Below, one piece after another: positions 1 through 64,000 of a stretch of DNA of 64,000 bases. How positions within the stretch are numbered: the first letter of the stretch is position 1; each line of letters opens with the position of its first letter. The stretch covers positions 14,612-78,611 of the forward strand of contig CAZLEO010000002.1 of NCBI GenBank assembly GCA_964558555.1, in the 5' to 3' direction. The DNA comes from an uncultured Rickettsiales bacterium. GTDB lineage: Bacteria > Myxococcota_A > UBA796 > UBA9615 > CAYRNR01. The notes below the pieces were generated by a model, which worked only from the letters and a program-made list of their open reading frames with translations, ran no database searches and was not told where the DNA came from. Position numbers and translations under genes: made by a program.

Positions 1-807
1 CCGGAGACGGTCCAGGATCAGGAGTGGTTCGGCGGGGCGTCGCCGTCCGGGCTGAGCAACTTCGAGGTGTTCGAGTTCGGCGGATTCGAGTTCCTGTTCC
101 TGCACCTGGCCGTGGACCCGCGCGCCGAGGAGCGGCAGTGGGCCCAGCAGGTGCTGGACGATCACCCGACGGCACTGGTGCACCTGACCACCCACCGCTA
201 CCTGTACGACTACCGCATCGTCGAAGCGATGCCCGACCCCCTGCCCATGCTCACCGGAGGACGCAACAACACCCTGATCCACAGCCTGGGCGGGCAGGCG
301 CTGTACTACACCGACAGCATCTCGGCGGACGATCTGTTCGCCGAGCTCATCGCGCCCAACCGCAACATCTACATGGTGCAGTGCGGCCACGTGGACGCGG
401 AGTACCGCCAGACCAGCCTCAACGAGGCGGGGCTGCCCGTCGAGGAGGTGCTCACCGACTTCCAGGCGTACCACCCCAATGGCGGCAACGGCTGGATGAA
501 GCTGCTGACCTATGATCTCGACGCGGGCACCGTCCACGTGCAGACGTACTCGCCGCTGCAGGACGAGTACCGGGCCAACGGCGACGGCCTGGACGTGTCG
601 CTGGAGGTGTTGCAGGACGCGCTGGACTACTTCGGGTCGTACCTCGAGACCTTCGGGCTGGACCCGGACGAGCTGCAGGAGCTGCTGGACCACTGGACGC
701 AGACCGAGGAGGGCCGCCAGGAGTACTTCGAGGCGGCCTACGGCGACGGCCAGCGGGACAGCGACTTTGTCGTGGATGTGGACTTCGGCGCGTACGCGGG
801 GCGGTAG
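1..807 (+). CDS. Partial 3' end of a calcineurin-like metallophosphoesterase-family protein; the gene begins upstream of the window
   Basis: Frame +1 is open from nt 1 (PETVQDQEWFGG...) to the TAG at 805-807. GH-containing motifs (MVQCGHVDAEY, FLHLAVDP) resemble metallophosphoesterase C-terminal motifs. Codon usage is GC3-rich. Confidence 0.45.
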   Translation, partial: PETVQDQEWFGGASPSGLSNFEVFEFGGFEFLFLHLAVDPRAEERQWAQQVLDDHPTALVHLTTHRYLYDYRIVEAMPDPLPMLTGGRNNTLIHSLGGQALYYTDSISADDLFAELIAPNRNIYMVQCGHVDAEYRQTSLNEAGLPVEEVLTDFQAYHPNGGNGWMKLLTYDLDAGTVHVQTYSPLQDEYRANGDGLDVSLEVLQDALDYFGSYLETFGLDPDELQELLDHWTQTEEGRQEYFEAAYGDGQRDSDFVVDVDFGAYAGR

Positions 808-810
808 CCC

Positions 811-2511
811 CTACTTCTTGAACAGCTTGCTCAGCATCCCCTTCTTCTTCTTGCTGTCTCCGTCCTCGGATTCCTCGTCCCAGCTGTCGTCGAAGACCTG
901 GTCGTATTGCTGAGGTTCATCGGGCTCGGGCTCGGGCTCGGGGTCGGGCTCGGGGTCGGGCTCGGGGTCCCTCGAGAACACCTGTTCGAACTCCGGTTCG
1001 GTCATGGGCTTGCGATCGAGGGGCGGTTCGGCGTCCTGGCTCGGACCGTCGTGGACGACCTCGTAGCTGCTCGAGATCTCGTCGGAGAGATCTCCCGTGA
1101 TCTCGTCCGCGTCGTAGCGATCGGTCGCCCCCGGCACGATCGAGCCCTGCGGGGCCTCGTCGGTGCTGTCCTCGATCTCCAGGACCACGCTGGCCGTGGA
1201 GGCCGCCGCGTCACCGAGGATGGGGCGCTGGACCGTGGTGGGGTCGGGGAGTTCCTCGGCCCTCAGCGTGGTGGCCTCCTCGTCGAGATCGTCGTCGGTC
1301 TCGTCCACGGACTCGTCGATCCCCGGCCCCTCGTCCGTGGTGGGATCGTCGTCGATCTGCATCTCGATGCTCGCGGAAGTGGCCGCGTCGAGGCCGCCGG
1401 GATCGGCCTCCATATCGAAGCTCGGATCCGCGTCGAACTCCATGACGAGGCTGACGGACTCGCTGGCCCCGTCGCCGAGACCGAGATCCTCGTCGCGGTC
1501 GTCCTCGACCTCGGTCTCCAGCTCGTCGTCCTCGGTGAGGAGGTCGTCGTCACCGAGGCTGAATACACCCGAATCGAAGGCGGCGAACTGGCTCTCCTCG
1601 GCCACCCAGCTGGAGATGTCGAAGATGCAGCGGGGGCAGAAGTCGATGGAGCCCATGGCCACGGCGTCGGCCGCGCCGCAGCTGGGGCAGGTGAAACTGC
1701 GCGGCGGATCCGGATCCACGGCCAGGGCGCGCCGCAGGTCGTACGCCCGGCTGGAGACGGCCGGGTCCAGGGTCGCGTGGTTCATGGCCAGCATCTTGCG
1801 CTGGGGGCGCGACAGCCACGAGTTCGTGTCGTCGAGGAGCCACCACAGCACGTCGAGCTTGGCAGCGCGGAGCACGTCGGCAGATGGCTCGGTGAGAGGG
1901 AAGCGCGCGTGGTCCCAGCGGGAGAGCGCGGCCTCGAGGAAGGCCTCTGCCGCCTCCATCAGCGCCGCGGCGTGGCCGATGGAACCGGGCGACGGCTGGT
2001 CGGGGGGCGCCGTGGCGAGGCGGCGGAAGGCGCGGTAGGGGTCGGCCACGGCCGACTCGAAGGTGAGCATCCCCCACCACCGCACCTGGCACGCGACGAA
2101 CCCGTCGACGGCCCAGGCCTGGGTGAACTCTCGCTCCTCGGCCACGGGGAAGAGCCAGGCCAGCAGCCGCCAGTACGCCCGGGCGTGGGCCCTCCAGGTG
2201 TGCGGGTCCGGCTTGATGGCGGCCTGGCGCATGGAGCCCGCCAGCTGCGTGAGCTCCTCCCGGGCGCCCTGCCAGGCTTCGGCCGGCGCCTCGGGCGCCT
2301 CGAGGGCCATGTGGTGTAGCGCGCCCTCGAAGTAGACCTCGTGGTGGACGAACGCCTTCCCCGCGCACTTGCGGCAGATCCGCGTGTAGGCGAGCTCGGT
2401 GGACGCCTCGGATGCGTCGCAGCCGACGCAGGTGTACTGATAGACCTCGACCAACTTCGTGCCCCTACCCTTCCCCTCACCACCCAGGATATCAGGAGTT
2501 GGACTATCCTT
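811..2511 (-). CDS. Hypothetical protein with two CxxC...CxxC zinc-ribbon-like motifs, a long acidic disordered tail with (PE/PD)n repeats, and a C-terminal lysine-rich amphipathic tail (KKKKGMLSKLFKK)
   Basis: The ORF-track frame 811..3345 has its first ~278 codons antisense to the kinase gene. The plausible start is MKDSPTP at 2509-2511. Cys pairs are CVGCD...CRKC and CPSCG...CPRC. No recognised family. Confidence 0.55.
   Translation of the reverse strand, partial: KDSPTPDILGGEGKGRGTKLVEVYQYTCVGCDASEASTELAYTRICRKCAGKAFVHHEVYFEGALHHMALEAPEAPAEAWQGAREELTQLAGSMRQAAIKPDPHTWRAHARAYWRLLAWLFPVAEEREFTQAWAVDGFVACQVRWWGMLTFESAVADPYRAFRRLATAPPDQPSPGSIGHAAALMEAAEAFLEAALSRWDHARFPLTEPSADVLRAAKLDVLWWLLDDTNSWLSRPQRKMLAMNHATLDPAVSSRAYDLRRALAVDPDPPRSFTCPSCGAADAVAMGSIDFCPRCIFDISSWVAEESQFAAFDSGVFSLGDDDLLTEDDELETEVEDDRDEDLGLGDGASESVSLVMEFDADPSFDMEADPGGLDAATSASIEMQIDDDPTTDEGPGIDESVDETDDDLDEEATTLRAEELPDPTTVQRPILGDAAASTASVVLEIEDSTDEAPQGSIVPGATDRYDADEITGDLSDEISSSYEVVHDGPSQDAEPPLDRKPMTEPEFEQVFSRDPEPDPEPDPEPEPEPDEPQQYDQVFDDSWDEESEDGDSKKKKGMLSKLFKK
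921..969. repeat. Tandem 6-7 nt microsatellite (GGGCTC/GGGGTC x ~8) inside the coding sequence; it encodes PEPDPEPDPEPEPEPD on the minus strand
   Basis: Direct reading of cgggctcgggctcgggctcggggtcgggctcggggtcgggctcggggtc. Confidence 0.85.
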
Positions 2512-2559
2512 CATAGGTTCGAGTCCAAGCGCCGGCCCGATCGGCGAAGGGAAAGCGAT

Positions 2560-4830
2560 ATGTCGATGGACTCCTTCAATTTTGACAGCGACGTTTTTCG
2601 CACCAGCCTCCGCACGGCCATCGTCGGCGGCGGCCAGGGTTGCGAATCCATCCTGCGCATGGTGAGCGAGGACACCCTGGGGCGCTTCCGCATGGAGATC
2701 CTGGGCGTGGCCGAGGTGTCCGCGGCGGCGCCCGGAGTGCGCTACGCCCGCGAACAGGGCGTGCCGCTGATCACGACGGACTACCGCGAGCTGTACGACA
2801 TCCCGGACCTCGACCTGCTGATCGAGCTGACCGGGCTGGTGTCCGTGCGCGACGAGATCGAGCGCACGCGTCCGCGGCACGTGACGCTCATCGATCACGT
2901 GGGCGCCCGCCTGTTCTGGCAGCTCCACCGCGCCGAGGAGAGCATCCTCCACCAGCGCAGCGAGCTGCGCCTGCAGGTGGAGGCGGAGCAGCAGCGCATC
3001 CAGCAGATCTTCGATTCCATCCCCGACGAGATCCTCGTGGTGGACAACGAGATGGTCGTGCAGGAGGCCAACCACGCCTTCTTGCACAACAACGACCTGG
3101 AGATCGGCGGGGTGCGCGGCAAGCACTGCTACGAGGTGGAGCAGCACGCCCGCGGCGAGTGCCAGGTGGCCGTGGGCAACTGCCCGTTCATCCAGGTGAC
3201 CAAGGACAAGAGCCGCGCGTCGCTGGTACGCAAGCACTTCGACGAGGAGGGAAACCCCCGCTTCGCCGCCATCGTCGCCGGTCCCATGCTGGACACGGAC
3301 GGCGAGGTGGTCGGCATGATCGAGGTCACGCGCGACATCTCCCACCGCATCCTGCTCGAGGAGGATCTAAAGGCCGCCGAGAACCAGCTGCAACAGTTCA
3401 TGATGCGCGCCCCCGTGGCCGTGCTGGTGGAGAACCGCCAGGGCCAGTTCGTCGACGCCAACGAGGCCGCCTGCGATCTGCTGAGGACGCCCAAGGGCCA
3501 GATCATCGGCAAGACGGCGCTGGAGCTGCTGCCGCGGGAGACCGCCGAGAGGATGCGCCGCGGTTCCCGGTACATCCTCAAGGAGGGCCGGGAGGTCAAC
3601 TTCGACGCGGTGGTCGAGCTCGGCGGAAACTCCGTGCACCTGTCGGTGATCCGCTTCCCCATCCTCGACGCCGCGGGCAAGGTCGCCGCCGTGTGCTCCC
3701 TGTCCAAGGACGTCACCGCCCAGCGGGAGGCCGAGGCCGCCCTGACGCACACCCGCGAGTACCTGCAGCACATCCTCGACAACTCACCGGTGATGATCAT
3801 CACCGCGGACCTCGACGGGAAGATCGTGTCGTTCAACCGCGGCGCCGAGGAGAGCCTGGGGTACGCGGCCGAGGAGATGATCGGGCGGGAGGCGTCGCGG
3901 ATGTACGCGGAGAGGGGGGAGCGCGATGCCCTGCTGCGCCGGGTCCACCAGGAGGGTGCGGTCCGCGACTACCAGACGGACCTGTACGGCAAGGACGGCG
4001 AGCCGTTGCCCGCGTCGCTGACCCTGTCCCAGCTGCGCGACGCCTCGGGGAAGATGATCGGCACCGTGGGCATCGCCAAGGACATCTCACGCCGCAAGGC
4101 GCTGATGGACCAGATCCTGCTGTCCGAGCGTCTCGCCGCGGTGGGGCGCCTCGCCGCCGGGGTGGCCCACGAGATCAACAACCCCCTCGCCGTCATCGGC
4201 GAGATCGGCGGCCTGCTCACCGACGTGGTGGAGGAGAACCCGGCGCACGAGGAGCTGCTCGAGGAGCTGCAGCAATGGCTCCCCAAGCTCAACGACCAGG
4301 TCCGCCGCGGCCGCAGCGTGACCTACCGCATGCTCAGCTTCGCCCGCAAGAGCGAGTCCGACGTGCACGTGGTCGACGTCAACGCCGCGCTGGAGGAGAC
4401 CCTGCCGTTCGTGACCAAGGAGGCCGACCTGGCGCAGGTCACCCTGCACACCGACTACGGCGACGACCTGCCCGACGTGCGGGTCGAGGAGATGCAGCTG
4501 CAGGAGATCTTCATCAACCTGATCAACAACGCCATCCAGGCGCTGGGCGAGGACGACGGCGGCAACATCTGGCTGTCCACCCGTTTCGAGGAGGGCAAGG
4601 TGCGCGTCGCCGTGCGCGACGACGGGCCGGGCATCGCCGAGGAGGTGCGCGACCGCCTCTTCGATCCGTTCGTCACGACCAAGCCGCCGGGTAAGGGCAC
4701 CGGGCTGGGGCTGAGCATCTGTTACGGGATCGTCAAGCGGTACGACGGCGAGATTCAGGTGGATTCGGCGCTGGGAGGGGGCACCACCTTCACGGTGATC
4801 TTCCCCCCGCACTCCAGGAAGGACGGCTGA
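2560..4830 (+). CDS. Cytoplasmic multi-PAS sensor histidine kinase with N-terminal Rossmann-like module, PAS domains, HisKA and HATPase_c
   Basis: HisKA H-box LAAGVAHEINNPLAVI. ATP-binding G-boxes GLGLSICYGIVKRYDGEIQV...GGGTTFTVIFP. PAS-like segments include a Cys-rich one (CYEVEQHARGECQVAVGNCPF). The N-terminus AIVGGGQGCESIL looks like a dinucleotide-binding fold. No TM helices. Start chosen at ATG 2560 (MSMDSF). The upstream in-frame start at 2341 is less likely because it overlaps the divergent gene. Confidence 0.8.
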   Translation: MSMDSFNFDSDVFRTSLRTAIVGGGQGCESILRMVSEDTLGRFRMEILGVAEVSAAAPGVRYAREQGVPLITTDYRELYDIPDLDLLIELTGLVSVRDEIERTRPRHVTLIDHVGARLFWQLHRAEESILHQRSELRLQVEAEQQRIQQIFDSIPDEILVVDNEMVVQEANHAFLHNNDLEIGGVRGKHCYEVEQHARGECQVAVGNCPFIQVTKDKSRASLVRKHFDEEGNPRFAAIVAGPMLDTDGEVVGMIEVTRDISHRILLEEDLKAAENQLQQFMMRAPVAVLVENRQGQFVDANEAACDLLRTPKGQIIGKTALELLPRETAERMRRGSRYILKEGREVNFDAVVELGGNSVHLSVIRFPILDAAGKVAAVCSLSKDVTAQREAEAALTHTREYLQHILDNSPVMIITADLDGKIVSFNRGAEESLGYAAEEMIGREASRMYAERGERDALLRRVHQEGAVRDYQTDLYGKDGEPLPASLTLSQLRDASGKMIGTVGIAKDISRRKALMDQILLSERLAAVGRLAAGVAHEINNPLAVIGEIGGLLTDVVEENPAHEELLEELQQWLPKLNDQVRRGRSVTYRMLSFARKSESDVHVVDVNAALEETLPFVTKEADLAQVTLHTDYGDDLPDVRVEEMQLQEIFINLINNAIQALGEDDGGNIWLSTRFEEGKVRVAVRDDGPGIAEEVRDRLFDPFVTTKPPGKGTGLGLSICYGIVKRYDGEIQVDSALGGGTTFTVIFPPHSRKDG

Positions 4831-4836
4831 GGCGGG

Positions 4837-5268
4837 CTACCAGCCCTTCTTGCCGACGATCTCCGAGACCGCGTCCTCGGCGCGTTGCCGGGCCAGCGAG
4901 GCCTTGCGGTCGCCGGCCTCCTCGATCTTGGCCAGGAGGTCCTTGAAGTCGGCGGGCTTCTCCAGGAAGTCCATGGCGCCGAGCTTCATCGCTTCCACGC
5001 CTGCGCTCACCGTGGCGTGACCGGTCAACAGGATGATCTGCAGATCCGGATCGGCGACGCGGAGCTTCTTGAGGGTCTCGATTCCGTCGATACCGGGCAT
5101 GGCGAGGTCCAGCACGATCACGTCGTAGTCGCGGGCCTCGGCCATCTCCAGCGCGACGTTGCCATTCTCTGCGGTGGCCACGTCGTAGCCGCGTTTGGCC
5201 ATGCGCTGGGCCAGGGCGGTGAGGAAGAGTTCCTCGTCGTCCACCAGGAGCACTCGGTACTGCGTCAT
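4837..5268 (-). CDS. Stand-alone response-regulator receiver (CheY-like REC) protein
   Basis: MTQYRVLLVDDEELFL...DVIVLDLAMPGIDG...KLGAMDFLEKP contains the canonical REC acidic pocket, the phospho-accepting Asp and the conserved Lys. It is convergent with the kinase across a 6-nt gap. Confidence 0.85.
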   Translation of the reverse strand: MTQYRVLLVDDEELFLTALAQRMAKRGYDVATAENGNVALEMAEARDYDVIVLDLAMPGIDGIETLKKLRVADPDLQIILLTGHATVSAGVEAMKLGAMDFLEKPADFKDLLAKIEEAGDRKASLARQRAEDAVSEIVGKKGW

Positions 5269-5467
5269 GATTCCAACCTCGTTGCGCGTGTTTCCCGTGT
5301 TCTCAGCGCCAGCGAAGGTGCGCATCGTAGCTCAAGCCAACGATCAGGGCTACTTTGCCCTCTCCGATTCGCCAGCGCCACCCCCTTTGTGCAGCGCCTC
5401 GTTCACCCTGCGTTTCACCCCACCTGGAGAAATCTTGCGCCGTTCGTGGTGAAATGATCGTCTGGCG

Positions 5468-6175
5468 ATGATCCGTTGCGTGCCCATGCTGTCCATCCTC
5501 GGCTTGCTGGCGTCGGCCTGTGCCTCCGAGGTGGGGTACATCACCGACGACTTCGAGGACGGCCACCTCGACGAGAACCTCTGGCAGGAGTTCAGCTACT
5601 CCAACACCGGGGTGCTCGAGGAGGTGGACGGGACGCTGCACATGTTCCACCTCAGCGGCGGCTGGGACGGCGTGGGGGTGCGCTTCCGGCAGGTGGTCGA
5701 TCTGACCGTCGGTCCGATGACCGTGGAGTTCCGCGCCCGCAGCGGCAACTCCGAGGTCGTACTGGCCATGGCCCACCGCGAGACGCGGGGCGATCCTTAC
5801 CTCGAGCAGCCCATGAGCGAGTGGTACATCAAGGATGGGACGTGGAAGTTCAACTCCGCCGACAACGGCCACGACGTGACCCCCAAGTACACCATCGACG
5901 TGGATCAACAGCGGTTCCACACCTACTCCGTGACCCTGACGCCCACGGGTAATGCCCAGGTCTACGACTACCGCACCCTCGTCGACGACGGCGCCACGGG
6001 CGAGGCTCGCGGCAAGTGGATGCCCAACACCGGGGACCCGTCCCGCCTGCACCTGTACTTCACCGTCTGCCAGGAGGACGACTCGCCCCCCAACGACGGC
6101 AGCTTCATCGACGACATCTTCATCGAGTCGCCGTCGGTGACCGGCGAGGCCGGTGGCTGCCAGGTCGGGTTGTAA
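5468..6175 (+). CDS. Secreted or lipoprotein of unknown function
   Basis: N-terminal signal peptide MLSILGLLASACAS (lipobox-like LASAC). No recognised catalytic motifs. It lies 52 nt upstream of the acyl-CoA ligase gene on the same strand. Confidence 0.6.
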   Translation: MIRCVPMLSILGLLASACASEVGYITDDFEDGHLDENLWQEFSYSNTGVLEEVDGTLHMFHLSGGWDGVGVRFRQVVDLTVGPMTVEFRARSGNSEVVLAMAHRETRGDPYLEQPMSEWYIKDGTWKFNSADNGHDVTPKYTIDVDQQRFHTYSVTLTPTGNAQVYDYRTLVDDGATGEARGKWMPNTGDPSRLHLYFTVCQEDDSPPNDGSFIDDIFIESPSVTGEAGGCQVGL

Positions 6176-6227
6176 CTTCCCACGCGCCCGCGAGGCTGTA
6201 CAATCCCCCCTCACGAGGAGGGAAACC

Positions 6228-7934
6228 ATGGACAAGCCCTGGTTCGCGCACTACGACGAGTGGGTCCCGCACACCTTCGACATCCCGGACGTCCCCCTGG
6301 ACCGGCTGCTGAGGGACTCGGCCGCCTCGCACCCCGACCACACGGCGCTGATATTCGGCGCGCGGGTCGGTTCGCGGCTGCTCGACGCGGCCATCTCGTA
6401 TCGCGACCTCGACGCCATGGTCGACCGCTTCGCAGGGGGCCTGCAGGACCTCGGGGTGGGCCAGGGCGATCGCGTGGCGATCATGCTGCCCAACAGCCCG
6501 CAGTTCATCATCGCGGCCTACGCCGCCTGGCGCATCGGCGCCGTGGTGGTGTGCTGCAATCCCCTGTACGTGGAGCGCGAGGTCGAGCACCTGCTGAAGG
6601 ACTCCGGCGCCGAGACCATGGTGGTCATGAGCAGCCTGTACGATCGGGTCAAGGCGGTGCGGGCGAACACGTCGCTGAAGCGGGTGGTGGTGGCCAACAT
6701 CAAGGAACACTTCCCGTTCCTGCTGAAGTGGATGTTCACCCTGACCAAGGAGCGCAAGGAGGGCCACCGGGTGGACCTCTCCGGCGACGCCGACACCCAC
6801 CCGTTCCCCGACATCCTGCGCGGCGGTCCGGAGCGACCGTCCCCCGTGGAGGTGGATCCCCGCGGCGTGTCCACGCTGATCTACACCGGTGGTACCACCG
6901 GCGGCCCCAAGGGCGCGCAGCTCACGCACCGCAACCTGGTCTCCAACGCCACCCTCCTCAACCTCTGGGCGAAGAGTCGACGCGCGGGCGAGGTGCTGAT
7001 CTCGCTGATGCCGTTCTTCCACAGCTACGGCCTGACCGTGGGCATCAACACCGTGTTCGCCAACGCCCTGACCGCCGTGCTGATTCCCAACCCGCGGGAC
7101 CTGGAGCACACGTTGCTGTCGGTTCAGAAGCACCGGGCCACGTTCCTGCCCGCCATCCCCACCCTGTTCGTGGCGTTCTCGAACCACCCCGACCTCGACC
7201 AGTACGACCTGTCGTCGGTGCGGTTCGCCCCCAGCGGCGCGGCACCCCTGGCCCCGGAGGTGCAGAAGCGCTTCGAGGGCATCACCGGCTGCAAGATGGT
7301 CGAGGCCTACGGCCTCACCGAGACCAGCCCCACGGCCACCATGGACCCCATCGGCCGCCCCATGGACCACTCCATCGGCGTGCCCATCCCCAACACCGAC
7401 GTGAAGATCGTGGACATCGAGGACGGCGCCAAGGAGCTGCCCCAGGGGGAGATCGGCGAGATCATCATCAAGGGACCGCAGGTGATGAAGGGCTACTGGA
7501 ACCTGCCCGAGGAGTCGGCCAAGGCCATCCGCACCGGCCCGGACGGGGAGGAGGGCTGGTTCTATTCTGGCGACATCGGCTACCAGGACGAGGAGGGGTA
7601 CTTCCACATCGCCGACCGCAAGAAGGACATGATCATCGCCGGCGGGTACAACATCTACCCCGCCGACGTGGAGGCGGTGCTGTTCGAGCACCCCGCCGTC
7701 CTCGAGGCCGCCGTCATCGGCGTGCCCGACGAGAAGCGCGGCGAGACGGTCAAGGGGTTCGTGGTCCTCAACGAGGGGCAGACCGCCACCGAGGACGAGA
7801 TCATCGCGTTCTGCCGCGAGCGCATGGCCGCGTACCGCATCCCGCGGTTGGTGGAGTTCCGCGACGAGCTCCCCAAGACCGTCATCGGCAAGGTCTTGCG
7901 GCGGGAGCTGCGCGAACAGGAGCTGTCCAAGTGA
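6228..7934 (+). CDS. fadD: Long-chain-fatty-acid--CoA ligase / AMP-dependent synthetase (FadD-like)
   Basis: AMP-binding signature LIYTGGTTGGPKGAQLTH. Motifs YGLTETSP, GEIGEIIIKGPQVMKGYWN, FYSGDIGYQDEEGYFHIADRKKDMI and PKTVIGKVLRREL. RBS GAGGAGGG lies 6 nt upstream of ATG 6228. Confidence 0.9.
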   Translation: MDKPWFAHYDEWVPHTFDIPDVPLDRLLRDSAASHPDHTALIFGARVGSRLLDAAISYRDLDAMVDRFAGGLQDLGVGQGDRVAIMLPNSPQFIIAAYAAWRIGAVVVCCNPLYVEREVEHLLKDSGAETMVVMSSLYDRVKAVRANTSLKRVVVANIKEHFPFLLKWMFTLTKERKEGHRVDLSGDADTHPFPDILRGGPERPSPVEVDPRGVSTLIYTGGTTGGPKGAQLTHRNLVSNATLLNLWAKSRRAGEVLISLMPFFHSYGLTVGINTVFANALTAVLIPNPRDLEHTLLSVQKHRATFLPAIPTLFVAFSNHPDLDQYDLSSVRFAPSGAAPLAPEVQKRFEGITGCKMVEAYGLTETSPTATMDPIGRPMDHSIGVPIPNTDVKIVDIEDGAKELPQGEIGEIIIKGPQVMKGYWNLPEESAKAIRTGPDGEEGWFYSGDIGYQDEEGYFHIADRKKDMIIAGGYNIYPADVEAVLFEHPAVLEAAVIGVPDEKRGETVKGFVVLNEGQTATEDEIIAFCRERMAAYRIPRLVEFRDELPKTVIGKVLRRELREQELSK

Positions 7935-9349
7935 AGATCTGGACCCTGCTCTGGGTGCTGTTGCTGCTCGTGGGCTGCCCCGGCGGCGACGACGACGACT
8001 CCGCGACGCCCGTGGACGACGACGACGACGACTCCGCCGCCGACACGTCCGTGCCCTGGACGAAGGACCTGCCGTCGCTGGAGGGGGACATCGGCCTGGT
8101 GCGTGGCTTCCGGCCGATGCGGTCCATCCTCCACTTCCACTCGGTGTTCTCCCACGACGCCTGCGACGGGTTCGGGTATCAGGACGGCGTGCTCGACGAG
8201 GTCTGCCTCGCCGAGATGCGCGACGGCCTGTGCCGCGTCGGCATCGACTTCGCCTACGTCTCCGACCACCCCAGCTACGCGGCGTTCCACGCCTTCGACG
8301 AGATCCTGCTGTTCCGCGACGACGACGTGCCCATCGAGGAGGGCGGCGAGACCATCGCCAACCTCATCCAGTGCCCGGGCGGCCACGAGGTCGTCTACAT
8401 GGGCGGCATCGAGGACGACGTGATGCCCCTGGGCCTCGATCGCCACGCCGCACCCGTCGGCCAGGAAGCCGACGAGCTGTACAACACCACGAACCCCGAG
8501 CTGTTCGACGCCGTGGCCGCGGCCGGCGGCATGGTCTTCCAGGAGCACCCCGAGGAGCGGGATCTGGAGACGCTGGAGCAGCGCCAGGACATGGGCATGG
8601 TCGGCCTCGAGGTCTTCCAGCTGCACTCCATGCTCGACCCGGACTCCCGCGAGGAGATCTACGGCCTCGACCCCTTCGGCTGGATCGAGGACATCGGCCC
8701 GTTCACCGACCCGGAGGGCACGGGCGAGCCGGACCTGCTGTTCGCCGCGTTCTTCCAGGAGCTCGGCCCCAACGTCGAGCGCTGGGACCACCTGCTCCAG
8801 CGCGGGCCGGCCGTGGGCATCGCGGCCACCGACGCCCACCGCAACGTGCTGCCGTACCTGCTGCGGGACGACGAGCGGCCCGACGGCTACCGCCGCAACT
8901 TCCGCTGGTTCTCCAACGTGGTGCTGGCCGACGACAAGACGCCCGCCGCCGCGGACGAGGCCGTGGGCGCGGGTCGCCTGTTCATGGCCTTCGAGATCTT
9001 CGGCACCCCCGCGGACCTGGCCTTCCACTACGACGACGGTGGCACAGAGCTGGAGATGGGTGAGTCCTGTACCGGCTGCACCGGCGGGACGCTGCACCTG
9101 CAGTGCCCGACCCTGTCGTCCGCCTCGCCCCGCGACGGCGAGAACGACCCGGTGATCGAGGCCACGGTGTTCCGCGACGGCGAGGTCTGGCAGACCGGCT
9201 GCGGCAGCTTCGACGTCTCCGAGCCCGGCGCCTACCGCGCCCGCGTCGACATCACGCCGGATCACCTCACGCCGTTCCTGGGCGAGGACCCCACGCCCTA
9301 CCTCCACCCGTTCCCGTGGGTGTACACCAACGCTATTCGGGTGCAGTGA
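7931..9349 (+). CDS. PHP-domain (polymerase/histidinol-phosphatase-like metallohydrolase) lipoprotein with poly-Asp linker
   Basis: GTG start overlaps the fadD stop (GTGA). Signal peptide plus lipobox WVLLLLVGC, followed by GGDDDDSATPVDDDDDDS. PHP metal-binding motifs LHFHSVFSHDA and TDAHRN. Confidence 0.65.
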   Translation: MKIWTLLWVLLLLVGCPGGDDDDSATPVDDDDDDSAADTSVPWTKDLPSLEGDIGLVRGFRPMRSILHFHSVFSHDACDGFGYQDGVLDEVCLAEMRDGLCRVGIDFAYVSDHPSYAAFHAFDEILLFRDDDVPIEEGGETIANLIQCPGGHEVVYMGGIEDDVMPLGLDRHAAPVGQEADELYNTTNPELFDAVAAAGGMVFQEHPEERDLETLEQRQDMGMVGLEVFQLHSMLDPDSREEIYGLDPFGWIEDIGPFTDPEGTGEPDLLFAAFFQELGPNVERWDHLLQRGPAVGIAATDAHRNVLPYLLRDDERPDGYRRNFRWFSNVVLADDKTPAAADEAVGAGRLFMAFEIFGTPADLAFHYDDGGTELEMGESCTGCTGGTLHLQCPTLSSASPRDGENDPVIEATVFRDGEVWQTGCGSFDVSEPGAYRARVDITPDHLTPFLGEDPTPYLHPFPWVYTNAIRVQ

Positions 9350-10811
9350 ACGCCGGGTGCGCGGTCAGCGGCGCCCGGTCCGGCCTGGGTAGCCGCCCCT
9401 CGTCGGTCTCCCGCTGAAGGTAGGGGACCAGCTCCTCGAACATGATCCAGGTGCGCACCTGCAGCCCGGCGCGGCTGAGGTGGAACGTGTCCGTGTACAG
9501 GCCCGGCCACGGCGGCATCTGCGCGGCCACGTCGAACCACGTCGTCGAGGAGCGCTCGGCCCACCCCGCCAGGGCGTGGTTCTGGGCGGCGAAGGCCTCC
9601 TCGAGGCTGGCGTAGCTGCACGGCCAGTAGTGGACGTTGAGGTGCTCGAAGAGCGACGCGTCGTCCCAGGGGTCGAGGCGCAGGCCGTCGTGGACCATCG
9701 TGGCGAAGGAGAACACCACGAGCTCGGCGCCCGCGTCTGCGGTGGCGGCCCGGATGGTGTCGAGCGCGGTCAGGACGCGGGCGAGGTCGGGATCGTCGCG
9801 GGCCGCGCCCGGGGGGAGGCGCTGCGCCGGCTTGGGCCACTCCGGCAGACCCTCGGGGGCGGCGGCCAGTCGAGCCAGTCGCTCCCCCATCGCGGAGTAC
9901 CGCGCCAGCGCGGGACGAGCGGATCGGGTCGGACGTGGACCGATGTCGCGTTCGGCGTGGGGGATCGGCCCGGCGGTCTGTTCGAGCTCCACCTGTGAGC
10001 ACGGCTGGAAGTCGTTGGCGCCCTCGTAGTAGAGCACCAGATCGGGCTCCATCGGCAGCACCTCGTGGCGCACGACGGCCTCGATGTCGGCCGCACCGAT
10101 GCCCTCCCGGCCCGCGTTGATCACCTCGAACCGCACCTCGAGCCCCTGCGACGCCGCCCACAGCCCCAGCCAGTGCTGCAACAGCCGCGGGTAGTCGATC
10201 TCCAGGCCGGGGGACGCGGTGGTCGATGCGCCGACGCAGGCGATGCGTATCGTGTCAGGGGCCTTGTCCAGCGGCAGCGACTCGCCGCGCCAGCCGAACT
10301 CGTTGGTGATCATGCCTGGCGCGGGCGAGGCCAGCGGCGGATAGCGGTAGCGGGGCACGGGGCGCCCGTCCGGCGGCGCGAACAGCGACAGCTCCTCGGC
10401 CTCGAGCAGGAACGGCAGGTCCTTCGCCCACTGGGAACCGGGCTCGACGCCCCGGACGAACGCCTCGTTCCACACGTAGGACGACTGCCAGCCCCAGCGG
10501 TGCTGGAGGCGGCGCTGTCGGGCCGTGGCGGGGTGCTCGGGCAGCGGCGGCGGCACATCCGCGATCCAGGACCAGTCCACGCCTTCGGGCATCGCTCGCC
10601 CGTCCACGAACGCCTCGATCAGCGCCTCACCCCGATCATCGAGCCCGCCGCGCGCCTGGATGTCCCGCTGTACGGCCTTGCGCTGGAGCTGCGCCGAGTC
10701 GAGTCGGTACCCGTCGATGATGCGCAACGCCGCCTCGGCAACGAAGAGGGCGACGACCGTTGCGGCGACGGCCAGGGCGAGGCGTGGGAGGAGACGGCGA
10801 GCTTTCACCAC
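9333..10811 (-). CDS. SGNH/GDSL-family hydrolase with N-terminal membrane anchor
   Basis: Block I IRIACVGASTT (GDS-like), LVLYYEGANDF and a hydrophobic N-terminus LPRLALAVAATVVALFVA. GTG start with RBS GGGAG. The stop overlaps the PHP gene end by 17 nt, convergent. Confidence 0.6.
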   Translation of the reverse strand: MVKARRLLPRLALAVAATVVALFVAEAALRIIDGYRLDSAQLQRKAVQRDIQARGGLDDRGEALIEAFVDGRAMPEGVDWSWIADVPPPLPEHPATARQRRLQHRWGWQSSYVWNEAFVRGVEPGSQWAKDLPFLLEAEELSLFAPPDGRPVPRYRYPPLASPAPGMITNEFGWRGESLPLDKAPDTIRIACVGASTTASPGLEIDYPRLLQHWLGLWAASQGLEVRFEVINAGREGIGAADIEAVVRHEVLPMEPDLVLYYEGANDFQPCSQVELEQTAGPIPHAERDIGPRPTRSARPALARYSAMGERLARLAAAPEGLPEWPKPAQRLPPGAARDDPDLARVLTALDTIRAATADAGAELVVFSFATMVHDGLRLDPWDDASLFEHLNVHYWPCSYASLEEAFAAQNHALAGWAERSSTTWFDVAAQMPPWPGLYTDTFHLSRAGLQVRTWIMFEELVPYLQRETDEGRLPRPDRAPLTAHPAFTAPE

Positions 10812-10871
10812 CCCGAGTCTCCCTGATCTCGCATAGAATCGCCAAGCATCCGTGGCACAGGGGATGGAACC

Positions 10872-12392
10872 ATGGCCAAGTACGACGTGATCGTCATCGG
10901 CGCGGGACTCGGTGGGCTGTCCGCCGCCACCATGATGGCGCACCAGGGGCTGCACGTGCTGCTGCTGGAGCGGCACAACGTGCCCGGCGGCTACGCGACG
11001 AGCTTCGTGCGGGGGCGGTACGAGTTCGAGGTGGCGCTGCACGAGCTGTCGGGGATCGGCCCGCCGGAGAAGCGCGGCGCGCTGTATCGCTACCTCGACG
11101 AGATCGGCGTGGCGCAGCGAGTGGGGTTCCGCCAGACCGAGAACCTGTTCCGGTCGGTCTTCCCGGACCTGGACGTGATCCTGCCGGTGGGCCGCGAGGC
11201 GTACACGGACAAGCTGTGCGAGCTGTTCCCCCACGAGGCGAAGGGCATCCGCAAGTTCCTCGACCGGGTGTTCGCCATGGGCCGGGACTTCGGCCGCATC
11301 GTGCGCGCCCGGGGCCAGGTGGATCCACGGACGGTGGCGCTGAAGTACCGCCACTTCTTCCGCTACGTGCCCACGAAGTGGGGCGACGTGCTCGACCGGG
11401 ACGTGCAGGACCCCATGGCCCGGGCGATGCTGTCGCAGTACTGGGGCTACGTGGGCGCGGGCCCGGCGGAGATCTCGTTTCTGTTCCACGCGGCCACCCT
11501 CGCGGCGTACGTGCTGCGCGGGGCGGCCTTCCCCGAGGGGCGGTCGCAGGCCCTGTCCGCGGGGTTCCTCGAGGCGTTCCGCGCCCACGGCGGCGAGGTT
11601 CGTTTCGGCTGCGGTGCCTCCAAGGTGGTCCTCTCCAACGGCCGCGCGGCAGGGGTGATCACGGACGAGGGCGAGGAGATCGCCTCGAAGTGGGTCGTGT
11701 CCAACGCCGATCCCATCCGCACCTGTCACGATCTGGTGGGCCTGGAGAACGTGCCGGGTAAGTTCCTGCGCAAGCTGCAGTCCTCGGAGGTGGCGCCGTC
11801 CACGGTCAACGTCTACCTGGGCCTGAACCGGACGCTGGAACAGCTCGGCCTGGACGAGCACGAGATCTTCCTGAACTCGGACAGCGACTTCGACCGCCAC
11901 GCCGCGGGAATGCGATCCATCGGCCCCGCCGAGGCCATCGCGGTGACCTCCTACAACGCGGTGTACCCCGAGATCTCTCCGCCCGGCACGTCCATGGTCG
12001 TGCTGACGGCCCTGGCCTACGGCCAGCCGTGGTGCGAGCTGCCGCCGGATCGGTACGTGGACACCAAGAACAAGGTGGCCGACTCGTTGATCCGCTTCGC
12101 CGAGAAGGTGGCGCCCGACCTGCGGGAGTACGCCGAGGTCTGCGAGGTCTCCACCCCCATCACGAACATGCGCTTCGCCGGCGCCACCGGCGGCAGCATC
12201 TACGGTTTCGCGCAGCCGCCGCGCGACAACATGGTCTGGCGCATGGGCAGCCGCGGGCCGGTGGACAACCTGGTCTTCGCCGGCGCCTGGACCCGCCCCG
12301 GCGGCGGGTTCGAGCCCTGCATGATGTCCGGCCGCATGGCCGGGGCGATCGTGGTGGGCAAGCTGGGCGCCGAGAAGGGGGAGGCGAGCTGA
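10872..12392 (+). CDS. NAD(P)/FAD-dependent oxidoreductase, phytoene desaturase (CrtI) family
   Basis: N-terminal dinucleotide-binding motif YDVIVIGAGLGGLSAA...LLLERHNVPGGYA with a CrtI-like overall layout. Start MAKYDV. Confidence 0.7.
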   Translation: MAKYDVIVIGAGLGGLSAATMMAHQGLHVLLLERHNVPGGYATSFVRGRYEFEVALHELSGIGPPEKRGALYRYLDEIGVAQRVGFRQTENLFRSVFPDLDVILPVGREAYTDKLCELFPHEAKGIRKFLDRVFAMGRDFGRIVRARGQVDPRTVALKYRHFFRYVPTKWGDVLDRDVQDPMARAMLSQYWGYVGAGPAEISFLFHAATLAAYVLRGAAFPEGRSQALSAGFLEAFRAHGGEVRFGCGASKVVLSNGRAAGVITDEGEEIASKWVVSNADPIRTCHDLVGLENVPGKFLRKLQSSEVAPSTVNVYLGLNRTLEQLGLDEHEIFLNSDSDFDRHAAGMRSIGPAEAIAVTSYNAVYPEISPPGTSMVVLTALAYGQPWCELPPDRYVDTKNKVADSLIRFAEKVAPDLREYAEVCEVSTPITNMRFAGATGGSIYGFAQPPRDNMVWRMGSRGPVDNLVFAGAWTRPGGGFEPCMMSGRMAGAIVVGKLGAEKGEAS

Positions 12393-13579
12393 TGGAACTG
12401 CTGTACTGGCTCCAGGACGTCCGCCAGCACAGGGTGGTCAACCGCCGCCGCGAGGCCCTGCGCGAGCCCGGGCAGGGGGTGGACTACTCCGCCGAGATCT
12501 ACGGCCGGCAGGTCCCTGACGTGGTCCAGAGGCTCCACCCGTCGCGCATGGAGCTCCGGGTGGTCCAGGTCCGCGAGGAGACGCCGTCCACCAAGACGCT
12601 GCGGCTCGAGCGCACCGACGGCGACCTGCCCCCGTTCCGGCCCGGGCAGTACGTCAACCTCTTCGTCGAGATCGACGGCGTGCGCAGCTCCCGGCCGTAC
12701 TCCATCGCGTCGCCCCCCGGCACGGGCTACATCGAGCTGACCGTGCGCCGCGTGGGCGGCGGATTCGTGGCGCCGTACCTGCTGTCGAAGGTCGAGGAGG
12801 GCCAGGAGCTGGCCAGCACCGGCCCGGCGGGCAGCTTCTATCACGAGCCCCTGATCGACGGCGACGAGCTCGTGTTCATCGCCGGCGGCAGCGGCATCAC
12901 GCCGTTCGCCTCCATCATCCGCGACGCCGTGGCCCGGGAGCGGGCCCTGGACGTGCACCTGCTGTACGGCAGCCGTTCGCCGGAGGACGTGATCTTCGGA
13001 ACGGAGTTCGCCCGGCTCGCCGACGAGCACCGGCGCCTCCACTACTCCCTGGTCATCTCCCACCCGCCCCACGACTACGACGGGCTCACCGGGTTCATCG
13101 GGGCCGACCTGATCACCGAGCGCGTCGGCGACGTCTCGGGCAAGACCTTCTACCTGTGCGGCCCCGGGGCGATGATCGACCACGTGCTGCCGGCGCTCGA
13201 TGAGCTGGGCGTTCCCCGCCACAAGATTCGCCGGGAGGTCTACGGCCCCCCCGAGCACATCACCGGCGAGCCGGGCTGGCCCGACGGCGTCACGCGCAGC
13301 AAGGAGTTCCGCATCACCACGAACCGCGGCGAGCCCTTCACCGCCCGCGCCGGCGAGCCCCTGATGAACGCGCTGGAGCGCGAGGGAATCGAGCTGCCGT
13401 CCGTGTGCCGTTCCGGCGAGTGCTCCTACTGCCGCACCCGGCTGGTGTCGGGGCAAGTCTTCATGCCCCAGCACGTGGGCGTGCGCCAGTGCGACCGCGA
13501 CCACGGCTACATCCACCCGTGCCTGGCCTACCCCGTATCCGACGTCGAGCTGGAGCTGCCGCACTCGGCCCGGACCTGA
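12392..13579 (+). CDS. Ferredoxin-NADP reductase-like oxidoreductase with C-terminal plant-type [2Fe-2S] ferredoxin domain
   Basis: FAD-binding RPYSIAS, NAD-binding LVFIAGGSGITP and YLCGPGAM, and a C-terminal CRSGECSYCRTRL...C cluster. The ATG shares one nt with the upstream TGA (TGATG). Confidence 0.75.
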   Translation: MELLYWLQDVRQHRVVNRRREALREPGQGVDYSAEIYGRQVPDVVQRLHPSRMELRVVQVREETPSTKTLRLERTDGDLPPFRPGQYVNLFVEIDGVRSSRPYSIASPPGTGYIELTVRRVGGGFVAPYLLSKVEEGQELASTGPAGSFYHEPLIDGDELVFIAGGSGITPFASIIRDAVARERALDVHLLYGSRSPEDVIFGTEFARLADEHRRLHYSLVISHPPHDYDGLTGFIGADLITERVGDVSGKTFYLCGPGAMIDHVLPALDELGVPRHKIRREVYGPPEHITGEPGWPDGVTRSKEFRITTNRGEPFTARAGEPLMNALEREGIELPSVCRSGECSYCRTRLVSGQVFMPQHVGVRQCDRDHGYIHPCLAYPVSDVELELPHSART

Positions 13580-13585
13580 TCCTCG

Positions 13586-14911
13586 ATGCTCCAGCGCCTC
13601 CTCGCCCCACCGCCTCCCGCTGATCCGGTCCAGGGGGACGTGGATCGCGTCTGGCGCCACTGGCAGTTCCGCACCATGGGGGCGATGATCGTCGGGTACG
13701 CCCTGTACTACTTCGTCCGCAAGAACCTCAGCATGGCCATGCCGGCGCTGGACGACGAGCTGGGGCTGACCAAGACCGATCTGGGGCTGATCCTCACGCT
13801 GTTCTCGGTCATCTACGGGGTGGGCAAGCTGGTCAACGGCATGCTCGCCGACCGGGCGAACGCGCGCTACTTCATGGCCATCGGGCTGCTGGGCGCGGCC
13901 GCGGTCAACGTGTTCTTCGGGTTCGGCGCGTCCCTGGCGTGGTTCGGCGCGTGCTGGCTGATCAACGCGTACTTCCAGTCCATGGGCTGGCCGCCCTGCG
14001 CGCGAATGCTGACCCACTGGTACCCCAAACAACGCCTGGGTACGTGGTGGGGCATCTGGAACATGTCCCACCAGCTGGGGGGTGCCGGCATCCTCGTGCT
14101 GGGCGGGTACCTGGTGGCGAACCACGGCTGGCGATCGGCGTTCTACGTGCCCGCCGGGCTGGCGGTGATCGGCGTGCTCGTCATGGTCGCGCTGTTGCGC
14201 GACACGCCGCGGTCGGTGGGCCTGCCTCCGGTGGAGACCCTGGACCCGGGCCACGATCCCGCGGTCGCCGTGGACGAGGAGCCGTCCCTGCCGCTGAAGA
14301 AGATCCTCTTCGAGCAGGTGCTGACCAACAAGCTCGTGTGGCTGATGTCCCTGGCCAACTTCTTCGTGTACGTGGTGCGCATCGGCATGCTCGACTGGGC
14401 GCCGACGTATCTGGTGGAGGCCAAGGACTCGTCGCTGGAGGGCGCGGGATGGCAGGTGGCCGGCCTCGAGATCGCGGGCATCCTGGGCTCCATCTGCGCG
14501 GGCTTCATCTCCGATCGGGTGTTCCGCGGCAACCGCGCGCCGGTCAACGTCGCGTACATGGTCGGGCTCATCGTCTTCGTGGTGCTGCTGTGGTTCATCC
14601 CGCCGGGGCACGCCTGGCTCGACGCGGCGGCGCTGGTGGGCGTGGGCTTCCTCGTCTACGGGCCGCAGATGCTCGTCTCGGTGGCCGCGGCCGACTACGC
14701 GTCGAAGAAGGCCGCGGCCACGGCCACGGGCATGACCGGCCTGTTCGGCTATCTGGGCTCCGCCGTCTGCGGCATCGGCGTCGGCGTGGTGGTCGACCGC
14801 TGGGACTGGGACGGCGGCTTCGTGCTGTTCACCGCCGCCGCCGTGGGCGGGCTGGTCCTGTTCGTCCTGGCCCTGTTGTGGACGCGCAAGCGGCCGGCGC
14901 CGACCGGGTGA
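13586..14911 (+). CDS. MFS organophosphate:phosphate antiporter (GlpT/UhpT-like)
   Basis: Strong resemblance to the E. coli GlpT N-terminus (RWQFR..GY.LYYFVRKN.SMAMP.L...GLTKTDLG...GWPPCARMLTHW) with ~12 TM segments. Confidence 0.8.
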   Translation: MLQRLLAPPPPADPVQGDVDRVWRHWQFRTMGAMIVGYALYYFVRKNLSMAMPALDDELGLTKTDLGLILTLFSVIYGVGKLVNGMLADRANARYFMAIGLLGAAAVNVFFGFGASLAWFGACWLINAYFQSMGWPPCARMLTHWYPKQRLGTWWGIWNMSHQLGGAGILVLGGYLVANHGWRSAFYVPAGLAVIGVLVMVALLRDTPRSVGLPPVETLDPGHDPAVAVDEEPSLPLKKILFEQVLTNKLVWLMSLANFFVYVVRIGMLDWAPTYLVEAKDSSLEGAGWQVAGLEIAGILGSICAGFISDRVFRGNRAPVNVAYMVGLIVFVVLLWFIPPGHAWLDAAALVGVGFLVYGPQMLVSVAAADYASKKAAATATGMTGLFGYLGSAVCGIGVGVVVDRWDWDGGFVLFTAAAVGGLVLFVLALLWTRKRPAPTG

Positions 14912-14956
14912 TCCATTTCGGGGACTGTCGCTGAGGGCGCCGTCGGTTTATCTTCG

Positions 14957-16765
14957 GTGCAAGAAAGCAGCGCCGTGTCGACGACCATCACCCAGACTCA
15001 CGAGGGCAAGCCAGCCACGCGGGGGACCCCTGCGGCGGACCTGGAGAAGACCCACGGGTTCGAGCACGACACGCGCCAGCTCGAGGAGCGCAAGAAGTAC
15101 CGGCTGACGTCGCAGCGGATGGGGATCATCTGTGTGGCCGGCGCGATCCTGTTCCCCATCTACATCTTGCTGGACCTCGGCACGGCCGGCGGCGAGCTGG
15201 AGCGCAGCGATCTCGGCCTGATCATCGGGATGCGGCTGCTGGCGGGCCTGCTGTTCGGTGCGCTGGCGCCGCTGTTCTTCCGGCACTGGTTCAGTCCCCG
15301 GCGCCTCGGGTGGGCCGAGAACCTGTCGTTCCTGTTCGTGGGCTTCATCACGTCGTCCATCGTCGCGCTGATGTGGGACGTGGTGCCGGACTACTACATC
15401 GGCATCGGTCAGCTCATCGTGGTGCGGTGTGTGCTGCTGCCGGGTGGACCGAAGCGGGCCATCCCGATCTGCGCGGTGCTGCTCGCCTCGCTCCCGCTGA
15501 GCCTGCTGGGCTTCTACGGGCTGGACGCCGAGGTGTTCACCGGGGCGGGCGGTGAGCGGGTGATCGCGGCGCTGTCCGGGCTGGTGGGGCTCATGGCGGT
15601 GGGCATGATCGGCTCGTACGTGTACGAGCGCGCCCTGCAGGGCACCGTGCTCGCCAAGCACCAGGACCGCTACCTGCTCGAGGCGTTCCTGGGCCAGGGC
15701 GGCATGGGCGCCGTGTACCGGGCCCAGGACGTGATGCTCGGCCGGCCCTGCGCGCTGAAGGTCATCGACAAGGAGCTGTCGGACCGCCCCGAGCTGACTG
15801 CGAAGCGGTTCGTGGAGGAGGCGCGCAAGACCAGCCAGCTCAGCGGCAGCCACGTGATCGACATCTTCGACTACGGCGTGACGTTCGAGGGCCAGCTGTT
15901 CTACGCCATGGAGTACCTGCACGGCTGGGACATCTCGGACATCGTCCGCCGCAAGGGACCGATCCCCGCCGAGCGGATCATCCACCTGGGGCGTCAGGCC
16001 TGCCTGGGGCTCGGATCGGCGCACAAGGCGGGGTTGTTGCACCGGGACGTCAAGCCACCCAACCTCTTCGTCACCGAGCGGGACGAGGATCCCGACTTCC
16101 TCGTGGTGCTGGACTTCGGCCTCGTCCAGACCGCGGCCGCGGCCGCCCAGCCGCGCCCCAAGAAGGAGGAGCTGCGGGAGGTGTCTCAGGACCAGGCGCC
16201 CGCGCGGTTGACCCAGCACGGCATCCTGGTGGGCACGCCCGCGTACCTGGCCCCGGAGCAGATCGAGCGGGACGAGGCCGACGGGCGCACGGACGTGCAC
16301 GCCCTGGGGTGCGTGCTCTACTTCATGCTCACCGGGGTGGAGGCCTACACGGCCGAGAACCAGTGGGCGCTGTTCATGAAGAAGATGGAGGGGCCGCCGC
16401 CACTGGCGACCCAGCGCCGGCCCGATCTCGACATCCCCGCCGACCTGGCGGCCGTGGTGCAGCGCTGCCTCACCCTCGAGCCCGAGGATCGCTACCAGAC
16501 GATGACGCAGCTGCGCGACGCCCTGGGCGCCTGCGAGGCGGCGGACCGCTGGTCACCGACGGACGCGAGGCGTTTCTGGGATGAGTGGGGGCGGGACCTC
16601 GACGACGGCGAGACCGAGTTCCTGGACCACTCCACCGAGCACCTCGGCGGCGTGGGCGAGTGGGATCCCGACGCCTACACCCGGACCGGCCCGCTGCCGG
16701 ACAGCAACGCCTCCACCGCCACGGTCGGCCTCGGCCGCGACTGGAAGCCGGACTCGGACGACTGA
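14957..16765 (+). CDS. Ser/Thr protein kinase with N-terminal polytopic membrane domain
   Basis: Hanks kinase motifs GQGGMGAVYRA, ALKVI, HRDVKPPNLF, DFGL and GTPAYLAPE in the C-terminal half. About 6 hydrophobic helices lie in the first ~230 aa. The true start may be internal (MGIICVAG). Confidence 0.8.
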   Translation: MQESSAVSTTITQTHEGKPATRGTPAADLEKTHGFEHDTRQLEERKKYRLTSQRMGIICVAGAILFPIYILLDLGTAGGELERSDLGLIIGMRLLAGLLFGALAPLFFRHWFSPRRLGWAENLSFLFVGFITSSIVALMWDVVPDYYIGIGQLIVVRCVLLPGGPKRAIPICAVLLASLPLSLLGFYGLDAEVFTGAGGERVIAALSGLVGLMAVGMIGSYVYERALQGTVLAKHQDRYLLEAFLGQGGMGAVYRAQDVMLGRPCALKVIDKELSDRPELTAKRFVEEARKTSQLSGSHVIDIFDYGVTFEGQLFYAMEYLHGWDISDIVRRKGPIPAERIIHLGRQACLGLGSAHKAGLLHRDVKPPNLFVTERDEDPDFLVVLDFGLVQTAAAAAQPRPKKEELREVSQDQAPARLTQHGILVGTPAYLAPEQIERDEADGRTDVHALGCVLYFMLTGVEAYTAENQWALFMKKMEGPPPLATQRRPDLDIPADLAAVVQRCLTLEPEDRYQTMTQLRDALGACEAADRWSPTDARRFWDEWGRDLDDGETEFLDHSTEHLGGVGEWDPDAYTRTGPLPDSNASTATVGLGRDWKPDSDD

Positions 16766-16768
16766 TCG

Positions 16769-17488
16769 CTAGTCCCGCGCCGCGTCCCACGCCGCCAGCA
16801 CCGCCGTCACCGCCTCGTCGAGGGTGAACACATCCATGTTCAACACGATGTCGTAGTTGTCCGGATCGGTGATGTCGGCCTTGAAGTAGTGCTTGGCGAA
16901 CGCCTTGCGGTCGGCCTCGCGCTGCAGGATCAGCAGCTTGGCGCGCACGGTGGACATGTCGAGGATGTTGGCGATGTAGTCCATGCGCATCTCCAGCGGG
17001 GCGATGATGCGCACGCGCAGGCAGTTCTCGCGCGGGAAGATGAAGTTGGCGCCGCGGCCCACCACGACACCCCCGGCGCCCTCGCCGATCTCGAGGACCA
17101 CCTTGGTGAGGTGTTCGAGGTACTCGTCGGGCCGCAGGTTGAGGTGGCGCAGGTATCGCTGGGGCATGAGCTGGCGCTGCGTGACCAGCGAGTCGAACCA
17201 CCCCTCCATCACCGAGTGCCCCCGCTCGTCGCGGCTCTCCACGGCCCCCTCGTCGGTCCGCGCGCTCTGGGCGATCTTGAGGATGAGCTCGCGGTCGTAG
17301 TAACGCAGGCCCGCCTCCTGGGCCACGCGCGCGGCGATGAGCTTGCCCCCGCTGCCCGCCTGGCGCGAGACGGTGATCACGCGCAGGTCGAACTTGCGGG
17401 CCTCCTTGCGCCGGGTCTCCACGCCGTCCCACTTGCCGAGCTGGTCCGCCAGGACCTTCTCCATTCCCTCGGTCATCGTCTTGGTCAT
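16769..17488 (-). CDS. Cytidylate-kinase-like (AAA/P-loop) family protein
   Basis: P-loop ITVSRQAGSGGKLIA. The overall layout resembles the Cytidylate_kin2 family. Start MTKTMTE has RBS GGGAGG. Confidence 0.6.
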   Translation of the reverse strand: MTKTMTEGMEKVLADQLGKWDGVETRRKEARKFDLRVITVSRQAGSGGKLIAARVAQEAGLRYYDRELILKIAQSARTDEGAVESRDERGHSVMEGWFDSLVTQRQLMPQRYLRHLNLRPDEYLEHLTKVVLEIGEGAGGVVVGRGANFIFPRENCLRVRIIAPLEMRMDYIANILDMSTVRAKLLILQREADRKAFAKHYFKADITDPDNYDIVLNMDVFTLDEAVTAVLAAWDAARD

Positions 17489-17739
17489 GCACCCTCCCAG
17501 GGCTTCCTCATCCTCTTCGAGGGTACCACAGCGGCGTCCCATCGCCGCTGCCGAAGCATCCGGGCTCCTAATATGGGGGCGGCTGTTTTCATTTTTCGAC
17601 TGTCCTCCGCGGTGAAAGCTGTTACTGTTTCGTCTGGTTCGAAACCAATACGTAGAACAGCGGACATCAGCAGAGAACCTGCCACGTACACACCGCACAT
17701 CCACAACAGCCGGGGGGCGACCGGGAGGAGAGAAGTACT

Positions 17740-18411
17740 ATGCCGGCCAAGAATCCACTGCAGGAGGCCATCGAGAAGGCAGCACAGAATTTTGCCGCAG
17801 AGCTTCTGCTGGCCATTCGCAACGCGACCGTCGACGACATCGCCAGCCTGACGGAGGGGGCGGCGGCGCCCGCCAAGGACGCCGCTCCCGAGGCGGAGGC
17901 CGCCCCGGTCAAGAAACCCCGCAAGAAGCGTGCGTGGCCCACGTGCTCCGTGGACGGGTGCGAGAAGAATGTGTACATGCCTTCGGGCGCCAAGAAGATG
18001 TGCTACGCCCACCACATGGAAGCCGGCGGCAAGCCCTCTCCGCTGGTCGGTGTGCACAAGAAGAAGAAGAAGGCCGCGGTAAAGGCCAAGCCTGCCAAGA
18101 AGGCCGCGCCGAAGGCCGCGCCGAAGGCGGTGAAGAAGGAAGCGGCGCCCGCGGTCGAGGCCGCGCCGGAGAAGAAGGCCCGCAAGAAGCGCGCCTGGCC
18201 CACCTGCACGGTGGACGGCTGCACCAAGAACGTCTACATGCCGTCCGGCGACAAGAAGATGTGCTACGCCCACCACCTCGAGGCGGGCGGCAAGGAGTCG
18301 CCGCTGGTCGCGGCCACCAAGAAGCGCAAGGCGGCGGCCAAGAAAGCGCCGGCCAGGAAGAAGGCCGTGGTGCGCAAGGCCGGCCAGACCTCCCTCAAGA
18401 GCAAGAAGTAG
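17740..18411 (+). CDS. Lys/Ala-rich (histone H1-like) protein with two tandem copies of a putative zinc-binding Cys3-His2 motif
   Basis: RAWPTC(S/T)VDGC(E/T)KNVYMPSG(A/D)KKMCYAHH(M/L)EAGGK occurs twice, separated and flanked by AKPAKKAAPKAAPKAVKK-type tails. RBS GGGAGGAGAG. Preceded by a ~250-nt lower-GC leader. Confidence 0.7.
   Translation: MPAKNPLQEAIEKAAQNFAAELLLAIRNATVDDIASLTEGAAAPAKDAAPEAEAAPVKKPRKKRAWPTCSVDGCEKNVYMPSGAKKMCYAHHMEAGGKPSPLVGVHKKKKKAAVKAKPAKKAAPKAAPKAVKKEAAPAVEAAPEKKARKKRAWPTCTVDGCTKNVYMPSGDKKMCYAHHLEAGGKESPLVAATKKRKAAAKKAPARKKAVVRKAGQTSLKSKK
17917..18310 (+). repeat. Imperfect ~130-bp direct repeat (17917-18046 and 18181-18310) encoding the duplicated zinc-motif module
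   Basis: cgcaagaagcg(t/c)gc(g/c)tggcccac(g/c)tgc...aagaagatgtgctacgcccaccac is present twice with ~80% nt identity. Confidence 0.8.
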
Positions 18412-18415
18412 CCGC

Positions 18416-19672
18416 CTAGGCGGCGTCCTCTCCCAGCCTCCCGAAGTCCGCCCCCGTCGGGTCCTGGAACACCCTCAGGTCGAACTCCGGCACCGCCGCG
18501 AGCAGGTGGTCGAAGACGTCCGCCTGGATGCCCTCGTACTCCACCCACACCGTGGTCCGGGTGAAGACGTAGATCTGGATCGGCAGGCCGTGCTCGGAGG
18601 GGGCGAGCTGGCGCACCAGGAACGTCATGCCCTCGGTGTGGATGTCGGGGTGGTGTTTCAGGTAGGCCGAGACGTAGGCACGGAAGGTGCCGACGTTGGT
18701 GAGCCGACGGCCGTTGACCTTGAGGGTGTCGTCGACCTTGTGGGTGTCGTTGTACTCGGCGACCTCGGCCTCGACCTGTTCGAGGTACTCGCGGATGAAC
18801 TCGATCTTGTGGAAGCGCTCGAGCATCTCCGGCGTGCAGAACCGGATGGAGCTGACGTCGATGTTGATCGACCGACAGATGCGCCGCCCGCCCGAGTCGG
18901 TCATGCCGCGCCAGTTCTTGAACGAGTCCGAGATCAGCGCGTAGGTGGGGATGGTGGTGATGGTCTTGTCCCAGTTCTGGACCTTGACCGTGGTCAGGGA
19001 GATGTCGATCACCGTTCCGTCGGCGCCGTACTTGGGCAACGCGATCCAGTCGCCGAGGTGGACCATGTTGTTGGCGGTGAGCTGGATGCCGCCCACGAAC
19101 CCCAGGATGGGGTCCTTGAACACCAGCATGAGCACCGCGGTCAGCGCGCCGAGGCCGCCGAGGAAGAACTTGGGCGACTCGCCCATGAGGATGGACAGCA
19201 CGAAGATGCCCACCACGAAGGCGATGATCACCTTGATGACCTGGAAGAACCCGCGGATCGGCACGCGCTGGGCCACGTCGAACGTGCGGTAGATGCCCAG
19301 CACGCCGTTGAGCAGGGCGTCCACCACCAGGAAGCCGACGATCAGCATGTAGATGTTGGCCGCGCCGTGGGTGACCGAGATCAGCCGCTCGTGGCCGGCA
19401 AACGGGATCTCGGCGGCGAGGTAGATGACGATGGACGGCGCGAGGTGGGCCGCGCGGTTGAACAGCCGCTTCTCCAGCAGCTGGTCGTCCCACTTGGTGC
19501 CGGACCTGCGGATGGCCTTGGACACCAGGGTGAGCAGGATCCGCTTGGTGATGATGTTGGCCAGGTAGCTCAGCAGGATGACCAGCACCACGAGGATGGC
19601 GCGGGCGGCCAGGTCGGCGACGCCTTCGGTGGCGCCGAGCTTGGTGAGGTAGGGCACGAGGTAGTCGATCAT
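18416..19672 (-). CDS. Mechanosensitive ion channel, MscS family (YbdG/MscM-like)
   Basis: N-terminal TM helices followed by the conserved MscS beta-domain GDWIALPKYGADGTVIDISLTTVKVQNWDKTITTIPTYALISDSFKNW. Confidence 0.85.
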   Translation of the reverse strand: MIDYLVPYLTKLGATEGVADLAARAILVVLVILLSYLANIITKRILLTLVSKAIRRSGTKWDDQLLEKRLFNRAAHLAPSIVIYLAAEIPFAGHERLISVTHGAANIYMLIVGFLVVDALLNGVLGIYRTFDVAQRVPIRGFFQVIKVIIAFVVGIFVLSILMGESPKFFLGGLGALTAVLMLVFKDPILGFVGGIQLTANNMVHLGDWIALPKYGADGTVIDISLTTVKVQNWDKTITTIPTYALISDSFKNWRGMTDSGGRRICRSINIDVSSIRFCTPEMLERFHKIEFIREYLEQVEAEVAEYNDTHKVDDTLKVNGRRLTNVGTFRAYVSAYLKHHPDIHTEGMTFLVRQLAPSEHGLPIQIYVFTRTTVWVEYEGIQADVFDHLLAAVPEFDLRVFQDPTGADFGRLGEDAA

Positions 19673-19752
19673 GGTTCCCTCCCGGGGGGTCGCTGGGGGA
19701 GGGGATGCTACCAGAGTTCGCCGGCGGACGGCTCGTGGCTTAGGATGGAGTC

Positions 19753-21123
19753 ATGGGTGACAAGCTCGACGCAGAACGGACGGTCGTCCTGTTCATCGAC
19801 GACGACGCCACCGGGCGCGAGGTGGCCGCGTACCAGCTGCGTCAGGCCGGGTTCGGCGTGGACCTGGCCGCGGACGGCGTCGAAGGGCTGAGCCGGTTCG
19901 ACCCCCACCGGCACGCCGTGGTGGTCACCGATCTGAAGATGCCCAGGATCGGCGGCATGGAGGTGCTGCAGCGGGTGCGAGAGCAGGCGCCCGAGGTGCC
20001 GGTGCTGGTGATCACGGCGTTCGGGTCGCTGGAGGTGGGCGTGGACGCCATGCGCAGCGGCGCCTACGACGTGCTGGCCAAGCCGTTCCAGGCCGATCAA
20101 CTGCAGCTGATCGTGGCTCGTGCCGCCGAGCGGAGCCGCCTGGCGCAGGAGAACCGCCGCCTGAGGCGCCAGCTCAGTGGCGTGGAACGGCCCATCGTGC
20201 ACGCCTCGGGCGCGATGACCGAGCTGATCGCCACCGTGGACCGCGTGGCGCGGTCCGACGCCACGGTGCTGGTCACCGGAGAGAGCGGCACGGGCAAGGA
20301 GCTCGTGGCGCGGCGGCTGCACGCCCGCAGCGGCCGGTCGGAGGGCCCGTTCGTGGCGGTGAACTGCGCGGCCGTCCCCGCCGAGCTGCTGGAGTCGGAG
20401 CTGTTCGGCCACGACAAGGGCGCATTCACCGGCGCCGCGAGGGCGCGCAAGGGGCGGTTCCGCCGGGCCCACGGCGGCACGCTGTTCCTCGACGAGGTGG
20501 GGGCCCTGCCCGCCGACCTGCAGTCCAAGCTGCTGCGCGTGTTGCAGGAGCGGGTGGTGGACGTGGTCGGGCGCGACGAGCCCGTTCAGGTGGACATCCG
20601 CCTCGTGGCCGCCACCAACCGGGACCTGCGCGCGGCCGCGGTGGGCGAGGAGTTCCGCGAGGACCTGTTCTACCGGCTGGCCGTGGTGGAGCTGGAGTTG
20701 CCGCCGCTGCGCGAGCGGCCCGACGACGTCGAGCCGCTGGCCCGGTATTTCATCGCCCAGGCGGCGCGGGACCGTGGCCTGGATGTGCCCGGCGAGGTCG
20801 TCGAGGCCCTGCAGCTGCGGCCGTGGCCCGGCAACGTGCGCGAGCTCGAGAACGCCTGCGAGCGCATGGCCATCCTGGCCCCGGGCGACGAGGTGCGCGT
20901 CGAGGACCTCCCGCCGGTGCGCGGCCAGCGCCCCGCCGACGGGGACACCTGGCTCGACCACCTGCCCGACGGCATCTCCCTGATCGACCTGGAGAAGCAG
21001 GCCATCGAGCACACCCTGCGGCGCTGCAGCGGCAACGTGTCGGCGGCAGCGCGCGCCCTCGGCGTGCCGAGGCACATCCTGGTGTACCGCATCGAGAAGT
21101 ACGGGATACGCGCGGATGGCTGA
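19753..21123 (+). CDS. Sigma-54-dependent Fis-family response regulator (NtrC-type enhancer-binding protein)
   Basis: REC domain (VLFIDDD...VVVTDLKMP). AAA+ sigma-54 activator with Walker A GESGTGKE and GAFTGA (HDKGAFTGA). C-terminal Fis-type HTH. Confidence 0.9.
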   Translation: MGDKLDAERTVVLFIDDDATGREVAAYQLRQAGFGVDLAADGVEGLSRFDPHRHAVVVTDLKMPRIGGMEVLQRVREQAPEVPVLVITAFGSLEVGVDAMRSGAYDVLAKPFQADQLQLIVARAAERSRLAQENRRLRRQLSGVERPIVHASGAMTELIATVDRVARSDATVLVTGESGTGKELVARRLHARSGRSEGPFVAVNCAAVPAELLESELFGHDKGAFTGAARARKGRFRRAHGGTLFLDEVGALPADLQSKLLRVLQERVVDVVGRDEPVQVDIRLVAATNRDLRAAAVGEEFREDLFYRLAVVELELPPLRERPDDVEPLARYFIAQAARDRGLDVPGEVVEALQLRPWPGNVRELENACERMAILAPGDEVRVEDLPPVRGQRPADGDTWLDHLPDGISLIDLEKQAIEHTLRRCSGNVSAAARALGVPRHILVYRIEKYGIRADG

Positions 21124-22237
21124 TCCGGCCCCCCCCAGCCCCTGGCGGCGCCTGTTCGGCTGGCGCATGGTGCTCGGCGTCTGGCTGCCCATCGCCGTGG
21201 TCAGCGCGGTGCACTACGGCACGCCGCCGTGTCACCACTGGGTGCACGACGTGGCGCGGCGGCTGTACTACCTGCCGATCATCCTCGGCGCGTTCTTCGC
21301 CGGCACGCGCGGTGGGGTGGCCGCGGCCGCGGTCGCGTCGGCCGCGTACCTGCCCCACGCGTTCACGCACATCGCCCACATGGATCCTGGGTCGCCGCTG
21401 GAGAAGTTCCTCGAGGTGGTGCTGTACGGGGTCGTGGGGGTGGTGGGTGGCATGCTGGTGGACCGGGAACGGGCGGAGCGCCTTCGCCAGCAAGACCTGG
21501 CCCGCGAGCTCCAGCGCACCCTCGACGACCTCAAGGAGACCGAGCAGCAACTCGTGCGCAGCGGCCGCCTGGGCGCCCTGGGCGAGCTGACGGTGGGGCT
21601 GGCCCACGAGATCAAGAATCCCCTGCACGCCATGCGCGGCACGGCCGAGATCGTGCGCGACGCCGTCGAGGGCGGGAGCGAACAGCGCCGCATGGCCGAC
21701 CTGCATCTGCAGGAGATCGACCGCCTGTCGGGGGTGCTCGAACGCTTCCTCGCCTTTGCCCGGCCGCAGGTCACGCACCACAAGGAGGTGGATCTGGTCG
21801 ACGTGGTGCGCCGGGTCCAGGACCTGACGGCCGCCCAGGCGCGCAAGGCGGATGTGTCCGTGCGCGCGGATCTGCCCGTGGCGCCGCAGCACGTCCTGGG
21901 TGATCCGGAGCAGCTGGTCCAGGTGGCGCTGTCCGTGGTGCTCAACGCGCTGGACGCCCTGCAGGAGCGCCCTGACGATCGCTGGCTGCGCATCGCCCTG
22001 CGCGACGAGCAGCGCGGCTCGAGGACCTACCGCACCGTCGACATCGCCAACGCCGGCCCCGCGATCCCGGACGAGCTGCTCGAGCGCATCTTCGATCCCT
22101 TCGTGACCACCAAGGACGACGGCACCGGCCTCGGCCTCTCCATCGCCGCGCGCATCGTCGACGCGCACGAGGGCCACATCGAGGCCGTCAACCTCGACGA
22201 CGGGGTCAGCTTCAGGATCAGGGTTCCGGCCGCCTGA
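21116..22237 (+). CDS. Membrane sensor histidine kinase, cognate partner of the sigma-54 regulator
   Basis: Start overlaps the regulator stop (ATGGCTGA). N-terminal TM region with a CHHW motif. H-box LAHEIKNPLHAM. HATPase GLGLSIAARIV. Confidence 0.85.
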   Translation: MADPAPPSPWRRLFGWRMVLGVWLPIAVVSAVHYGTPPCHHWVHDVARRLYYLPIILGAFFAGTRGGVAAAAVASAAYLPHAFTHIAHMDPGSPLEKFLEVVLYGVVGVVGGMLVDRERAERLRQQDLARELQRTLDDLKETEQQLVRSGRLGALGELTVGLAHEIKNPLHAMRGTAEIVRDAVEGGSEQRRMADLHLQEIDRLSGVLERFLAFARPQVTHHKEVDLVDVVRRVQDLTAAQARKADVSVRADLPVAPQHVLGDPEQLVQVALSVVLNALDALQERPDDRWLRIALRDEQRGSRTYRTVDIANAGPAIPDELLERIFDPFVTTKDDGTGLGLSIAARIVDAHEGHIEAVNLDDGVSFRIRVPAA

Positions 22238-25200
22238 GGAACCGCTGCGCCCGCCTCCACAGCAGATACAGCGCCGGCAGCACCACCAGCGTCAGCACCA
22301 AGGACGAGACCATGCCCCCCACCATGGGCGCGGCGATGCGCTTCATGACGCGGCTGCCGGCCTCGGTCCCCAGCAGCACCGGGACGAGGCCGAGCACCGT
22401 GGTGGCGACGGTCATGAGCTTGGGCCGCAGGCGCTCCACCGCGCCCTCGACGATGGAGGCGCGCAGGGCGCCGACCGTGTTCAGGCGGCCCTCCCGCTGC
22501 CAGCGGTGAAAGGCCTCGTCCAGGTACACGAGCATGACCACGCCGGTCTCGGCGGCCAGCCCCGCCAGGGCGATGAAGCCGACGCCCACGGCCACCGACA
22601 GGTTGTAGTCGGCGAGCGCCAGCAGCCACACGCCGCCGACGAGGGCGAAGGGCAGCGAGAGCATGACCAGGCCGGACTCGACGATGGACCGGAAGTGGGC
22701 GTACAGCAGCAGGAAGATCAGGCCCAGCGTCAGGGGGATCATCAGCAGCAGGCGGCGGTTGGCGCGCTGCATGTACTCGTACTGGCCCGACCAGGCGACG
22801 GACACGCCGTCGGGCACGTCCACCTCCGCCTCCACGAGGCGACGGGCGTCGCGCACGTAGCCGCCGATGTCGCCGGTGCGCAGATCCACGTAGACCCACG
22901 CGGTCTGGCGGGCGTTCTCGCTCTTGATGGCCGCGGGGCCATCGCTGAGGCCCACGTCGGCCACCTGGCCCAGGGCCACGGCGTGGCCCAGCGGCGTGGG
23001 CACGGCGATGCGCTTCAGCGCCTCGGGATCGTCGCGCAGGTCCCGCGGATAGCGGACGTTGACGGGGTAACGCTCGAGCCCCTCGACGGTCCAGGTGACG
23101 TTCATGCCGCCGATGGCGGAGCGGACCACGTCCTGCACGTCGGCCACGGTCAGGCCGTAGCGGGCGGCCTCGACCCGGTCCACGTCGATGTCGAGGTAGT
23201 GGCCGCCCATGACCCGGTCGGCATACACCGAGTGGGTGTCCGGGTGGGTGCGCAGCGCCCCCTCGATCTGCTCGGCGACGTCGGCGAGCTGCTGCAGGTC
23301 GTCGCCCATGATCTTCACGCCCACCGGCGTCTTGATGCCCGTTGCGAGCATGTCGATGCGCGTGCGGATGGGCATGGTCCAGGAGTTGGTGAGGCCGGGG
23401 AACTGCACCATCTGATCCAGCTCGGCGATGACGTCCTCGATGGTCTTGCCATCGGGCCACTGCTCCGTGGGGGTGAGCAGGATCGTGGTCTCGAGCATGG
23501 ACAGTGGAGCAGGGTCGGTGGCGGTCTCGGCGCGTCCAGCCTTGCCCAGCACGTGGGCCACCTGGGGGTGGCTGGCGATGATGCGGTCCGTGCGCTGGAG
23601 CACCTCGCGGGCCTCGGCGATGCTGATGCCCGGCGGGGTGGTGGGCATGTACAGCAGGTCGCCCTCGTTGAGCGGGGGCATGAACTCGGTGCCCAGGCGG
23701 GCGGCGGGCCAGGCCGTGGCGAGGGTCAACGCGACGGCGACCAGGACGGTGAGGACGGGGAAGCGCAGCGCGGCGCGCAGGACGGGTCGGTACAGGGCGA
23801 TGGAGGCGCGGGTGATCGGGTGGCGACCCTCGGGGCGGATGCGGCCGCGCACGAGGTAGACCATCAACACCGGCACCACCGTGACCGCGAGCACGGCCGA
23901 CGCGGCCATGGCGAACGTCTTGGTCCACGCCAGGGGCGTGAACAGGCGCCCCTCCTGCTGTTGCAGCGTGAACACGGGCAGGAAGCTCACGGTGATGATC
24001 AGCAGCGAGAAGAACAGGGCCGGCCCCACCTCGCGGGCCGACCGCTGGACCAGCTGGATGTGTGGGAGATCCGGGGTTCGCTCCCGGTGCTTGTGGAGGT
24101 TCTCGACCATCACCACCGAGGCGTCCACCATGACCCCCACGGCGATGGCGATGCCCCCCAGGCTCATGATGTTGGCGTTGATGCCCAGGATGCGCATCAC
24201 CAGCAGCGCCGCGAGCACGCCCGTGGGGATGGTCAGCACGGCCACCAGGGACGACCGCAGGTGCAGCAGGAACAGCGCGATCACCAGCGCCACCACCAGC
24301 ATCTCCAGCAGCAGCTTGGCGGTGAGGTTGTCGATGGCGCGGTGGATCAGCGTCGAGCGGTCGTACGAGGTGTGGACCACCACCCCCTCGGGCAGGCCCT
24401 CGGCGAGCTCGTCCAGGCGCCGCTCGACGCGCTCGATCACCCGCAGGGCGTTCTCTCCGGAACGCATCACGACGATGCCCGAGACCACCTCCCCCTGACC
24501 GTTCATCTCCACCAGCCCGCGGCGCAGCTCCGGGCCGAGGTGTACATGGGCGATCTGCTGCAACAGGACCGGCGTGTGCCGGACCGGATCGATGCCCACG
24601 GGCACGATTTGAAGGTCCTCGATGGACCGCAGGTACCCCTGGCTGCGGACCATGAACTCGGTCTCGGCGATCTCCACCAAGCGGCCGCCGGTGTCGCCGT
24701 TGGATCGCTGGATGGCGCGCTTGACCTGGGCCAGGCTCACCCCGTGGGCCCGCATCTTCTCGGGGTCGACCTCCACCTGATACTGGCGCACGAAGCCGCC
24801 CACGGACGCCACCTCGGACACGCCGTCGAGGGCGGTGAGCTCGTAGCGCAGGTACCAGTCCTGGATCGAGCGCAGCTCGGAGAGGTCGTGGCGGTCGCTG
24901 GTCAGGGTGTACTGGTAGATCCAGCCGACGCCGGTGGCGTCCGGCCCGAGGCGGGGGTTCGCACCCTCGGGGAGCCGGTCTGCGGCCGCGTCGAGCGCCT
25001 CGGCCACGCGGGAGCGGGCCCAGTACTGGTCCGTGCCGTCCTCGAAGATCACGTAGACCATGGACAGCCCGAAGAACGAGTACCCGCGCACGTTGCGGGC
25101 GTAGGGCACCGACAGCAGGGCCGTGGCCACGGGGTAGGTGACCTGGTCCTCCACCACCTGGGGCGCCTGGCCGGGGTGGTCGGTTACCACGATGACCTGC

Positions 25201-25346
25201 ACGTCGGACAGGTCGGGGATGGCGTCCACGGGGGTGGTCAGCAGGGCCCACACGCCGCCGGCGATGAGCATCAGCAGCCCGATCAGCACCATCACGCGGT
25301 TGCGGATGCTGGCGTCGATGATGCTGGCGACGAGGCCGCGTTCCAC
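22218..25346 (-). CDS. CusA/CzcA-family heavy-metal efflux RND transporter, inner-membrane pump
   Basis: 1042 aa with 12-TM RND architecture, typical of the HME-RND family. The 3' end overlaps the kinase gene end by 20 nt, convergent. Confidence 0.9.
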   Translation of the reverse strand: MERGLVASIIDASIRNRVMVLIGLLMLIAGGVWALLTTPVDAIPDLSDVQVIVVTDHPGQAPQVVEDQVTYPVATALLSVPYARNVRGYSFFGLSMVYVIFEDGTDQYWARSRVAEALDAAADRLPEGANPRLGPDATGVGWIYQYTLTSDRHDLSELRSIQDWYLRYELTALDGVSEVASVGGFVRQYQVEVDPEKMRAHGVSLAQVKRAIQRSNGDTGGRLVEIAETEFMVRSQGYLRSIEDLQIVPVGIDPVRHTPVLLQQIAHVHLGPELRRGLVEMNGQGEVVSGIVVMRSGENALRVIERVERRLDELAEGLPEGVVVHTSYDRSTLIHRAIDNLTAKLLLEMLVVALVIALFLLHLRSSLVAVLTIPTGVLAALLVMRILGINANIMSLGGIAIAVGVMVDASVVMVENLHKHRERTPDLPHIQLVQRSAREVGPALFFSLLIITVSFLPVFTLQQQEGRLFTPLAWTKTFAMAASAVLAVTVVPVLMVYLVRGRIRPEGRHPITRASIALYRPVLRAALRFPVLTVLVAVALTLATAWPAARLGTEFMPPLNEGDLLYMPTTPPGISIAEAREVLQRTDRIIASHPQVAHVLGKAGRAETATDPAPLSMLETTILLTPTEQWPDGKTIEDVIAELDQMVQFPGLTNSWTMPIRTRIDMLATGIKTPVGVKIMGDDLQQLADVAEQIEGALRTHPDTHSVYADRVMGGHYLDIDVDRVEAARYGLTVADVQDVVRSAIGGMNVTWTVEGLERYPVNVRYPRDLRDDPEALKRIAVPTPLGHAVALGQVADVGLSDGPAAIKSENARQTAWVYVDLRTGDIGGYVRDARRLVEAEVDVPDGVSVAWSGQYEYMQRANRRLLLMIPLTLGLIFLLLYAHFRSIVESGLVMLSLPFALVGGVWLLALADYNLSVAVGVGFIALAGLAAETGVVMLVYLDEAFHRWQREGRLNTVGALRASIVEGAVERLRPKLMTVATTVLGLVPVLLGTEAGSRVMKRIAAPMVGGMVSSLVLTLVVLPALYLLWRRAQRFLRRPEP

Positions 25347-25356
25347 CGGGTCCTCC

Positions 25357-26568
25357 TCAGTGATCGTGGCCGCGCCGGGACAGCAGGTCGGCGGTGGACT
25401 GGCGCAGCTGGCTCTCCGAGTCGAGCAGGAACTGGCCGGACAGGACGATCTCCTGGCCCTCGTCGAGGCCCGCGAGGATCTCGGTCTCGCCGTTGCCCAC
25501 CAGGCCGGGGATCACATCCACGGCGCGGAACAGGCCGTCGCCCTCGGACACGTAGACCGAGTTGCTGTCGCCGGATCGCAGGATGGCCTCGGTGGGGACC
25601 TTGAGCACCCCCTCGCGGCCCTGCACCCGCAGGGTCACCGTGGCGAACATGCCGGGTCGCAGGGCCAGGTCCGGGTTGTCGAAGGTCAGGCGCACGCGGA
25701 GCGTGCGGGTGCGCTCGTCCAGGGTCGGGTAGAGGTAGTCCACGGTGCCGAGGTAGCGCACGCCCGGGGCGTGGCTGGGTTCGAGCGTCGCGGACTGCCC
25801 CTCGGCGACCCACGGCGCGTCGAACTCGTAGACGTCGGCGAGCACCCAGATGCGGTCCAGGTCGCCGATGTGGAACAGGTCGGCGCCCGCCTTCACGGCC
25901 GAGCCCTCCACCACGTCCTTGTGCAGTACGTGGCCGGCGGCGGGGGCGTACACGGCCACGGCGCGGGAGGCCTGGCCGGCCGCGGCGACGGCGTCGATCT
26001 GGCCGGCGCCCAGGCCCAGGTGCTCCAGCCGCGCCCGGGCGGACCGCGTCAGGGCGGCGTCCTCACCCGACGTGCGGCGGGCCAGCAGGTACTCCTCCTG
26101 GGCAGAGACCAGCTCGGGGCTGTACACGTCCAGCAGGGGCTGGCCGCGGCGTACCTCGTCGCCGGTGCGCGACACGTGCAGGCGCTCGACCCAGCCGTCG
26201 AAGCGCAGGTTGACCGCGTGCAGCTCGTCTTCGGCCACGGCGATCTCGCCGACGGTGCGCACGCCCCGGTCCAGGTCGCCGCGCGTGACCGCGCCCAGCC
26301 GCACACCCATGTTCTGCACCACGCCGGCGTCGAGCTGGAGCTCGGTGACCGCGCCGTCCATGGGCTTCATGGGCGTCAGATCCATCTTGCAGATGGGACA
26401 GAGGCCGGGCCCCTCCTGGATGACGTTGGGGTGCATGCCGCAGGTGTGGAGATCCTCGGCCGGGCCGGCCTCGTGGGCATGGCCGTCGGCCTGGGGAGCG
26501 TCTCCTTCCACATCGAGGAATCCGCAGCCGCTCAGCAGCAGCAACACGACGGTGATCCAGGCTCTCAT
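25357..26568 (-). CDS. CusB/CzcB-family efflux RND periplasmic adaptor with N-terminal heavy-metal-binding domain
   Basis: Lipoprotein signal LLLLSGCG. N-terminal CGMHP...CPICKMDL metal-binding module. A membrane-fusion-protein beta-barrel/lipoyl region follows. RBS GAGGAGG. Confidence 0.85.
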   Translation of the reverse strand: MRAWITVVLLLLSGCGFLDVEGDAPQADGHAHEAGPAEDLHTCGMHPNVIQEGPGLCPICKMDLTPMKPMDGAVTELQLDAGVVQNMGVRLGAVTRGDLDRGVRTVGEIAVAEDELHAVNLRFDGWVERLHVSRTGDEVRRGQPLLDVYSPELVSAQEEYLLARRTSGEDAALTRSARARLEHLGLGAGQIDAVAAAGQASRAVAVYAPAAGHVLHKDVVEGSAVKAGADLFHIGDLDRIWVLADVYEFDAPWVAEGQSATLEPSHAPGVRYLGTVDYLYPTLDERTRTLRVRLTFDNPDLALRPGMFATVTLRVQGREGVLKVPTEAILRSGDSNSVYVSEGDGLFRAVDVIPGLVGNGETEILAGLDEGQEIVLSGQFLLDSESQLRQSTADLLSRRGHDH

Positions 26569-27830
26569 CGGTCCTCCTCGTCGAACACCACACCGCACAG
26601 CCGCTGCACCTCCACCTGGGCGAGGTGGACGTCCACGCCGGAGACGACGGCGTCGCGCTGCATGGCGAGCACCCGCTCCCACGCCTGCACGAGGGTGGGG
26701 AACGCCGCGCGGTCCACCTGATAGGCGGCCAGGGTGGCCTCCCACGTGGCGCGCGCGCCGGGGACCAGGTCCTCGCGGTGGCGCCGCTCTCGATCCGCGG
26801 CGCGTTCCCAGCGGGCCAGGGCAGCGTCGAGCTCCCCCTGCACCCCGGCGCGGGCCGAGTCGAGCTGGTCTGCGGCGGCTCGTGAACGGGCCTCGTGCTC
26901 GGCGGCGCGCGCGCCCCAGCGGCTCTTCGCCGCGGTGGGTAGCGGAATCGCGATCCCCAGCGACGCCTGGTTCATCCCCTCGTCCATGCCGTCGATGGGG
27001 GCGCGGACGCGGTAGCCGGCCCAGACGGTGAGGTCGGGGTGGGCCTCCTGCCGCGCCGCGTCGGCGGCCCGCTGCTCGGCGTCGGCCGCCGCGGCCCCGC
27101 CGCCCAGGGTCGGGCTCTCGCGCAGGGCCGTCTCCAGCAAGGGATCGCGGCGCGGGACCGGCGGCAGGGGAGCGAGGTCGCCGGGGGTGACGACCTCGAG
27201 CGTCCCGTCCAGCTGGACTGCCGCGGCCAGCCCGGCGAGCACCTCGCGTTCGGCGCGGCCGTGGTCCTCGGCCACCTCGTTCAGGTGATCGCGACCCAGC
27301 TGCGCCGAGAGCAGCTGGTACTGCTCGGCGCGTCCCACCTCGTAGCCCGCGCGGACCGCCTCGACGAGCTGTCCGGCCAGGTCCACCTGCTCGTGGGCCA
27401 GGGCGCCGAGCTGGCGGTGCAGGGTGAGGTTCCAGTAGCCGCGACGCACGGCCGCGGCCAGGTCCACCTGCGCTGCGCGCAGCGCCTCGTCGGCCACCTC
27501 AGCTTGCGCCTCGGCGGCGGATCTGCGGTGGGTGAGGGTCCCCGGAGCCAGCAGGGACTGACGCACGGACAGCTGCACGCCGCTCATGGGGTGCACGCCG
27601 GGGTAGGGGGCGGTCACCGGCATGTTGGAGTACTCCAGGCCCAGCAGCGGCTCGGGGCCGGCGCCGGCCTGGGTGATGCGGTGATCCACGGCCGCTGCCT
27701 GCGCCTCGAGGCTCGACAGGGTGGCGTTCGCCTGCAGCGCCGCGCGGACGAGGTCGTCGGGACCCTCCGCGGCGGTCGCGGGTATCGTGGTCGCCGCCAG
27801 GAGGGCGAGCGTGGCCAGGGCGCGGATCAT
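26565..27830 (-). CDS. TolC/CzcC-family outer-membrane efflux protein
   Basis: Signal peptide followed by two OEP coiled-coil/barrel repeats. Its stop overlaps the adaptor start (ATGA). Confidence 0.8.
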   Translation of the reverse strand: MIRALATLALLAATTIPATAAEGPDDLVRAALQANATLSSLEAQAAAVDHRITQAGAGPEPLLGLEYSNMPVTAPYPGVHPMSGVQLSVRQSLLAPGTLTHRRSAAEAQAEVADEALRAAQVDLAAAVRRGYWNLTLHRQLGALAHEQVDLAGQLVEAVRAGYEVGRAEQYQLLSAQLGRDHLNEVAEDHGRAEREVLAGLAAAVQLDGTLEVVTPGDLAPLPPVPRRDPLLETALRESPTLGGGAAAADAEQRAADAARQEAHPDLTVWAGYRVRAPIDGMDEGMNQASLGIAIPLPTAAKSRWGARAAEHEARSRAAADQLDSARAGVQGELDAALARWERAADRERRHREDLVPGARATWEATLAAYQVDRAAFPTLVQAWERVLAMQRDAVVSGVDVHLAQVEVQRLCGVVFDEEDR

Positions 27831-27838
27831 CGACTCGA

Positions 27839-28273
27839 TCAGCCCTCGGCCGGTCTGGCGATGAAGGACTGCGGGTCGGCCTCGAACCTGCCCTGGCAGC
27901 CGGGGCAGCAGTAGCCGTAGTACTTGCCGTCCACCACCGAGAACACGGTCTTGTCCGTGACCAGGAAGGCCTCCCCGCTGACGGGACAGATGCCCTTGGC
28001 GCCGATGTCCGGCTTGCCGCCCCAGGACTTCACGGCGCCCTCCGGGTCCACCTTGGCCATGCCCTCCATCTCCATGGCGGCCTCGCCTGCGGTGGCCTCT
28101 TCGGCCGTGGCGGCGTGGTCGGCCTGCGCGTGTCCCTCGTGGTCCACGTGGGAGTGGGCGGCGTGGTCGTGGTCGTGGGCGTGCTCGTCAGCGGTGCCAC
28201 CACACGCGGCGATGTTCAGGGCGGCCAGCAGGCCGAGGGTCAGGGTCGAGAGGGTGACGGTCGACTTGATCAT
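27839..28273 (-). CDS. His-rich periplasmic metal-binding lipoprotein with YHS domain (probable Cu/heavy-metal chaperone)
   Basis: Signal peptide plus lipobox LNIAACGG. His-rich stretch [26 protein letters not shown] motif ICPVSGE...[14 protein letters not shown]. First gene of the efflux operon. Confidence 0.8.
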
Positions 28274-28304
28274 GGGGGTACCTCCGGTTCGTCGCCGACG
28301 GACG

Positions 28305-28321
28305 TTGCAGGAGGCTTGCCA
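28305..28321 (-). promoter_or_regulatory. Candidate sigma-54 (-24/-12) promoter for the YHS-czcCBA operon
   Basis: The minus strand reads TGGCAAGCCTCCTGCAA, against consensus TGGCAC-N5-TTGCW. GG and GC are correctly spaced, with 2 mismatches. The predicted TSS lies ~20 nt upstream of the start codon. A sigma-54 activator gene is nearby. Confidence 0.5.
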
Positions 28322-28409
28322 GAAACGCGGGATTCGAAAAAGTGCTTTGAAAACAGCCGGATACCGGGACCGCCGTGGGGGCGTGCGGTGGCGATCCGGG
28401 CCCGAGTGC

Positions 28410-28441
28410 ACAATAGTCTGCAACCCGCTGGAGACTATTGT
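28410..28441. promoter_or_regulatory. Perfect 10-bp inverted repeat (ACAATAGTCT-N12-AGACTATTGT) in the nadA upstream region; candidate operator
   Basis: Direct reading. An AT-richer element in a GC-rich intergenic region ~85 nt upstream of the nadA start. Function unknown. Confidence 0.4.
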
Positions 28442-28526
28442 TCATCTTGCCCGCGCCCGCGCGGGGCTTGGACACCCCGGGCAACCGTGCTATGTGAGCA
28501 CCCGACGCAACCGCGGAGGTCCAGCC

Positions 28527-29600
28527 ATGCCGACCCGGGCCGAGTCCATCCACGAGGAAGTCCAGCGGGCCATCGAGCGCGCGAAGCGCAGCGCGCCCGG
28601 CTCCGAGCAGGAGCAGGCCGATCTCGCAGAGCGCATCGCGCAGCTGCTCGAGGAGAAGGACGCGATCCTGGTGGCCCACTACTACACCCGGTCGGAGCTG
28701 CAGGAGCTGGCCGAGGCCACGGGCGGAATCGTGGCGGACTCGCTGGAGATGGCCAAGTTCGGCAATGCTCACCCTGCGTCCACGCTGGTGGTGTGCGGTG
28801 TGCGCTTCATGGGGGAGACCGCCAAGATCCTCAACCCCGAGAAGACCGTGCTCATGCCGGACCTGGAGGCCGACTGCTCGCTGGACCTGGGCTGCCCGGC
28901 CGACGAGTTCGCGGCGTTGTGTGACGCTCACCCGGACCGGACCGCCGTGGTCTACGCCAACACCAGCGCCGCGGTGAAGGCCCGCGCCGACTGGGTGGTG
29001 ACCTCGGGCATCGCCCTGAAGATCGTGGGGCACCTGCACGAGCGCGGCGAGAAGATCCTCTGGGCGCCCGACCGCCACCTGGGATCGTACGTCCAGAAGG
29101 AGACCGGCGCGGACATGATCCTGTGGGACGGCACCTGCGTGGTGCACGAGGAGTTCCGCGCCGAGGAGATCGACGCCCTGGTCGAGCGCCACCCCGGCGC
29201 CCGGGTCCTCGTCCACCCCGAGTCGCCGGCCGCGGTGATCGAGAAGGCCCACGTGGTGGGCTCCACCAGCGCCATGATCGAGGCCGTGCGCACCGGCGAT
29301 GCCGACACCTACATCGTCGCCACCGACCGCGGCATCTTCCACGAGATGCAGCAGGCGTCGCCCGGCAAGCGTCTCATCGAGGCGCCCACCATCGGCGTCG
29401 GCGCCACCTGCCAGTGCTGCGCCCACTGCCCGTGGATGGAGATGAACGGCCTGCGCGACCTCGTCGAGGTCCTCGAGACCGGCCGCAACGAGATCCTCGT
29501 GGACCCGGCCGTGGGCCGCGAGGCCATGGTCTCGCTGCAGCGCATGATCGATTTTTCGATGAGTCTGGATCAGCCCGTCCTGGGCCAGTGCACGGTCTAA
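28527..29600 (+). CDS. nadA: Quinolinate synthase A
   Basis: Conserved NadA blocks [47 protein letters not shown] and VHPE, plus a C-terminal Cys-rich [4Fe-4S] region [18 protein letters not shown]. Confidence 0.9.
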
Positions 29601-29735
29601 CTCCCTGAAATCTCGGCAGTTGCATAGTCCATCGATTTCGTGGAATTAGTTAGAGCTAACGTATATATGTATATTCTTATATTTGACTATGCGTGATCGA
29701 GTGGGTAGGGTTTCCTCGAATCCTGGAGGAACTCG
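29601..29735. promoter_or_regulatory. AT-rich (~35-40% GC) intergenic island upstream of the arsR-psr operon; it contains TTGACT (-35-like) and short inverted repeats that may be an ArsR operator
   Basis: cgatttcgtggaattagttagagctaacgtatatatgtatattcttatatttgactatgcg. This is the lowest-GC stretch in the window. GTTAG-AG-CTAAC is a short inverted repeat. Confidence 0.5.
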
Positions 29736-30074
29736 ATGCCACCCAAGATCGACCTCGACCCCCAGCTCTTCGAGATACAGGCGGAGTTCTGCCGGATGAT
29801 GGGCAACCGCAACCGGCTGATGATCCTCCACGCCCTGCGCGAAGGAGAGATGTGCGTGTCCGATCTCACCGAGATCCTGGGCGTCTCGCAGCCGGTGGTC
29901 TCCCAGCACCTGGCAGTGCTGCGCAAGCTCGGCGTGGTCCTCATGCGCCGGGACGGCCAGCACGTCTTCTACAGCCTGTCCGACCCCAACATCTCCAGCG
30001 CGTGCGACATGATCCGCGCCATCCTGCAGCGCACCGTGCAGGCGCGCTCGGAGGTCCTGGGAGGGAACTCCTGA
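29736..30074 (+). CDS. ArsR/SmtB-family metalloregulator or redox-sensing transcriptional repressor
   Basis: Winged-HTH with the RLMILHAL...LGVSQPVVSQHLAVLRKLGVV signature. Cys at EMCVSDL (compare the ArsR ELCVCDL metalloid site) plus a C-terminal Cys89. The stop overlaps the start of the molybdoenzyme gene (TGATG). Confidence 0.85.
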   Translation: MPPKIDLDPQLFEIQAEFCRMMGNRNRLMILHALREGEMCVSDLTEILGVSQPVVSQHLAVLRKLGVVLMRRDGQHVFYSLSDPNISSACDMIRAILQRTVQARSEVLGGNS

Positions 30075-32323
30075 TGGCACCCGTCAGCCGAAGGCAATTC
30101 ATCAAGATCGGGGCCGCGTCGTCGGCCGGAGTCGCCGCGGGAGCGGCCCTGGCGCCGTCCTTGCTACGGCCCCGCCGGGCCCTGGCCGCGCACGATCCCA
30201 CGCCCGACGACGTCCAGATCAGGCACAGCTACTGTGAGATGTGCTTCTGGAAGTGCGCGGTGCGGGCGTACGTGTCCGGTGACCGCATCTGGAAGCTCGA
30301 GGGCAACCCCGCCGATCCGTTGACCCGAGGGCGGCTGTGCCCCCGCGGCACCGGCGGGATCGGCACCTACACGGATCGCGATCGTCTGCGCACCCCCCTG
30401 ATCCGCACCGAACAGCGGGGCAAGCAGGTGTTCCGCGAGGCGAGCTGGGACGAGGCGCTGGGGTACATCGCCGACAAGCTCGACCACGTGAAGAAGACGT
30501 GGGGCCCGTCGAGCGCTGCGCTCTTCTACCACGGCTCTGGCGGCGCCTACCTCAAGGAGCTGATGAAGGCCTACGGCTCGGCCAACGTGGCCGCGCCCAG
30601 CTACGCCCAGTGCCGGGGCCCGCGCGAGGCCGCGTTCCAGGTGACCTACGGCCGGGGGGTCGGCTCGCCCGAGAACACCGACATCGCCAACACCCGCTGC
30701 CTCGTGCTCATCGGCAGTCACCTCGGCGAGAACATGCACAACTCCCAGGTGCAGGAGTTCTCCCGGGCCATCGACCGCGGCGCGGACATCATCGTGGTGG
30801 ACCCGCGCTTCTCCACCGCCGCGGGCAAGGCCAGGCACTGGCTGCCCATCCGTCCGGCCACGGACGTGGCGCTGTTGCTGGCGTGGATCCACGTGATCAT
30901 CGAAGAGGAGCTGTACGACGAGCAGTACGTGGAGCGGTACACCTACGGCTTCGACCAGCTGCGGGCGGCCGTGGCCAGCAACACCCCGGAGTGGGCCTGG
31001 CCCATCACCGGCATCGAGCCGGCACAGATCCGCGAGACCGCCCGCGCCATGGGCCGCGCCGCCCCGGCCACGCTGGTGCACCCGGGCCGTCACGTCACCT
31101 GGTACGGCGACGACACCCAGCGGTCCCGCGCCGTGGCCATCCTCAACGCGCTGCTGGGCTCGTGGGGGCGTCGCGGCGGGTTCTACGAGCCGGCCAGGGC
31201 CCGGATCCCCAAGTACCCGTACGCTGACACCGAGGCCCCCGAGCACACCTGGCGCACGACCCTGGGGGGCCGGTACCCCATGGCGAACCTGGCCCTGGCC
31301 CACGAGCTGGCCGACGCGTCCACGCCGCGGCCCGTCGACGCCCCCGACACCAAGGCCTGGATCGTGTACGGCACCAACCTGTCGCTGACCCTGCCGGACT
31401 TCGGCAGCATCCAGGAGAGGATCCGCGATCTGGAGCTGCTGGCGGTGGTGGACATCCTGCCGTCCGAGATCACCGGCTGGGCCGACGTGGTGCTGCCGGA
31501 GGCCGGCTACCTCGAGCGCGGTGACGACCTGAGGCTGTCGCCGTACAAGTCCCCGTCCATCGCGCTGCGCGATCCGGTGGTTCCCCCGGTGGGCGACTCC
31601 AGGCCGGGCTGGTGGATCACCAAGCAGCTCGCCGAGAAGATGGGGCTGGGCGACCACTTCCCCTGGAACGACCTCGACGAGTACCTGCGAGCCCGCCTCG
31701 ACGGCACCGGGATCACCCTGGAGCAGCTGCGCGCCGAGGGTGTCGTGCGGCTCCCCGACCAGCCCATCTACTGGGACGAGGGCCTGGCACCGGCCTTTGC
31801 CACGCCCAGCGGCAAGATCGAGCTGTACTCGACCGCCCTGGCCGAGGCGGGCTTCGACCCCGTCCCCACCTACACCCACCACGAGCAACCCCCGCCGGGC
31901 TCGTTCCGGCTGCTGTACGGCCGCTCGCCGGTCCACACCTTCGGCCGCACCACCAACAACCCGCTGCTGCTGGAGGTGGAGGACACCAACGTGGTGTGGA
32001 TCAACGCCGACGCGGCCGCCGACCTCGGCATCGAGTACGGAGACTGGGTGACGCTGACCAACCAGGACGGGGTCACCTCCAACCGCGCCCGCGCCAAGGT
32101 CACCCAGGGCATCCGCGCCGACGCCGTGTACGTGGTCCACGGCTTCGGCCACACCAGCAAGTCGATGCGGGCGTCGTACCTCAAGGGAATCGACGACGCC
32201 GGCCTGATCACGCGGTTCAGCCGCGACCCGATCATGGGCGGCACCGGCATGCGGGGGAACTTCGTGACCGTGACCAAGGTGGACGGGCCGGCACCCGGCG
32301 CGCACGGGGAGGAGGTGGCCTGA
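30074..32323 (+). CDS. Molybdopterin oxidoreductase catalytic subunit, PsrA/PhsA-type (polysulfide/thiosulfate reductase-like), Tat-exported
   Basis: Twin-arginine signal SRRQFIKIGAASSAGVAAGAALA. N-terminal [4Fe-4S] motif CEMCFWKC...C (C-x2-C-x3-C-xn-C). 749 aa, typical of PsrA/PhsA rather than ArrA or TtrA. MGD-binding domain layout. Confidence 0.8.
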   Translation: MAPVSRRQFIKIGAASSAGVAAGAALAPSLLRPRRALAAHDPTPDDVQIRHSYCEMCFWKCAVRAYVSGDRIWKLEGNPADPLTRGRLCPRGTGGIGTYTDRDRLRTPLIRTEQRGKQVFREASWDEALGYIADKLDHVKKTWGPSSAALFYHGSGGAYLKELMKAYGSANVAAPSYAQCRGPREAAFQVTYGRGVGSPENTDIANTRCLVLIGSHLGENMHNSQVQEFSRAIDRGADIIVVDPRFSTAAGKARHWLPIRPATDVALLLAWIHVIIEEELYDEQYVERYTYGFDQLRAAVASNTPEWAWPITGIEPAQIRETARAMGRAAPATLVHPGRHVTWYGDDTQRSRAVAILNALLGSWGRRGGFYEPARARIPKYPYADTEAPEHTWRTTLGGRYPMANLALAHELADASTPRPVDAPDTKAWIVYGTNLSLTLPDFGSIQERIRDLELLAVVDILPSEITGWADVVLPEAGYLERGDDLRLSPYKSPSIALRDPVVPPVGDSRPGWWITKQLAEKMGLGDHFPWNDLDEYLRARLDGTGITLEQLRAEGVVRLPDQPIYWDEGLAPAFATPSGKIELYSTALAEAGFDPVPTYTHHEQPPPGSFRLLYGRSPVHTFGRTTNNPLLLEVEDTNVVWINADAAADLGIEYGDWVTLTNQDGVTSNRARAKVTQGIRADAVYVVHGFGHTSKSMRASYLKGIDDAGLITRFSRDPIMGGTGMRGNFVTVTKVDGPAPGAHGEEVA

Positions 32324-32862
32324 TGCCTCGCTTCGCCATGACCATGGACACGCGCAAGTGTGTGGGCTGCTCCGACTGCGTGCTCGCGTGCAAGAACGAG
32401 AACCAGTTACCCGAGGGGCTGGCCCGGGACTGGATCGTCAGGGAGACGGGCGGGCGGTTCCCCGACCTGTGGCAGGAGATCCGCTCGGAACGGTGCAATC
32501 ACTGCTCGAACGCCCCGTGCGTCCACACCTGCCCCACGGGCGCGAGCCACGTGGACCGCGACACCGGCGTGGTCCTGGTCACGCCCCACGAGTGCATCGG
32601 CTGCAAGTCGTGCATCGCCGCGTGTCCGTACGACGCGCGCTACATCCACCCCGAGGGCCACGTCAGCAAGTGCACCTTCTGCATCCACCGGACGAAGGAA
32701 GGTGAGAATCCCGCCTGCGTCTCGGTGTGTCCCACGTACTCGCTGGAGTTCGGCGATCTCGACGATCCCGACTCCGAGGTCAGCAAGCTCCTGGCAAGCC
32801 GCAAGTACAAGACCCTGCTGCCCGAGGCCGGCACCCGGCCCAACGTCTACTTCCTGGTGTGA
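32323..32862 (+). CDS. 4Fe-4S ferredoxin-type electron-transfer subunit (PsrB/PhsB/NrfC-like)
   Basis: Four Cys clusters (CVGCSDCVLAC, CNHCSNAPCVHTCP, CIGCKSCIAACP, CTFC...C). Start overlaps the upstream stop (TGATG). Confidence 0.85.
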   Translation: MPRFAMTMDTRKCVGCSDCVLACKNENQLPEGLARDWIVRETGGRFPDLWQEIRSERCNHCSNAPCVHTCPTGASHVDRDTGVVLVTPHECIGCKSCIAACPYDARYIHPEGHVSKCTFCIHRTKEGENPACVSVCPTYSLEFGDLDDPDSEVSKLLASRKYKTLLPEAGTRPNVYFLV

Positions 32863-32874
32863 GGGGATACGACG

Positions 32875-33822
32875 ATGGAACGCGAGATCGAGATCATTTC
32901 GGGTCGCATGAATCACGAGATCGACCCCCACCTGGAGATCTGGGGCTGGGAGCTGCCCGCCTACTTCTTCCTGGGGGGGCTGGCCGCGGGCGTGCTGATC
33001 CTGTCGGCCGCGCTGCTGTTGTCGGGCAAGGAGGAGCGCTACCCCGCGGCCGTTCGGTACGCGCCTCTGGTGGTCGCTCCGGCGCTGGGGCTCGGGCTGG
33101 TGCTCCTCATGCTGGACCTGAGCCATGTGTGGCACTTCTACCACCTGTTCCTCACCTTCGAGCCCACCTCGCCCATCTCCTGGGGTACGTGGTTGCTGAC
33201 CCTGGTGATGCCCTTGTCGGTGGTGTACGCCTTTGCCGTACTCCCGCGGACGGTGTTCCTCAACTGGGTGCGGATCGAGCTGCTGCTCCCCATCCACGAC
33301 CGGCTCCAGCCCATCGTCCGCCCCCTGGCCGTCGTGCTGGCCGTGCTGGCCGCCGGCGTCGGTATCTACACCGGCGTGCTGCTTTCCACGCTGCAAGCCC
33401 GGCCGTTCTGGAACTCCAACGTGCTCGGCGCCCTGTTCCTGTCGTCCGGGCTGACTGCGGGCACGTCCGTCGCGCTGCTGGTCGCCTGGCTCGAGCACGA
33501 GCGCAAGCTCCTCGCCACGGTCCTCATGGGCACCATCGGCGTGGAGCTCGTGCTGCTGCTGCTGTTCGTGCTGGGGCACGCCACCGGCGGTGAGGCCTCC
33601 CAGCAGGTGGCCCACATGCTGCTCGGGGGCGAGATGGCCCTGCACTTCCTGGTCTTCGACGTGGCCGTCGGCCTCGTCGCGCCGCTGCTGCTGCTGGTGT
33701 TCCAGCTCAGCGGCCGCGCCCGCTACACCCCCATCGCGCCGCTGCTGGCCCTGTTCGGCGGCGTGATGCTCCGTCTGACCATGGTCCACGGCGGCCAGAT
33801 CACCCAGTGGCTGCCGTACTAG
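32875..33822 (+). CDS. NrfD/PsrC-family polytopic membrane anchor (quinol-interacting subunit)
   Basis: About 8 TM helices with NrfD-family topology. Located directly downstream of the A and B subunits. Confidence 0.8.
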   Translation: MEREIEIISGRMNHEIDPHLEIWGWELPAYFFLGGLAAGVLILSAALLLSGKEERYPAAVRYAPLVVAPALGLGLVLLMLDLSHVWHFYHLFLTFEPTSPISWGTWLLTLVMPLSVVYAFAVLPRTVFLNWVRIELLLPIHDRLQPIVRPLAVVLAVLAAGVGIYTGVLLSTLQARPFWNSNVLGALFLSSGLTAGTSVALLVAWLEHERKLLATVLMGTIGVELVLLLLFVLGHATGGEASQQVAHMLLGGEMALHFLVFDVAVGLVAPLLLLVFQLSGRARYTPIAPLLALFGGVMLRLTMVHGGQITQWLPY

Positions 33823-33833
33823 GAGAGGGACGC

Positions 33834-34346
33834 ATGTCCAACGTACCCAAGCGATACGTCAACCCCTACGTCTCCGGGCTGCTGCTCGGCGTCGTGCTGT
33901 TCAGCGCCCTGTTCGTGGTGGGACGCGGCCTGGGCGCGTCGGGCGCGATGATGCGGACGGCGGCCCACGCGACCGAGATCGTCGCCCCCGAGGTCGTCGA
34001 GGCCAACGCGTACCTCGGCCGGTACGCCGAGCGGAGCCTGCTGGACGACTGGCTGTTCATCGAGATCCTCGGTGTGGCCGTGGGCGCGCTGCTCAGCGCC
34101 GCGCTGGGCCGACGGTTGAGGTGGGAGATCCTCAAGGGGCCGCGCATGAGCGGCGCCGCGCGGCTGGGGCTCGCCCTGCTCGGCGGCGGGATCTTCGGCT
34201 TCGGCGCCCGCCTCGCCCGGGGGTGTACCTCCGGGCTCGCCCTGTCCGGCGGGGCCACCCTCGCCCTGGGCTCCATGGTGGGCATGATGTGCATCTTCGC
34301 GGGCGCCTACGCGTTCGCGTACTTCTTGCGGAGGCAATGGATCTGA
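33834..34346 (+). CDS. YeeE/YedE-family sulfur-compound (thiosulfate-type) transporter, N-terminal half-size protein
   Basis: Family motif FGFGARLARGCTSGLALSGG (GC-x-SG) with ~4 TM helices. RBS AGGAGAGGG. Confidence 0.7.
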   Translation: MSNVPKRYVNPYVSGLLLGVVLFSALFVVGRGLGASGAMMRTAAHATEIVAPEVVEANAYLGRYAERSLLDDWLFIEILGVAVGALLSAALGRRLRWEILKGPRMSGAARLGLALLGGGIFGFGARLARGCTSGLALSGGATLALGSMVGMMCIFAGAYAFAYFLRRQWI

Positions 34347-34945
34347 TGGCACCTCTGGCCAAGGTAGGAGAGTGGGCGCCCCAGATCGGGCTGATCGCGG
34401 CGTTCGTGATCGGGATCGGCTTCGGCTGGGCGCTGGAGATGGGCGGGCTGGGCAACTCCCGCAAGCTCGCCTCGCAGTTCTATTTCCGCGACCTGACGGT
34501 CTTCAAGGTCATGTTCACCGGCATCGTCACGGCCATGCTGCTGATGTTCGGCGCCGGCGCCCTGGGGTGGATGGATCTGTCGCTGGTCTACCTCAACCCC
34601 ACGTTCCTGTGGCCGATGGCCATCGGCGGCTTCGTCATGGGGGCCGGCTTCGTCGTCGGCGGGTGGTGACCGGGCACCTGCGTGATCGGTGCGGTCACGG
34701 GAAAGATAGACGGTCTGATGTTCCTCGTCGGCGCCATGGGCGGCATGCTCGCCTTCGGGTTCGCTTACCCCGCCGTCGAGGGTCTGTTCATGGCCGGCGA
34801 GATCGAGGGCTCACCCACCGTCGCGTCGTGGCTCGGCGTCCGCCCGGGCGTCATCGCCCTGGGCATGACGGTGGTGGCGGTCGTCGGATTCATCGGCGCC
34901 CATTGGGCCGAAAAGCGCTTCGGAGAGGGGCCGGTACAGCCATGA
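34346..34945 (+). CDS. YeeE/YedE-family transporter second half, interrupted by an in-frame TGA at 34667-34669; either a selenocysteine recoding candidate or a pseudogene
   Basis: ORFs 34346..34669 and 34670..34945 are in the same frame with one TGA between them. Joined, they give a ~199-aa half-transporter with GFVVGGW-[TGA]-PGTCVIG. The TGA sits within one residue of the GG-C position conserved in the family. Start overlaps the upstream stop (TGATG). Confidence 0.5.
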
Positions 34946-35622
34946 GCTTCAGATGGGAGTACATCGCAGCGGGCCTCGGCCTGCTCCTCGCCGTCGGCGT
35001 GGCCTCGAGCCGGGCCGGCGTCGGTACCATGGGCGCCTGGGAAGCGGTCGGCCGCCCCGCCGAGGCCGTCCCTGCCGACGTCGTCGCCCCTGCCGACGTG
35101 CCCCCCGCGGGCGTCCCGGCTATCACCGCGGACGAGCTCGCCGCGGATCTGCTGGCCGGCGCCCCCGGCCTCACCGTGGTGGACGTGCGCGCTGCTGACG
35201 AGTCCCCGGCCGACCGCATCCCGGTCGCGTACTGGATGCCCCTCGACGACGCCGGGTGGCAGCCGCCGGGGCCGTTCCCCGAGCACCGCCGTCTCGTCCT
35301 CGTGGCCGCCGCCGCGGACACGGCCGAGGCGGCCTGGAGCCACGCGCGCGGCCTGGGCTACGAGCGCGTCGCCGTGCTGGACGGCGGTCAGGCCGCCTGG
35401 AACGCGAGGTACGGAGATCCCCAGGAGCCCGGGGCGGACGCCTCCAGGCTCGACTGGCAGGACTACCGGGCCCGACGGGCTGCCTCCCTGTACCTCACCG
35501 GGGGCTTCGGCGCCCTCGACCAGGGCGCTCCTGGCAAGGGATCGGAGCCCCCCGCTGCAGCGCCTCCCCCGCTCCCGGCGCGGCGGCTGGCCACCAGCCC
35601 CGGGTCGGGCGAGGGCTGCTGA
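34942..35622 (+). CDS. Rhodanese-homology-domain protein with no catalytic Cys (predicted inactive or regulatory), N-terminal TM anchor
   Basis: Rhodanese fold signature LTVVDVRAADE...IPVAYWMP...RRLVLVAAAADTAEAAW, with Ala in place of the active-site Cys. Start overlaps the upstream stop (ATGA). Confidence 0.6.
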   Translation: MSFRWEYIAAGLGLLLAVGVASSRAGVGTMGAWEAVGRPAEAVPADVVAPADVPPAGVPAITADELAADLLAGAPGLTVVDVRAADESPADRIPVAYWMPLDDAGWQPPGPFPEHRRLVLVAAAADTAEAAWSHARGLGYERVAVLDGGQAAWNARYGDPQEPGADASRLDWQDYRARRAASLYLTGGFGALDQGAPGKGSEPPAAAPPPLPARRLATSPGSGEGC

Positions 35623-35712
35623 CAACCGGGAATCCGAGTCCGGGCAGCCACAGCGTGAATCTCCATCGAGCCCCGATGGCTCTATGCAGATGAACCCCGG
35701 AGGACGAACCCC

Positions 35713-36117
35713 ATGTCCACGACCGAACTCGGACACACGCTGCGATTCACCGACACCCCCTTCGACGCCGTGGTCGAGCGCACCACCGCGGCGCTGGCCG
35801 ACCAGGGATTCGGCATCATCACGGAGATCGACGTCAAGGCCACGATGAAGAAGAAGCTCGACGTCGACGGCCTGCCCTACAAGATCCTCGGCGCCTGCAA
35901 CCCCGGCTTCGCCCACAAGGCGCTGACCGCCGATCCGCAGATCGGCCTGCTGCTGCCGTGCAACGTCATCGCCTACGAGGGCGACGACGGCGCCGTCACC
36001 GTGTCCATCGTCAAGCCCGAGAAGATGTTCGAGCTCGTCGACGATCCGCGCATGGGCGAGCTGATGGGCGAGGTCTCGGAGGCGCTCGTGAAGGTCCGCG
36101 ACGCCCTCACCAGCTGA
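35713..36117 (+). CDS. DUF302-family small protein
   Basis: 134-aa protein with FGIITEIDVKATMKKKL...YKILGACNPGFAHKAL, typical of DUF302. Commonly found in sulfur-metabolism neighbourhoods. Confidence 0.6.
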   Translation: MSTTELGHTLRFTDTPFDAVVERTTAALADQGFGIITEIDVKATMKKKLDVDGLPYKILGACNPGFAHKALTADPQIGLLLPCNVIAYEGDDGAVTVSIVKPEKMFELVDDPRMGELMGEVSEALVKVRDALTS

Positions 36118-36192
36118 TCCCCGCGTCGTCCCGTCCAGCCACCAGCCTGCTCCAACTTGGTACAATGGGTGCCTCTGGAGAGGGGTACCCGA

Positions 36193-38043
36193 ATGAAAAA
36201 CTGGTGGCTTTTTTGTGGGCTGATCTGTTCTCTGGGCCTGGTCGCGAGCGGCTGTGACGGTGGTGACGGCAGTGACGACGACGACGACGTCGGCGCAGAT
36301 GACGACGATGACGACACGAGCGACCCGGGAGACCCCGAGGACCTCGACCGCGTCGCCCTGAACCACTACACCGTGATGCTGGTCGGCCAGGGGGACAGCG
36401 AACAGATCGTACCCACGGCCTACGACTCGGAGGACCGGATCATCGACACCGAGTTCACGTTCGAGTCGCTGAGCCCGGGGGTGATCGACGTCTCGGCGGA
36501 CGGCGTGGTCACGGCATCGGCCGAGCTGGGATCGGCCGTGATCCTCGTGTACGTGGACGGCGAGCCGTGGAACTTCGCCTACTTCTTCGCCGCGCACCCG
36601 AAGGAGGGGGCGCTGGTCTACACCGAGGAGCAGGTCGTGGGTGACGTGGAGTGGCACGTGGACGGCTTCACCTCGCTGGTGGGGATAGAGCACACGGTGA
36701 CGCTCTCGGGCATCGAACCGCCTGCCGTGGGGACCGCCGTGCTGCCACGACACGGCGACTGGGCGGCCGGCCTCGTGGTGTCCACCGAGGCCGTGGGGGA
36801 CGACACGGCCGTCACGCTCGCGACCGCGCCCCTGACGGCGCTGTTCGAGGACCTGCAGCTGGAACACCGATACGACATCGACACCATCACGGAGACCTTC
36901 GACTCCGGGCGGGAGTACGACTTCGAGGCCGGCGAGTTCGAGTGCACCGCAGACTCGGAGATCTGGCTGGATCCGCCCGAGTACACCGGCGAGTTCACGG
37001 CCACGCTGTACGTGGGGCTCACCTACGTCATCTCGTCGGGTGAGCTCACCGCGGCCGAGCTGCTCGCGGGCGGGGACATCGCGCTGACCCTGGACACGTA
37101 CCTCATCTTGCCGTCCGGCTGGCTGGGTACGGTCCGGTGTGACAAGGCGTTCACGCCCCTGACCACCAAGACCCTCCCCGGCGGTCCGCTCACGAAGTAC
37201 ATCGAACCCGACATCCCCTGGGGCGCCGGCTTCGAGCTGGTCGGAACCCTGGGCGGCACCGACGCTCAGGTGGGCGTGATGGCCGACGTGGAGATCGCCC
37301 TGGAGATCGGCCTGGCCTACGACCCGGAGGAGGGGCTGACGATCATCGATCAGTTCGAGGCCGAGGAGACCATCGAGCCCTACATGACGTTCCCGACCCC
37401 CGAGGACAACCTGTACGCCGAGTTCAGCGCCCATGCGTTCACCACCGCGGGCCTGGGCATGGTGCTCGAGGACCTGCCGTTCCTCGAGAACGACGTTCGC
37501 CTGGACATCGCGCGGGCCCGGTTCGGACCCAAGGTGAGCGGCGAGGTGGCCACCCCCCTGGGGCAGGTGCTGCTCGACGACTACCGCTCCCACTACGACA
37601 TGGGGCTGGCCTGGGACTTCGAGGGTTGTGCCGCGGCTCAGCCGTTCCTGGCCAGCATGGGCATCGACACCGCCGTGGACCTGTCGTCGCTGGGAGAGAC
37701 GCCCCTGTTCCACTCCCCGTCCGGCACCGTGACCGCGGACGCGACCACGGTGGCCGTGAACGAGCCCGTGACGGCGACGATCGCCCTCGAGGATCTGTTC
37801 TTCTATCCGTCCACCTACAACCTCACCTCCCTGGACATCTACAAGTACGACGGCGTCGAGGTCGAGCTGGTCGACTCGTACGAGCCCGTCGACCCCGAGG
37901 ACACGTTCGACTGGGTCTGGACACCCGACGCCGAGGACGTCGGTACGCACACGTTCTACGCGTTCACCCAGACCGATCTCGTCCCCCTCGTCCCCTTCGA
38001 GGTGTCCGAGGACGCCTCCTTCGTCGTGGAGGTCACGCCCTGA
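36193..38043 (+). CDS. Hypothetical secreted lipoprotein with poly-Asp linker
   Basis: Signal plus lipobox LVASGC, followed by DGGDGSDDDDDVGADDDDDDTSD. RBS GGAGAGGGG before ATG 36193. An alternative TTG start lies at 36157. Confidence 0.6.
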   Translation: MKNWWLFCGLICSLGLVASGCDGGDGSDDDDDVGADDDDDDTSDPGDPEDLDRVALNHYTVMLVGQGDSEQIVPTAYDSEDRIIDTEFTFESLSPGVIDVSADGVVTASAELGSAVILVYVDGEPWNFAYFFAAHPKEGALVYTEEQVVGDVEWHVDGFTSLVGIEHTVTLSGIEPPAVGTAVLPRHGDWAAGLVVSTEAVGDDTAVTLATAPLTALFEDLQLEHRYDIDTITETFDSGREYDFEAGEFECTADSEIWLDPPEYTGEFTATLYVGLTYVISSGELTAAELLAGGDIALTLDTYLILPSGWLGTVRCDKAFTPLTTKTLPGGPLTKYIEPDIPWGAGFELVGTLGGTDAQVGVMADVEIALEIGLAYDPEEGLTIIDQFEAEETIEPYMTFPTPEDNLYAEFSAHAFTTAGLGMVLEDLPFLENDVRLDIARARFGPKVSGEVATPLGQVLLDDYRSHYDMGLAWDFEGCAAAQPFLASMGIDTAVDLSSLGETPLFHSPSGTVTADATTVAVNEPVTATIALEDLFFYPSTYNLTSLDIYKYDGVEVELVDSYEPVDPEDTFDWVWTPDAEDVGTHTFYAFTQTDLVPLVPFEVSEDASFVVEVTP

Positions 38044-38084
38044 CCCCTCGGTGATCTCGGACGCGGTGGTATTCTCGTCGCTGC

Positions 38085-38684
38085 ATGACCCCGCCCGCTC
38101 CACCCCTGCGCGATCTCCTGCTTTCCCTTTTCCGTCACATCTGGTGGCCGGCGCTGCTGTTCCCCGTTCTCGCGGTCGGCGCATCGATCGGCGTCCTGCT
38201 GGGCTCGTTCTGGCTCACGCCCCTGTGGCCCAACAAGGCCGGCGCGGAGCTGGCGGCGCTGGCGTTCACGCCGCTGATCCCGCTGACGGCCGGCGTCCGA
38301 TACGCGCTGCATCGGCGGCCGTTCTTGCTGTGGCTCGCCGTCCTGGGCGCCCTGATCGTCTGGCGCGAGATCCACCTGGACTTCGCCGGCGCGGACACGC
38401 TGACGCTGTCCGCGGTGGTCGGGATGGGTGTGCTGGTCTGTCGTCGGTACGCGTGGTTCGAACAGGAGTTGCGGAGCCGCGTCACCGTGACGCTGCTGGC
38501 CACGGCGGCCTGGACCTACGCGCTGACCCAGTTCCTCGATTCGGGGGCGCTGGCATGGGTCCCTGGAGAGGATCTGTTCGAGACGCGGACCGGGGAGACC
38601 GTCGAGCTGCTGGGTCACGCGCTGGTGCTGGCCGCGGTCGTCTCCGTCCGTCGTGCGGCGAGTCCACGCACGATCACCGAGTAG
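38085..38684 (+). CDS. Hypothetical integral membrane protein
   Basis: Four or five hydrophobic helices with GC3-rich coding. The 3' end overlaps the convergent gene by 70 nt. Confidence 0.5.
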   Translation: MTPPAPPLRDLLLSLFRHIWWPALLFPVLAVGASIGVLLGSFWLTPLWPNKAGAELAALAFTPLIPLTAGVRYALHRRPFLLWLAVLGALIVWREIHLDFAGADTLTLSAVVGMGVLVCRRYAWFEQELRSRVTVTLLATAAWTYALTQFLDSGALAWVPGEDLFETRTGETVELLGHALVLAAVVSVRRAASPRTITE

Positions 38685-39286
38685 AGGATCGTCCACGACG
38701 CCACGAGCTCCCACCCCTCCTCGCGGTAGTTGCCGGACAGGGCCGTGATGTCGGGGCACGGCAGCAGCGCGTACGCGAACCGCGCGCTCACCATGTACAC
38801 GGCGAACACGGCGCCCACGGCGCGGGGCGGAAGCAGCGGCCCGAGTACCGCGTGACGCCGCAGCGGGCCGATCCACGGCAGGACCACGAAGTAGAGGAAG
38901 AACGATCCGCGGAAGACCAGCATCAGGTCGAATCCGAACGCCGTGCGGTTGTGGAAGTTGCTGTCCCCGTGGGCGTTGAACAGCCGCATCCATCCGGGGA
39001 CCTCGTAGTGCAGGTACTCCCGCAGCCAGCTCGTCTCCTCCATGGCGAACACGAAGCAGCACACGGCCCACAAGACGAAGAACCCACCCCGCCGGACGAA
39101 GGCCAGGGCGAACCCCGCTCCCACCAGGGCCGACGCCAGGGTCAGCACCTCGACGGGGCCTTCCTTGCGCAGCACCACCAGCAGGTCGTCGGGAGCCAGC
39201 AGCTGCGCCGCGATCTGGCCGGCGAGGAGGGCGCCGACGGCGTAGGCGAGGATCGTCCAGGGGTGTCGCTTCACCACGCCGGGCAT
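38615..39286 (-). CDS. Hypothetical integral membrane protein
   Basis: Start MPGVVKRHPW. Multiple TM helices. No recognised domain. Confidence 0.5.
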   Translation of the reverse strand: MPGVVKRHPWTILAYAVGALLAGQIAAQLLAPDDLLVVLRKEGPVEVLTLASALVGAGFALAFVRRGGFFVLWAVCCFVFAMEETSWLREYLHYEVPGWMRLFNAHGDSNFHNRTAFGFDLMLVFRGSFFLYFVVLPWIGPLRRHAVLGPLLPPRAVGAVFAVYMVSARFAYALLPCPDITALSGNYREEGWELVASWTILYSVIVRGLAARRTETTAASTSA

Positions 39287-39300
39287 TGTGTCACAGCGTG

Positions 39301-39852
39301 TCAGGGATCGAGCAGCTCCAGGGCCTTGCCCGCGTACTCCCGGATCCAGGCGTCGTCCGAGTCCAGGGACAGCTGCAACTTCGCCGCCACCCCGTCGAAC
39401 GCCTCCGGATACACGCCGGCCAGCCGCCACACCGCCCAGTGCGCCCCGCGCTCGAACGGCTCCTCGGTGAGGTACTGGGGCAGCATGCGCGCGTACTCGT
39501 CGACCAGCTCGGGCACGTTGACGAGGATCTCGGCCATGATCTCCGGGGCCACCCGCAGCAGCGCGCCGGACTCGTCGTTCATCCACCACATGAGCTTGCG
39601 GATGGTGTCCTTGACGCTCTCGAGGTCGTCTTCGGCCATCACACCAGCGACGCGGCCGCACGCCTCGATGGCCTGCCAGCGGATCGACTCCTCGCGGTCG
39701 TGCACGAATAGCAGCAGGTGTCGGAACGTCCGCTTGGTGCCCGCGTCTCGCGCGTGTCTCACGACGCCGTCGATGTCTCGGCGGGACAGCATCTCGCGGA
39801 TCGCCTTCTTGCCGTTGCGGCGGGCCTGTACTCGATTGCCGATCATGCGCAT
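39301..39852 (-). CDS. HEAT-repeat-like helical protein of unknown function
   Basis: Start MRMIGNR with RBS GGAGGAG. Helical repeats LLLFVHDREESIRWQAIEACG. The family assignment is tentative. Confidence 0.45.
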   Translation of the reverse strand: MRMIGNRVQARRNGKKAIREMLSRRDIDGVVRHARDAGTKRTFRHLLLFVHDREESIRWQAIEACGRVAGVMAEDDLESVKDTIRKLMWWMNDESGALLRVAPEIMAEILVNVPELVDEYARMLPQYLTEEPFERGAHWAVWRLAGVYPEAFDGVAAKLQLSLDSDDAWIREYAGKALELLDP

Positions 39853-39959
39853 GACTCCTCCGGGTGTTCCGGTGGGAGGAAGCTGCAATCGCTGTGCCAT
39901 CGAAGATCTGCTGCGTTGGGGCGGCGGATGCGGTACATCTCCGTCGAAGAGGAGGGCAC

Positions 39960-41180
39960 ATGCGTCACGTCTGGATCGTCGCCTCGTTGTTCCTGCTGGT
40001 TCCGGGATGCCCGGAGGACGTGGACACCACGCCCGAGCCCGAGGAGCCGCCGGCATTCCGCCACGCCGAGTTCTACGAGGACGTCCAGACCTGGGCCGAG
40101 ACCCTGACCCGCATCGACGGCGACTGGAAGGAGGACTGGGGGGACGGGGCGTTCTTCGGCCTGGGATTCTACGCCCGGGAGGGGACGAGCTCGTCGAGCG
40201 AGGAGTACCTCGCCATCGCCGACGAACTGATGGCGCGCAACCTCGCTCTGATCGAGGGCGAGAACCTGATCACCGGCGACGTCAACGAGATCGCCATGTG
40301 CCTGCTGGGGCTGATCGAGTACGTCTCGGCCACGGGTGACTCATCGGCGCTGGCGACCATCGACGAGATGATCGCCGTGCTCAACGACCTGCTGGAGGCG
40401 GTGGACGGGTACTTCCCGCCCGAGGCCGTGGACAGCTTCGCCATGGACTTCTACGGCCCCACCTCCATCAACGGCCTGCTCGCGCTGATCAGCCTGCAGC
40501 GCGCCTACCTGCTCGCCGGCGACGACGATCTCGTCGACGTGGCAGCCCAGGTCGTCGACGCCATCGACGCCCGCGCCTGGAACGGCACCTACTACGACTT
40601 CAGCGACACCCGCGACGGGCTGTACCTCTACCCCAACGTCACGATGATCCTGGTGCAGGTGCGGCTGTTCCAGCTCACCGGCGACGCCGCCCACCTGGAC
40701 CGCGCCCTGGCCGTCCACGCCGGCATCCAGCCCCTGCGCGTGGCCGAGGACAGCGGCCTGGCCGGCCCAGGCCGCTACCGATCCCCCTACAGCGCTGACA
40801 TCGAGGGCGCCCAGACCGACGACTACACCACCCTGTCGAGCCAGAACTACCTGATGATGGCGCTGATGCTGCTGTACGAGGTCACCGGCGAGGCCGCCTA
40901 CCTCGTCGAGGTGGACGACGTCCTGGACTTCCTCGAGACTTACATGGTCGGCGAGTGGTGTCTGTCCCACTTCCACACCGATGACTGCGCCTCTCCCTGC
41001 GACGACGGCGACGTCTGCATCGAGGAGGCCTGCTTCGAGGACACCTGCCAGCGAGGGGTCCTCCACCACTGGATCGACGGCCGCGTGGCCGTGCCCGAGG
41101 ACACGGTGCTGATCTGTTCGGGGTGTAATCTGCAGCTGCTGTACGTGATGTGGTATCGGCAGAACCTCGTCGCTGCGTGA
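39960..41180 (+). CDS. Hypothetical lipoprotein, possibly an alpha/alpha-barrel glycosidase-like fold
   Basis: Signal plus lipobox LLVPGC. RBS GGAGGG. Cys-rich C-terminus. No firm family call. Confidence 0.5.
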   Translation: MRHVWIVASLFLLVPGCPEDVDTTPEPEEPPAFRHAEFYEDVQTWAETLTRIDGDWKEDWGDGAFFGLGFYAREGTSSSSEEYLAIADELMARNLALIEGENLITGDVNEIAMCLLGLIEYVSATGDSSALATIDEMIAVLNDLLEAVDGYFPPEAVDSFAMDFYGPTSINGLLALISLQRAYLLAGDDDLVDVAAQVVDAIDARAWNGTYYDFSDTRDGLYLYPNVTMILVQVRLFQLTGDAAHLDRALAVHAGIQPLRVAEDSGLAGPGRYRSPYSADIEGAQTDDYTTLSSQNYLMMALMLLYEVTGEAAYLVEVDDVLDFLETYMVGEWCLSHFHTDDCASPCDDGDVCIEEACFEDTCQRGVLHHWIDGRVAVPEDTVLICSGCNLQLLYVMWYRQNLVAA

Positions 41181-41276
41181 CGTGGGTGTCCACCGTGGGA
41201 ATCCACGACCTCACCGACGATCCCCTCACGAGCCTGCAGGCGTCGAAAACCTCCGGACCACCGTGACACCACTGGT

Positions 41277-42416
41277 ATGCTCGCCGAGGAGGGACCCGTG
41301 CGCACTTCTCTGTTCGTCGCCCTGACCGCGGTCGTCGGCTTGCTCGTCGGCTGTGGGGACGAGGCGGCGGACGACTACGCGCCGGACGACGACGCGGTGG
41401 GCGACGACGACGTGGCTTCGGACGACGACGTTGCTGCGGTGCCCGTCGAGATCACCGAGACCTACCCCGTCGCCGGGGCCACCGACGTCTATCACCGCAA
41501 CGACCTCATCGTGTGGTTCGACGGGATCGCGGATCAGGTCGAGACCACGCTCGTCGACGACGACGGAGATCCCATCGAGGGGGTACTCGCGTTCAACAGC
41601 GAGTCCGCGTCCACGACCGTGGCAACGTTCGATCCCTACGGCGAGAGCGAGAACCAGCACCTCGATCCCAGCACTGCCTACACTGCGACCGTGACCTGGG
41701 TCCATCACGATCCCGTCACCTGGGAGTTCGTCACGAGCGAGGTCGGAGCGCCGGTCACCGACGTGGCCTCGCTGGTCGGGCGTGACTTTCGGCTGGACCT
41801 GGCCTCGGCCCGCTTCACCCAGCCAACCGGGGTGGGCAGCCTGCTGGGGCAGTACCTGGGCGATCTGGATCTGATCGCCCACATCGCGTCCATCGAGGAC
41901 ACGGACATCCAGATCCACGTCGGGAGCGTGGAAGTGGCGGACGGTGCCTACACGCAGGACCTGTGCGATCCCACGCTGGCCATGACCAGCGTGGACGGCG
42001 ATCCCGGTCCTGGGCTCTTCGACAATCCCTACGTGCACTTCGGCCCGGGCGATCTCCACCTGGCCATCGAGGGGTACGAGGCCACGCTGCTCCACGTGGA
42101 GATCGGCGTCAGCTTCACCGCGGACGGTGCCGCCCTCGCCGGTGGGACGCTGGACACGTTCATGGAGGTGGTGGGGGTCGGCTTCCCCGAGGATCCGGGC
42201 GCCGAGTGCGACTTGCTGGAAACGCTCGGGATCGAGTGTGTCGACTGCCCGGATGGGTCGGGGGAGTATTGCCTGCCCGTGTCCGCCTTCGACATGGCCG
42301 GTGAGAGGGTCGATGTCAGCGGAGTCCATCCCGAGACCGGTGAGCCGACGCAAGGATTGGTGGAGGTGACCGAGGAGATGATCACGGCCTGGAGGGCCGA
42401 GGACCTCTGCCCCTGA
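41277..42416 (+). CDS. Hypothetical lipoprotein with poly-Asp linker
   Basis: Signal plus lipobox LLVGCG, followed by DEAADDYAPDDDAVGDDDVASDDDVA. The overlapping minus-strand ORF 41226..43331 is Ser/Arg-rich antisense noise. Confidence 0.55.
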   Translation: MLAEEGPVRTSLFVALTAVVGLLVGCGDEAADDYAPDDDAVGDDDVASDDDVAAVPVEITETYPVAGATDVYHRNDLIVWFDGIADQVETTLVDDDGDPIEGVLAFNSESASTTVATFDPYGESENQHLDPSTAYTATVTWVHHDPVTWEFVTSEVGAPVTDVASLVGRDFRLDLASARFTQPTGVGSLLGQYLGDLDLIAHIASIEDTDIQIHVGSVEVADGAYTQDLCDPTLAMTSVDGDPGPGLFDNPYVHFGPGDLHLAIEGYEATLLHVEIGVSFTADGAALAGGTLDTFMEVVGVGFPEDPGAECDLLETLGIECVDCPDGSGEYCLPVSAFDMAGERVDVSGVHPETGEPTQGLVEVTEEMITAWRAEDLCP

Positions 42417-42438
42417 ACGCCGCGGAGTAGGAGGGGAC

Positions 42439-45400
42439 GTGCGCCGAGCTATCGCCATCGCCCTGCTGGTCCTGGTTCCCGTTGGCGCGCTCGGCCCGGT
42501 CCCGGTCACGGCGGCGCCACCCGAAATACGTGAAGAGACCATCGTGACGCGGGAGGAGGGCGTCTCCCCTGACGAGAAGTACGGGGAGGTCGCGAGCTGG
42601 TACGAACCTCTGGGTGGCCTGGGGATGGTCCTGCGCGAGATCCAGATCGATCCGTCGTCCGAGGCAGGCGCTTCCGCGACCGTCCATCCGCTGTCCGAAG
42701 AACGCGCTCGGGAGCTGCTGCAGCGCGCCGATCCCATCGACACGGGCGAGACGGTGCCGGAGCCGTTCGCCGTGCGGCAGGGGCCCCGTCCGAGATCGCA
42801 AGAGGCGGAGCGGATCGTCCTTGCGGCGGACTCGCACAGGTCCGCGTCCGTCCCGGAAGTCGAGAGAGGAACGGACGTCCTGGAGGTCGTGCGGTACGCG
42901 CCGGAGGGGGACGCGGGCCGGCCGTTCCAGGTCTCGATCGTGTTCTCGCAGCCCATGGTGGCGCTGTCGGCGGTGGAGGGAACGGACGCGGATGGGTTTG
43001 CGCGCATCGAACCCGAGATGCCCGGGCGCTGGCAGTGGCTGGGCAACCGCACGCTGGTCTTCGAGCCCGAAGGTGACTTCACGCCGGCGACGACCTTCGA
43101 CGTGACCGTGCCTGCGGGGACGCGGTCCGCATCCGGGGGCGCGCTCGCCGAGGCGCTGGAGTTCGGGTTCGAGACGGCGCCGATCGGGGTCCTGTACACG
43201 ACCCTCGAGGACGTGCTCCAGCGGCTGCAGCCCGTGGTCTTCGTCGCATTCGACCGCAAGGTGGACCGTGAGCAGATTCTGGCGCAGATGCGGCTGGAGG
43301 GAGGAATCTCTCGTCGGCTACGTCTGCTCACGGACGAGGAGAACGACGAGGTCGGGGATCAGTACGTCGACTGGTTCGACGAGAGATACGGCGCGGGCTC
43401 GTGGCTCGCCGTGAGGCCGGCCGAACCGCTGGAGCCGAATACCGGGTACAGCTTTGTGCTGGGTGACGGCGCTGGGGGAGCGGAGCAAGAACGGTTCGAA
43501 CCCTCCTCGTTCCCGTTCCGTACCTATGGGCCCTTGCGGCTCACCGGGCACGGCTGTGACTCGGGCTGGTCCAGCGATGACCTCACCGAGGAATGCGACG
43601 GTTCCGACCGGTGGGTCGCCGAGTTCGCCAACCCCCTCGAGAGGGACCAGGGGAGCGCCATCTCGGTAACGCCGGCTGACCCCGAGATGACCGTGGAGAC
43701 TGGGTGGAAAGGTGTCGAGGTACGCGGAGTCCGCGAGGCAGGTGTTCGGTACACCGTCACGATCCCCCCCGGCCTGAAGGACGTGCACGGGCAGACGCTG
43801 GGCGAGGCGGTTCAGCTCGAGTTCACGTTCGACTCGGTCCGGGACAGGAGCACGGCCCAGCTGTTCCTGCCTGGCACGGCGATGGTCGTGGCCGATCCCA
43901 CCGCGCCTCCGTGCTACGAGTTCTCCAGCACCGACCTCGAGTCCGTCCGGGTGCGGATCCACCGATCCGACGATCCAGCCGGGGATCTGACCGCGTGGGT
44001 CGAGGACTACCTGGCCACCTACGACCCCGAAGAGCCCGAACACCCCCGCCCGGGCACCCTGGTCAGCGACGAGGTCCACACCCTCGCGGGCGACGAGGGG
44101 GAGCGCGTCGAGACGCGAATCGACCTGCAGCCGTACCTGATCGATGGCCACGGGCAGTTCATCCTCTGGTTCGAGCCCGGCCGCGCGCTCGGCGGCTTCC
44201 ACTTCTCGTCGCGCCGCAGCGTCTGGGTCCAGGTGACCGACATCGGCCTGACAGCCCTCGAGTCGGGCGGGGAGCTCCTGGTCTGGGCCACCGGCCTGAC
44301 CGACGGTGCGCCCCTTCAGGACGTGGACCTGCAGCTGCTCCCGGCCGGCACGAGTCACTCCCGTACTGACGCCGAGGGCCTGGCGCGCCTCGAGATGAGC
44401 ACGAACGCCGAGGACCAGAGGTGGGTGCTGGCGCTCCGGGGTCCCGACAAGGCCCTCCTGGATTCGGGAGATCCGGTCTCTTTGTACGAGTCCGCGAAGA
44501 GCTGGCGCGCGAGCACCTGGGACGGCCGGAGCTACCGCTGGTACATCGACGATCCCCGCGGCCTGTACCGCCCCGGGGAGACCGCCCGCGTCAAGGGCTG
44601 GATCCGCGACGTGGAGCAGAGCGCCGCCGGCTTCGACCCGTGGGCTGCCGCCCCACCTCCGACGCTGGATTGGCGGCTGTACGAACCCAGCTGGCGCGCC
44701 GTCCACGAACCGTATTCCACCGTCGTGATCGCCGAGGGAACCACCGCGGTCGACGAGCTCGGCGGCTTCGACATCGCCGCTGACCTGCCCGATGACGTAT
44801 CCCACGGGTATGCGCACCTGGAGGTCTCGGTTCCGGGCGAACCGGAGACCTCGACTGCGGATCGGCGCCATGCGTTCGAGGTCGAGGAATACCGCAAGCC
44901 CCGGTTCACCGTCGGCATCTCACCGTCGCACGACACCAGCATGGCGGGCGAGGAACTCGTCTTCGACATCCGTACGACGCTGCTCACGGGCGGGGGACTC
45001 GCCGGCGCCGAGCTGTCGGGGTACGTGGACGCCTCGGTGGCATCGTTCCGGCCGCCAGGGCACGACGAGTTTCGGTTCGGTCCCTGGACGCCGTGGTGGT
45101 CCGGGAGCGTCCGGGGAGGCTTCGGCGGCCGGTACTTCTACGACGGGATCGCCGACGGACGGGGCGAGTACCGCCTGGGCGTGGAGTTCGCGTCGTCGAA
45201 TCCGCCGCGTCCGTGGCTGGTCGGCGGGGCCGTGTACGCGCGGGACCAGGCCCGTCAGCGCTGGACGGCGTACAGCGATCCCGTCCTGGTCCACCCGGCG
45301 GAGCTCTATGTCGGCCTGCGCTCGGCGAGCTCTCTCGTCCGCGCTGGCGAGCCCTTCGACGTCGAGGCGCTGGTCGTGGACCTTCGGGGAGAGGTGGTCC

Positions 45401-48400
45401 ATGACGCGGACGTCCGCATGACCCTGGTCCAGCAGAAGGGGTGGTCGGTCGTCGATGGGCACCACGTCATGGAGGAGGCCGATGTCGGCGAGTGCAGCCT
45501 GATCGCCGGCGCGGCGTCCAGGTCCTGCCGTTTCGAGGTCGACGAGGCCGGCCGCTACCGGGTCGTCGCCCGTATCGCCGATGCGGCGAACCGGCCCAAC
45601 CAGACGGACTTGTACCTCTGGATCGCGGAGGCCGACGATGATGGCGGGGGGACCGGCCGGTGGTCCAGGCTGGCCGTGGAGGGCCTCGAGCTGGTCCCGG
45701 GCACCCAGGACGTCCAGCCCGGTGACACGCTCGAGCTGCTGGTGCGATCCCCGGTCTACCCATCGACCGGCCTGCTGACCACGTCGATCCACGGGATCGT
45801 CCTGCGCACCGAGCTGTTCAGAATGGACGGTCCGACGGCGACCCTGCGGATCCCGATCGTCGAGGCTCACGTGCCCCTGGTCCAGATCGGCGTTTTTGTC
45901 GTGGCGGCCGAGGGAGGCGGTTCCGCAGGTGGTCCGGGGCGAGCCGAACCGCGCTGGCCGTCGTCCCGCAAGGCTGCCGTGAACCTCTCCGTCCCGCCCC
46001 TCGACCGCGCCCTGGAGGTGAGCGTCGAGCCGGACGCGGCCGACCTGCAACCGGGCGACGAGACACCCCTGAGGGTCCGGGTGGCCGACAGCTCGGGCGC
46101 TCCCGTCCAGGGTGCCCAGGTGACGCTGGCCGTGGTGGACGAAGCCATCCTGCAGCTCTCCGACCACGAGTGGCTCGATCCCTTGTGGTTCTTCTACGAA
46201 CCCGCGTACGGCCACTGGCTCGACTACCGGCACCAGTTCGTCGGCCCCTACCCGGGCGTCTGGACCGGCCGGGACCTCCGCAACACGGTCCTGCTGGCTA
46301 CCCCGCCCCAAGGCCAGGCCGATGGGCCCGGGAACGCCGAGCAAACTCTCCGGGGAACCGGGCGCCATCCCCGATACCGGCCGTGGGATTGGGTCGCCGG
46401 AGATCCCTTCTCCAACATGAGCCGCGATATCCCTCCCGGCGTTCCGAGACCGATCCCCTCGCGCAAGGACTTCGGCCCCCTCGCCCTGTTCGAACCGGCG
46501 GTCCTCACCGACGCCGACGGCCGCGCCGTCGTGCCCCTGCACGCGCCCGGATCGCTGACCCGCTACCGGATCACCGCCCTGGCCGCCACCCGCGACCAGT
46601 TCGGACTCGCCGAGTCCTCGATCACGGCCCGACGCCCGCTCATGGTCCGGCCCTCGCCGCCGCGATTCCTCAACGTCGGGGACCGCTGCGAGTTGCCGTT
46701 GCTGGTGGAGAATCGCACCGACCTGTCCCTGAACGTGGAGCTGGCCGTACAGGCCCTCAATGCCGATCTCGGGAACGACGACGGGTACTCTTCCGATCCG
46801 GTCGGCCGCGAACTCGTTCTTCCTCCCCGCACCCAGGTCGAGGTCCGCATCCCGGTGGCATCCAGGCTCCCCGGACAGGCCCGGTTCCAGGTGGTGGCTT
46901 CGTCAGACGACTTCACCGACGCCGTCGTCTTCGACGTCCCCGTGTGGACCCCCGCGGCGGCCGAGGAGGTCGCGGTCTACGGAACGCTCGAGGCCGGCGC
47001 GGTCGCCGTCCCGGTGCGCGCCCCGCCCGACGTCTGGACCGAGGCAGGTGGACTGCAGGTCGACCTGTACGCCTCCAGGCTGCAGGGGCTCGCCGATGCC
47101 GGGCACTACCTCGAGCGCTACGTCCCCAGCTGCAGCGAGCAGGTGGCATCGCGGATCCTGGCCCAGCTCGCGCTCGGGGACACGTTCGGCCCGACAGGGG
47201 ATGGCAGCGCGACACAGCGCAGGGATCGCAGGCGCGCAATCGAGGCGGATCTGTTCCTGCTCGAGGGGCGGCAGTCCCACGATGGGGGGTTCTACACGTG
47301 GCACTCCTCCAGGCGCGCCTCACCGTTCGTCAGCGTCCACGTGATCCACGCACTGGTCCTTGCCCGCACGGCTGGATTCCAGATCCGCGACGAGGTGATG
47401 GACGAAGCCGATGTCTACCTCGGCGGCCTCGCCGCGAACCTCGACGAGGGCTACCCCGTGGACGCCGCCCGGTCGATCCGGGCCTACGCCCTGTACGTCC
47501 GCCATCTCATGGGCGATGACGATGTGGACGCTGCACGCACGCTCGTCGCCGAGGCCGACGACGGTCAGCTCCCCCTCGAAGCCCAGGGCTGGCTCCTGCG
47601 CGTGCTGGCCGCGGGCGGGACCGAGGCCGACACGGTCCCGCTGGAGCGCAGCATTGCCGCCAGCGTCACCGAGACCGCTGCCGGCGCCCACTTCGTCACC
47701 TCCTACGGCCCAGGAGATCCCCTGCTCCTGCACTCGGACCATCGCGCCGATGCCGTGATCCTCGCCGCGCTGCTCGAAGTCGGCTCCCACGACGACCTGG
47801 TCGCCAAGCTGGCCCACGAGCTCCTCGCCAACCGTAGCGACGGCCACTGGACCAACACCCTTGAGACCGCCCTCGCCGTCGTGGCCCTCGCCCGGTATGC
47901 CGAGGTCCACGAGAGCCGCCGGCCGCGTGTCGACGCCGAGGTCTGGCTCGGCGACGCGTACGCTGGGCGCCACTCCTTCCGCACGCGCGATGCACCCCCG
48001 TCCCGCATCCACGTTCCCATGGACCACCTCGCCAACCTCGACGGCGGCCGCGACCTCGTGCTCTCACGCAAGGGCCGCGGTCCGCTGTACTACCGTGTCG
48101 GCCTGGACTACGTCCCCCGATCCCCCGACCTCCCCGCCCTCGACCGCGGCTTCGTCCTGCAGCGCCACTACCAGGCCGTGGACGATCCCGACGACGTGTG
48201 GCGCGACGACCAGGGCGCCTGGCACATCCGCGCCGGCGCCCGCGTCGAGGTCGTCGTCACCGTGCAGGTCTCTGACGAGCGCCACCACGTCTCCATCGTC
48301 GACCCCCTCCCCGCCGGCCTGGAGTTCGCCAGCGACACCGTCGCCGGCAACCAGTTCCTCAGCGACTCGGCCGACCTCCACGCCCCCGGCTGGCACGCGT

Positions 48401-48606
48401 TCCTCGATCACTACATGACCATGGACCGTCGCGACGAGCGCACCGACGTCTTCGCGTCGCTGCTCCGCGAGGGCATCCACACCCTTCGCTACGAGGTCCA
48501 GGCCACCACCCCGGGCGAGTTCGTCGCCCCTCCGACGCGGGCCGAGGAGATGTACCACCCCGAGACCTTTGGGCGGAGCGCGACGGATCGGGTGATGGTG
48601 GAGTGA
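42439..48606 (+). CDS. Alpha-2-macroglobulin-family giant protein (2055 aa) with candidate thioester motif CSEQ
   Basis: Signal peptide MRRAIAIALLVLVPVGALG. Thioester-domain-like RYVPSCSEQVASRIL (compare the A2M PYGCGEQ motif). C-terminal signature GEFVAPPTRAEEMYHPETFGRS. The size and layout resemble bacterial A2M/YfhM-like proteins. Confidence 0.7.
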   Translation: MRRAIAIALLVLVPVGALGPVPVTAAPPEIREETIVTREEGVSPDEKYGEVASWYEPLGGLGMVLREIQIDPSSEAGASATVHPLSEERARELLQRADPIDTGETVPEPFAVRQGPRPRSQEAERIVLAADSHRSASVPEVERGTDVLEVVRYAPEGDAGRPFQVSIVFSQPMVALSAVEGTDADGFARIEPEMPGRWQWLGNRTLVFEPEGDFTPATTFDVTVPAGTRSASGGALAEALEFGFETAPIGVLYTTLEDVLQRLQPVVFVAFDRKVDREQILAQMRLEGGISRRLRLLTDEENDEVGDQYVDWFDERYGAGSWLAVRPAEPLEPNTGYSFVLGDGAGGAEQERFEPSSFPFRTYGPLRLTGHGCDSGWSSDDLTEECDGSDRWVAEFANPLERDQGSAISVTPADPEMTVETGWKGVEVRGVREAGVRYTVTIPPGLKDVHGQTLGEAVQLEFTFDSVRDRSTAQLFLPGTAMVVADPTAPPCYEFSSTDLESVRVRIHRSDDPAGDLTAWVEDYLATYDPEEPEHPRPGTLVSDEVHTLAGDEGERVETRIDLQPYLIDGHGQFILWFEPGRALGGFHFSSRRSVWVQVTDIGLTALESGGELLVWATGLTDGAPLQDVDLQLLPAGTSHSRTDAEGLARLEMSTNAEDQRWVLALRGPDKALLDSGDPVSLYESAKSWRASTWDGRSYRWYIDDPRGLYRPGETARVKGWIRDVEQSAAGFDPWAAAPPPTLDWRLYEPSWRAVHEPYSTVVIAEGTTAVDELGGFDIAADLPDDVSHGYAHLEVSVPGEPETSTADRRHAFEVEEYRKPRFTVGISPSHDTSMAGEELVFDIRTTLLTGGGLAGAELSGYVDASVASFRPPGHDEFRFGPWTPWWSGSVRGGFGGRYFYDGIADGRGEYRLGVEFASSNPPRPWLVGGAVYARDQARQRWTAYSDPVLVHPAELYVGLRSASSLVRAGEPFDVEALVVDLRGEVVHDADVRMTLVQQKGWSVVDGHHVMEEADVGECSLIAGAASRSCRFEVDEAGRYRVVARIADAANRPNQTDLYLWIAEADDDGGGTGRWSRLAVEGLELVPGTQDVQPGDTLELLVRSPVYPSTGLLTTSIHGIVLRTELFRMDGPTATLRIPIVEAHVPLVQIGVFVVAAEGGGSAGGPGRAEPRWPSSRKAAVNLSVPPLDRALEVSVEPDAADLQPGDETPLRVRVADSSGAPVQGAQVTLAVVDEAILQLSDHEWLDPLWFFYEPAYGHWLDYRHQFVGPYPGVWTGRDLRNTVLLATPPQGQADGPGNAEQTLRGTGRHPRYRPWDWVAGDPFSNMSRDIPPGVPRPIPSRKDFGPLALFEPAVLTDADGRAVVPLHAPGSLTRYRITALAATRDQFGLAESSITARRPLMVRPSPPRFLNVGDRCELPLLVENRTDLSLNVELAVQALNADLGNDDGYSSDPVGRELVLPPRTQVEVRIPVASRLPGQARFQVVASSDDFTDAVVFDVPVWTPAAAEEVAVYGTLEAGAVAVPVRAPPDVWTEAGGLQVDLYASRLQGLADAGHYLERYVPSCSEQVASRILAQLALGDTFGPTGDGSATQRRDRRRAIEADLFLLEGRQSHDGGFYTWHSSRRASPFVSVHVIHALVLARTAGFQIRDEVMDEADVYLGGLAANLDEGYPVDAARSIRAYALYVRHLMGDDDVDAARTLVAEADDGQLPLEAQGWLLRVLAAGGTEADTVPLERSIAASVTETAAGAHFVTSYGPGDPLLLHSDHRADAVILAALLEVGSHDDLVAKLAHELLANRSDGHWTNTLETALAVVALARYAEVHESRRPRVDAEVWLGDAYAGRHSFRTRDAPPSRIHVPMDHLANLDGGRDLVLSRKGRGPLYYRVGLDYVPRSPDLPALDRGFVLQRHYQAVDDPDDVWRDDQGAWHIRAGARVEVVVTVQVSDERHHVSIVDPLPAGLEFASDTVAGNQFLSDSADLHAPGWHAFLDHYMTMDRRDERTDVFASLLREGIHTLRYEVQATTPGEFVAPPTRAEEMYHPETFGRSATDRVMVE

Positions 48607-48665
48607 GGGGAGCGAGAGCGCGTTGCTGGATTGAGACTCGTCGCCTCGCGGGCCTGGATCGGTCG

Positions 48666-50141
48666 CTACAAGCTCCACGGATCGATGTCCCAGTCCCGTT
48701 GATGGGCTTCTCCCGGGATCGGGACCAGGTCCTGGGGCCCCAGGTAGGCGGTCTCTCCCCCGGTGATCGTGACCGCCCCCTCCCAGGCTTCGAAGCCCCC
48801 GATCTTGATGCGCACGATCACGCTCCCGGCATCGACGGAATCACAACGTAGATACCGGGAGCGGAGCAGACAGGACAGGTGGTCCCGTCCGTGCTGTGGG
48901 TGCGTCGCGAGGACCTCGACGTGAGCGTCGTCAGGGGTATCCGACGGCAGGAGCGCTTCGAGGGTGCCGCCTGGATGGAGGGTCACGTCCAGGACGGTCT
49001 CTCCCTGCTGAAGACGTGCCCCTTCCCAGCCGTATCCTTCCGCGGTGCACTCGACGAAGGAGCCCAGGGGCGTCGTGTTGCATACGTCGGCGAGGCCGTC
49101 TCGGTCCGTGTGGACGACCTCGCCGGAGCTGAGGGCGCTGCGGTCCGTTCGCAGGGTCGCGACCACGCGGACGTAGGCGCCGGGTATCGGCCTGCCCTCC
49201 TCGTCATGGACGAAGACGGACCAGCAGCTGTCGGGCTCGAGCTCGATCGTGGCGGGTTCCGGGCAGGCGCCACCGTCGTGCCAGTGCAGCTCGACGAACG
49301 AGGGCCGATACCCGTCCAGGTCCGCGTGGATCGTCCAGTCGCCGGACAGCAGCGAGGGAAGGGCGAAGCTGCCGTCCTCGTCGCTGTTCGTGGTGTACGA
49401 GAAGTATCGGCCGCGCGTCTCCGGGTGCCTGGCCGAGTAGGCGTCGGGGTCGCCGCGGAGCATGTCGCCCAGGTAGTGGGAGGGATCCGCAGCCACCTGA
49501 GCTACGAGGGGTTCACCGTTCACGTCACGCACCTCGCCTCGGATGGAGCAGGCCTCCTCGAGGACGATGTCGCGGCGGATACGAAACGGCAGCTCGTCCT
49601 CTTCAGGTGGGTCGTGCTCCTCCCCGCGGCCTGGTCTCGGCCTGGTGGTCGCCGCGGCCATGCGTAGCGGGCAGATGTCCTGGGGTGGCAGCTCGTAGTC
49701 GCCCTGCTCGTCCGTCTCGATGCCGGTGTCGATCCAGGTTCCGCCCCCCACGGATCCCGTTCGCTTGTTGGTCAGGATCTCGATTCGAGCCCGCTGTGCG
49801 GGGGTCGTGTCAGCCCAGCGGACCGACCCGAACGGCTGACAAGGCGGCGGTCGATTCGCGGGATCGTTCATGACCCGCAGGCGCATGGCCATGACCTCGT
49901 CCAGCCACTCGGTGTGGAACGGCTCGGTGCCGAAGAGGTCGTCGCGGGGGACGTGTCCGGCGGAATGGGAGCGGTCTGCGGGAAGGGTGGTCTGGTCATC
50001 CACGCTCGGCCCGGGACGCCCCTCCGAAGCGGGGCTGCTGCGGTCGGTGACCGACCGCCCGAGGACGATCACCACCACCGCCAGGACGAGGACCGACACG
50101 ACCGCGAACAGCCGCTTCGTGGGCCACGCTGGCTCTCCCAT
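48666..50141 (-). CDS. Membrane-anchored protein with two carboxypeptidase-regulatory-like (prealbumin-fold) domains
   Basis: N-terminal TM LFAVVSVLVLAVVVIVL. Motifs DEDGSFALPSLLSGDWTIHADLDGYRP and GEVRDVNGEPLVAQV resemble CarboxypepD_reg-like domains. Confidence 0.55.
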   Translation of the reverse strand: MGEPAWPTKRLFAVVSVLVLAVVVIVLGRSVTDRSSPASEGRPGPSVDDQTTLPADRSHSAGHVPRDDLFGTEPFHTEWLDEVMAMRLRVMNDPANRPPPCQPFGSVRWADTTPAQRARIEILTNKRTGSVGGGTWIDTGIETDEQGDYELPPQDICPLRMAAATTRPRPGRGEEHDPPEEDELPFRIRRDIVLEEACSIRGEVRDVNGEPLVAQVAADPSHYLGDMLRGDPDAYSARHPETRGRYFSYTTNSDEDGSFALPSLLSGDWTIHADLDGYRPSFVELHWHDGGACPEPATIELEPDSCWSVFVHDEEGRPIPGAYVRVVATLRTDRSALSSGEVVHTDRDGLADVCNTTPLGSFVECTAEGYGWEGARLQQGETVLDVTLHPGGTLEALLPSDTPDDAHVEVLATHPQHGRDHLSCLLRSRYLRCDSVDAGSVIVRIKIGGFEAWEGAVTITGGETAYLGPQDLVPIPGEAHQRDWDIDPWSL

Positions 50142-50248
50142 CCCCGGACCCTCCCCTCGTGTGGTCGCCCGTAGAGTCTACACGTGTATCCGATTGTGGC
50201 CCTTGATACGCTCGTGTCACGTGAGCGTTCCATGCGTGATCGCGAGGT

Positions 50249-53200
50249 GTGACCGCGTGGGGGCGGACGTTCTGGGAAGTCGATCTGGTGATCGTTCGTA
50301 AGGCGATTCTGCTGCTCCTGGTCCTTGGATCGTGCTCCTCGCCTGGTCGGGCCGAGGGGAGCGACGACGAGCGGTTGCGGATCATCGTTCGCGAAGTCCA
50401 GCACCAGGCGACACAGACGCCCGAAGGGGGCGGAGCTGTCGGTCGGCCCCTCACCGCGGAGGAGATCGAGGCGCTGCTGGGGAGAGTGGAGCCCCTGCCC
50501 GCTGTTCCGACGGCCGACGCGTCGTTCACGGTGCTCGGATCGAGGGCTCGTCCGCGGGGGACCGACGCCGCCGTCGACGCGCCGTTCCCGCCGGCGAGGG
50601 GGCAGCGCGCCGAGGTCCCGCACGCCGATGGTGCGGAGGAGTCGGGCGTACTGGAGGTCCTGCGGTTCGCGCCGGACGGGGTGGTGGACCGCGAAGCGGT
50701 GGTGTCCGTCACGTTCTCGCAGCCCATGGTCGGGGTGGGGGAGCAGGCGCGAGTGGGAATCCCAACGCCTGCTCGCCTGGAGCCCGAGCTCCCGGGGACC
50801 TGGCAGTGGTTGGGGACCCGGACGCTGGTCTTCGAGCCCGCGGAGTCGCTCCCACCGGCCAGCCGGTTCGAGGTCACCGTGCCCGCCTCGACGCAGTCGA
50901 TGCGCGGCGAGGAGCTCGCCGAAGATGTGACGTTCGGCTTCTCGACGCCGCCCCCACGGCTGCGCTCCGGGTCCCCGACCGGCACCGTGCAGGATCGATC
51001 TCCGGTCGTCTTCCTCGTCTTCGATCAGGTCGTGGTCGGGTCCCAGGCCGCAGAGCGGATCGAGCTGGTGGGAGAACGGAGCCACGAGCTGCGACCGGCC
51101 ACCACGGAGGAGATCCGCCAGGAGGAGGAGCCTGACTGGTTCGACAGACGCTACGGTGCCGGCCGCTGGATCGCGCTCGAGCCCGTCGAGCCCCTGCCCC
51201 TCGCCACCGAGTTCAAGGTGACGGTGGCGCCGGTGCCCGGCGTGCCGGACGCACCCCTGCGTGAGCGAGAGGACGACTCGTTCACGTTCACCACGTTCGG
51301 GCCGCTGGAGATCGTGGCCCACCACGGGATGTACGAGTCCGAGTCGTCGGCCTGCCCGGTGGTATCACCGTGGGAGATCGTCCTGAACAACCCCCTCGAT
51401 CCCGACCGGCCGCCCACGGTCTCAGTGCGCCCGGAGCTGCCCGGACTCGAGATCACCGTCGAGGGGAACAAGCTGATCGTCGACGGTGAGCGGGACCGCG
51501 AGACGACCTACACCGTCACCGTCCACGGGGGGCTGCGCGACGTCCACGGCCAGACGCTGGGACGTTCCAGGCAGGTGGTGTTCCGGACCATCCCCTCGCG
51601 GCGGTACCTCGCCGGCCCGCGCGGCGAGCTGATCACCCTGGATCCCGCGGGCCCTGCGACCGTCCCCGTGTACACGGTCAACCACGACTCTCTGAGGGTG
51701 CGCATCCACCGCGTGGACGACGTGATGGGCGACTGGGAGACCTGGCTGCGCTTCTTTCATACGACAGCTCATCCCCGCCAGTGGGACGACCGCCCCCCAC
51801 TGCCTCCCCTGCCGGGGACGGTCCTGTTCGACGCCGAGGTGGACATCGTGGGTGCCCTGGATGATCTCGCCGAGACGCCCGTGGACCTGTCGCCGTACCT
51901 GGTCGATGGCCACGGGCAGTTCATGCTCTGGATCGAACCGACGGACCAGGATGAGTCGTCGCGGAGGATCGACGAGGTGGTCGCCTGGGTCCAGGTCACC
52001 GATCTCGGGCTGACCGCATTCAGCGACCAGGACCAGTTGTTGATCTGGGTCACCGACCTGGCGACAGGGCAGCCGCTGGAGGGCGTGCCGGTCGATCTCC
52101 TCCCCGGAGCCGAGCCGGGGGTTCCGAGCGATGCCGCGGGATGGGTCCGGATCGAGCGGCCCGGTCTGGAGAAGTTGGCCGTGGCGCGGCGCGGTACGGA
52201 CGTGGCGATCCTGCCCGAATTCGACATGTCCTGGACCGATCACTGCCACTGGCACCGGTATTACGACCGCCCCCCTCGGCAGATCTGGTTCGTGATGGAC
52301 GACCGGGGACTGTACCGACCGGGTGAGACCGTCCATCTCAAGGGATGGCTGCGGAACAGGAACCGGGAGACCGACGAGGTCACGCCGCGTATCGAGGGTC
52401 TGCCCGAGGAGGTCCAGTGGCGATTGTGGCAGCCCACGGCGTACGGGGACGACCCGCCCGCCGATCTGGCCAGAGGTGACGCCGCGGTCGGCGATCTGGG
52501 TGGCTTCTCCGTGGAGCTCGAGCTGCCGGCGGACATGGAGCCGGGAGACGCGCACCTGACGTTCTGGCCGGCGGGAGTGGAGAACCCCGGCTGGGCCGAA
52601 CGGCATGTCCACGATTTCCGCGTCGAGGCGATGCGGAATCCAGAGTTCACCGTCGCCCTGTCGGCCGGTCCCGGCCCTGTGGTGGCGGGGGAAGAGGTCG
52701 TCGTCGGTGCGACCACGTCGTACTTCAGCGGGGGCGGCCTCCCGGGCGCGTACACCTATTGGCGGCTGACCGCGCGGGGCACCCGCTATCACCCACCGGG
52801 CCACGAAGACTATGGATTCGGTTTCACCCAGCTGGGGCGCGTGGACGGACCCAGCATGGGATTCCTGGGATCGAAGGGTCTGAGTGGCCGGACCGATGCG
52901 GCGGGTGAGCACCAGATCGCCGTATCGCTGGCCGACCTCGATCCGATGGTGCCGGTCGCCGTCGAGGTGCAGGTGACCGTCGCCGACGTGAACCGCCAGC
53001 GGTGGGCCGCCACGGAGCGCCTGGTCGTGCATCCGGCGCAGCTGTACGTGGGGCTGAAGCCGGTGCGCGACGTCGTCGTCGAGGGCGAGCCCGTCGAGCT
53101 GGACGTGATCGTGGTGGACCTGGACGGAGTCCCGGTCCCCGGCATCGACGTCGAGCTGAGCATGGCCCGGCGCCAGTGGAAGATCAGCGACGGTCGCCGG

Positions 53201-56200
53201 GTGGTCTTCGAGACCGATCCGATGGAGTCGCGCACGACGTCGGAGGACGTCGCGAGGCGTGTCTCCTTCGTACCGGCGGGACCGGGAGTCCAGATCATCG
53301 AGGCCGCGGTCGTCGACGCCCACGGTCGCCGCGCGGCGACCGGAATGCGCGTCTGGGTCGCCGGTGCCTCGGTGCCGTCCGGCCTCGGTGCAGATGCCGC
53401 AGAGGTCGCGGTCACGCTGGTCCCGGAGGACGCCGAGGTCCAGCCCGGTGACGTGGCTCGCATCCACGTCACGGCTCCCTTCTACCCGGCCCACGGCGTG
53501 GTGACGGTCCGGCAGCGCAACGTGCTGACCTTCGAGACCCTCGAACTCCTGGAACCCTCGACCGTCGTGGAGTTGGATGTCCAACAGCGGCATCTGCCGC
53601 AGTTCACGGTGCAGGTGGATCTGGTCGGCTCCAGGATCGGAGACGACGGGCGGCTCCACGTGGCTCACGCGACCGGCGAGGTGACCCTGCATGTTCCGCC
53701 GAGCGATCACCGGCTGGATGTCGAGGTCGCGCCGCGTGACGAGGTCGTCGAGCCCGGCGGCCGGACAGAGATCGCCGTCGTCGTGACCGATCGGTCCGGT
53801 GAACCGGTGGCCGGGGCCGAGGTGGCGGTGTTCGTCGTGGACGAGGCGGTCCATGCGGTGAGCGGGTACGAGCTGCGACATCCCCTCGACGCCATGTACA
53901 CGCCGTCAGCGTGCTACGTGGACGACTTCCGCGGACGCGAGTACGTGGCCTCGTTCGACCAGGAGGCGGCTCGGGCCCGGGCGAGGGATCGCGAGAGCAC
54001 CCACTACTACTACCAGCTCCATCCGGAGCACGCGCATCGGTACTGCATCATCGACGATGGCAGTGACGGCGATGAAGGGGACTACTCCACGCCGGTGTCG
54101 GCCCTTCCGATCCGAGTCCGAGGCGACTTCGATCCGGTCGCCCTCTTCGTTCCAGCGGCGACCACGGACGAGCAGGGACGGGTACGCGTCCCGGTCGAAC
54201 TCCCCGACTCGCTCACTCGATATCGGGTGATGGCCGTCGTCGCCACCGTCGAGGACTTCGGCGCCGGGGAGGACTCGATCACGGCGCGTCTGCCACTGAT
54301 GGTCCGACCGTCTCCACCACGCTTCGTCGCTGCGGTCGATCGTTTCGAGTTGCCCGTCGTACTCCACAACCACACCGGCGATCCCCTCGACGTGGCGCTG
54401 GCCGTGCACGGGGACAACGCCGTCTTCGCCGAGGCCCTCGACCGGCTCGAACCCGGCGCGGTCGCAGGAGACAACACCTCGGGTGTAGCCCTCACCGTCC
54501 CCCCCCACGATCGGATGGAGGTCCGATTCCCCGCCGCGGCCGTTCAGACGGGGACCGCGCGTTTCCAGGCCGTGGCTGCGGCAGGCGTGTACGCGGACGC
54601 GTCCACCTTCGAGCTGCCGGTGAAGGCCCCGCTGCCCCTCGAGTCCTACGCGACCTACGGCACCCTCGACGGGGGCTCGCTCGCGTATGATCTGGGTCTC
54701 CCTGCCGACGCCTGGGAAGGATTCGGCGGGCTGGAGATCGACCTCTCACCCTCGCGCCAGGGCGAGCTGGTGGATGCCAGGCGCTACCTGCGGCGCTATC
54801 CCTTCGCCTGCAGCGAGCAGATCGCCAGTCGCGTGCTCGCCCTGGCCGGGCCACGACACCCGGCGGCTCGACAGGGACCGGGGACTTCTGCGAGAGGGCT
54901 GCGCAGGGCCCTCGACCAGGACCTGGCCGAGATCGTGGCGCGCCATAACGACGACGGCGGCTGGCCCCTGTGGGCCAGGGGCCACGATTCCCTCCCCTTC
55001 CTCTCGGTCCACGTGACCCACGCCCTGGTCCGCGCCCGGGAGCGCGGCCACGACGTCCCGGACGCGACGCTCGTTCAGGCCACCGCCTACCTGGCGAACA
55101 TCGACGGCCACCTCCCCGGCACCCTGTCGCCGCGGACTCGATGGACCATCCGCGCGTACGCGCTGAACGTACGCTTCCGCCACGACGGCACCGGCACTGA
55201 TGCGGCTGCCGCGCTGCTCGCAGAGGTGGGGGTGGAGGACCTCCCCGAAGAGGCGATGGGGTGGCTGCTGCCGGTGCTGGCGGGGGGTGGGGAGGCCGAC
55301 GCTGCGGCACGTATCCGGCAACAGCTGCGCGACACCGTCACCGAGACCGCCGACACCGCGCACTTCGACTCGGGCTATGGACGAGACGGATTCCGTGTGT
55401 TCCACGGCAGCTTCCGGGCCGACGCCGTCATCCTGGAGTCCCTGATCGACGTCGATCCGGACAGCGACCTGATCCCCAAGCTCGCCAGGGGCCTGCTGGC
55501 CAGCCGCGTGGACGGCCGCTGGCTCAACACCCAGGACACCGGCTTCGTCACGCGGGCCCTGACCCGGTACTTCGAGACCCACCAGGGTCATCGGCCGAGG
55601 TTCGTCACGCGTGTGTGGATCGGGGATCGCTTCGCGGGCAAGCGTGCGTTCCGTCCGGCCCGCCTCGAGTCAGCCCGTATCCGGGTCCCCCTGGCGACCC
55701 TCGCCGAGACACCCGACGGCCAGCAGCTGACCCTGGCGATGAAGGGCAAGGGACGGCTCCACTACCGGATCGGGATCGAGTTCGCCCCGCTCGATCCCGG
55801 TCAGCCTCCGCTGGATCGAGGATTCGGCATCGAGCGCGAGTACCGCGCCCTCGACGATCCCGAGGACGTCAGGCAGGGCGCGGACGGCACGTGGCACATC
55901 CGGGCGGGAGCCCGCGTCCAGGTACGCCTCGTCCTGGATTCGAGCTCGCACCACCACCACGTGGCCCTGGTCGATCCGCTGCCCGCGGGCCTGGAGCCGG
56001 TCAACCTCGCGCTCGAGGGCACGGGTCGCGCCGACCGATCCAACGAGTGGTGGTGGCGCTACTGGTACGACCACGAGGCCATGCACGACGACCGCGTCGA
56101 GGTCTTCGCGGAGCAACTGTGGGAGGGCGCGGTCGTCTACACCTACATCGCCGAGGCCACGACTCCGGGGATCTTCGTCGCGCCAGCAGCTCGGGCCGAG

Positions 56201-56260
56201 GAGATGTACCGGCCGGAGATTTTCGGCCGCACCGGGACCGGGTGGGTGGTGATCGAGTAG
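50249..56260 (+). CDS. Alpha-2-macroglobulin-family giant protein, paralog 2 (~2000 aa), lipoprotein, with candidate CSEQ thioester motif
   Basis: Collinear similarity to 42439..48606 (VLEVLRFAPDG...SVTFSQPMVGV...PGTWQWLGTRTLVFEP; RYPFACSEQIASRVL; C-terminus GIFVAPAARAEEMYRPEIFGRT). Signal plus lipobox LLLLVLGSC. The true start may be a downstream GTG. Confidence 0.7.
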   Translation: MTAWGRTFWEVDLVIVRKAILLLLVLGSCSSPGRAEGSDDERLRIIVREVQHQATQTPEGGGAVGRPLTAEEIEALLGRVEPLPAVPTADASFTVLGSRARPRGTDAAVDAPFPPARGQRAEVPHADGAEESGVLEVLRFAPDGVVDREAVVSVTFSQPMVGVGEQARVGIPTPARLEPELPGTWQWLGTRTLVFEPAESLPPASRFEVTVPASTQSMRGEELAEDVTFGFSTPPPRLRSGSPTGTVQDRSPVVFLVFDQVVVGSQAAERIELVGERSHELRPATTEEIRQEEEPDWFDRRYGAGRWIALEPVEPLPLATEFKVTVAPVPGVPDAPLREREDDSFTFTTFGPLEIVAHHGMYESESSACPVVSPWEIVLNNPLDPDRPPTVSVRPELPGLEITVEGNKLIVDGERDRETTYTVTVHGGLRDVHGQTLGRSRQVVFRTIPSRRYLAGPRGELITLDPAGPATVPVYTVNHDSLRVRIHRVDDVMGDWETWLRFFHTTAHPRQWDDRPPLPPLPGTVLFDAEVDIVGALDDLAETPVDLSPYLVDGHGQFMLWIEPTDQDESSRRIDEVVAWVQVTDLGLTAFSDQDQLLIWVTDLATGQPLEGVPVDLLPGAEPGVPSDAAGWVRIERPGLEKLAVARRGTDVAILPEFDMSWTDHCHWHRYYDRPPRQIWFVMDDRGLYRPGETVHLKGWLRNRNRETDEVTPRIEGLPEEVQWRLWQPTAYGDDPPADLARGDAAVGDLGGFSVELELPADMEPGDAHLTFWPAGVENPGWAERHVHDFRVEAMRNPEFTVALSAGPGPVVAGEEVVVGATTSYFSGGGLPGAYTYWRLTARGTRYHPPGHEDYGFGFTQLGRVDGPSMGFLGSKGLSGRTDAAGEHQIAVSLADLDPMVPVAVEVQVTVADVNRQRWAATERLVVHPAQLYVGLKPVRDVVVEGEPVELDVIVVDLDGVPVPGIDVELSMARRQWKISDGRRVVFETDPMESRTTSEDVARRVSFVPAGPGVQIIEAAVVDAHGRRAATGMRVWVAGASVPSGLGADAAEVAVTLVPEDAEVQPGDVARIHVTAPFYPAHGVVTVRQRNVLTFETLELLEPSTVVELDVQQRHLPQFTVQVDLVGSRIGDDGRLHVAHATGEVTLHVPPSDHRLDVEVAPRDEVVEPGGRTEIAVVVTDRSGEPVAGAEVAVFVVDEAVHAVSGYELRHPLDAMYTPSACYVDDFRGREYVASFDQEAARARARDRESTHYYYQLHPEHAHRYCIIDDGSDGDEGDYSTPVSALPIRVRGDFDPVALFVPAATTDEQGRVRVPVELPDSLTRYRVMAVVATVEDFGAGEDSITARLPLMVRPSPPRFVAAVDRFELPVVLHNHTGDPLDVALAVHGDNAVFAEALDRLEPGAVAGDNTSGVALTVPPHDRMEVRFPAAAVQTGTARFQAVAAAGVYADASTFELPVKAPLPLESYATYGTLDGGSLAYDLGLPADAWEGFGGLEIDLSPSRQGELVDARRYLRRYPFACSEQIASRVLALAGPRHPAARQGPGTSARGLRRALDQDLAEIVARHNDDGGWPLWARGHDSLPFLSVHVTHALVRARERGHDVPDATLVQATAYLANIDGHLPGTLSPRTRWTIRAYALNVRFRHDGTGTDAAAALLAEVGVEDLPEEAMGWLLPVLAGGGEADAAARIRQQLRDTVTETADTAHFDSGYGRDGFRVFHGSFRADAVILESLIDVDPDSDLIPKLARGLLASRVDGRWLNTQDTGFVTRALTRYFETHQGHRPRFVTRVWIGDRFAGKRAFRPARLESARIRVPLATLAETPDGQQLTLAMKGKGRLHYRIGIEFAPLDPGQPPLDRGFGIEREYRALDDPEDVRQGADGTWHIRAGARVQVRLVLDSSSHHHHVALVDPLPAGLEPVNLALEGTGRADRSNEWWWRYWYDHEAMHDDRVEVFAEQLWEGAVVYTYIAEATTPGIFVAPAARAEEMYRPEIFGRTGTGWVVIE

Positions 56261-56319
56261 TCGATCCCGGCCGACGACCCGGCTTGACCGCCGCTGTGTC
56301 ACCTCCCACGATCCACTCC

Positions 56320-56868
56320 ATGCAGTACGAGCTCGCCACCCGCGTTGGATCCGGGGTCGTCCGCCACACCCTCGACGGCGACTACATGACCGTGGAGTAC
56401 GAAAAGACGGGCCGGCGCGACGTGATCCCGCTGGACGACGTCACGCAGCTGCACCTGCTGCGCGAGTTCGCGGGGATCTACCGGATGAAGGTCTCGCGGC
56501 GGCGCGGAAGGACGCTGTCCATCCCGTCGAGGCATTTCGAGGCGGTTGGGCAGTTCGAGGACCGGGGTCCGCAGTACGCCGAGTTCGTGCGTACGCTCCA
56601 CGCCGAGTGCCACCGCGTCACGCCGCGCACCAGGTTCGTGGCGGGGTCGACGTTCTTGTTCTGGCTGGGCTGGTTCTTCGTCGTCTGCGGCGCTGCGCTG
56701 GGGCTCCTCCTGTTGCAGGACATGGCGGCCGCGCCCTGGGCTCCGCCGCTGAAGCTCGTATGGATCCTGCCGATGATGGCCGTGGTGGGGGCGTCGCTCA
56801 TCGTGCAGGGGAGGCGGGTGCGGTACGAGCACCACTCGATCCCTGCGAAGTTCCTGCCGGGTGGCTGA
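56320..56868 (+). CDS. Hypothetical membrane protein
   Basis: 182 aa with two C-terminal TM helices. No recognised domain. Confidence 0.45.
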   Translation: MQYELATRVGSGVVRHTLDGDYMTVEYEKTGRRDVIPLDDVTQLHLLREFAGIYRMKVSRRRGRTLSIPSRHFEAVGQFEDRGPQYAEFVRTLHAECHRVTPRTRFVAGSTFLFWLGWFFVVCGAALGLLLLQDMAAAPWAPPLKLVWILPMMAVVGASLIVQGRRVRYEHHSIPAKFLPGG

Positions 56869-56903
56869 CCGCTGCGAGCCTGATCTCGCAGAACCTCGAA
56901 GGT

Positions 56904-57554
56904 TCAGAATCGCCCGACAACGGCCACGCCGGCCTCCGTGGAGGTCGCCCACGGGACGAACACGGGAACGCTCGCGGTCGCCGTCGCGGGCACCTGCTTG
57001 CTCGACGCAGCGGTGATGATCCCCGGGATCAGCATCCCCAGCGCCACGCCAGCGTGGGCGGTGATCATGATCCAGGGGAGCGGCGCGAGGGCCGGGCCCG
57101 GGCCCATGCCGTAGCTGTCGTCGGGATCCGAACTCTCCGACGTGATGGCGAGCTGTATGACCAGGTCGACCAGGGCCACCAGTCCGCTGTAGGCCGCCCC
57201 CTCGAACAGGCCGATGGAGAGGGCCCGCAGGTCTGACGCGGGGGTGCCGTCCGAGAGGAGGCGACGGAAGCCGTCGGCGGTGATCGGCGCGAACGGGATG
57301 CTCACGCCGTGAACGATGGGCCGCCCGACGCTGTACAGGTAGAAGTCCGTTCGTCCCACCGCGACCATCGTCAGGCCGACACCCTGCACCACCAGTCCCG
57401 AGACGACCATCGCGCGCCCCTGGCGCACCGTCTTGTCGCGGTCGGGGTCGGCATCGGCGGCGAACGCCGGGACCACGGATGCCACGGCCATGGCCAGTGC
57501 GATCGCGATGCTCCACGCGTCCGCGGTCCTTGTCCTCGTGCGGGCGCGGCTCAT
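56904..57554 (-). CDS. Hypothetical secreted or membrane protein, last gene of the kor-rubredoxin operon
   Basis: Start MSRARTRTRTADAWSIAIALAMAVASVVPAFAAD with signal peptide and RBS GGAGGAG. Hydrophobic C-terminal half. Confidence 0.5.
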   Translation of the reverse strand: MSRARTRTRTADAWSIAIALAMAVASVVPAFAADADPDRDKTVRQGRAMVVSGLVVQGVGLTMVAVGRTDFYLYSVGRPIVHGVSIPFAPITADGFRRLLSDGTPASDLRALSIGLFEGAAYSGLVALVDLVIQLAITSESSDPDDSYGMGPGPALAPLPWIMITAHAGVALGMLIPGIITAASSKQVPATATASVPVFVPWATSTEAGVAVVGRF

Positions 57555-57910
57555 GGGATCTCCTCCAGCACAACGGTCACGTCCTCGGTGATCACGTGGC
57601 AGAAGTCCCGGTCGACGAACACGTCGGTGAGCACCGCCTCGAACCCGTCCGCGCTGACCTCGATGTCGATGGCGCCGCTGGCCTCCCAGCCGCAGTCCCA
57701 CCGGTCCGAGTGGTCGCTGAACTCGCAGTCCTGGAATTCGGGATCGTCGCTCGATGCGACGAGGTAGCGGACTGCCGCGTCGATCACCACGTCGCCGTGG
57801 ACGTCGACCACGGTCACATGGACGGATTCAACCTCCTCTTCGGTACAGGTGCAGCCGATCCAGACGGCCATGGCGGCGGCGAGCGCCGCGAAAACGCGCA
57901 GATTCGTCAC
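57551..57910 (-). CDS. Small lipoprotein of unknown function
   Basis: GTG start with RBS GGAGGAA. Signal plus lipobox AMAVWIGCTC. 119 aa. Confidence 0.45.
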   Translation of the reverse strand: MTNLRVFAALAAAMAVWIGCTCTEEEVESVHVTVVDVHGDVVIDAAVRYLVASSDDPEFQDCEFSDHSDRWDCGWEASGAIDIEVSADGFEAVLTDVFVDRDFCHVITEDVTVVLEEIP

Positions 57911-57978
57911 GGTTCCTCCTTCGGCCCCTGCCTGGAGGATGTGAGCGAAGCAGGATTCGTGACGATCCGTCGTGCGGC

Positions 57979-58923
57979 TCAGTGCCCGAAGACCAGCTTG
58001 CCCCCCAGCATGCCCAGGCGGGCGGTGAGGGCGTTGCCCACCAGCAGCAGGCCGGTGAAGGCGCCGATCTCGACGACACCGGTGGGGGCCTCGGTCCAGC
58101 CGGCCCAGAAGCGGAAGCCGACGGTGAGGGCGGCGACGACCATCAGCACCCACGACCACAGCTTCTTCTCGGGGAAGATGCCGGTGGTGGTGGAGCCGAA
58201 GCGGTGCCTGGCGTCGGACCAGCCGGAGTAGAAGGTGACCGGCGACACGACCATGGCGATGAGCGCGAGGTAGGTGGTGGTGCGCTCGAGGGAGGCCTCG
58301 CCGGTGATCAGGAAGGCGATCCAGAACAGCAGGGCCAGGGGCAGCGCGCCGTTGGGGAAGTGGGCCGAGACCGGATGCAGGTGGAGGCGCTCGATGAGGC
58401 CGGAGAAGCCCTTGTGGTGGTGGTCGGGGCTCTCGGTCTCGGGCTCGAAGTAGTCCTTGCCCTTGCCGCAGACCGGGCAGACGTCGGGGGGTTCGGGGCC
58501 GTCGTGGATGTAGTTGCAGACCACGCAGCGCCAGCGGTCGGCTTTCACCGGCTTCTTGGGCTCCGGCGTGGGCTCGGCGGCCTTGGCCTTCGGTCGGGCC
58601 GGCGGAGGGTGCTCCTGGCCCTGTTCGTGGGGCACGAACGCGGTCCAGGGTTTGCGGCAGACCGGGCACTCGTCGGGGGGGGAGTCGCCGTGGTGGATGT
58701 AGCGGCAGACGGTGCAGTACCACTGTCGCTCGGTGCTGACGTCCTCGGTCGCCTCGCCCTCGGTGGGCTCCTCGTCCTCGGTGGGCTCGTCGTCCTGAGT
58801 GGGCTCCTCGTCCTCTTCCTCGACCGGCTCGAAGAACTCCTTGCCCTTCTTGCACACGGGGCAGATGTCGGGGGGCTCGTCGCCTTCGTGGACGTACTTG
58901 CAGATCGTGCAGATCCACTTCAT
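57979..58923 (-). CDS. Triple-rubredoxin fusion protein with C-terminal 4-TM membrane domain
   Basis: Three Fe(Cys)4 rubredoxin modules: WICTICKYVH...DICPVCKKGK, WYCTVCRYIH...DECPVCRKPW and WRCVVCNYIH...DVCPVCGKGK. They are separated by acidic or Pro/Lys linkers. A hydrophobic domain with HLHPVSAHFP follows. Confidence 0.75.
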   Translation of the reverse strand: MKWICTICKYVHEGDEPPDICPVCKKGKEFFEPVEEEDEEPTQDDEPTEDEEPTEGEATEDVSTERQWYCTVCRYIHHGDSPPDECPVCRKPWTAFVPHEQGQEHPPPARPKAKAAEPTPEPKKPVKADRWRCVVCNYIHDGPEPPDVCPVCGKGKDYFEPETESPDHHHKGFSGLIERLHLHPVSAHFPNGALPLALLFWIAFLITGEASLERTTTYLALIAMVVSPVTFYSGWSDARHRFGSTTTGIFPEKKLWSWVLMVVAALTVGFRFWAGWTEAPTGVVEIGAFTGLLLVGNALTARLGMLGGKLVFGH

Positions 58924-58933
58924 CGGACCGCTC

Positions 58934-59806
58934 CTAGATGAACTCGGACTTGATGGCCTCGTACGCCTCGTCGGGAAGCGGCCGCAGGCCGCGCTCGACC
59001 AGCGGGCCGTCGGCCAGGGCGGGGAGCTGGGACTCGTAGCTCGGCGCCTCGGCGTCGCGGTAGAGCACGCCCACGGGGATGCGATCGCCCCACTCGAGGG
59101 CCTTGCCCATGGCCGCGCCGAGGTCGGAGGTGTCGTAGCCCTCCTCCTCGTCGAGCTTGTACACGCGCTGGCGGTACCAGGGGTAGCTGAGCGCAGGGTT
59201 GAAGGTGACGCAGACCTGCAGGGTGTCGATCAGGGCGTAGCCCGGGTGGTCCATGGCCTGGCGGATCAGATCGGCGAAGTGGGCCATGTCCAGGGGGAAG
59301 GCGCGGGCCACGAAGGTGGCGCCGGCGGCCAGGGCGACGCTGAGGGGGTTGATGGGCTGGTCGACGGCGCCCTCGGGGGAGGTCTTGGAGACGAACCCGG
59401 CGGGGCTGGTGGGGGAGTACTGGCCCTTGGTCAGGCCGTACACGCGGTTGTTCTGGACCAGGTCCACCAGGCCGATGTTGCGGCGGGCGGCGTGGATGAA
59501 GTGGTTGCCGCCCATGCCGTAGCCGTCGCCGTCGCCGTGCACGACCAGGACCTTCATGCCGTGGTTGGCCAGGCGGACACCGGTGGCCACGGCCACGGCG
59601 CGGCCGTGCAGGGTGTGGAACCCGTTGACCTTCATGTAGTGGGGCATCTTCGAGCCGCAGCCGATGCCGGAGATGAGCTGGACCTGGTGGGGGGCCACGT
59701 CGGCCTCGGCCAGCGCGCGCTTGAGCGCGGCGAGGATGCCGAAGTTGCCGCAACCGGGACACCAGGTGGGGTCCATGGACCCCTGGTAGTCGTTGGCGGT
59801 GACCAT
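58934..59806 (-). CDS. korB: 2-oxoacid:ferredoxin oxidoreductase beta subunit (TPP-binding, KorB-like)
   Basis: WCPGCGNFGIL...GIGCGSKMPHY...VVHGDGDGYGMGGNHFIHAARRN carries the TPP-binding GDG motif and Cys ligands. RBS GAGGAGG. Confidence 0.85.
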   Translation of the reverse strand: MVTANDYQGSMDPTWCPGCGNFGILAALKRALAEADVAPHQVQLISGIGCGSKMPHYMKVNGFHTLHGRAVAVATGVRLANHGMKVLVVHGDGDGYGMGGNHFIHAARRNIGLVDLVQNNRVYGLTKGQYSPTSPAGFVSKTSPEGAVDQPINPLSVALAAGATFVARAFPLDMAHFADLIRQAMDHPGYALIDTLQVCVTFNPALSYPWYRQRVYKLDEEEGYDTSDLGAAMGKALEWGDRIPVGVLYRDAEAPSYESQLPALADGPLVERGLRPLPDEAYEAIKSEFI

Positions 59807-59808
59807 GT

Positions 59809-61557
59809 TCACACCTCCTCGGAGAGCCGGCCGACGATGAAGTCGGCGGACAGGGGACGGCCGTCCCACTTGAGGACCTCGCCCTCGAACGTGCAGCCGA
59901 GCTCGCTGCGCAGGACGGACGCCAGCTGGCCCGTGGAGTTGCCCTCCACGGCGACCAGCCGCCCGGCCTTGACCAGCTCGTCCAGCGCGGCGTCCCGGTC
60001 CAGGGGCCACAGGTCGGCGAACTGCAGCACGTTGACCGATCCGCCGCCGGCGTTGATCTGCGCGGCGGCCTCGCGGGCGGGGCCGGTGGTGCCGCCCCAG
60101 CACACCAGGGTCGTGTCGGCGTCCTCGGGGCCGTGCCAGACGGGCGCTCTCATCTCTGCCGCGGCTGCGGCCAGCTTGCTCATGCGCTTGTACTGCTGCG
60201 TGGTGCGGGTCTCGGCGTCCTCGGTGAGGGCGCCGGCGGTGGTGTGCTCGTTGCCGGTGATCGTGAACACGGCCCTGGGGTGGCCGGGCAGGGCCCGCGG
60301 CGACACGCCGGTGTTCGTCACCTCGTAGCGCACGTAGGGCACATCCAGCTCGTCCAGGGCCGCCGCGTCCAGCAGGGAGCCGCGGTCGATGTGGACCTTC
60401 GACACGTCGAACACGTCGGTCTCCACGGTGCGGATGGACGTGGCGAGGTAGTGCTCGGTGAGCACGATGACCGGGCACTGATACTGCTCGGCGAGGTTGA
60501 ACGCCCGCCAGCCCGCCTCGAAGCACTCCTCGATGGTGCCGGGGGCGAGCAGGATGCGCGGGAACTCCCCGTGGCCCGCGTGCAGGGCGAACTTCAGGTC
60601 TGCCTGCTCGGTGCGGGTGGCCAGGCCGGTGGCCGGGCCCGGGCGCTGGGCCAGGACGATCACCGCCGGGGTCTCGCTCATCCCGGCCAGGCTGAGCGCC
60701 TCGACCATCAGCGAGAAGCCGCCGCCCGACGTGGAGGTCATGGCGCGTGCGCCCATGTGGGCCGCGCCGACGACCATGTTCATCGCCGAGATCTCGTCCT
60801 CGGTGTGCTTGACCACGACGCCGTGGCTGGCGCCCTTGCCCGCGAGCCACTCGAAGATGGAGGTGCCCGGGGTCATGGGGTAGGCCGCGAGGAAGCTGCA
60901 GCCCCCGACCAGGGCGCCGTAGGCCAGGGCGTGGTTGCCGTCGATCAACATCCGCTCGGGCGGGTCGTCCTGGGCGCGCAGCCGGTACTCGAACCCCTCG
61001 GCGTGGTGCTCGGCGCCGTACTCGTAGGCGGCCCTGGCCACGGCGCGGTTGGCCTCGATGACCTTGTCGCCCTTCTTCTTGAACTGCCGCGCGAGGGTGT
61101 CCAGCAGCGGCTCGATGGGATAGCGGAACACCGCCGCGGCCACGGCCACGGACGCGGCCCCGGCCATGACGGGCCTGCCGCCGATCTCCTTGGCGATCTT
61201 GATCAGCGGCGCGGGCATCGCCCGGACGCCGCGCGACTCCAGGGCCGCGACGTCCACCTCGAGGTCCTCGTCGTAGATCACGCCGCCACCGGGCACGATC
61301 TGGTCGGCGAAGCGACCCACGGCCTCGGGGGTCTGCGCGAGCAGCAGGTGGATGTGGTGGCCGTGCGCGTGCACCGGGTCCTCGTCCACGTCCATGCGGT
61401 AGAAGTTGAGGCCGCCGCGGATGCGGGACTCGTAGTCCTTGCGGCCGAACACGTGCAGGCCGCCCCGCGCCAGGGTGCGGGCCAGCAGCGCGCCGTTGGA
61501 CTCGACCCCCTGGCCGGCCTGGCCGGCGAACTTGATGGCGATTCTCTGTTCCGTCAT
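59809..61557 (-). CDS. korA: 2-oxoacid:ferredoxin oxidoreductase alpha subunit (KorA-like)
   Basis: 582-aa OFOR alpha/gamma fusion typical of two-subunit KorAB enzymes (AYPMTPGTSIFEWLA, GGGFSLMVEALSLAGMSETPAVIVLAQRPGPATG). Confidence 0.85.
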   Translation of the reverse strand: MTEQRIAIKFAGQAGQGVESNGALLARTLARGGLHVFGRKDYESRIRGGLNFYRMDVDEDPVHAHGHHIHLLLAQTPEAVGRFADQIVPGGGVIYDEDLEVDVAALESRGVRAMPAPLIKIAKEIGGRPVMAGAASVAVAAAVFRYPIEPLLDTLARQFKKKGDKVIEANRAVARAAYEYGAEHHAEGFEYRLRAQDDPPERMLIDGNHALAYGALVGGCSFLAAYPMTPGTSIFEWLAGKGASHGVVVKHTEDEISAMNMVVGAAHMGARAMTSTSGGGFSLMVEALSLAGMSETPAVIVLAQRPGPATGLATRTEQADLKFALHAGHGEFPRILLAPGTIEECFEAGWRAFNLAEQYQCPVIVLTEHYLATSIRTVETDVFDVSKVHIDRGSLLDAAALDELDVPYVRYEVTNTGVSPRALPGHPRAVFTITGNEHTTAGALTEDAETRTTQQYKRMSKLAAAAAEMRAPVWHGPEDADTTLVCWGGTTGPAREAAAQINAGGGSVNVLQFADLWPLDRDAALDELVKAGRLVAVEGNSTGQLASVLRSELGCTFEGEVLKWDGRPLSADFIVGRLSEEV

Positions 61558-61597
61558 CGAATACCTCGATTCTTCGCCTCGACGCCGGGCAGTCTAT

Positions 61598-61612
61598 GCA
61601 GATTCGGTGCCA
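61598..61612 (-). promoter_or_regulatory. Candidate sigma-54 promoter upstream of korA
   Basis: The minus strand reads TGGCACCGAATCTGC: a perfect -24 TGGCAC, and CTGC at -12 (1 mismatch to TTGC), with correct GG-N10-GC spacing. It lies ~40 nt upstream of the korA start. Confidence 0.5.
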
Positions 61613-61815
61613 TTGTCTGCAGACCGGTCGCCTCGGCTGGCGTGCACCGGAGGGAGCCTCCCGCGGAGAGCCGGTGGGACAGGTGGCGGTGTCTCCTGAG
61701 ACATCACACCGTTCGCGAGACAGGCCGACGAGGCGGGTCGTCGCGGCTCGAAGATCGCGTCAAGGGCTCGACGTGCAACGCCCGCCAGGGGTTCTGGCGA
61801 CCCTCTCGCCCCCGT

Positions 61816-61831
61816 TGGTACGGACCTTGCT
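61816..61831 (+). promoter_or_regulatory. Candidate sigma-54 promoter upstream of the erythrin-like gene pair
   Basis: TGGTACGGACCTTGCT against TGGCAC-N5-TTGCW: 1 mismatch, perfect -12, correct spacing. About 60 nt upstream of ATG 61894. Confidence 0.5.
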
Positions 61832-61893
61832 ATTCTCTCGTCTCGTCCCCACGGCGGACGGTCGCTGCGGGAGATCGACAAGAGGGAGCAGCG

Positions 61894-62388
61894 ATGGCTC
61901 AGAGCTTCAACATCGACGAGATCCTGCAGATGGCCACCCAGATCGAGCGCAACGGCGGCAAGTTCTACCGCCTGGCCGCCGATCTGACCGACGACGAGCC
62001 GGTCAGGCAGACCCTGACCATGCTCGCGCAGATGGAGGACGACCACGAGGTCACCTTCGAGTCCATGCGCGAGTCGGGCGACTTCTCCGGCTTCGACGAG
62101 TTCGATCTCGACGGCCAGGCGGGCGCCTACCTGCAGGCGGTCGCGGACGGGTACGTCTTCGACGTCAACGAGGACCCGGCCGACGTGCTGGCGGGCAACC
62201 CCGACGCCCTGCGCATCCTGCGCATCGCCATCGGCCGGGAGAAGGACGCGGTCACGCTGTTCGCCGGCCTCAAGGAGGCCATGCCCAGCACCTGGGGACA
62301 GGACAAGGTCGACGCCATCATCCGCGAGGAGCTGTCCCACATCGCCATCCTCAGCAACGAGATCCGCCAATTGAAGGAGCGCAACTGA
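61894..62388 (+). CDS. Ferritin-like/rubrerythrin-family di-iron four-helix-bundle protein (erythrin-like, no rubredoxin domain)
   Basis: Di-iron ligand pattern E(IERNGGKFY)...ExxH(MEDDHE)...E(GREKDAV)...ExxH(EELSHI). RBS GAGGGAG. Confidence 0.65.
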   Translation: MAQSFNIDEILQMATQIERNGGKFYRLAADLTDDEPVRQTLTMLAQMEDDHEVTFESMRESGDFSGFDEFDLDGQAGAYLQAVADGYVFDVNEDPADVLAGNPDALRILRIAIGREKDAVTLFAGLKEAMPSTWGQDKVDAIIREELSHIAILSNEIRQLKERN

Positions 62389-62915
62389 TGTCCGATACGC
62401 CTACCTTTGGTCAGATCGTGGCCACCGCCCTGGAGATGGAGGGCAAGGGTCGAAGGTTCTATGCAGAGCAGCTCACCAAGTGCGGCAACGCCTTGACCAA
62501 GGAGCTGTTCCAGCGGCTGCACGACGACGAGATCGAGCACGTGCGCCGCATCAAGAACATCGTGGCGTCCCTGGACGCGGGTGTGAGCCTCGACGGCGTC
62601 GAGTTCGGCGATCCCGACGAGGACGACCTCGGTTCGTTCTTCCGCACCATGGCCCGCAAGCACGGCGCCAGCGTGGACGACCAGACCGTGGACGTGGAGG
62701 CGGTGGAGATCGGCATCGACTTCGAGCAGCGGGCGGTGACCTTCTACAAGGACCGCCTGGAGATCTCCACGGATCCGGCCGAGCGCAGATTCCTCCAGGC
62801 CATGGTCACCGAGGAGCGGGGCCACCACGCCACGCTGCGCGATCTGAAGTTCTACCTCACCGATCCCGAGGGGTACTTCGCCGAGCTCGAGCGCGCCGGC
62901 CTCGACGGCGCGTGA
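62388..62915 (+). CDS. Ferritin-like/rubrerythrin-family di-iron protein, paralog 2
   Basis: E(LEMEGKGRRFY)...ExxH(DEIEHV)...E(DFEQRAV)...ExxH(EERGHH). Start overlaps the upstream stop (TGATG). Confidence 0.65.
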   Translation: MSDTPTFGQIVATALEMEGKGRRFYAEQLTKCGNALTKELFQRLHDDEIEHVRRIKNIVASLDAGVSLDGVEFGDPDEDDLGSFFRTMARKHGASVDDQTVDVEAVEIGIDFEQRAVTFYKDRLEISTDPAERRFLQAMVTEERGHHATLRDLKFYLTDPEGYFAELERAGLDGA

Positions 62916-62925
62916 GCGATTCCCG

Positions 62926-63993
62926 TCAGGAACGCTCGGGGACCCTCGCCTCGGTCGGAAGGATGGGCATGATCTTGATGCCCACCACGAACAGCAACCC
63001 GACGAAACCGAAGACGCCCAGCGCCTGGAGGAACTCCAGGAAGGTGGGCGTGTAGGTGGCGACCCCTTCCACGGCCGTGTAGGCGGCGAACTCCGCGGGT
63101 GTGGGCACGATCTCCATGCCGGGGAACAGGTCGGCGGGGTGGATCAGGCCCGGGATCACGATGACGTAGCGCTCGCACAGCACGCCGAACACCACCATGG
63201 AGCCGGCGACGACCACGCCTCGCACCGTCTTGCCGTAGCGGCTGAAGAGGATGAACAGCGGCGTGACGAATCCGACCAGGAACATCCCGCCCCAGAACAA
63301 GAAGCCGTGGAAGCCCTCGAACAGGTAGTGAATCGCGGCCTCCCGGGACCCGATCATGTAGAAGCGATGGAGGTTCTCGATCAGGATGAGGTACAGCACC
63401 ACGATGATGAACACGCTCATCAGCCGGCCCAGCCAGATCACCAGCTGGTCGTCCAGGTGCCGCTTCGTCAGCCTGAACAGCACCACGAACAGCACGATGA
63501 TGAACCCCGCGCCGGACGCCAGGGCCGCGGCCACGAAGCTCGGCGGCAGCAGCGGCGACGTGTACAGCTCCCGGGGTACGAAGCCGAAGATCGCGGCCGT
63601 GCCGCTGTGCACCATGATGGCCCAGCCCACGACCACGTAGGCCGACACCTTGGTCAGCCGCGGCATCTCCCGGAGCAGGGCGAACAGGTAGACGACGCAC
63701 AGGAAGATGTGCCCACCGTACAGTCCGGGATTGATGGAGAACATCGACAGCAGGTTGAAGTGCACGAAGGGCTCGATGAAGAACCGATCGAGCCGCCCCT
63801 GATCCGTGGTGATGGACAGCAGCCCCGCGATCAGGAAGAGCATCGCCATGAAGGCGGCGAGCCGGGCGAAGGGCTTGTAGTCGAGCTTGCCGAAGACCCC
63901 GTAGAGGCCCGACACGATCAGCGATCCTGCCGACAGCCCGATGTAGTAGATCGCCAGGATGATCTGCAGCCCCCACGCCGCGCGGTTGGTCAT
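62926..63993 (-). CDS. NrfD/PsrC-family polytopic membrane protein
   Basis: Start MTNRAAWGLQIIL at the window edge. About 9 TM helices with NrfD-like topology. Partner subunits presumably lie beyond the window. Confidence 0.6.
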   Translation of the reverse strand: MTNRAAWGLQIILAIYYIGLSAGSLIVSGLYGVFGKLDYKPFARLAAFMAMLFLIAGLLSITTDQGRLDRFFIEPFVHFNLLSMFSINPGLYGGHIFLCVVYLFALLREMPRLTKVSAYVVVGWAIMVHSGTAAIFGFVPRELYTSPLLPPSFVAAALASGAGFIIVLFVVLFRLTKRHLDDQLVIWLGRLMSVFIIVVLYLILIENLHRFYMIGSREAAIHYLFEGFHGFLFWGGMFLVGFVTPLFILFSRYGKTVRGVVVAGSMVVFGVLCERYVIVIPGLIHPADLFPGMEIVPTPAEFAAYTAVEGVATYTPTFLEFLQALGVFGFVGLLFVVGIKIMPILPTEARVPERS

Positions 63994-64000
63994 CCCCGTG

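Follow-up and report, generated by a model that had tools for sequence, protein, structure and literature searches.

A diverged pair of alpha-2-macroglobulin paralogs with thioester-type CSEQ motifs, from a large unstudied bacterial branch

Could two giant proteins of about 2000 residues, encoded on either side of a membrane protein gene, act as a pair of thioester-type protease traps, and does the gene between them belong to the same system? This question is raised by three open reading frames in the 64,000-nucleotide stretch of DNA analysed here (the window), which are arranged in convergent and then divergent orientation:

42439..48606, + strand, A2M-1, an alpha-2-macroglobulin (A2M) paralog of 2055 aa
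48666..50141, - strand, mid491, a membrane-anchored CarboxypepD_reg protein of 491 aa
50249..56260, + strand, A2M-2, an A2M paralog of 2003 aa

The coordinates and orientation given in an earlier note on this DNA were exact, and identical gene calls for all three genes were found in four independent public assemblies. We consider it likely that the locus as a whole is best explained as a pair of diverged A2M paralogs with putative thioesters, which belong to an uncharacterised branch of the family, with mid491 as a mere neighbour.

By Pfam, both giants belong to the A2M family, as the earlier note had proposed. Big_5, bMG3, A2M_BRD, A2M and bMG10 exceed the curated cut-offs in A2M-1 and A2M-2 alike, and MG2 lies slightly above its cut-off in the former and slightly below it in the latter. 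The two proteins share one Pfam architecture, given here for A2M-1:

aa 164-246, Big_5
aa 599-680, bMG3
aa 705-807, MG2
aa 1083-1240, A2M_BRD
aa 1349-1435, A2M
aa 1904-2042, bMG10

A family profile matched YfhM with an E value of 4e-71 and covered most of the YfhM length in three blocks (YfhM residues 98-894, 936-1315 and 1484-1606). A2M-1 and A2M-2 are members of the A2M family. Their domain order is that of the Type I proteins E. coli YfhM/ECAM and Salmonella SaA2M (PDB 5a42, 4ziq, 4rtd, 4u48): the MG domains and the bait region domain are followed by a CxEQ-bearing thioester domain (TED) and then by the C-terminal MG domain.

The motifs PSCSEQ and FACSEQ reported earlier were found at Cys1565 and Cys1521, respectively:

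47131..47142, + strand, CSEQ thioester motif of A2M-1, Cys1565-Gln1568, context RYVPSCSEQ
54809..54820, + strand, CSEQ thioester motif of A2M-2, Cys1521-Gln1524, context RYPFACSEQ
47083..47910, + strand, TED of A2M-1, ~aa 1549-1824, helical

Both motifs align residue by residue with Type I and occupy the position homologous to CLEQ of YfhM (YPYGCLEQ); phmmer paired ryvpsCsEQvas of A2M-1 with aypygClEQtas of YfhM, and a 26-sequence family alignment shows no variation at C, E or Q. The AF2 model of A2M-1 aa 1340-2055 (mean pLDDT 81) has its helices at fragment residues 210-485 and places CSEQ at the N-terminus of a helix within an alpha-helical TED. The top Foldseek matches of this model were both native forms, SaA2M 4u48 (E 7.6e-35) alongside ECAM 5a42 (TMq 0.70), and the native SaA2M/ECAM forms scored higher (TMq 0.68-0.70) than the protease-activated forms (0.39-0.41). 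The modelled C-terminal half is only ~20% identical to ECAM. In the model, the TED and the C-terminal MG domain adopt the native locked arrangement. E values against A2M, C3 and TEP structures ranged from 1e-35 to 1e-27; human A2M, C3, insect TEP1 and CD109 (1e-27 to 1e-32) have the same MG/TED/C-terminal MG fold and CxEQ, at only 11-14% identity. In eukaryotic thioester proteins, CGEQ is the usual motif. Taken together, the alignment with the YfhM CLEQ and the predicted A2M-1 structure locate the CSEQ Cys within a thioester-like domain, in line with the earlier proposal. Ser at the second position of the motif, which had been considered unusual, is in fact the commonest residue there in the branch: CxEQ is present in 118/120 members, 59 of them with CSEQ and 52 with CAEQ, compared with CLEQ in YfhM.

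The thioester of bacterial A2Ms is shielded by a pocket of TED aromatics at -4 and -2 from the Cys and the Met-Tyr of an EXMY motif in the C-terminal MG domain, accompanied by an RDDR motif; two pocket residues come from the TED, whereas in eukaryotic thioester proteins all come from the C-terminal MG domain, and in SaA2M the Met-Tyr pair covers the thioester (PMC4498604). All of these features are present in A2M-2 (Tyr at -4, Phe at -2, EEMY, HDDR). In A2M-1, EEMY and the Tyr at -4 are likewise found and the RDDR-like motif reads RDER, but Pro replaces the aromatic at -2. EEMY is found in 204/207 family members and lies in the C-terminal MG domain of both copies:

48544..48555, + strand, EEMY motif of A2M-1
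56198..56209, + strand, EEMY motif of A2M-2

A2M-1 carries YVPSC in place of the usual YP[FY]xC, with Val at -3 and the conserved Pro shifted, and it is alone among 196 family sequences in having this Y..P pattern before the Cys. The loss of one pocket aromatic would fit an alternative in which A2M-1 no longer forms a stable thioester or has changed its function, either as a non-covalent, MagD-like trap or as a neofunctionalised envelope protein, leaving A2M-2 as the only classical covalent trap; thioester-free trapping is feasible, as MagD shows (PMC5764988). A2M-1 is indeed the more divergent copy, ranking 200th of 207 as a BLAST match of A2M-2. At 348 positions invariant in 24 other members, of which those members keep 93-100%, A2M-1 keeps 73% and A2M-2 77%, so that an altered or relaxed function is possible. 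However, A2M-1 retains C, E, Q, EEMY, RDER and the Tyr at -4, its open reading frame runs unbroken through 2055 codons and has GC3 of the coding type, and its model shows the native locked arrangement; we regard a lost thioester or a changed function in A2M-1 as unlikely.

With both copies taken as putative thioester proteins, a course of action can be proposed by homology with ECAM and SaA2M. Each A2M would be exported to the cell envelope, where a foreign or escaped endopeptidase would cleave the exposed hypervariable bait. The cut would detach the TED from the MG domain at the C-terminus. Next, the protease would react with the Cys-Gln thioester, formed by Cys1565/Gln1568 of A2M-1 or Cys1521/Gln1524 of A2M-2, and be captured covalently. 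We infer the localisation of both proteins and, by analogy with these Type I proteins, their thioester formation and protease trapping.

The two copies are collinear but diverged, as had been noted, with 38% identity by BLASTP (2032 columns) and 40% by MAFFT, and at the DNA level the repeats between the two genes have a spacing of 7.65-7.77 kb. They are sisters in 100/100 bootstraps, on long branches. The duplication is old, as the earlier note held, and lineage-specific. The tandem arrangement itself, to which attention had been drawn, is not noteworthy, as tandem A2M copies recur independently in Myxococcota: four loci (L050, L060, L076 and L079) carry two or three ~2000-aa A2M genes of this branch, which lie on a single strand in head-to-tail order. 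Unlike the window pair with mid491 in between, those copies are directly adjacent, and they are recent duplicates (distance 0.29-0.40, compared with 1.18 for the window pair) that arose independently of it.

The greatest differences between the paralogs lie in the bait region and the export signals. The baits were placed as follows:

46189..46458, + strand, bait region of A2M-1, ~aa 1251-1340, rich in aromatics, Pro, Arg and Gly
53891..54112, + strand, bait region of A2M-2, ~aa 1215-1288, rich in Arg, His, Tyr and Asp

The bait is the internal stretch of lowest conservation between the paralogs (18% identity, gaps counted) and also across the family, where it spans 84-148 residues between anchors. 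The A2M-1 bait falls in the gap between YfhM-aligned blocks where YfhM residues 894-936 lie; in YfhM, the disordered bait spans Arg923-Leu942 (PMC4498604). Because the A2M-1 and A2M-2 baits are unrelated in sequence, different proteases should cut the two copies. As for export, A2M-1 begins at a GTG with a GGAGG ribosome-binding site 5 nt upstream, and its N-terminus is a Sec-type signal peptide (VRRAIAIALLVLVPVGALGPVPVTA, followed by AP) without a lipobox Cys. The likely true start of A2M-2 is GTG 50288, which gives a lipoprotein signal (MIVRKAILLLLVLGS, followed by C); its lipobox-like LVLGSC is non-canonical at -2 (LGSC) and contingent on this start choice. Judged from these N-terminal sequences, A2M-1 with its plain signal peptide is probably soluble, and A2M-2 is probably a membrane-tethered lipoprotein, as ECAM is. 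A lipobox occurs in 25/120 branch proteins; most, including A2M-1, differ from Type I in having a plain signal peptide. It is probable that the two copies share out labour.

The pair is part of a larger block, in which a lipoprotein gene directly precedes A2M-1:

39853..57978, ~18-kb accessory block comprising up406, up379, A2M-1, mid491, A2M-2, dn182, dn216 and dn119
41277..42416, + strand, up379, a lipoprotein with an LLVGC lipobox, then an Asp-rich linker, and a weak Big_5 Ig-like domain

In a close relative (locus L097), both flanks of the block are kept, with flanking genes 66-98% identical, and matches to the block genes numbered 0/8. The neighbours of the A2M pair are lineage-specific lipoproteins and membrane proteins, and the block is most likely an accessory, lineage-specific set of envelope proteins. 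It is probable that up379 and A2M-1 are co-transcribed, because only 22 nt separate the stop codon of the one from the start of the other; no up379 homologue was found beside other A2Ms.

The membrane helix and CarboxypepD_reg assignment of mid491 stood up, the former as an N-terminal hydrophobic, single-pass helix and the latter as a match of 1.5e-14 in two stretches. The count of two prealbumin-like domains may be too low, as mid491 aligned with its relatives points to three or four beta-sandwich repeats of this kind; no catalytic domain is recognisable. One might suppose that mid491 and both A2Ms form a dedicated module, in which mid491 tethers or stabilises A2M-1, and perhaps A2M-2, in the way that the single-pass membrane protein MagB keeps MagD at the inner membrane (PMC5764988). 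A2M-1 is without a lipid anchor, and mid491 lies directly between the A2Ms and shares with A2M-2 a short divergent intergenic region, which holds the sole sigma-70-like match of the region, though at chance frequency. It also faintly matches one macroglobulin-like model (MG4 E 0.26) and one Ig-like model (Big_1 E 0.021), and at Myxococcota loci L003 and L022 a CarboxypepD_reg-PDZ protein comes immediately after the A2M. However, mid491 resembles that protein at the domain level only (E 5e-4), CarboxypepD_reg is very common in envelope proteins (hundreds of repeat proteins were matched by the mid491 search), and mid491 is on the strand opposite to the A2Ms. Furthermore, a mid491 homologue was found at 0/80 related A2M loci, and three relatives of mid491 (28-36% identity) are in three unrelated contexts, with no A2M within the 1-8 kb reached by the available sequence. 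Because these relatives sit away from any A2M, mid491 is not a conserved partner; a dedicated module is improbable, and mid491 is most likely just a neighbour within the accessory block, so that its bracketed position, singled out earlier, loses its significance.

The absence of PBP1C and Mag genes had also been remarked upon. We indeed found no Transgly/Transpeptidase domains (PBP1C) in 20 scanned window ORFs, which are an incomplete gene set, and the JGI gene calls extending 10 kb to each side of the genes contained no PBP1C domains. The Mag-operon families DUF1175, DUF2138, DUF2300 and DUF2135 (the Pfam families of YfaT, YfaA, YfaQ and YfaP homologues) were likewise not found in the scanned window ORFs or the JGI calls within 10 kb, and these same genes showed no six-gene operon of the magABCDEF type around A2M-1 and A2M-2. 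This absence is not peculiar to the window, as neither PBP1C nor any Mag family ranks as a recurrent neighbour among 132 genes flanking branch A2Ms, and those genes include no recurrent conserved partner.

How does the preferred reading, a diverged pair with putative thioesters, relate to known bacterial A2Ms? In the literature consulted, only Types I and II are described (PMC5764988), and we found nothing there on the ~2000-aa branch. More than 300 homologues of ~2000 aa were found, and the branch extends to at least 575 genomic loci. JGI labels the homologues 'YfaS (alpha-2-macroglobulin family)'. The branch is large, already annotated and unstudied. Its hosts are Acidobacteriota, Chloroflexota and Myxococcota, mostly free-living soil and sediment phyla, whereas Type I is found in host-associated Proteobacteria. 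Tyr at -4, EXMY and the RDDR-like motif are conserved with Type I, but the ~2000-aa branch is ~350-400 residues longer owing to Ig-like domains added at the N-terminus, Big_5 among them, which some 330 extra residues form, and pbpC is neither adjacent here nor a recurrent neighbour; in Type I itself, the A2M/pbpC linkage is frequent, not universal (PMC5764988). Like the Type II proteins (Pseudomonas MagD, E. coli YfaS), both members of the pair are large predicted envelope proteins that have multiple MG domains and a bait region, and the single-pass membrane protein encoded nearby superficially recalls MagB. MagD, however, is without CxEQ, traps non-covalently and belongs to a six-gene magABCDEF operon (PMC5764988), in contrast to A2M-1 and A2M-2, which have CSEQ and, among the four Mag-type families named above, none detected nearby.

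The N-terminal model (residues 60-640) is a string of Ig-like domains, with best PDB matches that include the S-layer proteins SbsB, SbsC and Sap and ECAM MG0-NIE-MG1, at very low TM-scores for the S-layer proteins (0.13). That the pair is not anti-protease at all, its thioesters instead fixing proteins to surfaces, prey or polymers like complement/TEP-like opsonins, or that these are adhesins or surface-layer components, is very improbable: this long Ig-like chain, the plain signal peptides of most branch members and their mostly free-living hosts without a PBP1C repair partner would suit it, but the S-layer scores reflect generic Ig repeats, the bait region domain, the TED and the MG domain at the C-terminus are kept as in protease-trapping A2Ms, together with the EXMY and RDDR-like motifs that couple bait cleavage to exposure of the thioester, and a hypervariable bait is a hallmark of protease sensing.

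For the putative protease traps, we raise a broader proposal only tentatively, namely that the YP[FY]EC[SA]EQ branch is a third bacterial A2M class, of which the window pair would represent divided soluble and lipid-anchored traps with a remodelled A2M-1 pocket. Such a class may be characterised by a thioester as in Type I, an N-terminal Ig arm, mostly no lipid anchor, independence from PBP1C and free-living hosts.

The result for the window is mainly a clean annotation of two thioester-type A2M paralogs, in which three apparent oddities (Ser within CSEQ, the lack of PBP1C and the gene in between) are removed. The gain is incremental rather than surprising, and the divergence in bait and export and the loss of a pocket residue in A2M-1 are of modest interest. 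Beyond the window, the analysis points to a very large environmental branch of long, putatively thioester-bearing A2Ms without an experimental representative, whose genomic independence from PBP1C is at odds with the enterobacteria-based model of a protease trap plus cell-wall repair. Within this branch, the pair differs in its baits, its export signals and one pocket residue, and thus offers a convenient natural experiment on how such traps are tuned by the sequence of the bait and by the residues of the pocket.

The window has a G+C content of ~70%, and its genes include two giant ones and a smaller one between them:

42439-48606 (+): A2M-1, first alpha-2-macroglobulin (A2M) paralog, ORF of 2055 aa
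48666-50141 (-): mid491, CarboxypepD_reg membrane protein, ORF of 491 aa
50249-56260 (+): A2M-2, second A2M paralog, ORF of 2003 aa

The third-position G+C of these ORFs is that of real genes, and identical calls for all three come from four independent public assemblies (JGI 3300009008, two ENA metagenomes and one Logan run), which rules out an assembly artefact as the source of the layout. A2M-1 starts at a GTG located 5 nt downstream of GGAGG and 22 nt past the stop codon of the lipoprotein gene up379, with which it is probably co-transcribed; a scan for promoters and terminators gave matches only at chance level. The two giant proteins are collinear with 38-40% identity, have the Pfam order Big_5, bMG3, MG2, A2M_BRD, A2M and bMG10 in common, and leave DNA-level repeats at a spacing of 7.65-7.77 kb. 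We rejected up379, up406 and the other neighbours as A2M fragments, as BLASTP against both A2Ms returned nothing below E 0.06.

HMMs place both giants in the A2M family, and the Cys of the CSEQ motif lies within the thioester domain (TED). When searched with phmmer against PDB sequences, 'ryvpsCsEQvas' of A2M-1 was aligned to 'aypygClEQtas' of YfhM/ECAM, the Type I thioester A2M of E. coli, and a profile built from 26 members of the branch of ~2000-aa A2Ms to which the pair belongs matched YfhM over residues ~98-1606 (E 4e-71). An AlphaFold model of the C-terminal half of A2M-1 (aa 1340-2055, mean pLDDT 81) consists of MG-type beta domains, a helical domain (aa 1549-1824) and a C-terminal MG domain, with CSEQ at the start of the second helix of the helical domain. 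The top Foldseek matches of this model were native Salmonella A2M (4u48, E 7.6e-35) and native ECAM (5a42, TMq 0.70), whereas protease-activated ECAM structures reached a TMq of only 0.39-0.41. Because the native A2Ms rank first and activated ECAM far lower, the predicted structure is in the 'locked' native arrangement. Sequence, profile and predicted fold thus support the view, already put forward in the earlier note, that the pair are thioester-type A2M paralogs derived from an old duplication.

In the bacterial thioester pocket, the TED contributes two tyrosines, located at -4 and -2 relative to the Cys, and the C-terminal MG domain contributes both the Met-Tyr of EXMY and an RDDR motif (Fyfe et al., PMC4498604). 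A2M-2 carries Tyr at -4, Phe at -2, EEMY and HDDR; A2M-1 carries Tyr at -4, Pro at -2 (YVPSC), EEMY and RDER. Among 196 branch sequences the -2 residue is Phe in 114 and Tyr in 79, and Pro occurs in A2M-1 only. By this comparison, the Pro at -2 is the one truly unusual residue here, a different one from the Ser flagged previously.

That Ser, at position 2 of the motif, is indeed no rarity. A search of 5.8 billion proteins yielded more than 300 homologues, nearly all of 1950-2100 aa with a shared Pfam set, and many are already annotated as 'alpha-2-macroglobulin family protein' or 'YfaS (alpha-2-macroglobulin family)'. CxEQ is present at the homologous position in 118 of the 120 best homologues, usually in the context YP[FY]EC[SA]EQ[LIV][SA]SR, and CSEQ is its commonest variant (59 sequences, followed by CAEQ with 52, CTEQ with 4 and CNEQ with 3). 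When one genome of each species was scanned, a set in which the window's own genome is absent and the best match has 38% identity, at least 575 loci of the branch were found; the best 80 of these belong to Acidobacteriota (Blastocatellia, Pyrinomonadaceae), Chloroflexota (Anaerolineae, Ardenticatenaceae, Caldilineaceae), Myxococcota and Bradymonadales. The literature that we found describes only Type I thioester A2Ms, often adjoining pbpC, and Type II MagD, which belongs to an operon of six genes and has no thioester (PMC5764988), and holds nothing on the long ~2000-aa branch.

The earlier note had also regarded the absence of PBP1C and Mag genes as a peculiarity of this locus. Pfam analysis of the 132 genes immediately flanking branch A2Ms revealed no recurrent partner, nor PBP1C among the recurrent families; associations were only clade-local (PspA, the top family, in 8 loci of a single Pyrinomonadaceae clade, CarboxypepD_reg in 2 loci). 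PBP1C is likewise missing from the scanned window ORFs, and so are the Mag-type families that were screened for. As none recurs in the flanking genes and none was found in the window, this absence is the rule for the branch. By tblastn with every window neighbour, no homologue was detected in the 80 related A2M loci.

In eight of the related loci (L040, L046, L047, L071, L072, L074, L077 and L085), mostly from Pyrinomonadaceae or Blastocatellia, the A2M has a divergent PspA/IM30 (membrane-stress) gene upstream of it (~8500-9800, -); PspA is the sole recurrent neighbour family found. In two Myxococcota MAGs, a ~690-aa membrane-anchored protein with CarboxypepD_reg repeats, five in number, and a PDZ domain at the C-terminus directly follows the A2M on the same strand (L003:16080-18167 and L022:15837-17903). 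TldD/PmbA metalloprotease pairs adjoin the A2M in three loci, two of Acidobacteriota and one of Myxococcota (L002:6469-9367, L064:6428-9331 and L003:19367-22221), and were not found in the others; the link had looked promising in L002 and L003, yet it recurs only in L064, so we dropped TldD/PmbA as a conserved partner.

Mid491, which the earlier note had singled out because the A2Ms bracket it, comprises a single transmembrane helix at the N-terminus, a disordered linker and 3-4 CarboxypepD_reg-like repeats with conserved Cys pairs. A word-indexed search returned only two relatives (55-65% identity); an exhaustive HMMER search returned ~20 full-length ones, 19-38% identical in the alignment, so mid491 is not an orphan. 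No A2M was found near three of these relatives (28-36% identity, in different contexts) on the available DNA, 1-8 kb either side, and the 80 A2M loci yielded no homologue of mid491. Its likeness to the CarboxypepD_reg-PDZ proteins of L003 and L022 is at the domain level only. A role in anchoring the A2M, like that of the Mag membrane protein MagB, is kept as a rival reading that we consider improbable. As those contexts lack an A2M and the likeness to the Myxococcota proteins is confined to domains, we treat mid491 as a neighbour and not as a conserved partner.

A2M-1 and A2M-2 are sisters in 100 of 100 bootstraps and yet sit on very long branches, their distance from each other being 1.18, against 1.09-1.15 from the nearest other members. 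This indicates an old, lineage-specific duplication, as the earlier note had proposed from the sequence. Tandem copies were also found in four Myxococcota loci (Polyangia, Kofleriaceae), two each in L050, L060 and L079 and three in L076 (L076:2-16042); these head-to-tail arrays are recent duplicates (distance 0.29-0.40) that group together in the tree, away from the window pair. Two extra giant ORFs, in L033 and L035, were rejected as further A2Ms, for they have neither CxEQ nor a BLAST match; as these are unrelated proteins, the rooting of an earlier tree containing them was arbitrary, and the final tree was built without them. Both window copies are unusually divergent: of 348 positions invariant in 24 other members, they retain 73% and 77%, and those members 93-100%, which suggests accelerated evolution of the pair in this lineage. 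Both paralogs have replaced about a quarter of the 348, for instance a WWW patch at ~aa 885-887 and QNQ at ~aa 1424-1426.

The least similar internal stretch of the two copies (A2M-1 aa 1251-1340 versus A2M-2 aa 1215-1288, 18% identity with gaps) falls exactly between the blocks aligned to YfhM, at the place of the YfhM bait, the exposed segment cut by the protease (PMC4498604). Across the whole branch, too, no other internal region is as variable, and its composition is unrelated in the two copies, being aromatic/Pro/Arg/Gly in A2M-1 and Arg/His/Tyr/Asp in A2M-2. For export, A2M-1 carries a plain signal peptide. If A2M-2 starts at GTG 50288, behind GGGAAG, its export signal is MIVRKAILLLLVLGS, with the boundary before a C; lipoboxes are found in about a fifth of branch members. 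We infer that the two may divide the labour, one as a soluble and the other as a tethered trap with a different protease spectrum. About 430 residues precede the point of the branch proteins that is aligned to YfhM residue 98. A model of A2M-1 aa 60-640 (pLDDT 81) shows a disordered linker and then Ig-like beta-sandwiches arranged as a chain; in the PDB it matches S-layer proteins, titin, LdtMt2 Big_5 domains and ECAM MG0-NIE-MG1, with no enzymatic domain in this extension.

The pair resides in an accessory block of ~18 kb (window ~39853-57978, versus L097:13500-15200 in a close relative) comprising up406, up379, A2M-1, mid491, A2M-2, dn182, dn216 and dn119. We consider it accessory since none of these eight genes has a match in L097 while the flanks are conserved there, with protein identities of 98% for POR beta, 92% for up223, 89% for DUF302, 87% for the HEAT protein up183, 82% for RUBY-DUF2231 and 66% for up616. 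At the block, no sign of a mobile element was found (no tRNA, integrase, boundary repeat or G+C deviation). Its content is largely lineage-specific envelope proteins, with several lipoproteins bearing Asp-rich linkers. Around the A2Ms, four lineage-specific proteins each start with a lipobox and then an Asp-rich linker of low complexity:

36193-38043: up616
39960-41180: up406, with weak matches to (alpha/alpha)6-barrel glycoside hydrolases (GH76, GH127)
41277-42416: up379, with a weak Big_5 domain
57551-57910: dn119

An AcrB-type RND pump is encoded at 22218-25511 (-), and together with the many lipoproteins it suggests a diderm envelope for the host. Elsewhere, a sulfur-type respiratory cluster (~29687-36117) encodes a molybdopterin oxidoreductase (878-aa open frame), a 4Fe-4S protein, NrfD, Sulf_transp, two small ORFs, a rhodanese and DUF302; NrfD is encoded a second time at 62926-63999 (-). 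At 57979-58923 (-), three rubredoxin-like RUBY_RBDX stretches are fused to a DUF2231 membrane domain in a 314-aa protein whose gene adjoins 2-oxoacid:ferredoxin oxidoreductase alpha and beta genes, an arrangement kept in the relatives L095 and L097; POR homologues beyond the group with at least 77% identity are ~55% identical and come from Chloroflexota or Armatimonadota. A Ser/Thr protein kinase (617 aa, 14912-16765) and a multi-PAS histidine kinase (836 aa, 2320-4830) are also present.

Taken together, what was first put forward as unusual about the pair is ordinary within a large and already automatically annotated branch. The interest is modest and lies in this unstudied branch of long A2Ms as a whole, in the paralog-specific baits and export signals, and in the unique Pro at -2 of A2M-1.

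Follow-up and report, generated by a model that had tools for sequence, protein, structure and literature searches.

A putative sigma-54-controlled divergent module joining KorAB and a membrane-anchored tri-rubredoxin protein to two rubredoxin-less di-iron proteins

The module lies in a 64-kb stretch of DNA (the window) from an uncultured high-GC bacterium of oxygen-minimum-zone (low-oxygen) seawater. Its left arm encodes KorA and KorB, a protein with three rubredoxin (Rd) domains fused to a DUF2231 membrane domain, a putative lipoprotein, and a signal-peptide/hydrophobic protein, and its right arm encodes two di-iron proteins, EryA and EryB (Table 1). The arms are separated by a spacer of exactly 336 bp (61558-61893). 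Gene positions, the spacer, and both -24/-12 elements lie where the original prediction had placed them, and the three rubredoxin domains it had assigned to a membrane protein of the korAB operon were confirmed by matches to PF21349 (three copies) and PF09990. A 4-bp overlap is reported for korA and korB; eryA and eryB overlap by 1 bp, with EryB translationally coupled to EryA. EryA (with EryB or EryC) opposite korA-korB-Rd(n)-DUF2231 was found in eight distinct related loci, and Ery opposite korAB-Rd was the sole feature retained in all eight. The same arms in relatives additionally hold ferritin, a HEAT protein, and sdhCAB. EryB orthologues were present in L008, L009, L011, L013, and L091.

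Table 1. Positions of the module genes, candidate regulatory elements, and HEAT gene in the window
Feature	Position	Strand	Description
korA	59809-61557	-	PF01558 (POR) + PF01855 (POR_N) + PF02780 (Transketolase_C); fused gamma-alpha subunit of a two-subunit 2-oxoacid:acceptor oxidoreductase
korB	58934-59806	-	PF02775 (TPP_enzyme_C) + PF12367 (PFO_beta_C); TPP/[4Fe-4S] beta subunit
Tri-rubredoxin-DUF2231 membrane protein, 314 aa	57979-58923	-	3x PF21349 + PF09990
Putative lipoprotein, 119 aa	57551-57910	-	Without family match
Signal-peptide/hydrophobic protein, 216 aa	56904-57554	-	Without family match
eryA, 164 aa	61894-62388	+	PF02915; rubredoxin-less di-iron four-helix-bundle protein
eryB, 175 aa	62388-62915	+	PF02915; di-iron paralogue of EryA
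korA sigma-54 promoter	61597-61612	-	TGGCACCGAATCTGCA; -12 GC ~42 nt 5' of ATG; GAGG ribosome-binding site after
eryA-eryB sigma-54 promoter	61816-61831	+	TGGTACGGACCTTGCT; -12 GC ~64 nt 5' of ATG
Candidate shared enhancer (UAS)	61674-61722	.	Palindrome plus extra half-sites
Palindrome	61690-61703		TGTCTCCTGAGACA; consensus TGTCYC-N2-GAGACA
Third half-site	61674-61681		GTGGGACA
Additional GAGACA	61717-61722		
HEAT protein gene (DVU0298 family)	39301-39852	-	NF045662, 122 bits
HEAT gene sigma-54 promoter	39884-39899	-	TGGCACAGCGATTGCA; perfect match

The 68 bp between the tri-rubredoxin gene and the putative lipoprotein gene showed no terminator, and the latter is probably co-transcribed with the korAB operon in the window. 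The lipoprotein and secreted-protein genes had been counted as members of the module; they are present at the locus but are not conserved members. Homologues of the lipoprotein (56%) and of the 216-aa protein (66%) were found only in L011, where the lipoprotein homologue is not adjacent to the module and an oppositely oriented gene sits between the operon and both homologues.

The two promoters of the spacer each carry one mismatch relative to TGGCAC-N5-TTGCW (TGGCACCGAATCTGCA and TGGTACGGACCTTGCT). The strict pattern TGGYAC-N5-YTGCW matched three times in the 64-kb window (0.19 expected; 0 of 100 shuffles reached three), and two of these matches fall inside the spacer. The korA promoter is conserved as TGGCA(C/T)-N-TGC in all eight loci, and the eryA promoter is conserved as (T/C)GGTACG-N-CCTTGC in seven, with TGGCACGGAGCGTGCA in L013. 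The center of the palindrome in the candidate UAS is ~86 bp from the -24 element of korA and ~121 bp from that of eryA. There is one palindrome per locus, invariably in the divergent spacer (8/8 loci), and TGTCTC/GAGACA hexamers occur at 11/kb in regulatory regions versus 0.28/kb elsewhere. Because both promoters and the palindrome persist in all eight loci while the remaining spacer has diverged (37 to 73% identity), the korA/eryA spacer looks, from its sequence, like a single-enhancer divergon, a result that supports the enhancer-dependent co-control of both arms originally proposed. The sole EBP of the window, 40 kb from the module, carries GAFTGA; the organism therefore uses sigma-54. In the relatives, no EBP gene was found within 8 to 10 kb of the module.

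Profile searches gave korA 612.9 bits against TIGR03710 (cutoff, 482.75) and korB 357.2 bits against TIGR02177 (cutoff, 261.9), and all equivalog models scored below their own cutoffs for KorAB; the name "Kor" denotes a 2-oxoacid:acceptor oxidoreductase in general, as called from sequence profiles, and assigns no substrate. The presence of sdhCAB and fumarase near the module in relatives is only a hint at the TCA cycle for the KorAB substrate. All eight loci of the clade retain korA. KorB has exactly four Cys residues (16, 19, 50, and 199), one [4Fe-4S] cluster's worth. Domain searches found no Fer4 domain in either subunit, and the korAB operon contains no ferredoxin gene.

The tri-rubredoxin protein carries three CxxC-x12-CxxC domains with acidic and Pro/Lys linkers and, after these, a 4-TM bundle (AF2 model, pLDDT of 84). 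The Rd domains best match the rubrerythrin C-terminal domain (NF045767) and are of the rubrerythrin type by their CxxC-x12-CxxC spacing, and residues 182 to 314 match DUF2231 (31.5 bits; gathering score, 26.4). Alignment of the TM domain revealed the invariant motifs HxHPxxxHxPNG and GGKL; this conserved His-rich motif is more than a simple anchor would need. The gene begins 10 bp past korB and overlaps it in L008 and L009, and throughout the clade the two genes either lie 10 bp apart or overlap. Given this spacing, the four Cys residues of KorB, the lack of a ferredoxin gene, and the rubrerythrin-type Rd domains, the tethered rubredoxins would be the acceptor of KorAB. The DUF2231 domain may link rubredoxin to the membrane, and because Rd-DUF2231 fusions also stand alone in other lineages, without KorAB or Ery, the membrane protein appears to have a role independent of both. 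A full-text literature search on DUF2231 returned one incidental mention only. No earlier account of a rubredoxin fused to a membrane DUF2231 domain, or linked in an operon to an OFOR, is known.

EryA and EryB matched PF02915 with 26.9 and 44.9 bits, respectively (gathering score, 22.8). The di-iron ligands E18, E48, H51, E116, E146, and H149 are invariant in nine of nine aligned Ery paralogues and in 41 homologues. Neither protein contains a Cys motif, the CxxC-x12-CxxC domains being on the separate tri-rubredoxin protein. Rubrerythrin has a seven-ligand site with a helix-C ExxE (E94/E97 in D. vulgaris Rbr). This ExxE is absent from helix C of EryA (GREKDA), EryB (DFEQRA), and EryC (DLEEKT); true rubrerythrins of L067 and L005 have GEHYE/GENHE there. 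The best sequence and fold matches of the Ery proteins were TM1526, PF1190, DpsL, and mini-bacterioferritin, and by these matches the proteins group with the COG1633/TM1526-PF1190 ferritin-like proteins. EryB, which ends in a YLTDP..F..LDGA tail, matched PF1190 (2FZF) weakly. Of the original description as erythrin-like proteins with rubrerythrin-type ligands and no rubredoxin domain, the E/ExxH/E/ExxH pattern and the missing Rd domain stood, but the ligand set is that of ferritins and bacterioferritins generally. Symerythrin ranked only 37th and nigerythrin 48th among the matches. With helix-C ExxE missing and the best matches elsewhere, a specific rubrerythrin/erythrin identity was not supported.

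Peroxiredoxin genes of L091, L011, and L092 have sigma-54 promoters, those of L091 and L011 with four TGTCTC/GAGACA hexamers upstream, as in the UAS of the module, and Ni-SOD in L008/L014 has a sigma-54-like promoter too. Neighbors of the module in relatives include rubrerythrin, SOR, an Rd-fused NAD(P)H reductase, ferritin, and Ni-SOD. A census of EryA orthologue loci in 76 distant genomes found SOR (55 loci), rubredoxin (49), ferritin (48), flavodiiron protein (FDP; 41), rubrerythrin (37), Hrb-like reductase (29), peroxiredoxin (24), and KorA (7) as neighbors. Catalase was also among the island genes. The original prediction would have been refuted had erythrin orthologues never co-localized with rubredoxin genes: EryA orthologues did so in 49 of 76 loci, with the rubredoxin gene immediately downstream in ~25, as a flavin-reductase-Rd fusion directly 3' of EryA (23 to 26 loci). 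The rubredoxin of these distant islands could equally serve flavodiiron protein or SOR, not EryA. Because the relatives' peroxiredoxin promoters share the half-sites and EryA orthologues sit in ROS-defense islands (SOR, ferritin, FDP, rubrerythrin, and catalase), the assignment of the module to oxidative stress, as first proposed, is well supported.

The divergent module is most likely a way of supplying electrons to oxygen/peroxide defense that has not been described so far. The model that we favor, tentatively and at somewhat less than an even chance, is a sigma-54 single-enhancer divergon in an O2/peroxide-stress regulon in which electrons pass from KorAB through tethered Rd domains to the Ery proteins. 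An EBP would bind the central TGTCYC-N2-GAGACA palindrome and the extra half-sites and switch on both promoters. The left arm would supply a two-subunit 2-oxoacid:acceptor oxidoreductase with no built-in ferredoxin domain, in which 2-oxoacid and CoA would react at KorAB (TPP, [4Fe-4S]). Its electrons would enter three rubrerythrin-type Rd domains on what appear to be flexible tethers, translationally linked to KorAB and anchored by the 4-TM DUF2231 domain, the topology of which would place the rubredoxins in the cytoplasm. The right arm would supply EryA and EryB, rubredoxin-less four-helix bundles that probably work together, and their di-iron sites would accept these electrons and convert H2O2 or O2 to water. 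Such a "split rubrerythrin" wiring is plausible; if true, it would represent a rubrerythrin-like peroxidase/oxidase built in trans, with 2-oxoacid fuel replacing NAD(P)H. As a counterpoint to a peroxidase function, the nearest kin of the Ery proteins in sequence and fold are TM1526, PF1190, and the iron-storing DpsL and mini-bacterioferritins. The stand-alone Rd-DUF2231 proteins, the conserved His-rich membrane motif, the co-transcription of EryA with sdhCAB in four relatives, and the other possible users of rubredoxin in the distant islands also weigh against the model.

A different role for the right arm is one in which EryA and EryB would be ferroxidase/iron-storing mini-ferritins (archaeoferritin/DpsL-like) catching iron from damaged Fe-S enzymes, with KorAB-reduced Rd serving iron release or repair instead of peroxide reduction. 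In 36 of the 76 distant loci, a canonical ferritin gene lies directly 5' of EryA, the korAB-Rd arm includes ferritin in five relatives, bacterioferritin and archaeoferritin show the same six-ligand E/ExxH/E/ExxH site with E-x6-Y, and Desulfovibrio desulfuricans bacterioferritin is reportedly co-transcribed with rubredoxin-2, its redox partner. However, a true ferritin, where one exists, would seem to leave little need for a second or third store, TM1526 (the best match of EryA) is not known as a cage-former, and the neighbors are mainly rubredoxin-using ROS-reducing enzymes, which makes this role quite unlikely. Other Rd-dependent enzymes could instead be the recipients: the two arms would share a stress regulon, but the tethered Rd would pass KorAB electrons to enzymes encoded elsewhere (SOR, rubrerythrin, and flavodiiron protein), and the Ery proteins would use their own donor. 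SOR, rubrerythrin, and Rd-fused reductase are encoded within a few kb in relatives, EryA of distant islands has a flavin-reductase-Rd gene of its own just after it, and KorAB is found in SOR islands without Rd-DUF2231. We consider co-regulation without such wiring unlikely, since the window encodes no other Rd-dependent enzyme and the divergent pairing is the one feature kept in every related locus.

Electrons might instead go to the membrane, with KorAB-Rd3-DUF2231 acting as a respiratory-type 2-oxoacid:quinone (or transmembrane) oxidoreductase, DUF2231 taking electrons from Rd, the divergon reshaping the TCA cycle to suit micro-oxic conditions, and Ery only protecting or accompanying it. The stand-alone fusions make Rd plus membrane domain a unit of its own, one of them lies among NapC/NirT-type, multiheme, NrfD, and cytochrome-b genes, the invariant TM motifs speak for such a function, and the Ery arm continues into sdhCAB in L092, L091, L011, and L005. 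Yet a Foldseek search of the TM domain against the PDB returned no heme- or quinone-binding relative (all E > 0.03), and no invariant His was present on TM helices other than the motif helix. The enhancer held in common with peroxiredoxin genes and the EryA/KorAB ROS islands of other phyla would also be left unexplained, and we regard such an oxidoreductase as rather unlikely. Chance -24/-12 matches beside genes that are mere neighbors were already disfavored and are very improbable: although loose TGG-N9-TGC is common in such GC-rich DNA (106 matches), the strict matches exceed expectation, both sites and the palindrome form conserved islands in eight diverged spacers, and a search of 56200-63100 revealed no sigma-70-like promoter.

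The favored KorAB-Rd-Ery model resembles the rubrerythrin and NAD(P)H:rubredoxin oxidoreductase-rubredoxin chain of Desulfovibrio, Pyrococcus, and Clostridium in its di-iron bundle, CxxC-x12-CxxC entry domain, and oxidative-stress setting. It differs in that the Rd domain is present three times, on a protein of its own that is anchored in the membrane, and in that helix C of the di-iron proteins has no ExxE. In addition, electrons are proposed to come from a 2-oxoacid via KorAB and not from NAD(P)H, and control would be by sigma-54. Rubredoxin of Chlorobaculum tepidum is said to accept electrons from pyruvate:ferredoxin oxidoreductase, a precedent for the OFOR-to-rubredoxin step, and Moorella Hrb-FprA and D. 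desulfuricans bacterioferritin-rubredoxin-2 are reported precedents for rubredoxin serving di-iron proteins; unlike here, the rubredoxins of those systems are soluble and single-domain. The E-x6-Y/ExxH ligand pattern of the Ery proteins is shared by TM1526 (1VJX), PF1190 (2FZF), and P. furiosus archaeoferritin PF1196, none of which, to our knowledge, partners with rubredoxin or an OFOR. TM1526 and PF1190 are proteins of no assigned function, and archaeoferritin is an iron storage protein working as a monomer-to-oligomer system; this PF1190 relative stores iron (PMC3401498). Ferriperoxin and the "erythrins" (sulerythrin and symerythrin) are, like the Ery proteins, Rd-less, and are di-iron proteins that rely on an external protein donor for their peroxidase activity; ferriperoxin receives electrons from NADPH plus FNR (PMC3317640).

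For sigma-54/EBP control of peroxide genes, there is precedent in Myxococcota (PMC12754779): the Myxococcus xanthus EBP PexR activates the sigma-54 promoters of ahpC and katB by way of UAS repeats with dyad symmetry, which lie within short divergent spacers (PMC12754779). The sigma-54 promoters of the relatives' peroxiredoxin genes are a point of likeness to this regulon. The UAS here, however, is TGTCYC-N2-GAGACA and not CACCG-n6-CGGTG, which had no match anywhere in the window, and there is no adjacent EBP gene and the target genes differ.

Two further links extend from the module. The HEAT gene (54% identity to L008 9482-10168; E = 2e-67), which ends the korAB-Rd-ferritin arm in relatives, lies 22 kb away in the window. 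It is preceded by a sigma-54 promoter (TGGCACAGCGATTGCA), as are its orthologues in L008/L014, L009, L011, L013, and L091. The Ery arm runs straight into sdhCAB in the four relatives named above, with fumarase nearby and, in L092, a 4-bp overlap, and this co-transcription of EryA with sdhCAB points to a link with central metabolism.

The module has two divergent arms and lies in a sequence with a GC content of 69%, obtained from a marine metagenome contig (JGI 3300009008 Ga0115649_1002010) and also present in ENA and JGI samples of a similar kind. In one arm, korA and korB, which encode the subunits of a 2-oxoacid:acceptor oxidoreductase (OFOR), are followed by a gene for three rubredoxin (Rd) domains fused to a DUF2231 membrane domain and by genes for a putative lipoprotein and a 216-aa protein. 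The other arm encodes EryA and EryB, di-iron ferritin-like paralogues that lack a rubredoxin domain. The gene convergent to EryB encodes NrfD and is the end gene of an Hdr/Dsr-like cluster that extends past the window edge. A homologue search of the window detected none of ferritin, EryC (a third Ery paralogue), rubrerythrin, and the oxygen- and ROS-defence proteins SOR, FDP (flavodiiron protein), and Hrb; of the genes associated with the module in relatives, the HEAT-repeat gene alone was found.

Coordinates of the module features in the window and of linked genes in related loci (L numbers)
Feature	Sequence	Position	Strand	Details
Signal-peptide protein, 216 aa	window	56904-57554	-	
Putative lipoprotein, 119 aa	window	57551-57910	-	
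Tri-Rd-DUF2231 protein, 314 aa	window	57979-58923	-	3x PF21349 + PF09990 membrane domain; 10 bp past korB
korB	window	58934-59806	-	TPP_enzyme_C + PFO_beta_C; 4-bp overlap with korA
korA	window	59809-61557	-	POR + POR_N + Transketolase_C; TIGR03710 612.9 bits
korA -24/-12 element TGGCACCGAATCTGCA	window	61597-61612	-	336-bp spacer
eryA -24/-12 element TGGTACGGACCTTGCT	window	61816-61831	+	336-bp spacer
EryA	window	61894-62388	+	PF02915
EryB	window	62388-62915	+	PF02915; one-base overlap with EryA
DVU0298-family HEAT-repeat gene	window	39301-39852	-	~22 kb from module
HEAT-gene sigma-54 promoter TGGCACAGCGATTGCA	window	39884-39899	-	perfect consensus; third sigma-54 site of window
EryA(-EryB)-sdhCAB	L092	10001-13810		
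EryA(-EryB)-sdhCAB	L091	10001-14419		
EryA(-EryB)-sdhCAB	L011	8001-12358		
EryA(-EryB)-sdhCAB	L005	1109-5031		
Peroxiredoxin gene	L091	14571-15227		
Peroxiredoxin gene	L011	14022-14680		
Peroxiredoxin gene	L092	15014-15541		

The original prediction placed two -24/-12 elements in the korA/eryA spacer, which is exactly 336 bp long, and this was borne out both by an excess of the strict pattern (TGGYAC-N5-YTGCW; 3 observed in 64 kb versus 0.19 expected, with 3 reached by no shuffle) and by conservation in 8/8 loci of the clade. This clade, assembled via tri-rubredoxin and EryA homologues, comprises the window, L011, L005/L012, L013, L008/L014, L009, L091, and L092. Identity among the eight spacers is only 37 to 73%, and three islands are kept in all of them: the eryA element, the korA element, and a central 14-bp palindrome (TGTCYC-N2-GAGACA) with a third half-site (TGTCYCA) 8 to 9 bp beyond it. 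The palindrome occurs once per clade locus, invariably within this spacer. Measured in the window from the palindrome centre, the distance is ~86 bp to the korA -24 element and ~121 bp to that of eryA, both within the usual enhancer range. We read the palindrome as a candidate enhancer from which a single enhancer-binding protein (EBP) would drive both divergent sigma-54 promoters. A NifA-type site (TGT-N10-ACA) was rejected as the identity of this candidate EBP site because the palindrome spacing is N8, not N10. A promoter and terminator scan of 56200-63100 found no sigma-70-like promoter and no convincing terminator, and an Rfam scan of 56000-64000 (E <= 1) returned zero matches, so no riboswitch or sRNA accounts for the long spacer.

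The half-site of the Ery/Kor palindrome recurs as a hexamer upstream of the peroxiredoxin genes of L091 and L011: four TGTCTC/GAGACA copies stand ahead of the sigma-54 promoter, TGGCACGCCCCTTGCT, of each gene. Sigma-54-like promoters were also found at the peroxiredoxin gene of L092 and at the Ni-SOD gene of L008/L014. Across the eight loci, hexamer density was 11/kb in regulatory regions versus 0.28/kb elsewhere, with the regions picked post hoc and the p-value just indicative. In five relatives, a canonical non-haem ferritin gene and the HEAT orthologue lie 3' of the Rd gene, with the HEAT gene directly 3' of korAB-Rd-DUF2231-ferritin and its sigma-54 promoter the same as in the window; the window HEAT gene is a displaced member of this gene set. 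Upstream of the HEAT-gene promoters there are no TGTCTC boxes, and GAGACA repeats occur just downstream, around the HEAT start codon, in 4/6 loci (L014 3560-3618, L009 6207-6260, L011 780-830, and L013 3690-3746). A full-text literature search for DVU0298 returned nothing functional. Taken as a whole, the regulatory and stress-regulon layer of the model is probably correct.

The sole EBP of the window is an NtrC-type protein (REC-AAA+(GAFTGA)-HTH_8) encoded with an adjacent histidine kinase at 19753-22237 (+), and the presence of a GAFTGA-bearing activator indicates that the organism uses sigma-54. This gene sits 40 kb from the module and has no demonstrable tie to its enhancer; no EBP gene was found beside the module within 8 to 10 kb in the flanks of ten relatives. 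In Myxococcus, ahpC and katB are under sigma-54/EBP control by the activator PexR (PMC12754779). PexR-type CACCG-n6-CGGTG sites are absent in the window, and therefore another activator specificity is at work; the system described here is like the PexR regulon in logic and unlike it in enhancer sequence.

Across the clade, EryA is divergent from korA-korB-Rd(n)-DUF2231 in 8/8 loci, and the remaining content varies. EryB is present in six of the eight, and EryC adjoins the module in two loci and lies a few kb off in two others. The lipoprotein and the secreted 216-aa protein had been counted as module members; among the clade loci, their genes are confined to the window and L011, where an RCC1-repeat gene in the opposite orientation parts them from the operon, and they are thus probably passengers. 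In L092, L091, L011, and L005, EryA(-EryB) runs straight into sdhCAB, the two overlapping by 4 bp in L092. The sigma-54 enhancer in these sdhCAB-linked loci is flanked on both sides by TCA-cycle enzymes, and in L092 a fumarase gene lies 5 kb away. L005 and L092 also encode rubrerythrin and an Rd-fused NAD(P)H reductase, to which L092 adds SOR. A C-terminal tail, YLTDPxxWF...LDGA/LEGG, is common to EryB and EryC and absent from EryA (window 62388-62915; L008 3447-4561).

All three Rd domains have CxxC-x12-CxxC spacing and are a closer match to the rubrerythrin C-terminal domain (NF045767, positions 158-192) than to classical rubredoxin. They are connected by one acidic and one Pro/Lys linker, both disordered in the structure model, and their copy number in relatives ranges from one to four. 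The DUF2231 domain was modelled confidently as a four-helix bundle (pLDDT mostly > 90) carrying two invariant motifs, H-x-H-P-x3-H-x-P-N-G and G-x2-G-G-K-L. By the positive-inside rule, both termini and the Lys/Arg-rich loop 2 would be cytoplasmic, which would put the rubredoxins on the same side of the membrane as KorAB and the Ery proteins, close to them. A fold search of the PDB with the tri-Rd-DUF2231 model returned generic helical bundles only (all E > 0.03) and no solved structure like the DUF2231 bundle; the domain queried alone retrieved close relatives only, with no new fusion partners, and a full-text literature search for DUF2231 yielded nothing functional. KorB contains only four cysteines and lacks a ferredoxin-like domain, and KorAB therefore needs an external acceptor; the tethered rubredoxin is the sole redox carrier encoded in the operon. 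Because MAFFT misaligned the C-terminal half of the Ery proteins against that of true rubrerythrins, helix C was read directly; unlike rubrerythrin, which is defined by a helix-C ExxE motif and a fused Rd domain, the Ery proteins have neither.

A scan covering one genome per species found EryA relatives in 241 genomes of Planctomycetota, Verrucomicrobiota, Desulfobacterota, Zixibacteria, and others. In a tblastn census of 76 neighbourhoods outside the clade (L015-L090; mean length, 12 kb), SOR was present in 55, a rubredoxin domain in 49, ferritin in 48 (directly 5' of EryA in 36), flavodiiron protein in 41, rubrerythrin in 37, Hrb-like flavin reductase in 29 (with a reductase-Rd fusion directly 3' of EryA in 23 to 26), peroxiredoxin in 24, catalase in 14, Ni-SOD in 12, and KorA in 7. 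Membership of EryA in stress islands is general, and KorAB enters such islands in some lineages. By Pfam, the gene order in L067 is rubrerythrin, Ni-SOD, peroxiredoxin, FDP, SOR, ferritin, a second EryA-like gene (EryA'), catalase, EryA, flavin-reductase/rubredoxin, and G6PD, and that in L036 is thioredoxin, peroxiredoxin, multihaem cytochrome, SOR, ferritin, EryA, Fe-SOD, KorA, and KorB. EryA is followed by KorAB in several Verrucomicrobiota and other MAGs (L016, L032, L036, L044, L054, and L075), and the ferritin-EryA gene pair is maintained across phyla. A -24/-12 match before ferritin-EryA is missing from all 76 distant loci; sigma-54 control of EryA was thus rejected for other phyla and is specific to the clade.

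The idea of a split rubrerythrin-like system, in which erythrins should co-localise with rubredoxin genes, survives this census, since erythrins do occur next to such genes (the 49/76 loci with an Rd domain); the association is non-specific, because FDP and SOR use rubredoxin too. As we picture it, an oxygen- or peroxide-responsive activator would turn on both arms, KorAB would oxidise a 2-oxoacid and thereby reduce the tethered rubredoxins, these would reduce the di-iron sites of EryA/EryB, and H2O2 or O2 would be reduced there. Such a chain, proposed from the genes, would be similar in its working to the rubrerythrin/rubredoxin peroxidase chain. We put forward this electron route from KorAB to H2O2/O2 tentatively, as a possibility that falls a little short of an even chance.

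Other readings draw on the same loci. The Rd-DUF2231 unit may hand electrons into the membrane, as is suggested by its stand-alone occurrence elsewhere, the conserved His motif of the DUF2231 domain, and the link of the Ery arm to sdhCAB. Contexts of Rd-DUF2231 outside the clade were uninformative save for one cytochrome-rich neighbourhood (L095 860-8947), where a stand-alone 2-Rd-DUF2231 gene has a NapC/NirT-multihaem-FeS-NrfD cluster on one side and a multihaem/cytochrome-b fusion on the other, which hints at a membrane electron-transfer role. Carried further, KorAB and the tri-rubredoxin-DUF2231 protein could make up a membrane-bound 2-oxoacid dehydrogenase of a kind not known before, in which tethered Rd and a His-rich 4-TM module would pass electrons from the OFOR into the quinone pool or through the membrane. 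A single peroxide- or oxygen-sensing sigma-54 enhancer would then govern this complex together with succinate dehydrogenase and the protective di-iron proteins. We regard this version as unlikely; if true, respiration would have a novel point of electron entry that avoids low-potential ferredoxin once oxygen appears. Alternatively, the Ery proteins may store or oxidise iron, consistent with the ferritin adjoining EryA and with the fold neighbours of the Ery proteins, or the two arms may simply be co-regulated, with the rubredoxin serving other enzymes.

If the wiring from KorAB through rubredoxin to the Ery proteins is right, a 2-oxoacid would directly fuel the reduction of peroxide or oxygen in anaerobes and microaerophiles of oxygen-minimum zones via a tethered poly-rubredoxin, with NAD(P)H and free ferredoxin both bypassed. 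The literature searched contains no description of the Rd-DUF2231 family, the OFOR-rubredoxin operon, the shared enhancer, or the EryA branch. The analysis gives context to three uncharacterised families, namely, Rd-DUF2231 fusions (~90 clusters), the EryA branch of COG1633 (241 genomes, ROS islands), and DVU0298-type HEAT proteins. It also extends sigma-54/EBP control of oxidative-stress genes, only recently shown for PexR, to a second, different enhancer motif, which could be used to trace the regulator and the remaining regulon in MAGs.

The closest MAGs (including L011-L014) are deposited under "uncultured Rickettsiales bacterium," a label that looks unreliable because of the 69% GC content, the Ser/Thr kinase, the sigma-54 activator, and the sulfur-respiration and Hdr/Dsr-like genes; Rd-DUF2231 homologues carry Deltaproteobacteria/Desulfobacterales names. 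A polysulfide/thiosulfate-reductase-like cluster (molybdopterin subunit, NrfD, and sulfur-transport protein), followed by a DUF302 gene, occupies 29693-36117 (+); this cluster and the Hdr/Dsr-like operon beyond 62926 jointly suggest that the organism lives anaerobically by sulfur respiration. The window also contains tandem giant bacterial alpha-2-macroglobulin-like genes at 42439-48606 and 50249-56260 (+), encoding 2055 and 2003 aa, with a CarboxypepD_reg-domain gene on the opposite strand between them.

Follow-up and report, generated by a model that had tools for sequence, protein, structure and literature searches.

A protein of three rubredoxin-like modules and a DUF2231 membrane domain, encoded behind a two-subunit 2-oxoacid oxidoreductase and opposite a pair of erythrin genes

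The window analysed here, a stretch of 64,000 nucleotides, carries on its minus strand the genes korA and korB of a 2-oxoacid oxidoreductase (OFOR), followed by the gene under study (hereafter, the target). On the other side of a shared control region lie two genes for erythrin-like diiron proteins. All features are collected in Table 1. The plus-strand translation of 57979-58923 is meaningless. The identical protein (P0001) is encoded on five metagenome or MAG contigs.

Table 1. Positions of the target gene, its parts and the surrounding features in the window
Feature	Position	Strand	Basis or remark
Target gene, 314 aa	57979..58923 (incl. stop codon)	minus	ATG-started ORF; Pfam domains
Module 1, residues 3-31, CxxC-x12-CPVC: WICTICKYVHEGDEPPDICPVCKKGKEFF	58831..58917	minus	Pfam and Cys pattern
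Acidic linker 1, residues 32-67	58723..58830	minus	18 Asp/Glu in about 35 residues
Module 2, residues 68-96, position-specific CPVCxKPW signature: WYCTVCRYIHHGDSPPDECPVCRKPWTAF	58636..58722	minus
Pro/Lys-rich linker 2, residues 97-130	58534..58635	minus	9 Pro and 7 Lys/Arg in 34 residues
Module 3, residues 131-159, adjoins membrane domain: WRCVVCNYIHDGPEPPDVCPVCGKGKDYF	58447..58533	minus
DUF2231: amphipathic helix 172-179; TM helices 182-207, 210-242, 250-274, 283-312	57982..58410	minus	Pfam; AlphaFold2 model m506a40ee9a16
His motif, residues 181-192, H181-x-H183-P-x3-H188-x-P-N-G, cytoplasmic start of TM1: HLHPVSAHFPNG	58348..58383	minus	Alignments
OFOR beta subunit 'korB', 290 aa, TPP_enzyme_C + PFO_beta_C	58934..59806	minus	TIGR02177, 357 bits (cutoff 262)
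OFOR alpha subunit 'korA', 582 aa, fused gamma domain; POR + POR_N + Transketolase_C	59809..61557	minus	TIGR03710, 613 bits (cutoff 483)
Sigma-54-type promoter, 40 nt upstream of korA ATG: TGGCACCGAATCTGCA	61597..61612	minus	Conserved in 6 orthologous loci
Perfect palindrome between both promoters: TGTCTCCTGAGACA	61690..61703	.	Sequence and alignment A4
Sigma-54-type promoter, 62 nt upstream of erythrin-1 ATG: TGGTACGGACCTTGCT	61816..61831	plus	Motif scan
Erythrin-like diiron protein 1, 164 aa, no rubredoxin domain	61894..62388	plus	Two E...ExxH motifs
Erythrin-like diiron protein 2, 175 aa, no rubredoxin domain	62388..62915	plus	Pfam Rubrerythrin, 45 bits (cutoff 22.8)
Downstream ORF, 119 aa, lipoprotein-like N-terminus	57551..57910	minus	No family match
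Downstream ORF, 216 aa, 4-nt overlap with 119-aa ORF	56904..57554	minus	No family match
DVU0298-family HEAT-repeat protein	39301..39852	minus	18 kb from target in the window
Third sigma-54-type promoter, 31 nt upstream of HEAT-protein ATG: TGGCACAGCGATTGCA	39884..39899	minus	Motif scan

The Pfam profile PF21349 (RUBY_RBDX) matches the target in three separate stretches (E 1.3e-36; 124.1 bits, cutoff 26.5), and PF09990 (DUF2231) matches residues 182-314 (31.5 bits, cutoff 26.4) over profile positions 4-133 of 139. Together with the AlphaFold2 model, these calls confirm what the preliminary description had read from the DNA, namely three Cys-rich modules and a hydrophobic domain with four transmembrane helices in one gene. 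As for the type of rubredoxin, the three Cys4 modules stand, while the classical assignment does not: the score with NF045768 (RubredRD) is 26.5 bits, far below the cutoff of 90, and therefore the modules are of the short, rubrerythrin type. In classical rubredoxins (NF045768, PF00301) the two Cys pairs are separated by about 27-29 residues, compared with 12 here. When PDB sequences were searched with a profile, the best-scoring solved structure was that of D. vulgaris rubrerythrin, matched in its rubredoxin domain (E 2e-9); this C-terminal domain (PF21349; PDB 1RYT/1B71) is the same short CxxC-x12-CxxC module as in the target. A rubrerythrin unites a diiron four-helix (erythrin) domain and a rubredoxin domain in one chain, and the target falls outside this class, scoring 84.9 bits with NF045767 (cutoff 200) with a match only at positions 158-192, the rubredoxin part. 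In rubrerythrin the rubredoxin-like domain feeds electrons to the diiron peroxidase site of the same chain, whereas the target lacks a diiron fusion and combines three tandem modules, long linkers and a membrane domain, the erythrins being encoded separately.

The CxxC-x12-CxxC pattern is present in all three modules. Loss of the Cys motifs in orthologues had been named beforehand as grounds for abandoning the assignment; this objection fails, since all 12 Cys are retained in every three-module orthologue examined. Relatives with one to four modules likewise keep every Cys, at a spacing that is always x12. Among orthologues, identity between modules at the same position is 0.72-0.78 (0.73 for module 1) and that between different positions 0.56-0.67; because conservation is position-specific, all three modules must be under selection. 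Module 3 is the one that aligns with the single-module relatives, and its pLDDT in the AlphaFold2 model is 86-92. The modules are putative iron binders with redox-active Fe(Cys)4 centres; the metal could possibly be Zn. The Pfam matches of the target to zinc-ribbon families (Spt4, DUF7129/7130) are weak and all below cutoff.

The AlphaFold2 model of residues 127-314 (pLDDT 92.8, pTM 0.80) consists of one short amphipathic and four long helices, and the loop charges are compatible with an N-in/C-in topology. The His motif at the start of TM1 is invariant or 99% conserved in sets of 74 and 73 relatives. The invariant residues of the domain (H183, P184, H188, P190, N191, G192, K253, G307, G308, K309) sit without exception at the ends of helices, on the N-terminal, cytoplasmic side of the model. 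The DUF2231 profile matches 25 of 25 relatives tested. Among the best 150 representatives in an exhaustive search with DUF2231 only, 81 carry one to four rubredoxin-like modules at the N-terminus, 14 a Cyt-b5-like haem domain and 37 no extra domain, and one is a fatty-acid desaturase fusion. The Cyt-b5-like proteins (P0260, P0314, P0350) have the target's membrane domain with the carrier in the same N-terminal position, a haem domain taking the place of the Fe(Cys)4 module. The fusion of DUF2231 to these haem domains elsewhere makes it probable that the domain has a redox role and does not serve as a passive anchor. Ligation of haem by the conserved His was considered and not adopted: all three His are in TM1 and no invariant His occurs in TM2-4, so that haem binding by DUF2231 would require a dimer. 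The profile search of PDB sequences returned no solved DUF2231 relative, only the rubredoxin module being matched, and a full-text literature search found no functional account of DUF2231/PF09990 or DVU0298.

The preliminary description did not recognise a tri-rubredoxin membrane fusion directly coupled to a 2-oxoacid:ferredoxin oxidoreductase. The fusion as such is neither rare nor unrecognised: RUBY_RBDX+DUF2231 proteins are present in 445 or more species genomes and make up 1780 or more protein clusters, catalogued under names such as 'DUF2231 domain-containing protein' or 'rubredoxin-like domain-containing protein'. Most relatives have one module and three is a minority form; the target is a three-module member of a large, catalogued and functionally unstudied family. 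The two-domain architecture is known, and what is said below on the function of the target we infer. (A metagenome scan with the single target protein gave 8 loci, mostly short, which were excluded from the analysis.) The single-module Desulfobacterota proteins, such as LZ24_00650 of Desulfobotulus alkaliphilus and the homologues of Desulfonema magnum and Desulfopila aestuarii, have the same two-domain architecture and share the invariant HxHPxxxHxPNG ... K ... GGKLVF residues. Desulfobacterota relatives differ from the target in having one or two modules and about 200-260 aa, at 26-35% identity, and in being monocistronic, in housekeeping neighbourhoods and without an OFOR link.

When the full-text literature was searched for membrane-bound or membrane-anchored rubredoxins, only papers on RubA/RBD1 were found. 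There, as in the target, a rubredoxin-type domain is tethered to the membrane by a C-terminal hydrophobic segment, and protection or assembly of an oxygen-exposed redox complex has been proposed as its role (PMC3772215). Unlike the target, RubA/RBD1 combines a single classical rubredoxin domain of the long-loop kind with just one TM helix and is associated with PSII genes; the target has three short-type modules, four TM helices and no photosystem genes nearby. Membrane-bound rubredoxins were stated to be exclusive to organisms with PSII (PMC3772215), and the present family shows that this exclusivity fails for rubredoxin-like domains in general.

Turning to the operon, the OFOR is of the two-subunit type: both its alpha and its beta subunit exceed their subfamily cutoffs, and a delta/ferredoxin domain is absent. 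No ferredoxin (Fer4) domain was found in the OFOR and no ferredoxin gene within the operon. Its earlier naming as KorAB is right as to a two-subunit 2-oxoacid:acceptor oxidoreductase and too narrow as to 2-oxoglutarate, all equivalogs being below cutoff (NF007206, 174 against 579 bits; NF007207, 188 against 364 bits). The target was said to start 11 nt after korB. The coupling is indeed close: the korB stop lies at 58934-58936, overlapped by an AGGAG Shine-Dalgarno sequence, and the target ATG at 58923, and therefore the spacer is 10 nt. The order korA-korB-target is kept in six distinct orthologues of 62-100% identity (window/L001, L015, L005/L017, L027, L105 and L007/L016), with a spacer of 10 nt or, in L007, a 4-nt overlap of target and korB. 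The Kor link was not found at L008/L019, L009, L011, L013, L018-L026, L103, L104 and L106, nor in about 65 Desulfobacterota loci. Because no relative of 61% identity or less has it, the coupling, confined to one marine MAG clade, is a lineage-specific recruitment and not the function of the family. The nearest out-group OFOR (56% identity) stands inside a ROS-defence cluster with superoxide reductase (SOR), rubrerythrin, AhpC, flavodoxin and two erythrins. A second OFOR link was considered in about 13 Desulfobulbales loci, where weak KorA-like matches lie 1-2 kb downstream of the target. These belong to a gamma-like subunit in a separate indolepyruvate oxidoreductase/phenylacetate-CoA ligase operon behind an opposite-strand CBS gene, and their proximity was treated as lineage synteny.

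The OFOR-target operon and the divergent erythrin pair have a common conserved control region with two outward-facing sigma-54 promoters and a palindrome. Identity in the flanks is only about 50%, and yet promoters and palindrome are retained. The window contains three sigma-54-type promoter matches against 0.19 expected; the third, before the HEAT-protein gene, has counterparts at L007 (9437) and L105 (4352). In alignment A4 the palindrome core, TGTC.C / GAGACA, does not vary, and it occurs also at L025, where Kor is absent; the palindrome is probably an enhancer-binding-protein site. A scan of 56700-62000 for sigma-70 promoters and intrinsic terminators gave no evidence in either direction. 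Of the two erythrins, the first scores 19.8 bits with Pfam Rubrerythrin (cutoff 22.8), its closest solved structure being the diiron-carboxylate protein TM1526 (E 7.5e-9); a peroxidase role of TM1526-like diiron proteins is putative. Both give weak matches to the erythrin domain of MbfA. The 119-aa ORF downstream is possibly co-transcribed with the target, which it does not adjoin in L015, and it is uncertain whether this ORF and the 216-aa one are members of the target's system.

The recurring neighbours of the three-module clade are erythrins, ferritin, rubrerythrin, flavodiiron protein (FDP), SOR, Ni-SOD and suf genes. The erythrin pair is near the target in the window and at L005, L007, L015-17, L027 and L105, and also at L025 without Kor, and ferritin is found in four sub-lineages (L005, L007, L025, L106). 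In addition, L005 has a rubrerythrin and a fusion of RUBY_RBDX with NADH:rubredoxin reductase, and sdhCAB adjoins its operon; L007 has a Ni-SOD, and L105 desulfoferrodoxin and rubrerythrin. At L106, ferritin, class-A flavodiiron protein and reverse rubrerythrin share one operon with the target, and at L021 the target directly follows a sufBD-sufS-sufU operon. The neighbours at L103, L104, L009 and L020 are uninformative. At orthologous loci the target, ferritin and erythrin genes have the DVU0298-family HEAT gene next to them. Clustering of neighbours over 80 genome loci showed only housekeeping synteny for Desulfobacterota (mnmE, yidC, a CBS protein and a separate IorAB operon in about 65 loci outside the three-module clade), which therefore gives no functional signal. 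In the window, an NrfD/4Fe-4S membrane complex adjoins the operon.

Architecture, conservation, topology, gene linkage and shared promoters are shown by the data. The explanation that we prefer, and to which we give an even chance, is that the target is a membrane-anchored rubredoxin array that feeds electrons to diiron ROS reductases lacking a rubredoxin of their own, with the OFOR as the likely donor in this lineage. Three rubrerythrin-type Fe(Cys)4 centres would act as one-electron carriers on flexible linkers, facing the cytoplasm and fused to the DUF2231 four-helix bundle, whose strictly conserved cluster of three His, two Lys and Gly lies at the cytoplasmic membrane face beside the last module. 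The membrane domain of the family pairs with small one-electron carriers, be they rubredoxin-like modules or cytochrome b5-like domains. The array would pass electrons to cytoplasmic diiron and iron enzymes for the reduction of H2O2, O2 or superoxide that have no rubredoxin domain themselves; the candidate recipients are the two erythrins in the window and, in sister lineages, rubrerythrin, superoxide reductase and the class-A flavodiiron protein. In the marine lineage the target was recruited as third cistron of the operon of an OFOR without ferredoxin domain, and the proposed path runs from 2-oxoacid through the [4Fe-4S] clusters of the OFOR and the rubredoxin modules to the erythrins, possibly also to or from a membrane site. 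One sigma-54 activator may switch on OFOR, target and erythrins together. The direction of electron flow, its partners and a cofactor or quinone at the His cluster are deduced; the same holds for the electron steps suggested by the preliminary description, out of Kor and on to the membrane or erythrins.

Known carriers offer partial parallels. Rubredoxin is the electron donor to SOR, flavodiiron proteins and rubrerythrin in Desulfovibrio and Clostridium, and in their oxygen defence it works with SOR, the flavodiiron ROO, rubrerythrin and NADH:rubredoxin oxidoreductase. The same partner enzymes recur beside orthologues of the target: SOR and rubrerythrin at L105, flavodiiron protein and rubrerythrin at L106, and the NROR fusion at L005. 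The target differs from this carrier in being membrane-bound and multi-domain, and its proposed reductant is the OFOR or the quinone pool, not NADH. As for an OFOR as donor, rubredoxin of Chlorobium tepidum is described as accepting electrons from pyruvate:ferredoxin oxidoreductase (reference 24 of PMC3772215, J Biol Chem 274:29772). In both cases a 2-oxoacid oxidoreductase would reduce a rubredoxin-type centre, so far as the C. tepidum case may be carried over to the target. The C. tepidum protein differs in being a soluble, single-domain, classical rubredoxin, with no operon fusion reported.

Several points count against the preferred explanation. Reduction of a rubredoxin-type centre by an OFOR at roughly -500 mV wastes much free energy; a purely cytoplasmic path from Kor through rubredoxin to erythrin leaves the role of the membrane domain unexplained; and the first erythrin is below the Pfam Rubrerythrin cutoff, while the synteny in Desulfobacterota is of the housekeeping kind. 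Electrons might instead enter from (mena)quinol at DUF2231 and be handed on by the rubredoxin array to rubrerythrin, SOR, FDP and the erythrins in the cytoplasm; the OFOR, as an oxygen-labile enzyme in need of protection, would then be only co-regulated and not the donor. This is rather unlikely, yet it would account for the hundreds of Kor-less genomes with the family and for the conservation of any membrane domain, and the ROS-defence neighbours at the Kor-less L025 and L106 fit it. The rubredoxin centre of D. vulgaris rubrerythrin has an unusually high potential of about +230 mV, and such a centre would make the step from menaquinol to rubredoxin downhill. On the other hand, tight coupling to korB is retained across 62-100% identity, and DUF2231 has no known quinol-oxidation motif. 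The opposite direction, in which OFOR electrons pass through the three modules to a quinone-reducing His/Lys site of DUF2231 and feed the respiratory chain directly, we consider unlikely. It draws on the translational coupling of the target to korB (with the 4-nt overlap in L007), the missing ferredoxin domain of the OFOR, the conserved polar cluster at the membrane-cytoplasm interface beside module 3, the fusion of DUF2231 to other one-electron carriers, and the sdhCAB genes and NrfD/4Fe-4S complex next to the operon in L005 and the window, respectively. However, most family members have no OFOR nearby, and this route accounts neither for the regulation shared with the erythrins nor for the neighbouring genes of ferritin, FDP, SOR and rubrerythrin. 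The boldest form of this idea, that KorAB, the three-rubredoxin wire and DUF2231 make a new membrane-coupled 2-oxoacid:quinone oxidoreductase, with DUF2231, by virtue of its conserved His cluster, as a new kind of cofactor- or quinone-binding membrane redox domain fed by small cytoplasmic one-electron carriers (rubredoxin-like or cytochrome b5-like) in hundreds of anaerobic and microaerobic bacteria, seems to us quite unlikely.

Iron rather than electrons could be what is handled. The Cys4 modules and the His cluster might sense, chaperone or move iron, like the erythrin-VIT1 exporter MbfA, or might take part, when there is oxidative stress, in building or repairing the Fe-S and diiron centres of the OFOR and erythrins, a role like that proposed for RubA or the HoxR/HupI rubredoxins; taken together, these two versions are improbable. 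Ferritin adjacent in four sub-lineages, the target directly after sufBD-sufS-sufU in L021, the weak MbfA matches of both erythrins and the discussion of rubredoxins that aid metalloenzyme assembly or oxygen tolerance (PMC3772215) speak for iron handling. But a Cyt-b5-like domain replaces the rubredoxin modules on DUF2231, which points to electron transfer, and a four-helix bundle without conserved intramembrane acidic or His residues is a poor candidate for a transporter. Finally, the target might be a membrane protein of a generic kind, decorated with zinc-ribbon-like elements, whose place behind korB in one lineage is due to chance. The weak zinc-ribbon matches and the restriction of the Kor link to one clade would agree with this, and yet it is very improbable: RUBY_RBDX reaches 124 bits while every zinc-ribbon match is below cutoff, the flanks diverge around a conserved operon and control region, and ROS and iron neighbours recur across independent lineages.

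To our knowledge, little is known about how two-subunit OFORs are re-oxidised in oxygen-exposed bacteria or where rubredoxin-less erythrins obtain their electrons. A membrane-tethered rubredoxin array encoded in an OFOR operon and co-regulated with erythrins is a concrete candidate answer to both. The target would also extend membrane-bound rubredoxin-type proteins beyond oxygenic phototrophs, and it would give a first clue to the function of DUF2231, a membrane domain that is widespread but without a literature.

The minus strand carries, where the preliminary description had placed it, an ATG-started ORF of 314 residues (triRd); the plus-strand translation is noise only. Pfam returns three RUBY_RBDX matches (PF21349, "Rubrerythrin, rubredoxin-like domain"; E = 1.3e-36, 124 bits, cutoff 26.5) and DUF2231 (PF09990) at residues 182-314 (31.5 bits, cutoff 26.4). 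The three putative Fe(Cys)4 modules, the acidic first linker and the Pro/Lys-rich second linker are as first described, but the rubredoxin identity needs narrowing. Since the protein covers just the last ~35 positions of the NCBIfam rubrerythrin model and falls far under the cutoff of the classical-rubredoxin equivalog, its modules belong to the short CxxC-x12-CPxC type of the rubrerythrin C-terminus, not to canonical rubredoxin. Conserved signatures differ from position to position within the three-module clade (CPVCxKPW in module 2, for instance), and identity is 0.72-0.78 for modules at the same position versus 0.56-0.67 between positions; the triplication is therefore old, with all three modules maintained. 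Extra modules can decay outside this clade, as in a distant three-module homologue of Desulforhopalus sp. IMCC35007 (locus L035), whose middle module reads CSVSGY, the second Cys being Ser. Tandem RUBY_RBDX modules occur in other fusions too, with NADH:rubredoxin-oxidoreductase-like flavoproteins (P0058, P0062, P0070, P0075, P0076, and one 1.3 kb downstream of a triRd orthologue in locus L005), with a flavin reductase (P0073) and with a cupin (P0048), so that the array looks like a reusable cassette.

The tri-rubredoxin membrane fusion, initially taken as unrecognised, proved to be catalogued and common. A full-length search recovered RUBY_RBDX-DUF2231 relatives with one to four modules, each module having four Cys and the x12 spacing, and a membrane-domain profile matched at least 1780 clusters; the best 120 of these are, with few exceptions, proteins of about 200-215 aa with one module, and those that have a name are called "rubredoxin-like domain-containing protein" or "DUF2231 domain-containing protein". 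Among genomes scanned one per species, at least 445 have a relative. Most are Desulfobacterota (among those in culture, Desulfonema magnum, Desulfopila aestuarii, Desulforhopalus, Desulfatitalea, Desulfosarcina cetonica and Desulfobotulus), joined by a MAG clade with the labels Rickettsiales, Gemmatimonadota, Polyangia and Myxococcales. When phmmer was run exhaustively with only the membrane domain as query, it gave 162 clusters at 50% identity. The N-termini of the best 150 hold one rubredoxin-like module in 60, two in 14, three in 5, four in 2, a Pfam-confirmed cytochrome b5-like haem domain in 14, nothing extra in 37 and other content in 18, including one fatty-acid-desaturase fusion (P0303, with a DUF2231-like tail). 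The cytochrome b5-like fusions include P0260, P0314, P0350 and P0271, once with a response-regulator receiver. The three-module form is thus a minority variant of a known fusion. The MAGs of the closest orthologues (L015, L016, L017, L025, L027) are titled "uncultured Rickettsiales bacterium", a label that looks wrong given the 69% G+C, sigma-54 promoters and NrfD and multihaem-cytochrome neighbours of the window.

In a confident AlphaFold2 model of the membrane part (residues 127-314, 73 relatives; pLDDT 92.8, pTM 0.80), module 3 is followed by a short amphipathic helix (172-179) and then by four long ones (182-207, 210-242, 250-274, 283-312). No signal peptide was found in triRd, and Lys/Arg clusters lie ahead of TM1, in the TM2-TM3 loop and at the C-terminal end; the positive-inside rule would thus place the modules and both chain ends in the cytoplasm. 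Across four alignments (74, 32, 73 and 25 relatives), H183, P184, H188, P190, N191, G192, P195, P228, G234, K253, G304, G307, G308, K309 and L310 are invariant, and H181, T247 and F250 nearly so. The modelled positions of the His, Lys and Gly-Gly-Lys residues are all at cytoplasmic-side helix ends beside module 3. A passive anchor would not be expected to show this degree of conservation, and the fusion of DUF2231 to small one-electron carriers argues that the domain itself takes part in electron transfer.

The partner named KorAB is a two-subunit 2-oxoacid:acceptor oxidoreductase (OFOR), with an alpha subunit to which a gamma domain is fused (TIGR03710, 613 bits versus 483) and a beta subunit (TIGR02177, 357 versus 262). 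Every 2-oxoglutarate-specific equivalog scores under cutoff. The OFOR has no ferredoxin domain and its operon no ferredoxin gene. The tight adjacency of triRd to korB stands, the spacer being 10 nt instead of the 11 first given, and the AGGAG ribosome-binding site overlaps the korB stop. Co-operonic organisation is borne out by the korA-korB-triRd order, kept in six distinct orthologues of 62-100% identity (window/L001, L015, L005/L017, L027, L105, L007/L016; two of them with two modules only), where korB and triRd lie either 10 nt apart or overlap by 4 nt. The link is absent from all relatives at or below 61% identity (L008/L019, L009/L022, L011, L013, L018-L026, L103, L104, L106 and all Desulfobacterota loci), and within the very large KorA family (at least 7937 matches at 1e-50) the triRd-linked clade comprises 11 clusters before identity falls to 56%. 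From these two observations, the coupling was a lineage-specific recruitment that happened once. Some 13 Desulfobulbales loci, L035 among them, have an operon of IorAB (indolepyruvate:ferredoxin oxidoreductase) and phenylacetate-CoA ligase 1-2 kb downstream of the homologue, beyond a CBS-domain gene on the opposite strand; this was judged lineage synteny, not a second OFOR link.

The korA-erythrin-1 intergenic region (336 bp) contains two sigma-54-type promoters and a perfect palindrome (see table). Six orthologous loci preserve each of these elements unchanged or almost so, in surroundings only about 50% identical, and the palindrome recurs upstream of a ferritin-erythrin operon in L025, which lacks Kor. 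The promoter pattern matches three times in the window versus 0.19 expected. The third match precedes a HEAT-repeat gene whose counterparts adjoin triRd, ferritin and erythrin genes in L007, L016, L025 and L105 under a sigma-54 promoter of their own; from this, the HEAT protein seems to belong with the erythrins and the OFOR-triRd operon in a single sigma-54 regulon.

Positions of the features discussed (window, unless another locus is named)
Locus	Positions	Strand	Feature
window	19753-21123	+	NtrC/AtoC-like sigma-54-dependent response regulator, GAFTGA motif; candidate activator only
window	39301-39852		DVU0298-family HEAT-repeat gene (minus strand)
window	39884-39899	-	third sigma-54 promoter match
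window	42439-48606		second ORF, 2055 aa, further upstream
window	50249-56260	+	alpha-2-macroglobulin-like protein, 2003 aa (bMG3, MG2, A2M, bMG10; L001 gene table)
window	57979-58923	-	triRd (ATG at 58923)
window	58934-61557	-	korA, korB (korB end at 58934)
window	61597-61612		sigma-54-type promoter TGGCACCGAATCTGCA, facing korA
window	61690-61703		perfect palindrome TGTCTCCTGAGACA, between both promoters
window	61816-61831		sigma-54-type promoter TGGTACGGACCTTGCT, facing the erythrins
window	61894-62388	+	erythrin-1
window	62388-62915	+	erythrin-2
window; L001	62926-63993 and beyond; 1-3998	-	NrfD-type membrane subunit, 4Fe-4S proteins, Hdr/FlpD-like flavoprotein
L005	10284-11759		tandem RUBY_RBDX-flavoprotein fusion
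L021	18-5548		suf operon with three-module homologue
L035	9995-10993		homologue with CSVSGY module
L035	12052-15882		IorAB-phenylacetate-CoA ligase operon
L107	4940-5000		region with the 24-nt palindrome AATTGAGAACGATCGTTCTCAATT, upstream of korA

Oxidative-stress and iron genes recur around the three-module clade. The divergent pair of rubredoxin-less, rubrerythrin-like diiron erythrins is found in the window, L005, L007, L015-17, L027 and L105, and also in L025; ferritin genes are near triRd in L005, L007/L016, L025 and L106. L005 adds a rubrerythrin and a double-RUBY_RBDX-NADH:rubredoxin-reductase fusion, L007 a Ni-SOD, L105 desulfoferrodoxin and rubrerythrin, and L106 unites triRd, ferritin, a class-A flavodiiron protein and a reverse rubrerythrin in one operon. 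The classical rubredoxin-dependent enzymes are SOR, flavodiiron proteins and rubrerythrin. In a Myxococcales MAG (L021) the three-module homologue follows sufB-sufD-Rieske-sufS-sufU-DUF59 as the final gene, at a spacer of ~57 nt. Among out-group OFORs the nearest (L107, 56% identity) lacks a triRd gene, yet its neighbours are DJ-1, SOR, a ferritin/rubrerythrin-like protein, FMN reductase, flavodoxin, rubrerythrin, AhpC, nitroreductase and two erythrins, so ROS-defence clusters are the general setting of this OFOR lineage. There a 24-nt perfect palindrome just upstream of korA replaces the sigma-54 promoter, which suggests that similar genes are under another regulator. An NrfD-type membrane redox complex directly adjoins the window's erythrin genes.

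In the best-supported reading, to which we give about even odds, triRd would be an array of Fe(Cys)4 one-electron carriers, anchored in the membrane and feeding those iron enzymes of oxygen and peroxide defence that have no rubredoxin domain. In the window's lineage the array would have been recruited behind a ferredoxin-less OFOR, then its probable reductant, and DUF2231 would form a conserved site, probably for a cofactor or quinone, through which the array may be linked to the membrane pool. The architecture, conservation, linkage and common control elements are observed, and we infer the metal content, partners, direction of electron flow and any membrane cofactor. As a precedent, a rubredoxin of Chlorobium tepidum is cited as accepting electrons from pyruvate:ferredoxin oxidoreductase (reference 24 in PMC3772215).

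Electrons might instead run from quinol to rubredoxin, Kor being merely co-regulated or protected; the ROS-defence neighbours of the Kor-less loci L025 and L106 would suit this, the conserved korA-korB-triRd order would suit it less, and we consider it unlikely. A true 2-oxoacid:quinone oxidoreductase, compatible with the missing ferredoxin and with the conserved DUF2231 residues, is quite unlikely, most family members having no OFOR nearby; that DUF2231 is a new membrane redox domain forming such an enzyme with KorAB and the rubredoxin array is a little less likely still. The ferritin and suf neighbours could speak for an iron-handling or assembly role, which is improbable, since cytochrome b5-like domains take the place of the modules on this membrane domain. 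Complete lack of functional coupling, as the Kor-less relatives might suggest, is very improbable against the order and control elements kept in six loci.

TriRd is not a new kind of protein, its architecture being already in databases and its family large. It is a three-module variant with a lineage-specific OFOR operon link and a conserved sigma-54 control region that the erythrins share. As the RUBY_RBDX-DUF2231 family shows, rubredoxin-like domains are membrane-tethered in many non-phototrophs.
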